Position numbers and translations under genes: made by a program | Source of the DNA: Saccostrea echinata | Taxonomy: Eukaryota | Length of the DNA stretch: 64,000 nucleotides | NCBI RefSeq assembly: GCF_033153115.1 | Contig: NW_026889761.1 | Location: forward strand, 9,238,001 to 9,302,000 | Direction: 5' to 3' | Notes under the pieces: generated by a model | Database searches by the model: none | Told to the model about the DNA's origin: nothing | What the model saw: the letters and a program-made list of their open reading frames with translations, nothing else | Shown: one piece after another, positions 1 through 64,000 of the stretch | Layout: each line of letters begins with the position of its first letter | Numbering within the stretch: position 1 is the stretch's first letter

Positions 1-192
1 AAATTGTTAATTAAACGACGGTTAATTAAACAAAGCAAACCTTCATCTGTGTATCTACTTCACTAATAAATAATGCAAAAATAAAGAAAATTTGTTTCTC
101 TAAACAGTATAAAAATCAACTTGAAATCTGATCTTGAACAGGCATTACAAAAGGTATTTTCGTGAAATATTCAGTTCTTGATAGAACCCCAC

Positions 193-3100
193 CTTCTAAT
201 ACCCTGACTTGGTGTGTAGTGATGGCACTGGTTTTGGTGTTGTAGAAGGAGAGGTTGTTGATAGTTGCTACTGTATTAAGTACAAGTTCTTCACTACTGG
301 ATACATCTTTTGTTTCTGTAAGCAAAATCATCAATACTGCTTAACAATTTACTAGTATGAGGCAACTTTTTAAAATTTATTTTTAACATTACAGTTATTT
401 CTTCATGATTTCTTATATCTCAAAAAAAAAAAACCAACAAAAAAACAAATTTACGCAAAAACAAAATTATCAATTTTGCTTAACAATTTACTAGCATGAG
501 GTAACTTTTAAAAACTTATTTTTAGCATTATCGTTATTTCTTCATCATTTCACATATCTCAAATAAATGCAGATGTGACAGTTCATTTTAATCTTTAATT
601 CTTTAATGCCATTATCTGTTTTATCTATCATCGCATTACCTAATACTTTGAGGAGGTAATCAACACATTGGTAGTTAGAACATATGACTGGTCCCACATT
701 CTCATTGATTGACAGGTTAGCTATGACCCTGATGACCTTTATAAGTACATCCTCTGTCTTGTTAACAGTGCTGCCATCTTCTGTTACTTCTTTCTTCACC
801 TCTTTACCTTGATTCTATAAATTTTTAATGGAGAGTGAGATACAAATCTTTTCAGTGAACATAAACTGCAATATTTAAATCAATATCCAGCTTTGGTATT
901 AATAATGTTGAATATTTTATCTTACATGATGCTTCTTTGATACTGGAATGTTTATGTCAAATAGGTTAAAATGCCAAACCTTAACATCCTGTTCCAAGTA
1001 AAACCTAAACAAGGCAAGAAGGATGTCAAAAGACCCCGCCTCCTGGAAAAGGCGGAGTCTGGCCACTTCATTCTTAGCTGTCATATTCCCTAACACAAAA
1101 CTCACTCGCACCACCACATCCTAGAAATAAACATCCGCTGGTTAAAGATAACATGCCTGTTTTGAAACATGCTAGGAAACTGATCCTCTAAATTATCACC
1201 CAAGCTATAGATAATATCTGCAAATTCTTACATTTGAAATTGTTACTCAGAAACTTTCTCACTGTATTATTCAGTCAAAAACTTGTCATGAGCATACAAT
1301 GTGCCTACATTGGTTCATTTTTTAATCTAAGAGTATATGGTTTGATTTGATAAGTTGAGAACTTGTGTGTATACTGTAGATTCCTAAATGTATGCGAGGA
1401 ATAAATTAAAGCGTAATTACACGAGAAGCACCACTTGTGAAATAAAATTACTCACTTTTATTTTTATGGTGCTTTAATGCATGTAAAATCCCTAGATAAA
1501 TCACCCATTTGCAAATTATTGTTCTCGCGATTTGACGCCCTTGGGCCTTTTCGCGACATTAAGTACTCGCGTAAAATAAGGAATCTACAGTACTTGATAA
1601 ACTTACAGACTTGTGCTGGTGTTTCTGGAGGACACTGACAAATGATTTGTATGAAGTCGGATAATCAGCCAGGGCAGTGCAACAGTCTGTGTGCAATGTC
1701 ACCTTACTGTAATCAAGAATAAAATATCACCATTTTAAAAATTTTATTATTAGACATATGTACTTTAATATAAATACTCACATCTCCTCTGATTTTGAGA
1801 CAGCTTTATCATGCCTTATCTACGCCATGGATCATTGACTTTCAAGTTTTTATTTAGTTTGTAGTCAAGTGGTAAGCTGACATCAAATGCCAGATGTTTA
1901 CAGCATACGCATATAATAAATCTATATCAACAATAGTCTGATAGTAAGACATCACTAGTTACCTAAATATTCTGGAGATATTAAGCATGAGGTCCCCATC
2001 TGATGTAAAACTGTCTATGATGAGACAGAGGGATTCAATGGCCTGACATCCTAATAACCTCTCTCTACTGGAGCCAGCATCAGCCAGATTTCTCAAAGCC
2101 GCTGTAGCCTACAACAAAACATGCAGTGAAGGGCTTAAAAATGGAGTAAAATGGACATCAAAATACTTCTATAGAATTCTTTTGCTTTAAAAAAAAAGTC
2201 ATCAGTATTATGAAATACATGGATCTCTATAATGTGAATCACTCAAGTTGCTAAACTTATGCTAACTACTAGTAATAGGACTTACTTATTAAATCATTTT
2301 TCAATTTTTACAAAAAATGTCAGATATAATATACAAGTAGTGAAGAATTGGGATTTTAAAATTACCTGGATAAGAATGTTTCCTATCTGTGTTGTTGGCT
2401 CACTGCCTTCCCTTATCTACAAAAATGACAGAAATGTTCTTATAATTTTCCTGCAGATGAATAGACCACATTGAGCTGGTACAGTAGTTATATTGAAATG
2501 TTAAACCATTATTGATTCCTTATACAGTCCCATTATTTCTCTGGAGGGTATGTTTTGATAATCTAGACTACAAGTACATGTATAATTGTATATGAAGATA
2601 AAGTAAAACACACTTAAAATGAAGTGCCAGGGATGAGCAATTTTGCTTCATTATAACAGTAATTTGTTATATCCATTAAATTCATGAAATGTTAAAAAAA
2701 AAAGGGAACAAAATTCGCTTTGCTGTAAGCATTTGTCCTATCTGCAAAAAATGGACAACTAAAGAAAATACCTGAAATACTGGGTTTAATACTGTAGTTC
2801 TTGAAATTTTTTAAAGTTTTTTTTTTACTACAGTAACAGTACTACAGTAACTGTACATTTCTATAAAAGCCCACATTTCAGTTCTTGAGAAAAAGAAATG
2901 TCAAGACTTTTCCTATTTCCAACATAATTGCATGTACCACTTTTGTCCCCTTTTAGGTCCAATCTTGAGTTTCAGGGGGCCATAATTAAACTCGACTCTT
3001 CACAATATAAGGAAGCTTCCACATACATTGAAGTTTTATTTTTTCTAGCTCCTTTGTTCTTAAAAATACTTAACATAAACCCATCCTTCTCCAACTATTT

Positions 3101-6100
3101 CTAAATAACACTGCATGTATTTTGAAAGGGACAAGACCATTTGAAAAAAAAATTGATCCCCCTTCACCAAAGGATACTTGGTGGCAAGTTTGATGTAAAA
3201 TTTATGCACGAGTTATGCAAAGGAGCTAAAAATTCAACTGAAGAGATTCAATAATTGTGTTGCTGTATACTCACAGTTTTATTAATACTGTTGAGGAGAA
3301 TAGCCAGGCTTTCTATACAGTCCTTCTTCACTAACTGTTTGACTATTGTAGAATTACCAGTTAACAGTTTTAAGGACCCTATACAGAATACCAGGGCTTC
3401 ACTAGCATTGAAAGGATCTGTGCTTTTCAGTGTGTCCATAAGTACATCTGAAAAACACATAATTTTCAATCAAACAAATATTCATGTGGGTTAACTCATC
3501 ATCGTCAAATTAAACATTTATTTCCAAACATCATGCTTGTTGATGTCACCTAGATACTAGTAGTAACTTGTTGAACACAACACATGTACAATAACCTTGA
3601 TAGTACATGTATGTAAAGACAATGCTTGCAAACTAAACTTACCGAGAATATCTCCTTTAAGAAACTCTGGATCATTTTTTTCATTTCTGCTAATTTTGAA
3701 GACCAATTTACAAGCACTTAGGAGATTAGTTCCTGTAACCTTCAACTGTAAAAAAAAAAAAATGGAAAATGAATTAAAACAAACCAGTGTTCAAATACAT
3801 TATACATGTTACATATTTCTTTCCGATGTATATCAGGCTTTCTCTAATAATATATGTATTCTGAATCAATCAATGCAAAAAAAAAATCTTACAGCAAGAA
3901 TCAGTCTTGCCAGTTTGAGCTGTATACGTGAGTCCTCTACATCAAGAAGTTTAAATATAGATTTTAGGATAGTGGTACGTTGTTTACAACTCCTGCCAAG
4001 TAAGTTTTCCTTCTGCAGTAAGGAGTACAATTCTTCTGTCACCTGCCCTAGTCTCTTAGCATCTTTCTCTACAAATAAGATTAAAAATGAGTAATACAGC
4101 AATCAGTTTACATTTTCAAAATCTATTGGAAAACATACATGCTTACTTGTAAGATAAAACAAAGATTACCCAAGTTTGTAAAAGATAATGCCCAAGTAGT
4201 AGCAAATTCCTATGGTGGACAAGTTTTATGTGTGTTCCCCCATACTTGTTTATAACATATACCTGACAGATAACTTGACCTTGACTTATGAAGTCTCTTC
4301 ATAAAATACTGGTATATATGTGCACTTAGTTACAATTTTATGATCATAATTGATATGTTAAATAAGTCAACAGACAAAAGGCATTACATAACATACATTT
4401 GTTTTTTGTGATTCACATCAAAAGCAGAAAAAAAAAGAATCTCCATTTTTTCCATCATGCTGATTTTTGAGTTTACATTTGCAATGTACAAAGAAATAAT
4501 GAAGAAAATAATGAAGAGACTTACTGCTGCTTGCATCAGTCATTCGATCTAACAGTGGGGTTATATTCTGACTGAAAAATAAGGCTTCCTCTGCTGTCTC
4601 TTCTTCTCTCCTACCTGCCGAACCTTAGACAGATAGAAATTTGTAGAATTTTTCTCTCATCTTTTGAAAAAGTCTTTAAAATTCATATAAATGTTTTGAA
4701 TCATCAGTGAACAAGTACACCATTTTAAATATTTATACAGTTTAACTTCTGTATCTCGAACACTGATATCTAGAATACCATGGATATGTCAAAGTGATTT
4801 GGAAGTCCCAACCCCTTATTCTTTAGGTATTTTACCTTGAATATCTCAAATCTTCAGATATCCCGATGTTTTTCCATTAAGTTCGAGATAAAGAGGTTTG
4901 ACTATACACGTATTTTTCACCTTTCTCTTCCTTATTATTTTTCCTCTTTATATCCGTATGGCATATATATATATTTTATTTACTCTTTATTTTTTAACAT
5001 ATTGATTACCTCCCCTGCCTGTACTCCCAGCACTAGATGTCCTCTTTGTACCACCACTTCCTGTCCTACTCTCAGCACTGCAAAATCAACATAAATTTTC
5101 TTCAGATTAAAACATATGTATTAAACATTATTTTTCTACATGAAATGTGATAAATCAGTTATTACAACTGTCCCTATTCTGCATGTAGCATACAAGCATT
5201 GTGAAGTGTACATATACCTGCGAGGGGGGCTTCGAACAGAGGCTGAGCTAGGCGCTCTGTGGGGCATTTCTCTCCCATCTCCTTCTCCCCTTTCCTCCAC
5301 AGGAATCGGGGTCCTCTCTTTTGGACCACTATGAACTCTTCTAACTGACTCATCTGCATTCTTTATCACCTGATTTCCTATCAGCGGGGAAAAAAAAAAC
5401 TCTTGTTACATTTAGTCAGTAAATCACATGGTAGTATTTATCAAAATGATACAAATGGTATTTAATGATGTGATGTATATACATGTAAAAACAACATTAA
5501 ACTGAATAGATTATGTCTATAGTAACCTTGGCAAAACTTTACAGATTTCATATTCAGTATGCACATATTTTTGACATACATGTGCTAAACATCTGAATTT
5601 TGTACTGTCTATGACATGTGATGTATGTCTCTTCACTTTATAAACTGAACTATACGGTACTGAATTTCTAGGTAAGTAATCTTACCATCAGAGGGACTGG
5701 TTTCTAGTCCAGATTTGACCTCTGAACTTAGAGAGCTTTCTACACTGGTGGACTGTTGTAGACGTGTTCTGGTAGCCTTCCCCCTCTGAACTTTGTTGGG
5801 GTCAGATGGTGGCTTTGGAGGAAGTAATCCTGAGTCTATTTCCTCTTCTGTAGGAATTTTGGGTTTCTGGTATCAATGGAAATTTAACATTCTAAATATA
5901 GTCTTCCCTTTTTTATCTAGTCACAAATAATCAACAGTTTAAAATGCACAATGAGGACTTTCACAATATAAATAAAGGTTGAAAGTAACAAACAAATAAA
6001 ATTATATAAAAATTCAGATAACACAAATCAAATTATTAAAAAAATATTCAAAACAAAAATTAAGTTGTATTAAAAAAGCTGTGAAATTAACATCTGTATG

Positions 6101-8719
6101 ACAATATACAACAAGGGTATATTACATTAAAATGTTAATATTTGAAGTTACTTTGAATATTACCCTTTTTCATACAGATTATCATTCTTTCAGGATTAAC
6201 ATTGCATTTCATATAAAACTACAATAACCACTACAGAATGAAACTTTCTCTTTTTTTGAATACATGTATTCCATCACCCCTTTATGTATTCTGTATTCCT
6301 AAAAAAATTCATCCACATTTTGCAACAGTACTAAAAGCTGTAAACTAAACTGCCTATATTGGGACACTATCCTTGCTATACCCCTACCCCTTCCCTGTAT
6401 ACATCATTTAATTCAGCATGCTACAGACAGACAAACAAAGAACATGCTTACTTCTTCTGAGAGGGTAGAGAAAATAGGTGTCTGAAATTAAGACATGGTT
6501 ACATTAGTCCCAGACTCAAGCATGGAAAGAAATGATGAAAAAAGCAGTAAAAAAAGTCTTTAATATACATAATTTATTTTCTTCAAAATAATCTGAAAAT
6601 TTTTCACGATCACAATTTTTTTAATGAAACCTAATCAGCATTTCTAAGTGCAATACAGACATTGAATTTTCTTAAAAACTAATTAGTTGAAGATAAATGA
6701 AGAAACACCGATATCGTTTAAGATCAGTAGAGTTGGAGAAAAAGAAATCAATTAAGTGGCAATATTTTCTACATCTATATACTGAGTGCTAAATAATTGA
6801 TTATTTTCTAATTAAACCAGGAAGACATGCATCAAAGCAAACTGTGGAGGTCTGAATTCCAATACACGTAAAGTTTCTGTCATCATATAAAGAGGGGGGG
6901 GGGGATAACTAATTGGTACTACTTTATGCATATAAGAGGAAAACGAAAATCTCAGCTAAGAAATGTGCCTGTTTCCTGAATATCAATGTTTCCACATAGC
7001 TATTAACATGTCAAGTACATGTCATTCTCTTTTTATTTATTGAACGTAATTTATTACTTCAGTATCTTTTAAAACAGAGTATTGAAAGACCCATAATTCT
7101 ACAATGAAGCTTCTGAATTTCAGATCCAATCAAATACATGTATTATGTCTAAGTAAATTCTGATGGTAAATGGCATAAAAATACATATATGCATAATTTT
7201 TAATTTTATAATTTGATTCTTAAATTTGACAGACATTTCTCTAAAATTTTATAACTCCAAGCTATGAAAAAATATTCCAGGCAAATAGATTATAGGGGAC
7301 GATTCACTTTACCCGTCTCCAGAAAAATGCGCTAAAATATAGTGTTGCTGTAGGTGACTTCAATAAATATGAGATCGCGTGAGCGATCGAAAAAAGTAAA
7401 AAGTATGAGGTTTTAAGCCTTTTTGACCTCAAAATCGAATTCTATGGTTAAAAGTTTAGTTTAAAACTTTGTTTTTTAAATGAAGTTTTTAATCCCGTTC
7501 TCTGAAAAAAGTAATAAATATTGTTTATTCAGTGAAAAGGAGACAAAAAATAATTGTCAAAGAAGCGCGTGCGGCGCATACTTAGTGCCATTTCTTTCGT
7601 ACTTAGCCATTTTTCTTTCATGTAAACAAACCAACGAGATGTCGTTGAAACTGAATTAAGATCTTGCAAAAAATACAGATGCAAAGGAATTTCTTAATTA
7701 ATCTAAAAGAACAAGACACTAACCCTAATCTCTTATATGAAATGCGAGGGCTAAACCAAATCTCCCAGGTGGATGCTAGACTAACCCATGTGTGAGGACT
7801 ATCCCTAATCTCTCGTACGGATGCGAGACTAACTCTGATCAGTTGAAAACTTGTGCAAAACTAACCCTAATCAGTTGAGTGACGTAAATGTTATGTCATA
7901 GTGCAATGAGCGCGAGGATCTTGCAGATCTGGGGACCGGTAAAGTAAAGTCTACCCAATTATAGTAAAAAAACATTATGCAGTTATTACAGGAAACATTA
8001 TTATATTACTCTTGAAGCAAGATTTGACAAAAAATACTTTATAGGAATCTTACATGATTGATGGGTTGAAGGCGTCCTCTGGAAGCTGGTCTAGAGGTAT
8101 CAGATCCATCAAAGTGACGAGATCCTAAGCTGTTAATTACAATTTGTGCAAATGAAATTTTATAACAAAATGAATAATTACATATGTATTACTCTATAAT
8201 TTGTACTGGTACTAATACTAAAAAATCTGTCTTCTTGTAGCAATGCATGATAGCTCAGATTTGCACATTTATATATATATCAATTTTTAGTTCTAGAATT
8301 ATTGACTATTTGGCACTTATCAAAATTAGGAACTGGCCAACAACAGTATATTAAGGAACATGAAGGATTGGCAAAGCACCTACGGGGTATCTTTTGAGGT
8401 TCCCAATTTGGGAACCTTAAAAAGATATCCCTTAGATGCTTGAGCCACTAAAACAACACCCAAAGACAACAAAAATATTTAACAAAAACCTGAAAGAACT
8501 TGGTGGTCTGTTTTCTGGGGTTCTGGAGCTTGATGCACCAAACAAAGATCTTGTGGCATCCCTGGGTGTGCATGGTCTCTTTGTTACTACTGCCTGTAAG
8601 CCTGTTCTATTGCCGAGAGATTCTTTTGCTTCAGTGATAATTCTAGAACTAGTTGTTTCTCCTTGAGGAAGATAAAACGGCCGATCGGGCAACTTTTTCT
8701 TCTGGGTATTAGTATCCAT
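193..8719 (-). CDS. ARMC2: Armadillo repeat-containing protein 2 (ciliary/flagellar), multi-exon, 3' end runs off the window start
   Basis: Coding exons with GT-AG boundaries and compatible phases: 8719-8490, 8129-8054, 5866-5686, 5377-5218, 5077-5010, 4623-4525, 4068-3893, 3745-3643, 3447-3275, 2416-2366, 2108-1963, 1706-1607, 1120-980, 814-640, 315-193 (last donor tentative). Peptides match recalled ARMC2 motifs: RPCTPRDATRSLFGASSSRTPENRPPSSFS, NLLSACKLVFKISRNEKND, DVVVRVSFVLGNMTAKN, EDVLIKVIRVIANLSI, EELVLNTVATINNLSFY. Probable non-coding first exon with a donor at 9041. Confidence 0.92.
1374..1590. mobile_element. TA-flanked MITE (Tc1/mariner-type), family 1 copy 1
   Basis: TIR CTGTAGATTCCT...AGGAATCTACAG with TA on both sides. 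Homologous copies at 45682-45898 and 58839-59021. Confidence 0.85.
4738..4904. mobile_element. TA-flanked Tc1/pogo-like MITE
   Basis: Imperfect TIRs cagtttaacttctgtatctcgaac / gttcgagataaagaggtttgacta, TA flanks. Confidence 0.7.
7295..7956. mobile_element. Non-autonomous TIR DNA element with internal CTAACCCTAATC-type repeats
   Basis: Imperfect ~28-bp TIRs ggggacgattcactttacccgtctccaga / tctggggaccggtaaagtaaagtctaccc. About six ~30-bp units containing ctaaccctaatc at 7718-7875. Confidence 0.65.
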
Positions 8720-9139
8720 TCTCACCTGTGACTTATCTTTTTCAGTTTACTTTTACATTCCTGCTTAACTAAAAAGAGAAGATTAAACACATTTTAAAAA
8801 GTGCTGTACATAATTGTAAACGACTGTATAGTAACAAAAAAACAGTTTAACTAAAAAGTTTGCAAAAATAATAGCACATCAAGTCAAGAAGGTAAAATCA
8901 AGTTTTACAGAGTTTTTCATGGTTAGACAAGTACCTCTCATTGATCAGTTTGATATGTTTTACTCTGTCAGCGATTTTCCTTTGTCAAATAAATATATGA
9001 TTTACTTTTAAATATATTTTACTGTGTTTTATTCAACTTACTTTCCACAAATCTGCACACAGAATAAAATAAATTGATGAAAATTAACGCTAGTTTTCAT
9101 TGTTCGTGTTTTATCGGTTGGCTGGAGGAATGTACACAA

Positions 9140-9187
9140 GCGCATGCGCAATAGGTAAGCACAGAGAGACTTTGTTAAGTCGGTAAC
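9140..9187. promoter_or_regulatory. Putative ARMC2 promoter motifs: NRF1-type GCGCATGCGC (9140-9149) and X-box/RFX-like GTTAAGTCGGTAAC (9174-9187)
   Basis: Both motifs lie ~100-145 bp upstream of the candidate first-exon donor (9041). The X-box has one good half-site (GTTACC on the minus strand). RFX control is typical of ciliary genes. Confidence 0.45.
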
Positions 9188-9659
9188 AAAATTATTCGCT
9201 CCACTCAAAAGATGACCTTTTGACAAAGGGGATGTCCAAATATATAATAAATTTTGGTTAGTAGTAAAATCTTCGAAAAAAAAAATTAAATAGAAACGAA
9301 ATTAATTTTTCATTAATATTCCAGACGTACAACTTCATGGAGTTATATCACACTAGAAACATTATACACAATGTCATCATGTCTCTGAAGACTCCATGCA
9401 GATCGAAAGAGCTCGGAAATGAACAAAGAAAAAAAATACAACCATCTACATCTTCATACAAACAGCAAACAGGGATTCAAAAAAGCATTTTATTAAAAGG
9501 TGGTTTATTTTAGTAAGAACCCTCTATACACTGGACACGAAATTCTAATTCCATGATATTTTATGCAGTGATAGTGATCTGCCCTCAGAATCTAATCTGA
9601 AATAAATTGAAATCTAAAGTTGATTACTCAATTTGTAATCAATTCAAGCATTTTAAACA

Positions 9660-10940
9660 TGTCATTTGGCGGCCTAGATTTGCATGTACTTTCCCCATTT
9701 AAGTAAGCAACAATGAGTTCACCAACATTTCATCAGTTGTCTTTGAACATTTTCAATAGTCGCCCAGTCATCGCCATGATTTTTCATCTCCCAGATCTCC
9801 ACACTTTAACACAAAGTCGTACTTTTCGATGCTTTCAGGGTTCACGAAGAAATCGGACAAGTTTTACATCGCTCAAAGGCCTCTCAACGGTTTTCTGAAT
9901 TCAAGTGTGTAAAGGGATTTTTAGGGAGATAATTTTAATTGCTAGTTGTGCGGTGAAAAATTGAAGAATTGCTTTGATACTTTTTCTCAGATTTCACACA
10001 ATTCTCGGATATTTCATCAAGAACTCCAGCAGAAGTTGCTCTCCCAAGAGATCGTTGGGTACCCTTCTTTGCTCTTTGGGTTATCTATTGGGCATTTTAT
10101 AAGGCATCCTTTACACACATGGAGATCTTGAGAAACCTTTGAATGATGTACAACTTATCCGATCTCTTTGCGATCTCTGAAAGCCCCGAAAATTCTGTCG
10201 AATTCTTTATAAATGTTATTGAGCACTCTTGTGCGATGAAACATTCAGGATATTGCTATATTTCATGGCATTCTGTCGAGATCAATGAGCGATCTATGAG
10301 CTTAGGGAGAGCATATAGAAAGATCCCTCAGAGATTGTGTGTAGATTAAATTTTCTATAGCGATCTCCACAAGTTCTACGATCGAAGATTTACGGAGATT
10401 GCCGAGAGATCAAGTGTCACCAGAAGAGATCACTGTATGACCGAAAGAAACCGCTGCCAGATTTCTATGCGTTCAAAACATTTTGTGTTCTTTTGTAAAA
10501 CATCTGAGAGATCATTGGGAGATCCAAGCGATCTTAAGCTTTCTGCGCCTTTTGGGTGGGCATTTTTTGAGAGGCTAAATATCTTTGAGATCGGTGAAAG
10601 ACTGTTTTAGGTAGTGTAAAAGCTTCAACGAGACAACGGAGACAGTTGAGACCTGTGCGAGACCACTGAAAGATCATGGCGATGATTGGACGGCCGTTGA
10701 AAGATATGACCAGCAAACGTCAACAGTCGCCATCTCTGTGTTAATGGTTTAAGAGACTGATAACCTTTGCATCGCTAAGAGACTCCTTATGGTAGTGTCA
10801 AAACTTTGGGGAGAACATAAGACATTTGGGAAAGCGCAGAGAGATGATGAGAATGGTCTGGCAACAGTTAAATTTCTCGCAAATTTTGCAACACGAATCA
10901 ATCTCTAAACGATCGCCAACTTCTCTACCCGCATTGTGAT
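9660..10940. mobile_element. Degenerate foldback-like element between the ARMC2 promoter and the GMC-A 3' end
   Basis: Inverted repeat 9752-9787 vs 10667-10702 (tttcaatagtcgcccagtcatcgccatgatttttca vs the reverse complement tttcaacggccgtccaatcatcgccatgatctttca). The region is rich in GATC/GAGA compared with its flanks. Outer boundaries are approximate. Confidence 0.45.
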
Positions 10941-11208
10941 AACACAAAGTATGTTTAAAAATTTACGTTTTATTTTTTTCTTACCCTGTCTTAAAACATA
11001 AACATCGATATGAGGCTAAATATATTAATAATATTTCACATGTAGCTTACTGTCTCCATTGGTTTCCTGCAGCTACAACTGTAATGAAACACGTACTTAA
11101 GAAGAGTACGTATACACAGTAATATCTTTCATTTTATGTACATATACATGTACTTCATTTTCTGACGACTTTTGTCACTTGTACCACGCAGTCATCATCT
11201 ACATGGTA

Positions 11209-14200
11209 CTAATGCAATTTATCAGTTTTTTCTCTTATGAATTTCACACTGTCTATATTTCTTATCATATCTGCAGCTTTTTCTGCAATCATAATTGTTG
11301 GAGCATTTGTATTTCCCGAGGGCACATTGCGCATGACGGAAGCATCCACCACTCGTAGACTCTGAATTCCCCTCACCCTGTAAAGTAAAATTTTCTTCTT
11401 TTTTCCTTCAAACTTGTGAAAACTTCTGAATAGTATCTGTTGTATCTTAGGATTTACAGAATGATGCATGTATTGTGAGAGACTGAATATCATCACGAAG
11501 AATAGCTAAAATCTTCAATACAAAAATTCTATCATTTGCCCAAAAATGATAAAAAGGTAGAATGATGAAAACACTGCAAAATGATGAAGTGTATAAATGT
11601 AACCAACTTAAGTTCATAATCTACAACTGCTGTGGGATCATCCTTGGCTCCCATTCGACAAGTGGACGTCGGATGGTAGACTGTGTACGTTAAATGTCTC
11701 AGTCTACAGATCCAGTACTCGTCTGATCCTGGAGAAAGATCGTCACACTGTGGGAGGTAAGTCTCAAGAGGATCCTGGGATGAGGCACCAATTGACTTGA
11801 AAGCTGTAGTGTCACCCAATTTTAAAACCTCCCGAACTCCTAGAAATATGCCACAAAAACCCCAAACTGCAATATTTGTGACGATGTACTTGTATGAACT
11901 AATGAAGTTGTACAAAAGGTAACTGAAACAAATTGTACCAGAACCTTTACATGACTTTTAAATGAATATTTACAATTTACTATTCAATATTTTTTTGGTA
12001 TTCAATAATTTCTTGATGTTAAATAATTCATTATGCTTTAGCAATACAAGGCAAAACGTGTAAGCTTCAATAACCACGAATAGGTCATCCAACACATAGT
12101 ATCTTTCACCTAATAAGTTGAATTTTTATGTACAGATCCAAACCCTACCATTTGTAACACATGTCAAATCAGATAGAGTATAGTAAACTTGATTTAAAAC
12201 ACAGAAGAAGACCTAAAATTTAAATACCTTTCAGGAACGTTTTGATATCATCCGGATGGTCGAGATAGTTTGGGTTAATGAGTGGCGGATCAAAAGGATC
12301 GTTACTCTGAAGGCGGATGGTTCCTCGACTCTTGGGATGAAGAAGAACCGGAAGCACACTAAATGTCCCAATATTTCTGTCTTTGTTTCTTTGAAATTCC
12401 CTCTGTTTTCCTTCTTTTAACTTCGTATTGACAAGCACAAGCCAAAAAAAAAAAAAAAAAAAAAAAAAAAATTAAAAAGGCAAATCAATAGACACCTGTA
12501 TGCAAAAAGCAAGTTTGTTTCCTGCATACATTAGCTTTATCAACTAATTTGATATCAAAGAGAAATACAACAACATGTACCTTCCGATCTATATTAAGCA
12601 TGTCTAAGAACAGGTCAGTGAGCTCAGGCTCATACATAAAGCTGAAGAAATGAAGCTCAATATGTGGCGGAAGCTTTTCATCCTTCGTGAGAAACGCCGT
12701 TCCCTCCGTATGAGGCCTGCTCATTATTCCTACAATAATATTTACTGCATACTGTGAAATAAAGCATCCAAATCATTTTTAACGCAAATAATGAAAAGGT
12801 ATATTAAAGTTATAGATTTAAATCGGGATACAAAAACAATGACTGAAACAAGTTTAATCACAACGGATCAGACCGACCTGAAAAGAAAAGGCCGAGTTTG
12901 GTCTATACTACTGAGTATCTCTCAATGACTCAAATGTATGCAATCACTGGGTGTAGAATGTATAGTGGCGATTAAAAATTGCACAGTCTTTATAATGAAA
13001 TGACATTAAAAATCCTAATAACTGAATCTTGTAACTGTTCAAAAGATTATACAAAGTTTGAAGAATGTTTAAGTAAAACATTGCACTACAAATTACGCAC
13101 TTTTTATAATATGAGGAAGATGGGTAAACGCTGCACGGTAATCTAGTGGTTCCTGTTTCAGTGCCGGCCAGTCACTGGCGATTTAGATAAAAGTTTATGT
13201 AAGAAACTCAATTTTTTGACATATTATAAGACAATATGTCAGAATGAAGTTGAAATTTCGAATCATTGTTTCAAAAGTCTTTGAATTTACCTGACTTAAA
13301 AGCCTTGTATTGTATCTGTGATATGGGTGACATGATCTTAGTTTTGGAGGCCGAACTCGTGGTATTGTCATGAAAGTCTAAGAACGTCTTCAAATGATCC
13401 TGTAAATTATCTCCTACCTGCAGATCGGCAACCACTGGGATCTGAATAGAAGTCTATCTTTGTCAAATAGGTCAAATTCAATTATATTCTACAGAGTAAA
13501 AATATTCAACAACTATAAAAGAAATTCGTAACCAGTTGTAAAACCTACATGATATAGTCTAAAAAATTCAATGTATGTAACTATTGTGCATAAATTGTAT
13601 AACTATAATGTACATGTATAAAGGTAATTGCATATTTGTGTCGTACCCCCATGGATTTGAGATGTTCCTTTGGTCCTATTCCAGACAACATCAGGATCTG
13701 GGGAGACTGCACCGAACCTGCTGAGAGAATCACCTCCTTGTTCGCCATTATGACGTACTTCTTGTTGTCTCTCACAAACGATACTCCGACTGCCTTCTTA
13801 TCTTTCATCAGGATCTTAGACACAAATTAAGGTAGTGTCTATTTTCATGTACTCTCGAATATCACTCCATTTAAATTTCTTAACGATGGTTAACAAAAAG
13901 AATTCATATTTTTGAATATCACACCATATAAATTTCGTGAGGATGGATAAGAAAAAATGATGATATATATGTACTGAGCCATGTTTGAATTTACCTTAGT
14001 AACATAAGAATTGATGGAGACATGGAGGTTCTGGCGTTCCATGGCGGGTCTCAGAAAGGCTTTTACGGTGCTCGAACGTTCCCCATTTCCGACATTTTCT
14101 TGAGAAGAACAATAACCTATTAAAATGTATCATGCATTAATCTATGTAAATCAATGGAATTGTAAAAAGCTTACAAAAAGAGTAGATGATACAAAGCTTG

Positions 14201-27610: not shown

Positions 27611-30199
27611 TATTAATCCAATATTTTTCCAAACAATTTTGATGCTTAATCATATGGAAATGATAATATATTTGTATTCTTAATGCTGGTTTTAAGAAAG
27701 ATTTTTCTGATATATTACCACTGGAAAATTGTCTCCATATAAAGGTCTCACATAGGAACCTAGGGTCATGATTTCAACGAATTTGAATCTACCCTACCCA
27801 AGAATACTTGATTGTTTGTGCGAGTAATTGGGTCCCCAGTATTTTGAAAACAAAGTTTGAAAGGCACATTTTCCTATGTATTAAAAAGGCTAAGATGTTT
27901 TTACTATTCAATAATAATTTCTCTTTGAAAGAAGGTGTGAATCTTTACTAAGAATGGGGCCAATTATATTAAGAAGTAATTAATCAAATTACAATTACTT
28001 TGTTGTTGTTTTCAATTTAATTACAATCAAATAATAGTGCTTAAAAAGGTAATTTAGTCACAAATACTAATAAGTAATTAATTAATTTCAAAGTACATTT
28101 TTAAACATTTTTTTAAAGAATGAATTAAAACATAAGACTCTAACAGCTCACCCCTGCTCAATACCCTGGATGCTTTGAGGCAAGTTTGGTCTTTTGGCTT
28201 TTCGAGAAAAATTTGAAAATGTAAAAAGCTTACAGACAGCAAAATGATAGATGGACGCAATGCACCTTTTGATCAGCAAAGCTTACACTAGCCGTTTTGT
28301 TCAGGTGACCTAAAAATTTACCAAAAACACCTAAAAAATTAATTTTTAACAAAAATTATTTTATAAGTTCATGGTAACCGAAATTTATGTTATCGTGGTC
28401 ACAAAGAACATATCAGCCAATTTTCAATAAGAAGTTTAATAAGATTTTTATATGAAATGTTGAGATAATATAGCCAATTAAAATTTTGCACTATTGCATT
28501 TTGTATTCTGTTCAGAAAAAAACGTATATACCTTTTTGTCTAAATTCAAATTATCCAAAAAAATATCTACATAGGCTGGATCAGTCAAAAGGCTGTAAAA
28601 ATGGAACTGAAGTGATGGTGGGAGATTTTTGTCCTCTGCCAAAAACGCCGTACCCTCCAGATGAGACTTGCTTAACATCCCTTTGTATAAAAAATATATG
28701 CGTTAGTTTTTTTTAATATAAAACATAAATTGTAAAATCACTCGACAAAGTTTATGAGAATTCTTAATTATCGTTTTCATTACATATTTTTCGTAATAAT
28801 TACATGTGCTTTTTGATATCTACGAAAACATAGTGCATAATAAAACAATTTTTAATCTTAAAAAGAATTAAATAAGAATTTTGTTTATCCTTTAAGAAAT
28901 TTACCTGACTTAAAAAACAAGTATTTTATCAAATTCATTGGTGACAAAAGTTTGGCCGCGGTTGCCACGCTCGAAGTATTCGAATGAAAATCTAAAAACG
29001 TCATAACATGATCCTGCAAATTCTCCCCTACTGGCAGATCTGCAACCAATGGGATCTGAATAGCAACGAAACAGAGAAAATATGTAACTATTAAGCAATG
29101 CATGATACGCGATACATTCAAACCCAGTTCATGAAATTGAAAACTACGATATATTTTATAAAGAAAAAGCATAGGATCTTTATGCCTTTATGAATTGATG
29201 AAAATACAGGACTTTCAATCCATTGCTATAAATACCTTGAATTTCATACCTTTTGTCATTGATATACGGGATATGAATGCTCAGAAATATCGAACAGGTA
29301 GCTTTAAGAGTTTTAGTGATGTCATGAAATGTGTAATTACTAGTATTAAGAAAATGGAGAAATATTTAGAAATTACTAAAGATTAAAAAAAATGTTGAAA
29401 GTCAGTTTGCGTAGTAAGTTTAGTGTATACGGGGGAAACAATCAGCATATGAAATAATATTAGACTAGCGATCCCAACAACGACCTTTCCTTCTCTTTCG
29501 CTAGTCTAATCATCACAAACATGCGTAACAGATTGTCCTCCTTTTGATGAAACAGATCCTAAACAAGAACTGTAAACAATTGCGTTGTAATTTTTGATGT
29601 ATTAATTGCGTCTTTTGTGTTTGATAAATAAATTTAGTACCAAAAAATCATTTCCGTTGGAATCGATGTTTATATACATTTATAAAACGTGATAAAAACA
29701 GCTTTGAGATTTAACAGAGCTTAACGGGGTTCAAGAAAATTAATACACTTGTATTTACATTTTTTACCGAGTACCCGGGTACTCGATTGGAAAAACGTCC
29801 GAGTAACCGATTATCAAAAATTGACCGATTTGACATCCCTAGTAAATAAGGAATATAAATATTATTCTATTTTCTGTATACAGGATAAAAAAATGGAGGG
29901 GTTAGTGGGGGTTCGGAGGGAGCCATATGCCTATATAGCGACAAATGAAAAAGCAATGAATTTACTTGTCACAAATTCCACTTTTTGTTAAATTTATTTA
30001 ATGTTTATTACCATTTGCGTACAATATCGACAATAACTGAATACAGTAACTGCGAAATTGGTTATGATTAACACAACAAAATGACGACACGCCCATTTTT
30101 CACAAAAACTGACATAAATTGGATGCTATAACTACATTTTTTGAATTGTGTCATAGCTCCATTTATTTATTTATTTACTAGATGAAATTTATACCACTA

Positions 30200-30328
30200 N
30201 NNNNNNNNNNNNNNNNNNNNNNNNNNNNNNNNNNNNNNNNNNNNNNNNNNNNNNNNNNNNNNNNNNNNNNNNNNNNNNNNNNNNNNNNNNNNNNNNNNNN
30301 NNNNNNNNNNNNNNNNNNNNNNNNNNNN
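30200..30328. other. Assembly gap (N run)
   Basis: 129 N. Confidence 1.
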
Positions 30329-30595
30329 ACAGGCTTATAGCAGGAAGAAATACTTTGTTCAAAATCCCGCATGAAGTAGAAGTACGTCTCCAACCCCCCA
30401 ACCCCCCCCCCCCCCCCAACCCCTGTAAAACTTAAATAACAATATCATTAATTGACGTTTATTGTGAAACCTGTTATACACAATGTACTATGTTATGGAT
30501 ATTTTACTTCAAATGCTCTTATTTCATTTCCGTCACGAACAAAAGCAGTGAATATGCACATTTAACTGAGAAATACATTTTTTTTGGTAAGAATT

Positions 30596-30662
30596 CACAG
30601 GTACTTGGGTCTTGGTTTATAAATATGTATGTACCTTATTGATATGTAAAAACTGTACCTTA

Positions 30663-30706
<44 letters not shown>

Positions 30707-30761
30707 TATCAATAAGGTACATGTATACATATTTATAATCCAAGACCTAAAAGTACCTGTG
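30596..30761. repeat. Inverted repeat (~58-bp arms) enclosing a poly-T run
   Basis: cacaggtacttgggtcttggtttataaatatgtatgtaccttattgatatgtaaaaa pairs with tttttacatatcaataaggtacatgtatacatatttataatccaagacctaaaagtacctgtg. Confidence 0.8.
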
Positions 30762-30794
30762 TAAAAATTAGCTTTTATTTAAGCCCTATGAATA

Positions 30795-30951
30795 CACTGG
30801 CGGATTTAGAGGGGGGCCAACCCCCCTCCCGTTTTGTGTCCAAAATATACATAAAATTTAATAAATCATTTTTTTTGGTGTGTCCGTGGGCCCCTACCCC
30901 AACCCCAACTGGTTGCCCCCCCCCTTTTCAAGATTCCTGGATCCGCCACTG
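30795..30951. mobile_element. Short MITE with CA(G/C)TGGCGGAT termini
   Basis: cactggcggatttag...ctggatccgccactg, flanked by gaata on both sides. Confidence 0.7.
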
Positions 30952-33360
30952 GAATAGGCCGAGTATTTGATACAAAAGACTGTATTCAGAGAAAAACTGA
31001 AATGTATTAATTAAAGCACAAAATTATACAACATAATTGTATTTGAATAATGCCTTATTCATTGATATTCTCTTTTCATGTAAGCAAGTTTATTGCGAAG
31101 TACAAATTTTACTTCGGATTCGTTGCCACGATGCTCTCAGTGAGGAATATATACAAATCTTACCGATGAATTTATTAGAAAAACCTACTACATATATGTA
31201 ATAATCTTTCGATATATAAATATATTCACAACTTACAGTGTTATCAATGATTTACCATTATTTCAATGACCATTCACACAAAACCCTTTTTTTTTTGTTT
31301 TTCTTTTTAACATCGGGCTCGATTCTATATGATGTTCTAGAAGCTTCCGTCAATATTACGATCGGTGAATGACGAAAATAATTTGCACATTTCCCTTTTT
31401 AATCGGTTATCACAACTTATTTCCTTTATATCATTTAAATCAAGTTTTGATTGAATAATTCAGTAATGACGTTTAATGAAATAAATTAACGATTGCTTGT
31501 TGTCAGTTTCATTAAAAATTGCCAGTAACTTTGATCCGCCAACCGGAAACGCCACCGTACTCACGTTTTTGCTATTTCATGGCTGTTTATAGAAAATAAA
31601 AGTAGACTTTTAATTTAATGTACGATACTTACAATGCAAGTGAAATCTAGATATAGTTTACGGACATCATCTTGTATCGTGTGTATTCTTAGAGGAGTAA
31701 GTAAGAACTCTGGGGCACCCGTTTCAGAGTTTATTTGCAAAATTTATTAATTTATAAGTATAGATTTTTTGAGAGCAAATAATGAAAGGCGATGTAAAGA
31801 TCTTTCTCTTTACACTTTACAAAACATTGGTACCATATTTATGTGACTGTGTGGTGTAGTTGTCAGCGAGGAGCTATTTAGACGGACATTTATTGAAGAA
31901 AGCGTTCGAATCTTGCTCTAATGTTTTGATTTTTTGGTTTTGTTTAACTTCATAATAAGTTGGCATAGGCATAAAAGATTTTTCACGGAAAAGAGAATAT
32001 ATATCTAATAATGAATCCATTTACAGTACATTATTAAAAATGCCGGATAAGAATTACAATAAATATTGCATAAGTGTATTCCCCTTTTTATCTAATTTTA
32101 TTAAGAGCATTTCGGGAAAAAACACCAAGATCAATATATATATTGGCTTACATTGGCTTTTGGTTCCTGTAATCCCCCAATTTCTTTTTGTGGAAATGTG
32201 TAAAGGCCTTACATTTGGAAATAACCAGTTTAATTCCACATACAGAGAAACAGATAATTTCTTTTTTCGTTTTATTGACGCCTTTCATTTTGGATTCAAA
32301 TTTAAGGACTACACAACGTATAAAAGTTATCATTGTACCTGAGTGTTGAAGCTCTTGGATTTGTATATCTTCAGATTTAATGAAATACGGGAGAACATCT
32401 TTATAGCTCCATCCTTTACATCCCTCTCTGGCCCAGCCATCGTAGTCATGGCGACTGCCGCGGACATATTGCATGAAGTTCAAATTACTTGTTCCCCCAA
32501 GTACTCTTCCGCTTGGCCAAGAAGATTGCTAAAAAATTAAAATAGAAATCATAATGCATTGTATTAAAGAAAACAACAAATCCAAGTGAATCCAATAATA
32601 AATAGATGCTTTTACAAGACAGTGATACCCGCACGTAAGAGTTTGCCTCTAAATGTATACTTGCTCCCTTGTACCTGGGCAAGAAAGCAGTTACAAGTTA
32701 TTCTGTAATCTACATAAAATATGTATACACATGTACATTTATCAGATTGAGCATAAAATAAACAGGTGAGCGTATATGATCGTGGGCCTCTTCTGTGAGG
32801 ATTTCAAATAACAAATTCATACCAGTCTAAAAGCAAAGATAGAAATGAGGTAAACTCTGATTTTAATAGCATAAAAGAGGGAGTACCTTCTTGGAAATTA
32901 ATTAAAATTACCTTGTGAATTAAAAAGTCGAATTTTCTCAATCACTTTTTAAAGAGAACTCTGATTAGAATCTACATATTACTTCGATCCAAACAAAAAG
33001 GAAAATCAGCAGTTATGGAAAGCCTTATATCTAAGTAATATAATGAAGTATGAAGATAACGAACAGTATTCAATCTCGAAAGTCCAATGAAACGATACAA
33101 ATTTGGATCTTTTATCTTATGTAAGATTTTGAAGTAACTCAAGTACATCATGCTCAATCTTCATAATGTCACCAGACTGTAATAAGGTAATTTTTCCACC
33201 TTATCCGTTAAGAAATCAAGAGAGCTCATTTCCACGTGATAATTAGTCAAACCGTTTTCAAGACTAATCGGGACCTTACGCTATCCGCGGATACTGCAGA
33301 ACACAGTGCAAAAGTGGAAGGTGATTACCGGTATTTTGACTGAATCGTGTCACAAATCAT

Positions 33361-33475
33361 TTAGCGAACTCGACAGGTTCTCTATTGTGGATTCAAATTT
33401 ATGGGGGACACTCCTACTTCGCACTAGTCCTCCCCAAATTTGTATCTACGATAGAGAACCCGATTCGTTCTCTAA
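33361..33475. repeat. Imperfect hairpin (~115 bp), MITE-like
   Basis: ttagcgaac...ggttctctattgtggattcaaattt...ggggga / tcctccccaaatttgtatctacgatagagaacc...gttctctaa. Confidence 0.6.
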
Positions 33476-34204
33476 GTAACTTTTTCACTTTGACATACCT
33501 AATATTGCCTCACATGCTTTCGTCGCACATAAAGTGTTCCTGAGTTGCTAATAAAGTGATTTGTACCTTGTTCCGCATTGCAAGACATGCTTTCTTTTGG
33601 GGTTTAGATTTAAACATTCAGTCTTGATTCGATAACTGAACACTTCCTGTAGCAATTGGGATACTTATGTTTTCGTTTTCAGTCTCGGAACCCCCAGCTT
33701 CTAAAATAAGCACCGATGACCCTGGATCTTCCGAAAGTCTGTTAGCGAGGACACATCCTGCTGATCCAGCGCCCACTAAAGAATATTGCAAATAACGGCA
33801 ATATATATAGGTTATTGAATTTCAAAAAGTGAAAGTACAGTTCTATTTTCACTAGCTGCAGAGCTGTAGGTTGCTGGCCTGTAAAAATCGGGATGATCGT
33901 CCATGCATCCCAATTTTTTTTCAGACCAGAGAGCTACAGATTTTCAGATTGTCATAAGCTTTTGCTATAAGCCTCATCATTCTGTTTTGAAGTAATTACT
34001 TACATATAATGTAATCATACGAAGAGTTGAGAGAAATAAGTTCTATTGTTGGAGTCTTTCGATTGGTGTAATACACAACTATAACACCGAGAAATAACGC
34101 TATTATGCCCCCCTTAAATCTCATCTTTTTCTAATTACGATTCGCTAGTTCACTGCAAAAAAATTCTGTCATTAAAAAATGAAGCATAATGTACCATAAC
34201 TTAA

Positions 34205-35040
34205 TGAAATATATGGAGGTAACGAACAGTATTCAAGCTAAAAAGTCCATTAAACATTACAAAATAGGTGCAGGGCAAACACTGACCTCCAAAACATCAG
34301 AGATGGGATCAGGTGCCATGGAGAAGTGGGCATCCCTTGCCGACCGGTCACACCCGCCGTGTGCTCCGTGTCATGATCAGGAAATAACGGAAAGATCCAT
34401 CGACAATTCAGTGTGTAAATAATGGCCTAACAATTAGTATGAAAAACGTCAGTCAGCATTTGACTCAATGGTAAATTGTATTTGCTGACAAGGTCATTGT
34501 ATCGACCATAGAACTTACGAAATGATGACTTTAAACGAGACTGCTGATATTCTTGTTTCATCAACTTGTTTGTCAATAATTTACCTCGTTTTAGAAAATG
34601 TACATACATGTACGTAGAGCATGCTCTTGCGTATCGAATCAACTGAGAGATATAAACCCCGTATGCAGATGATGAAGGTATATTGCTGCATAAGTAAGGG
34701 AAGTTGACGATTGAAAAGTTAAAGTCATCACGTTTATCATAAAGCGTGGTTGTTAGGCTACCATTAACGTCTTTTTCAAGTAAAATATCCAAATATGAAA
34801 CAGATGTGTCAGACTCTGTAGTATCTTATATCTCAAGTTCACCGGGATATATCGTATCGACATAAGAATGGAAATAACTATTGTTAATTGACAATACGTC
34901 GTCGATATATATTTCCTATTATATAAAATATATGGAGATAACGAACAGTATTGAAGCTCAAAACTTCATTAAACAATGCACATTTGGAGCAGAGCAAACA
35001 CGGACCTCTAAAACATCAGAGGTGGGATCAGGTGCCATTG
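34205..35040 (-). mobile_element. Penelope-like (Naiad-type) retroelement: RT C-terminus plus 3' UTR, with a partial tandem second 3' end
   Basis: ORF 34427-34792 (LYDKRDDFNFSIVNFPYLCSNIPSSSAYGVYISQLIRYARACS...[11 protein letters not shown]) is a PLE RT thumb ending with no C-terminal GIY-YIG. The 3' terminal segment 34205-34320 is repeated at 34925-35040 (pseudo-LTR-like). Confidence 0.85.
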
Positions 35041-38000
35041 AGAATTTCTATTCTTTGAAACTATTCGCATTTATGAGCAAGAGATAGCAAACAACATTTT
35101 ACCTACACTTTGGTAAATCTTTTACAATATGATTTTCTTTAGAACATTGTGAAGATTAACAAAGAAATCTTTGATACTAAAGTTATTTTATTCAATATTC
35201 TTAATAAATCATCGCATTAAATCTTACTTAATGGGATTGTTGTAATAAAGTGTTTTCTCGAATCATATAATTTTTAAGGTAATTCATTATTATATAGTTT
35301 TTCTCATACATTGACGAAAAAACTTGCATGTAAAAAGGTGCTCACACGATGATTTTTGTATATCTATTTGACCTTTCATCTACCCTTGGAACCATATATA
35401 TGGATGATGATGATGATGATGATGATTATCATTGCTTTATCTGATTAGTAACTTGAGTCTTTTACAAAATGCATCCTTACTAACCGTTGTTTGTAAAACA
35501 TGCAATTTTCTTCTTCTTTCGTTTTTGCACGGGGCTCCATCCGGAGAATCGTCGTACAATTTATTCATGTGTTAAAAGTTTGATATCATAGTAAAATTGC
35601 GTAATGTAGAGACTAGAAAGGACAATATCCTATATGTTGGTTTTCTCTCTTTGATATTCTTTTCTCGCCCGATTTTTGAATTGTCGTCTGATTGTACAAA
35701 ATTTTATGGTTACATCGTCTTTGTGTTGATTTGACTGCGTTTCTCACATTTAATTTTCCCTTATTTATTTATTGAACTTCTTGTGATATCTTAACTTACG
35801 TTTTTCTTAATTGTTTCTAAATATCTCAAAAACCATACAAAATCTTGAGCTTAAAGCTCATTAAAATATTTTTGTCGTTTAAGTTTATGAACTAACTATC
35901 AGTTTCTTTTTTTTATATTCCTTCTTTCCTACCGTACAATCTTAATCTGAGCTGGACTTTTCACTTTTCTTATGCAAAGTTCTAAATAGAAAATGTTCAA
36001 TGTTAAGAGGCTATAAATATATACAATCACAGAATACATTACCACATTATCTGACGGTAACTACATCGGCTCAGGATATCACCACATGATACTAGTTATT
36101 CCTAAGGTAACCATTCTATATTTTGACCTGAATGGGGTAAAAAGTAAACAAAGATTAAGTGTCGGGTTGGAAACATTCTACTGCTTGTGTCTATCATATA
36201 ATGTCTAATAAGTTACTGTCGGAAAAGAAAATAAAACAAAATGATAAATTTACCAATAGTTAAAAGAAAAAAACCCCGACACTTTAAAAAATATAATTAT
36301 GCAATTTACAGATTTATTACATACGGAGAAACATCCGTGCTTCATTTCAAGGTGGTCCTAATTTTTAACGTGTTCTTAAGAAAAGACAACATACGGTAAA
36401 TGAATTGACACCTTGAAGGCTAAAAATATATAAGTGAACCCCTCACATTGTCAAAATTAGTTTACTCAGCATCGCGTCTAGGTTTAATTAAATTTCACAA
36501 AATTCTAATATATTAGTAAAGATGTTGTTCATAAGATCAACAAAGAACTGTAGTCATACAATAGAAAATAACATATTTAAATGTTATTTCCCCCATTTCC
36601 CCCGTACTTTTTATTATGTCATACTATGTTATGGAAATGCCATTATAAAACATGTATGAAAATTATAGCTGATCTCTCAAAATTTCTTATATGAATATCT
36701 CGGAAACGAAAAGGAATTTCTGAATTGTTTTTGAACAGAAAATATTTAAAACTAGGAAATTCTCAATTGTTTCTAATTTGCTTTAGGTTTATGAAATTTT
36801 TTCAATGGTTTATCATTATTTTGAACTTTGACAGGCATTGCCAGACTCACGATATATGAATGAGTAACGAAAAAAAAAAAAGAACCATGGTTAAAGTAAG
36901 AAACAAACTTTTTCGGCCTCAAAGCAACTTTGTCTAACTTTTGTCGATCCCTGGATTATTTTGATATTGAAATAAATGATTAACTAAAATAAAGTTTTAT
37001 CATTTGGACACGATATTACTGAGAAAATTATCATTGTGTACTTTATTTAAGGATACCTGTCACATGACACAATTGACTACGTCATAGACTCTGTTAATAT
37101 AGGCTATAAAGTTAACGTTGATAAAATACCGGTAATCCAAAAACTAGTATTTGTGTCATTTCTGTACGTCTTGTTATGCGTCAACATTCAATATAAAAAT
37201 ATTTTAAAATTGTTATCGATCATGCCAATATGTAAAGATTGTGAAATAGATTGATCCACCTCTCTGTTTCTTTACGCTGCATGTCAAACAAGTTAGTGAC
37301 GTCTAATAACTAAAGTCTGTTAATGCAGTGAGATCAAATACGCAGCACTGTTAAGGCGTACTTTGAAGAAGTCAACGGAATGTGGAAGTGTACAAATAGA
37401 TACCTTTTTAAACTGAATTTATTTTCGTAAAGCTGTTTAATTAAGGAATGAATTTAATAGCTTCCCAAGTTATACTATATAACCTGGGTTAGCGCAGTTT
37501 ATGCTTTATAAACTGAGAAGCGGTTTTCATTTGTGGTTAAAAATTCCCATCAAAGACTCATTAATGGACCCATAAACACAAAGAATCAAAACTTCATACA
37601 GACACTGTGCGGAGCAATATTTGCAGAGCAGCTGACCATGAATTTCTGAATTTCACAATTTTCGTAGAGGACTCATTACTTGTTATAATCACGCCAACAG
37701 TTAGACTTGGTGCGTAAGGTCCAGGAGCAAGAAAAAACTTTTTTCATGATAACATTATTTTTGAAGGTTTTGGCCCCACCCCACAGGCCCGGTCCCAGGG
37801 AGGCAAAGACCATGAAATTATTCACAATTTATGTTTCCCTTTATCAAAAAAATGCTATATATAAAAATCGTTAAAACTGGTTTAGAGGCTCCGAGAAAAT
37901 GAAAATATCAAAGATTAATTTATGAAAGACGACTGACTAATGACCACAGACGGAAGTCACATGACGACGGACAAAAGCTGATAGCAATAGGTCACCTGAG

Positions 38001-38271
38001 TCATCTATAAACTACTTGCTTGAATATTTGCAAACGTCCTACTTAAGAATTTTTCATTGAGTATTTCTGATAATAATCAAACAATCCTGTAACCCAGAAA
38101 CACACGTCGCAACATTTATCCAATTCAAATACACGCAACCCAAATCATCATCATTACCCTAAATTCTGAAACAACGAAAAGATTAAAGATTGGGAAAAAG
38201 TAGTATAAATCACATTTCTCCAATTATAACCTATCAATACAAATAAAAAATTTCTAATTGTACAACACTAA

Positions 38272-41200
38272 TCAAAGTTTATCCGTTCTTTCTCTGATGA
38301 ATTTCACACTGTTTATATTTCTTATAATATCAGCAGCTTTTTCTGCAATCATTATGGTTGGAGCATTTGTATTTCCGGAGGGCACATTGCGCATGACGGA
38401 AGCATCGACGACTCGAAGGTTTTGGACTCCTCTCACTCTGCATGAAATAAAAATAAATTATTCTCTAATTTTTCAATTTAATGTTTAATATCGCTCTTTT
38501 CAAACCGTACGGCTTGATACAAAAATAAATTATTTTCTAATTTTTCATATTAACATTTAATATTGCTTTTTAAAAACCTTCTGTATTAGATGGATAAAAA
38601 GGTGTACATTGTATTTCCCATTTTCTGGTTGTAATTTGAAATTTTGCTACCAATATATTAATAATAATCAAATTGATGTAATACTGAAACACATCTGAAA
38701 TATAAAAATACCTTAGTTCAGGATCTACCACTGCTGTTTTATCATCTTTGGCTCCCATTCGACATGTGGATGTGGGATGATAGACTGTATAAGTGAAATG
38801 TCTTATTCTACAGATCCAGTACTCGTCTGAATCTGGTTTTATTTCGTCACATTGTGGGGTGTATGACTCCAATGGATCCTTTGACGAGGCACCAATTGAC
38901 TTAAACGCTGCAGTGTCACCAAGCCTTAGTATCTCTCGTACTCCTGGAAATATATATATATTCCGTGTATTTTGTTGGTAAATACATGAAACACTCCGAA
39001 ATAAATGGTACATGTATTATATCGGTTGATAAAGAATCTAATGACAAGTTTTTGAAAATCTAAAATTCAAGTGTATTTTAAGCAGCATCATTACCTGATA
39101 TGGTATTTTGTACACTAGTAGATTTATTTATAAGGTAGATATTGGTTTCTGTTCTTTTTTTAATAATATTGAACAGATTTTTTGACAGCTATAGAGTAAT
39201 TGGATGTTTGATTAATACACTGTTCCCTCTGAAGTTTTTTTTTTCAAATCAGAATAATATCCTAAATGCCATGCAAACAAAAAATGCTACTTAAGTCTAA
39301 AATTCTATCCATGTACCTTTTAAGAGTGTTTTGATATCATCTGGGTGGTCGAGGTAGTTTGGATCAATAATAGGCGGATCAAATGGATCATCACTTTGAA
39401 GGCGTATTGTCCCTCGACTCCTGGGATGAAGAAGAATTGGAAGAGCAAAAAATGTCCCTCTATTTCCCTCCAAGTTCCTTTTCAATTCCTTCTTTTTGCC
39501 GTCTCGTAGCTTTATATTTGCATAAAATAAATACTGTTTGTACATGTACATTTCTACAGTTTACTAAGGTTATGAATTGTTTAAGAATTCCAATCTTTAT
39601 AACCTTTGTCCTAGACTGATGGCCCGGACTTAATCCTTGAAGTCATGTTTTGAACAAACTTCAATGTTCCTTGCAAAGGGATGCATGCGTATCATTCAAG
39701 AATTGTGCTTTTATTGTCAACCATGTTTTGTAAAAAAGAAACGCAAAGGTGTTTCTTATATTTTCTATTTTAGACCCGTCCTTAGCCCTGGGTCATGATT
39801 TCAACAAAAATACCTCTAAACATATAGGGATGCTTAAATATTTGAATAATAATGTCCGTTTATAAATTTCCCAAAAGTACCCCCTTTAAAGCTTATTTAC
39901 AATCCTACCCTATCCCCAAGGACCATGACTAGATCAAATTTGCTAATTGTATCGATACTGTTCTTTACATAAGAATCTGTAAAAATATTTTTAAAAACGT
40001 TATTTTGTCCCCACGTAGCCACGGGGGTCATAATTTGAATAGATTTGACGCCACAATATTGAAGATGCTTGCATGAAACAAGAAGATGCTTGCATATGAG
40101 TAAGACGTATTATGCCCTGTTTTTTTTCTTCAGAAAACCTTTAAAAGATTTTTCAGTACACTCAACAAGGGAGTCGTATTATGACACAAACTCTGTCTTT
40201 TTTTTAACATGAATGATCAAGCAACAAAGGATGAAATGTTTCATGGCTAAATAGAAGGGTACAAATATTAGGATAAACATAAAACTTATAAAATTCCAAA
40301 TACACATTATGACTATAAGCAAACATTATTTTACTCAAGACGAAATATAAAAATCATTTATGGGGTAGCATGTAAACATTCATTTAAAATGTATAACTTA
40401 AATACGCATTTAAGATGTTTCTAATGATAAAAAGGGCAGTACAATGTGTCTATGATGGAGATATATTCCTATTATATGGATATAATAAATATGAAATATG
40501 TGAAGAAATTAAAATTACATCTTATTTATTCAATATAACTAATTAAATATCAAGTAATTGAAAAAAATGAACAATTAAAAATTCCCTCCAATTACTATGA
40601 AAAATGTAGTTAATTACATTCAAATACAACCACTTTTTTTTCAATTACCCTATCCCTGCTCATTACCTATGGATGCTTTGAGGCAAGTTTGGGTGGTAAG
40701 TTCTTTTGACTCTGGAGAGAAGTTGAACATGTAAAATTTTAACAGATTGCAGAAGGATAAATGGACGCAATACACATTTCGAACAGAAGAGCTTACACTA
40801 GCCTTTTGTTCAAGTGAGCTAAAACATTTACCAAGAACACATAAAAAATTAATTATTAACAAAAAAATTTTGTAAGTTCATGGAAATCAGAATTTGTGTT
40901 TTCATGGATACAAAGAACACACCAGCCAATTTTCAATCAGACGTTGGTTGCAATAAAAAGTTTTAATAAGATTTATAGAGAAATGTTGTGATATTATAAT
41001 CAATCATGATTTTGACTGGTAAATTTATCAGCTGTAAAGCACTGTTGAAAGTATTTACCTTTTTGTCTATATTCAAATTATCTAAAAACATATCCACTTG
41101 AGCCGGATCAGTCGCAAGGCTGAAGAAATGGAACTGAAGCGGTGGTGGGAGACTTTTGTCCTCGGCGAAAAATGCTGTACCCTCGAGATGAGTTTTGCTT

Positions 41201-41334
41201 AACATCCCTTTGTATAAAAATAAATATGTTGAATCTTTATAAGATATAAATTTTAAAAATTACTGGTCAGAGTATATAGAATTCTTAATTATTGTTTCCA
41301 TTACTCAATTTCACAAATAATTACGTGCCCCTGA

Positions 41335-41421
<87 letters not shown>

Positions 41422-54800: not shown

Positions 54801-56654
54801 CGCTTTCTTATCTTTAATCAGAACCTTGAAAGAAAGATTTTGTTTTAAACATTAGACAATGGAACTATTTTTGAAATGATTTATTGGACTTTTCGTTGCC
54901 AAAAAGATGAATTCTTTAAAGATATCCAGACGTCCATGGTAATGCCTAAATTAATATTCATCTACCTTAGTGACATGCGAATTCGAGGAGACATGCAGGT
55001 TCTGTCGCTTCATTACCGGTCGTAAAAATGCTTTGACGGAACTCCAACGCTCTCCATTTCTTGTTGTTTCTTGAGACGTACAATATCCTTTAGGATTAAA
55101 ATCATGTTAAAATTTTACGTTATACACATAATGTTAAAATAAAAATGAAAGCAGTATACATCTAAGAAATGTATAGAAAAGATGGCTAAATGAAGGACAC
55201 TTCCGATAAAAAAAGGCAATGAAGACTAATAATGTATGGCCTAAAAATTTCTTTTTTTTTTCAGATACATGTTTTTTTTATATGGTCAGCATTTGATTTC
55301 TCTTTCCATCATACCAGATGTTTTCAGTAAATGCAATAACACGACATGAATGGCTTACAGTCCTTTTTTCGTGTAGAAAAGAATTTGTAAAAAAAAAAAA
55401 AAAGGGCAGCACATTAAACTCTGATAATCGTAATACTCATAATTTTTATTTAAATAAATATCTAAGAAAAAACATTCCAATCTACCTATTTGCGATTTTC
55501 CATTACAGTCTGTGATAGGGTGACCTAACTCTTGCATTGCTCTGCTATACACATTATTGAGAGGAGTGGCACTTCCGTCACTGATTGTCAAATATCCCCC
55601 TTTTCCATGATACGCTGTTTAAAGATATGAAAAAAATATATCAAAGATTCTTCTACTTTAAAAGAATACGAAAGGAAACTATGTAAATGAAAGGAAAAAA
55701 TGCAAATAAAAATTAAAAATTATAATCTTCAAGTAAACATTAATCTTATTAAATAAAATACCTACTTGAACTTTGAAGCTCTGGAATTTGTATATCTTCA
55801 GATTTAATGAAATACGGAAGAACATCTTTATAGCTCCAACCCGTGCACCCCTCCTTGGCCCAGCCATGGTAGTCATGGCGACTGCCGCGAACATGTTGCA
55901 TAAAGTTCAAATTACTTGTACCCCCAAGTACTCTTCCTCTCGGCCATGCACACTTCTAAAAATATTAATTCAACATGCAGACTTTTTTTGTTACATTTAA
56001 AATGTTTAAAAAGTATTTTGGATTCAATTTTAAAGAAGGTGCATGCAATATTTTATGGAGTTTCAATGTACCTTATCCTTCATTGCCAAGCATGCCTTCT
56101 TCTGAGATACAGTTCGGAACTTCCAGTCTTGCTTTGATAGCTGGATACTTGAAGAGGCGATTGGGATACTTATGTTCATGTTTTCATCCTCGGAACCCCC
56201 AGCTTCTAGAATAAGAACCGATGATTCTGGATCTTCTGACAGTCTATTTGCAAGTACACACCCTGCTGTTCCAGCTCCCACTGAACAGATATTTATCAAA
56301 ATAAAAAAATAAATATTTATATAACTGTTCACAGTAAAACCAACTTGGTACACAAGAGCTTCCACTACGTACAATTAAGATTCCAGTACACCATGCAGTA
56401 AATTCACGTAAATAAAAATACTCAGCTTATTGGCATAAAATATTTCCAGTAAGATGGTTTCAATTACTACAATTCCAATGACTTCTTTTGATTGAAATGA
56501 AACAAAGCCATATTTAGGGCTTATAACACTTACATATGATGTAATCATACGAAGAGTTGAATGAAACTGGTTCCTCCGTTTGAGATTTTCGGTTTGTGAA
56601 GTATACAACCGAAACACCAACCACTAAGACAATTATGGCCCCTTTAGTCCCCAT
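51842..56654 (-). CDS. GMC oxidoreductase paralogue D, 11 coding exons, ~609 aa
   Basis: Exons 56654-56534, 56280-56072, 55955-55766, 55614-55486, 55087-54966, 54824-54657, 54396-54246, 53645-53497, 53206-53014, 52427-52196, 52007-51842 (1830 nt). Motifs: [52 protein letters not shown]. Confidence 0.93.
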
Positions 56655-56747
56655 TTTTCCTAAGTTTTGTGATTCAGGTCCACTGGTTCACGCTACAGAA
56701 TATATTATGCATGAAAATATAATTTCCTATTTCCATACTGAACTGCA

Positions 56748-56935
56748 TGACTACGGATTTTTCCGTATTCCCAATAAAGACAAAGGGCTCATGACGGGTG
56801 ATCGGTTGACATGGGATGCTCACTCCTCCATGGCACCTGATCCCACCTCTGTTTTCAGAGGTCTGGGTTGGATCTGCTCATAATATGTATTTTTACGTGG
56901 AATTTTGAGGATGATCACTGTTCGTTATCTTCAAA
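56748..56935 (+). mobile_element. Penelope-like (Naiad-type) 3' fragment upstream of GMC-D coding exon 1
   Basis: gggatgctcactcctccatggcacctgatcccacctct...gatcactgttcgttatcttc. Confidence 0.75.
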
Positions 56936-56949
56936 ATTCATTTTAAAGC

Positions 56950-57010
56950 ACTTAACTAATTAACTACTTAACTAATTAACTACTTAACTAATTAACTACT
57001 TAACTAATTT
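56950..57010. repeat. 16-bp tandem repeat (CTTAACTAATTAACTA, ~3.5 copies)
   Basis: Directly visible. Confidence 0.85.
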
Positions 57011-57749
57011 CTGAAATGTATTTTTCAAAGAAATTTTTAAATGTTTTGTAAACACTATACAGTCTAGCTCTTTTATGTCACTTACACCTCTTCGTAGACT
57101 TTGGCTTTTACGTGAATATCATTTAATTGTCCGCGAACAAGATGGATTAATTAACTGGATGGAATAACCTTGGAATTACCTGTTTTTGTTACGACAGGTC
57201 GCAGAAAAATATGCGTGTAAATACAGCATAAAACCTTTATTTTTCTGCTAGCTATATTAAACAAGTTAAATAGCAAAAAGTTAACATGGCCACGCCTGTG
57301 CGCAGACAATTAATAGTTATACAAAAACAAATCATATTACATTTAAAATGCGTTAGCTACAATAAATATATTTCAATGAGCCCTTTTAAATCTCGATAAA
57401 ACCAGCATAGCGTTGTGTAAAACTGGAAAAACGAAATCGAAAGTAGCACAATGATAAGTACAACTAAAGGAAAAAAAGCTCTCACATTACATAGAGAATA
57501 CTTCACCGAAGGTCTGTGCACGTTTCCATTCCATTCGGTGCACATTCGATCGATTTCTGACTAAATTCTTCTTTTTGATGTCGCATGATGTCCCAGAAAA
57601 CAAAGTGGCAAACGTTGCAGTCAAAAACTGATAATATATGCAGATTTTCTTTACTTGATTTTTTTCAACCATGAAAATGTAATGTTCTGTTCATTAAAAG
57701 GTATGGCATGTCAAACGTTGCAAAATTTCGATCTTTTGTAATGTACATA

Positions 57750-58095
57750 CATAATTTTCCATTTGCATTGTATAATTTTCCATTTGTATTGTATAATTTT
57801 CATTTGTATTGTAAAAATCTTATTTGTATTCTATAATTAATTTTCCATCTATATTTTAATTTTTATTTGTATTGTATGATTTTTCATTTGTATTGTATAA
57901 TTTTCCATTTGTATTATATAATTTTCAATTTGCATTGAATAATTTTCCATTTGTATTGTATGAATTTTCATTTCTGTTGTATGATGTTCCATTTCTATTG
58001 TATAATTATACAATACAAACGAAAAATTATACAATACATATGGAAAATTATAGAATAAAAATGGAACATTATAGAATGCAAATAAAAATTATACA
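57750..58095. repeat. 21-bp minisatellite array with an internal inversion
   Basis: ~12 units of ATAATTTTCCATTTGTATTGT, then ~4 reverse-complement units, pivoting at ttgtataattatacaa (~57998-58013). Confidence 0.85.
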
Positions 58096-58838
58096 AGTAG
58101 TTTGGTCCTGGTCCTCAAGCCCCAAAGGAGAGAGATCATGAAAAACACAGTTTTTGTACCTCTTTGTCTGTTCGTGCTATTTATCAAAATTGGCTGAAAT
58201 AAGTTCAGCAGTTCTAGAGAAGAACTTGGGTTAAAAAAAGTGTTCAAATGTTGACGCAGGACGACGGACGAAAACAGATAGCAATGGGTCGCCTGGGCGA
58301 TTAGAACACTGGGTGAAAGAATTCACCAAAAGCGGAATGGAAGTAAATGGAGACCCAAATGAAGACTCAAATGGCCAACGATAATACTACAAACACACAT
58401 GTACATTATTTTTCTTTACCAGTGTAATTTTTGTATGTTTTCTGCTAACCTGGCATATTCACATTATACTAAATTACAAAGCCTTGTTCTCCTATTAACC
58501 ATGCAAAAGTTACGAATAGGTCAAATACTGCATGGTACATTTGTACACTGTAATATAATAACACTTCATGCATTTCAATATGAGTATGTATACGAGGTAA
58601 AACGGCGATTTTCCATGAAATTTGATGACCGCTGACCGCGTTACGCAGGAGACCGCTTAATAGAGTTACATTATATAGGAAAATTTATTGCCCAGGAGGA
58701 AATAAAATGACCGCATAGGACAGGTGCCCGCTGGATAAAGGTGACCGCTATGACAAGGTTGACTGTATTTCCTTTAGAAAGAGATTCCTTTAATCATTTT
58801 AGATACCAGCATATGCCTGTATACATCTTGATAGAATA

Positions 58839-59021
58839 CTGTAGATTCTTAAATATTTGCGAGGAAGTATTTATCGCGTAATTTCGCGAGAAGCACCATT
58901 TATGGTACTGAAATCCATATAAAATCTCTTGATCAACCCTCCACTCGCGAATTATTGTTCTCGCAATTTAATATAGCCATTTCGCTATATCAAATACTCG
59001 CTAAGAATAAGGAATCTACAG
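58839..59021. mobile_element. TA-flanked MITE family 1 copy 3
   Basis: CTGTAGATTC...GGAATCTACAG TIRs with TA flanks; internally shorter than copy 1. Confidence 0.8.
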
Positions 59022-59039
59022 TACAATACATCATGGTCC

Positions 59040-59535
59040 TGTCATCAAGTGGATCTCCTTCACAGGTTGTTTTGACCTGTCCACTACAACCTGCTCTTCA
59101 CGCTTCTTCCATAAACACATGGATTCCATTTCTGCTTCCCTAAGACCTCTGATAAATTACCGTCTCTCAGTTCCTGTTATTCCGATGACCCGCAAATCCC
59201 TCCACATGGAAAGCCCCCACAAATCCTCGGCATCTCCACTGGAGGATGCCACACTCTCCAGTCTCGCTGCTGACTTCTCCAACCAAATCCTTTTACTTGT
59301 TCAGCTTCCGCTAGTGGGATTTTTTGGTTCTACCCTCCGTCGGCACTGTAAACCTAGAGGATGGAGACCAAATAACAATATCAGATCTCTGATTGGTAGC
59401 TGTGCTATGTACGAATCTCAGGTGTTTCCATAATCGTTGTGTCAACCTCTAGGCTTTCTATGGGATTCTTTTTGATCCTGGTGATTCTGCTGCTCCAGCC
59501 CTCCTATCTAACATTTTTGACTTCTCAAAACTGAC
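59040..59535 (-). mobile_element. Degenerate HERO-like non-LTR retrotransposon 3' fragment (restriction-like endonuclease domain)
   Basis: Frameshifted minus-strand translation gives LEVD...PE...TNQRSDIVIWSPSSR...TVP...RKLNK...CRGFVG. This resembles the RPDIV...ELTVPWE...RK..KY...VEVGCRGF pattern of R2-superfamily RLE domains. Multiple stops. Confidence 0.65.
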
Positions 59536-59671
59536 CTACAAATCTAGTAAACACAAAACTAATATTGATTATATTATGTAATTACAGACGCATATAATCT
59601 TTATGAACATTGATAATTTCTTATATTTTTAAAGCTTACACTAAAATCGAGGACAGCTTATATAATAATTC

Positions 59672-61260
59672 TTCTCTAGAACCGCTAAACCAATTTCAAC
59701 CAATTTTGGCATATAGCATCTATGGGTAAAGGGGAACAAAAGTTGTCTATTTCATGGTCCCTGTCCCCACTGGGGCCTGAGGGGTGGGGCTAAAACCACC
59801 AAAATTGATTCAATCTTTCAAAATCTTTACTCCTGGACATCAAGCAGCCAAAGTGTTGGCATGATTGTAATAAGCATCGGGCCCTCTACCAAAATTTTGA
59901 AATTCATGGCCCCAGGATCAGGGGTTCTAGATCTGGTGTTAGGGCGGGACTCTATTGATTATAAAGTGAAAATGCATTCTTCCTCTCTGCTCCTGGGTAT
60001 TATTTAAACAAACTAAGTGCATGGTTATGATGCAAAAGGATACCTTTTCCAAAATTGTGAATTTCATGGCCCCTGTGTCAGGGGTTCTGGTGTTAGGGCG
60101 GAGCTCTATTGATAATATAGTGAAAATGCATTAATTCTTTGAAAATCTTATTCTCTGCTCCTGGGTATTATTTAAACAAACTAACTGCATGGTTATGATA
60201 AACCATAATGCCTTTTCCAAAATTGTGAAATTCATGGCCCAAGGGTTGGGGTTGGGGGGCTCTATTGGTTATATTGTGAAAAAGCATGATTAAATCCTTT
60301 GAAAATAATATTTTCTGTTCCTGGTTATAAATCAAAGAAACTAAGTGTATAGTTATGTTTAACAAGAGTGCTTCTTCCAGAATTGTGAATTTCATGGCCC
60401 CTAGGTCAGATGTTCTGGTGCTTTATAGATAATATAGTGAAAATGCACTATTTCTGTTAAAAAATCCTGTCTGTCCCTTTTTGTTAAGCAGGTAAACAAA
60501 GAGCATAGTTATGATGAACAATCGTGCTTTTTCCAATTTTTTTAAACTTGTGTTCCACGGTTTTGGTGTTTCTCGGGGGGTGGGGGTGGGGTGGGGGTGG
60601 GGGGTTATATTGCTACTATAGTGAAAATGTGTTGATTCTTTGAAAATCTTCAACGAAGTGCATAGTTATGATGATGAGGGTACCTCTACCAAATTTATGA
60701 ATTTCATGACCCTGGGACATGGGTTTTGGTGTTTGGGTAGGGCTGTGTTGAATCCATAGTGAAAATGCATTATTTCTTTGAAAATCTTCTTTGTTCCTTG
60801 GCATATCGAAGGCAAACGTTAAACAAGGATATTTTACCAGATTTTTGAACATCAGGACCATTTGGTCAAATGTTCTGGTCCTGGCCAGGGCTCTAATATA
60901 TAAATATTGCATTTAGTTGAGTGTAACATTGAAAATTTTCACCCCCAAAAAACCATTGTCAACCGAGGCGCAGCCTCAAATAAAATTGACCAAGAGAGGC
61001 CAATATGAGAGGTCACAATATGGGGTTAAAAGTAGTAAAAAACTAATAGTTTGTTATTAGTCTGCATGGTGATAGTGATAAATGGGTGATAGATTAGAAT
61101 TTAATTTATGAGTCTAGACTAATTATTCCAGTGATCCTGATCATCCTATTTCTCTTGCAACAAAGCTTCATCCATCAGTTTTTGTTTTTTTTTTGTATTC
61201 TATGGATCCTCTAAATTGTTGTATTATACCAAGGTGACCGTTAAGGCCCTTGGGCCTCTT
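59672..61260 (-). mobile_element. Second, inverted copy of the HINE/satellite element at 42570-44575 (3'-truncated)
   Basis: Ends ggtgaccgttaaggcccttgggcctctt, the reverse complement of 42573-42600. Shares unique segments and ~160-170-bp tandem units at 59860-60780. Confidence 0.85.
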
Positions 61261-61320
61261 CATTGATGTCTATCGGACATGCCACGAAACATTTTACGTA
61301 CGACGAAAGATATGCATGTC

Positions 61321-61347
61321 CCGGAAATCGCATGATTTTGCGGGAAA
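61321..61347 (+). promoter_or_regulatory. ETS-like CCGGAAAT and E2F-like GCGGGAAA sites
   Basis: Motifs at 61321-61328 and 61340-61347 in a locally CpG-rich patch just upstream of the ATG at 61368. Confidence 0.45.
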
Positions 61348-61367
61348 TTCGGAAAGAAATATATAGT

Positions 61368-64000
61368 ATGTCTCAATCGTCAATTTCAGTCTTTCATTCC
61401 TGTATACCAACAAATGTTAATATATTTAGAAACGAGAAATTACAGGTGAGACCTTCTTAATGAATCAACTGAAAAAAACACATGCTTAGAATTTATTTAC
61501 AACAGACTACAGAGATACAATGTACAATGTTACCTATGAGTCCTACAATATTCTGAATCATGTGTATTACATGTACTAGTGCTGGTGCACAATTTTGCTT
61601 TACTCCACATGATGTTTTTTTTTTTTTTTTTAGAAAAAGTCGCCATGCATTCAATTAAGAAATAGAGTATCATTTTAAAACTTTTTTTGGAAATGTATAC
61701 ATAATACAGGTCTGGTACAATCTCACACTAGATTTAGCTACGTAGCTTGAATTACCTACATAGCTTTATTTACCTACCTGAAGTAGCTTTATTTAGCTAC
61801 TAAATCAAACTTATTTCTTAAATTAGCATTTTTCCCAGAAAGTGCAGAAAATAGCACTTTGATGCAGTGATAATTTTCAGCTTTGAACTCATCTGAAAAC
61901 AATTCATGAAAAATCACTCTTGGAGATGTGTCTTTTTCTGCGCAATTGCAATCAAAGTTCTAAAAGTTTGGGGGCTATATACAACAGTCAATTTGTGACC
62001 AAACAGTTATTTGTAGAATGAAATAACAAAGTAAACCAGTTTTGGTGAACATGAGCACAATGTGAAGCAATCATACTTATCCACGCCTCATTGCACACAT
62101 GGTGGGGTACAGTACGTTACTCAAACAATGGAAATACATTTTTTCCTTAAAAGTGTTCAAACGCAGCAATGTTAAAACTATCTCTGCTTTGGATTGCTCT
62201 TTAAATAATACATTGAATAAATAATAGTAGACATTTACTTGCAATTTTTTGTCTTTTTAAGATAAAAAGCAAAATTGTGAAAAGTTGCCTTGAAATAGCT
62301 AAATAAAGCTACCTGAGGTAGGTAAATAAAGCTACGGTAGGTAATTTTAGCTACGTAGCTAAATGTACTGGACCTGGTATAAAATACAGGTTTGGTCATG
62401 TGATCAAGTCCCATAAAGCCAGAAAGACTTTTATGGTACAATTGTGTGTTATTTTCTTTAAGTTAATTTTGCTCAGCTATCAGGCAATGTGTCTCAACTC
62501 AATTCTTGATAATGAGATTGAAATGACAGATCAAATGGTTGTGTGTTATAATTGACACAACAGACTCCCCACCTGCACTCTTCAAACTGTACGAGACACT
62601 GTCTAGATTGAAACATCACATGATGTCTTATGTTAGCTGCATTTCCATACTAATGGAGTCTTAGATAGTGCATTTTTTTTAAAATGAAAACCATTCAAGA
62701 GCAGATACAATTATTTTTTGTTTCTTTTAAACTCCCTATAAGAACTTAATCTTCACTACAACAGCAGGCCTGTTATATTCGCCATTATCACATGGAATTG
62801 TGGTAGCAAAAGAATTCTAGGAAAGTTTCACACAAAATTTGCTTGACAAATGCCAAACAACCCATAGTGCTTTTTGTATCTCTTAACACAGAGACATTAC
62901 CAGGTACAGCATTATGCATTCCAAATTAGGATAATTTACATCCATGATTAAAACTCTTGTGGAAATTTGGTTTGTCTAAATGAATTCTGGCAGAAGTTTG
63001 GAGGAATGCAATTGGGGTTCCTTGCATGGCTCGTACCTCGATATTTGGTCATATTTTTTTGTGGTTATACTGAGTGTATTTAGAATGAATTTAAAGGAAA
63101 GTGTCATGGTGAACACCCAAACATTCTGTGCAGTTAAAAATTTTCATACTGTTACCCGTTGTCATGCATTTTCAACCATTGCTAAGTAATGTTACCCTGA
63201 GCCCTGAGGGTGTGGTTTATGCACACAGTAGGGTAGTACTTTTTATCAAATGTTTCTAAACCAGTCAGATTTGACTATTTCAACATAAAAATACTAGTAT
63301 AACAATATATAATCTTTTTTATCAATTACACTGCCAATACTTTTTTGAATAATTTCAGGCCATTGTTCGGATACCGGATAAAATAAAGAGCTTTTCAATA
63401 ACACCAAGCAATGACTCTGAAGCAGAGGGGTGGATCTTAGTTCTAGGGTCAGTCTCAGGACAAATTTACAGAACAAGTTTTTCAGAGTTCAAGACACAGT
63501 ATGAGCAAGCACAGGTTGAGTAAGTAAAAACTTTTGAATGATTTTAAAAAAAGATAGAACTACCTATTTTCAATTCAAATTTGTACAAGAAAAGGGCTCA
63601 TAATTTGAGTAAAATTCAGTTCAGAGACATGTTAGAAATATAGTAATTCTAAACTATTTATGAATTTTCTCTTTCACTGATAAAACTTTGATTCAATGTA
63701 ATCCAATTATAAAGTAAAAGTAATGATATAAAGAACATATAAAATGAATACATGTACTATAGCAGGGCTTTCAATAAGGGTGACAGGAAGCAATTTGTCA
63801 CCCTAACCCTTTCAATGATTGAAATTCTAAAACAGCCTCTTCAAATGGATAAATTCACCTTTTCACTTCAAAATTATTGAGAGTTCTTTATAGCATGATA
63901 TCAGCATTTTGATTTCCCACTGTTTTTCAGTTTCCAGACTTCTTTAGAAAACCAGCAAATCTTCACTGACCTGTTAGATGCCTCCTCTCCAGTTTGTGAA
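61368..64000 (+). CDS. 5' exons of an unidentified plus-strand gene (weak FAAP100-like N-terminal resemblance), continues beyond the window
   Basis: ATG 61368 to 61445 then GTGAGA; tttcag then 63359-63519 then GTAAGT; acceptor at 63930 or 63937, with an open frame to the window end. Spliced peptide: MSQSSISVFHSCIPTNVNIFRNEKLQ-AIVRIPDKIKSFSITPSNDSEAEGWILVLGSVSGQIYRTSFSEFKTQYEQAQV-(DFQ)TSLENQQIFTDLLDASSPVCE. Phases are compatible. Confidence 0.6.
61707..62376. mobile_element. Non-autonomous DNA element with long (~90-bp) TIRs
   Basis: caggtctggtaca...atttagctacgtagc...tagctttatttacctacctgaagtagctttatttagcta mirrored by tagctaaataaagctacctgaggtaggtaaataaagcta...gctacgtagctaaatgtactggacctg. Confidence 0.8.

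What the first reader, a model, noticed from the sequence alone, without database searches (positions are those of the whole stretch)
11209..56654. Tandem array of four (formerly five or more) secretory-type GMC flavo-oxidoreductases in birth-and-death evolution
Seen in sequence: four head-to-tail paralogues with the same intron positions and phases and near-identical exon sizes (121/209/190/129-132/122/168/151/149/193/226-232/166-169), plus a fifth relic. All have a hydrophobic N-terminus, a GxGxxG FAD motif and a His (x-H-P-T-S-T-C) / Asn (G-N-T-N) pair. Established: a His/Asn pair marks the choline dehydrogenase / insect glucose dehydrogenase / alcohol oxidase type, not His/His glucose oxidase. 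Insect GMC clusters serve ecdysteroid, defence and redox chemistry. Inference: this is a lineage-specific molluscan GMC expansion of unknown substrate, possibly an extracellular or ER alcohol/sterol-oxidising or H2O2/quinone-redox system for immunity, detoxification or shell-matrix tanning. It is the best candidate for an undescribed system in the window.
Basis: partly seen in the sequence, partly recalled or inferred. Interest (0 to 1): 0.7.

Follow-up and report, generated by a model that had tools for sequence, protein, structure and literature searches.

The report
Oyster tandem GMC alcohol-oxidoreductase cluster
This oyster chromosome stretch holds three intact copies, one broken copy and one fragment of a flavin-enzyme gene from a family spread across molluscs; the enzymes are likely anchored in secretory or cell-surface membranes and likely oxidise small alcohols for defence or detoxification, and the gene copying itself is ordinary.

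Summary
The array is real, but it has three intact genes, not four. G1, G3 and G4 (11 exons each) equal RefSeq Saccostrea echinata 'glucose dehydrogenase-like' proteins. G2 is a pseudogene (TGA in exon 2, exons 4-6 not found, 6-nt deletion), and a last-exon relic lies at 18.7-19.0 kb. Each intact gene has a close S. cucullata counterpart, dN/dS is 0.14-0.16, and spliced G3 contigs occur in two studies, so this is no assembly artefact.

The genes belong to an oyster branch of a GMC family found across lophotrochozoans and sister to arthropod GMCs. It expanded separately in Ostrea, mussels, scallops and clams, and this genome has a larger array elsewhere. They are not choline dehydrogenase. The published oyster shell-matrix GMC maps to a distant paralogue 14.5 Mb away that lacks the catalytic His, which weakens the shell-tanning idea.

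A conserved N-terminal anchor, two conserved sequons and two co-varying Cys pairs point to a luminal or cell-surface enzyme. Divergence concentrates in the inferred substrate domain. Most likely these are membrane-anchored alcohol oxidases with differing pockets; substrate and electron acceptor are untested. Ordinary birth-and-death evolution in an uncharacterised branch.

The parts
11209..16204 (-). G1, intact GMC gene, 11 exons, 611 aa (= P0001, XP_061176435.1). Exons 16204-16084, 15914-15706, 15425-15236, 14630-14499, 14116-13995, 13814-13647, 13441-13291, 12729-12581, 12420-12228, 11839-11608, 11377-11209. His534 codon 11675-11673, Asn578 codon 11313-11311.
   Evidence: Spliced model open, all introns GT-AG; identical to P0001; accession; motif positions
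18735..19049 (-). Relic of a fifth copy: 3' part of the last exon (frameshifted) plus 3' flank, closest to G1
   Evidence: 75.9% over 237 nt to G1; alignment score 259 to G1 against 132-136 to G2, G3 and G4
21196..34124 (-). G2, pseudogene closest to G3. Exons 1-3 (34124-34004, 33775-33567, 32528-32339) and 7-11 (29055-28905, 28680-28532, 26988-26796, 21788-21563, 21361-21196). TGA at 33620-33618, exons 4-6 not found, 6-nt deletion in exon 10.
   Evidence: 87.6% aa to G3; dS 0.28 to G3
35555..36967 (-). Upstream DNA of G2, homologous to the upstream DNA of G3 (49029-50598): the G2/G3 duplication unit included the 5' flank
   Evidence: 68-69% identity over 413 and 1046 nt
38272..48272 (-). G3, intact GMC gene, 11 exons, 609 aa (= P0003, XP_061176434.1); spliced across exons 9-10-11 in two studies
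   Evidence: Contigs in X1 and X3 laid on G2 carry G3's 6 extra nt and 14/19/20 differences; G2 and G3 differ by 15/19/20 there
51842..56654 (-). G4, intact GMC gene, 11 exons, 609 aa (= P0002, XP_061176433.1)

Best explanation
The window holds three intact genes, one pseudogene and one relic of an oyster GMC flavoenzyme, made by tandem duplication; the enzymes are likely held by an N-terminal membrane anchor with the catalytic body in the secretory lumen or outside the cell, and likely oxidise small non-choline alcohols to aldehydes, probably passing electrons to oxygen to give hydrogen peroxide. Shown: gene structure, decay of G2 and the relic, purifying selection, GMC fold, a conserved His534/Asn578 pair, and 2-4-fold higher dN in residues 331-440. 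From established GMC chemistry (recalled): His534 acts as base on the alcohol and a hydride passes to non-covalently bound FAD. Inferred: topology (anchor, sequons, Cys pairs); different substrate preferences among copies; O2 rather than a quinone as acceptor; and a role in defence or detoxification in haemocytes and epithelia.
For: Models, phases and lesions. dN/dS 0.136-0.155 among intact copies at dS 0.8-1.0. dN 0.26-0.31 in residues 331-440 against 0.08-0.11 in 36-330 and 441-611. G1 and G4 each pair with one S. cucullata protein (100/100; 92.5% and 91.1% identical), and a third groups with G3 and G2 (100/100; 89.0% to G3); all three lie on a 437,941-base contig. AlphaFold model pLDDT 95.2; best Foldseek matches are bacterial alcohol oxidases 8rpg and 8rpf (TMq 0.78-0.80, 34% identity). 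In a 90-sequence alignment: His534 in 90 of 90, Asn578 in 88 of 90, hydrophobic N-terminus in 83 of 88 scorable, N-x-S/T at N33 in 64 of 89 (eight different middle residues) and at N340 in 68 of 90; C510/C523 both present in 89 and both absent in 1; C211/C220 both in 54, neither in 29, one only in 7. G1 and G3 read T-V-Y-H-P like choline oxidase T463-V464-Y465-H466 (the role of V464 in O2 reactivity is recalled). C. virginica LOC111104083, inside the same clade, is higher in circulating granulocytes than agranulocytes (log2FC 1.65, padj 4.8e-5, baseMean 108).
Against: No enzyme of this branch has been assayed in any paper I found. The closest solved structures are only 34% identical, so they fix neither substrate nor acceptor. 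Oxidase versus dehydrogenase cannot be read from sequence, and the Val before Y-H is present in only 53 of 90 relatives. No signal-peptide predictor was available, so anchor versus cleaved signal is open. The window proteins also carry basic residues just after the hydrophobic stretch (NRK), which would fit a cytosol-facing anchor. The granulocyte result is one gene in another genus at modest expression. The Saccostrea grouping has bootstrap 91, below the starred level. dN/dS in residues 331-440 is still 0.25, so positive selection is not shown.
Confidence: 0.55

Rival explanations
1. They are quinone- or acceptor-linked dehydrogenases of dietary, algal or steroid-like alcohols in the ER or gut (detoxification or ecdysone-oxidase-like chemistry) and make no peroxide.
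For: Same anatomy as the best explanation. ESM Atlas neighbours at 0.98 include 'ecdysone oxidase-like' arthropod clusters. A GMC was among stress and detoxification genes under selection in C. sikamea (passages; clade unknown). Repeated expansion in filter feeders.
Against: The closest folds are oxidases. No substrate data. Atlas names are automatic and all GMCs score alike.
Confidence: 0.22
2. They are true glucose dehydrogenases or oxidases like insect GLD/GOX, as the RefSeq name suggests, working on haemolymph glucose.
For: RefSeq names. Shared His/Asn pair with arthropod sequences. Bee GOX-1 and GLXr-2 are haemocyte-expressed (section 9 of PMC1891103). A 'glucose dehydrogenase' marks M. 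gigas vesicular haemocytes (G16900, clade not assignable).
Against: Mollusc and arthropod sequences fall in separate groups (FastTree support 92 and 81; 9 of the 10 arthropod-side rows I looked up lie in the main group, and the 6 of those 10 with a name are all arthropods). Identity to the one named GLD-type arthropod hit is 45% (P0151), while insect GLD orthologues share 63-71%. The putative pocket differs strongly between copies.
Confidence: 0.12
3. They are mantle enzymes supplying redox chemistry for shell-matrix tanning or chalky-layer formation.
For: [quoted passage not shown] C. nippona CNI_019539, a mantle DEG (logFC 2.1-2.2), has the same NR label as the clade member XP_011433592.2, though another paralogue carries a like label (P0037).
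Against: Both published probe primers for the shell GMC CNI_019180 match one other locus, G000:C12 about 23.80 Mb, with 5 and 3 mismatches and exact peptide matches. The next best sites in 815 kb of held DNA have 7 mismatches. That paralogue is 32-59% identical to G1 by exon and has Asn in place of His534. CNI_019539 is not listed as found in shell.
Confidence: 0.09
4. The array is an assembly artefact (uncollapsed haplotypes) or an unexpressed relic.
For: Oyster genomes are highly heterozygous (own knowledge). G2 and G3 are close (dS 0.28).
Against: Intact copies are 78-79% identical with dS near 1. Counterparts exist in S. cucullata. Spliced G3 contigs occur in two studies.
Confidence: 0.02

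Closest known systems
Insect GMC cluster and GLD/GOX/GLXr subfamily (Iida et al. 2007, PMC1891103)
   Same: GMC fold, His/Asn pair, tandem duplication with shared intron positions, 40-46% identity to arthropod representatives.
   Different: Separate group in the tree. The insect cluster is ancient and conserved inside flotillin-2 (abstract), whereas this array is genus-level, decaying and one of several in the genome.
Bacterial GMC alcohol oxidases 8RPG/8RPF, chloramphenicol oxidoreductase 8B7S, fungal aryl-alcohol oxidase 5OC1, choline oxidase 2JBV
   Same: Best sequence and fold matches (E 4e-89 to 6e-57 by sequence; TMq 0.65-0.80); same position of the catalytic His.
   Different: Only 28-34% identical. 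The oyster enzymes add an N-terminal hydrophobic helix, sequons, Cys pairs and a two-helix stretch at residues 399-428.
Choline dehydrogenase (BetA/CHDH)
   Same: His/Asn pair; best NCBIfam hits are the choline dehydrogenase models.
   Different: Scores 475-481 against cut-off 605 and 399-409 against cut-off 732. The Glu two residues after the LQDH His is Lys or Met here. The genome has true CHDH genes elsewhere; the one scanned scores 833 and 755.
Oyster shell-matrix GMC (CNI_019180; C. gigas gi|405962101; PMC10543319, PMC5854119)
   Same: GMC domains, signal peptide or transmembrane N-terminus, matching exon boundaries where seen.
   Different: Maps by primers to a paralogue 14.5 Mb away that lacks His534 and the GN of GNTN.

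Membership tests
GMC oxidoreductase superfamily | PF00732 and PF05199 above curated cut-off | tested here: met
   175-179 bits (cut-off 23) and 132-145 bits (cut-off 24.6) in 3 of 3 intact proteins
GMC oxidoreductase superfamily | GMC fold with N-terminal GxGxxG | tested here: met
   Model pLDDT 95.2; all 41 listed Foldseek rows are GMC enzymes
GMC oxidoreductase superfamily | Catalytic His plus His/Asn near the C-terminus | tested here: met
   His534 aligns to choline oxidase His466; His534 in 90 of 90 and Asn578 in 88 of 90
GMC oxidoreductase superfamily | FAD binding and CH-OH oxidation | not testable with these tools
   Needs protein assay
Choline dehydrogenase (BetA/CHDH) | Score above NF002550 / TIGR01810 cut-offs | tested here: not met
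   475-481 < 605 and 399-409 < 732
Choline dehydrogenase (BetA/CHDH) | Glu after the LQDH motif (binds trimethylammonium; role recalled) | tested here: not met
   Glu in the two oyster CHDH copies aligned, Lys or Met in the window proteins
Insect glucose dehydrogenase GLD/GOX/GLXr | Falls within the GLD/GOX/GLXr clade | tested here: inconclusive
   Groups with lophotrochozoan sequences apart from arthropod ones, but support is moderate and no biochemically proven GLD was in the tree
Insect glucose dehydrogenase GLD/GOX/GLXr | Oxidises beta-D-glucose | not testable with these tools
   Needs assay
Covalent-FAD GMC (choline oxidase type) | His in the flavin-attachment loop (position recalled) | tested here: not met
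   Position 126 is L, I, M, Y or A in 90 of 90; no His
Oyster shell-matrix GMC | Orthology to CNI_019180 | tested here: not met
   Primer pair maps to G000:C12 about 23.80 Mb, not to the window
Secretory-pathway (luminal or ecto) enzyme | N-terminal hydrophobic segment, conserved sequons, paired cysteines | tested here: met
   83 of 88; 64 of 89 and 68 of 90; 89 of 90. Orientation and cleavage are not directly tested.

The most novel reading that the evidence does not exclude
This oyster GMC branch is a set of membrane-anchored ecto-oxidases that give granulocytes and epithelia a substrate-gated hydrogen-peroxide and aldehyde source independent of NADPH oxidase. Each duplicate is tuned to a different host, algal or microbial alcohol, and molluscan lineages keep re-expanding the set as a chemical-defence repertoire.
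Probability: 0.15. Interest if true: 0.55.

Novelty: new member of a known kind. Interest (0 to 1): 0.24.

Why it matters
As a genomic pattern it matters little: tandem arrays of this family recur in oysters, mussels, scallops and clams. The open point is biochemical. A 2023 paper states that GMC function in molluscs is largely unknown, and database names such as 'glucose dehydrogenase-like' are transfers by similarity. Three intact, soluble-after-truncation candidates with diverged pockets are a convenient first test set. If they are peroxide-making ecto-enzymes, they would add an oxidant source to bivalve immunity and could be useful alcohol biocatalysts.

Tried and rejected
Expression: no holder on record as RNA was listed (four runs, RNA guessed, contigs only). 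For G1, one 198-nt contig covers exon 3 with no difference (X1) and one contig joins exons 3 and 4 with 22 differences (X4). Contigs laid on G2 were rejected as G2 evidence because they match G3.

The 129-N run equals the size of exon 4, but its flanks are not splice sites, so I drew nothing from it. Gene conversion was considered for exon 6 (92.6% nt between G1 and G3). Synonymous differences there are low in all three pairs (10/50, 9/46, 13/48), so conversion is not shown. A peroxisomal or ER-retention reading of the C-terminal DKL was rejected because the ending varies across the clade. No PDB match for exon 7. ARMC2 identity and synteny in other bivalves could not be tested.

Literature: nine searches found no biochemical study of a molluscan GMC of this branch. 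The library lacks most subscription journals, and searches do not cover supplements. The S. echinata spawning paper's supplement had no hit for the three accessions. Figure supplements of PMC10543319 (Fig. S12) and the cut part of file 5 of PMC12064177 were not seen and may bear on the shell and haemocyte assignments. Earlier scan notes held nothing relevant.
Full report
Observation. Six-frame motif scans found four HPTSTC and four GNTN motifs on the minus strand. Exon-by-exon alignment and splicing gave three open 11-exon genes with GT-AG introns and identical phases: G1 (16204-11209, 611 aa), G3 (48272-38272, 609 aa) and G4 (56654-51842, 609 aa). They are 78-79% identical to each other. They match letter for letter P0001, P0003 and P0002, RefSeq proteins of Saccostrea echinata named 'glucose dehydrogenase [FAD, quinone]-like'.

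The fourth copy, G2 (34124-21196), is a pseudogene. It has TGA at codon 93, no detectable exons 4-6 and a 6-nt deletion five codons before the catalytic His. A 129-base N run in the gap cannot hold the 419 missing bases. A fifth relic at 18735-19049 keeps the end of the last exon and 3' flank and is closest to G1. G2 and G3 also share upstream DNA, so whole genes were duplicated. No more copies lie in the flanks fetched.

Is it real and active? dN/dS among intact copies is 0.136-0.155 at dS 0.81-1.03; G2 versus G3 is 0.23 at dS 0.28. In a 35-row tree G1 and G4 each pair with one S. cucullata protein at 100/100, and a third groups with G3 and G2 at 100/100. Uncollapsed haplotypes are therefore excluded for the three intact genes. 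Contigs in runs X1 and X3 (two studies; RNA is a guess) join exons 9, 10 and 11 at CT..AC joints. They carry the six bases that G2 lacks, and their differences from G2 (14, 19, 20) match those of G3 (15, 19, 20), so they are spliced G3 sequence.

Where it sits. The 120 best hits of G1 are, where named, molluscs and Lingula, apart from one fused beetle protein. An 80-row tree (79 of the 126 proteins then held, chosen for length and taxon spread, plus G2) shows a 40-row oyster clade at SH-aLRT 100, with separate expansions in mussels, scallops, venerid clams and abalone. Inside it the window's subclade (97/98) holds the Saccostrea copies (91/95), eight Ostrea edulis clusters from one 98-Mb sequence and two Crassostrea/Magallana lineages. 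A 158-row FastTree, with 130 of the 150 representatives kept by length, places this family beside, not within, the arthropod GMCs (support 92 and 81). It includes Lottia, Owenia and Lineus. In this genome exon 10 gives 17 matches of 24 candidates: 4 here, 7 on C45, 3 on C18 and one each on C16, C22 and C23. The C45 and C18 copies break at the same exon boundaries. The shared exon plan is therefore a family trait, and this is not the largest array.

Anatomy and mechanism. Pfam gives both GMC domains. The model (pLDDT 95.2) matches bacterial alcohol oxidases best, then fatty acid photodecarboxylase, aryl-alcohol oxidase and choline oxidase. His534 aligns with choline oxidase His466. The alignment of 90 near-full-length relatives (of the 120 listed; fragments, fusions and near-duplicates dropped) has His534 in 90, Asn578 in 88 and no His at the position recalled as the flavin-attachment site. 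FAD is therefore probably non-covalent. The proteins miss both choline dehydrogenase cut-offs and lack the Glu seen in the oyster's own CHDH.

A hydrophobic N-terminal helix (83 of 88), sequons at N33 (64 of 89) and N340 (68 of 90) and two co-varying Cys pairs argue for a luminal or extracellular catalytic body. Amino-acid change concentrates between the two Pfam domains (residues 331-440; dN 0.26-0.31 against 0.08-0.11; exon 8 only 52-58% identical). I infer this region to be the substrate-binding domain. The most likely mechanism is His-assisted hydride transfer from an alcohol to FAD, reoxidised by O2, with pockets that differ between copies. Substrate, acceptor and tissue role are inferred, not shown.

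Physiology. Passages of PMC5854119 and PMC10543319 report a GMC in oyster shell and call its function in molluscs largely unknown. The supplement gives probe primers for that gene. Both map to one locus at about C12:23.80 Mb with exact peptide matches (5 and 3 nucleotide mismatches; next best 7). That paralogue is distant and has Asn in place of His534, so the shell protein is not from this array. Against this, a C. nippona mantle DEG shares its NR label with a clade member, which is ambiguous. In PMC13070813 (passages and supplement rows) the clade member LOC111104083 is 3-fold higher in circulating granulocytes. GMC markers of M. gigas vesicular haemocytes (PMC12064177, supplement row and passages) and of gonad VCT cells (PMC12722230, passages) could not be assigned to a clade. 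PMC12021676 and PMC6503834 (passages) list GMCs among selection outliers. For insects I saw the abstract and section 9 of PMC1891103.

Verdict. A real, already annotated, genus-level tandem array in birth-and-death evolution, within a widespread but biochemically unstudied animal GMC branch. It is a new member of a known kind. Interest is low to modest and rests on the unknown substrate.

Noticed in passing
L001:3928-7198, L002:2004-5409, L003:3926-7331 (G000:C54 twice, C30): The oyster's choline dehydrogenase is fused behind HAD-type phosphatase domains, with the whole GMC part in one exon, in three loci (two 98% identical). The fusion recurs in bivalves, gastropods and one Schistosoma record (16 of 18 hits carry HAD and GMC domains). 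A phosphocholine-phosphatase plus choline-dehydrogenase route to betaine is a testable guess. One search listing showed no title on it; I read none of those papers.
   Followed up: partly
L033:6328-9406 and L008:6046-7957 (G000:C12 about 23.79-23.80 Mb): Likely orthologue of the published chalky-layer shell GMC. It has Asn where His534 lies and DYTN for GNTN, so the shell-matrix GMC may be a pseudoenzyme or use altered chemistry.
   Followed up: partly
L004:2749-7960 (C13) and L005:4236-9144 (C23): Two more GMC genes lack the catalytic His/Asn pair; the C23 gene has an open frame running about 390 codons past the GMC domain, rich in Ser, Thr and Lys.
   Followed up: partly
G000:C45:3.149-3.309 Mb and C18:3.229-3.300 Mb (L010-L026): Larger sister arrays of the oyster GMC clade: seven and three exon-10 matches, some copies partial or frameshifted, one inverted.
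   Followed up: partly
window 119-8746, minus strand: Multi-exon gene downstream of the array with helical, Leu-rich exons. It fits my recall of ARMC2, but no call confirmed the name.
   Followed up: partly
window 34430-34825 and 50835-51233, minus strand: Fragments resembling the C-terminal part of a non-LTR retroelement reverse transcriptase (recalled; no Pfam hit for the first), with related repeats at 14900-15130.
   Followed up: no
window 25352-26177, 43357-44352, 59801-60536, 17708-18439: Degenerate tandem repeats (periods roughly 145-160 nt; about 430 nt in the last) that inflate introns of G2 and G3 and the intergenic DNA.
   Followed up: no
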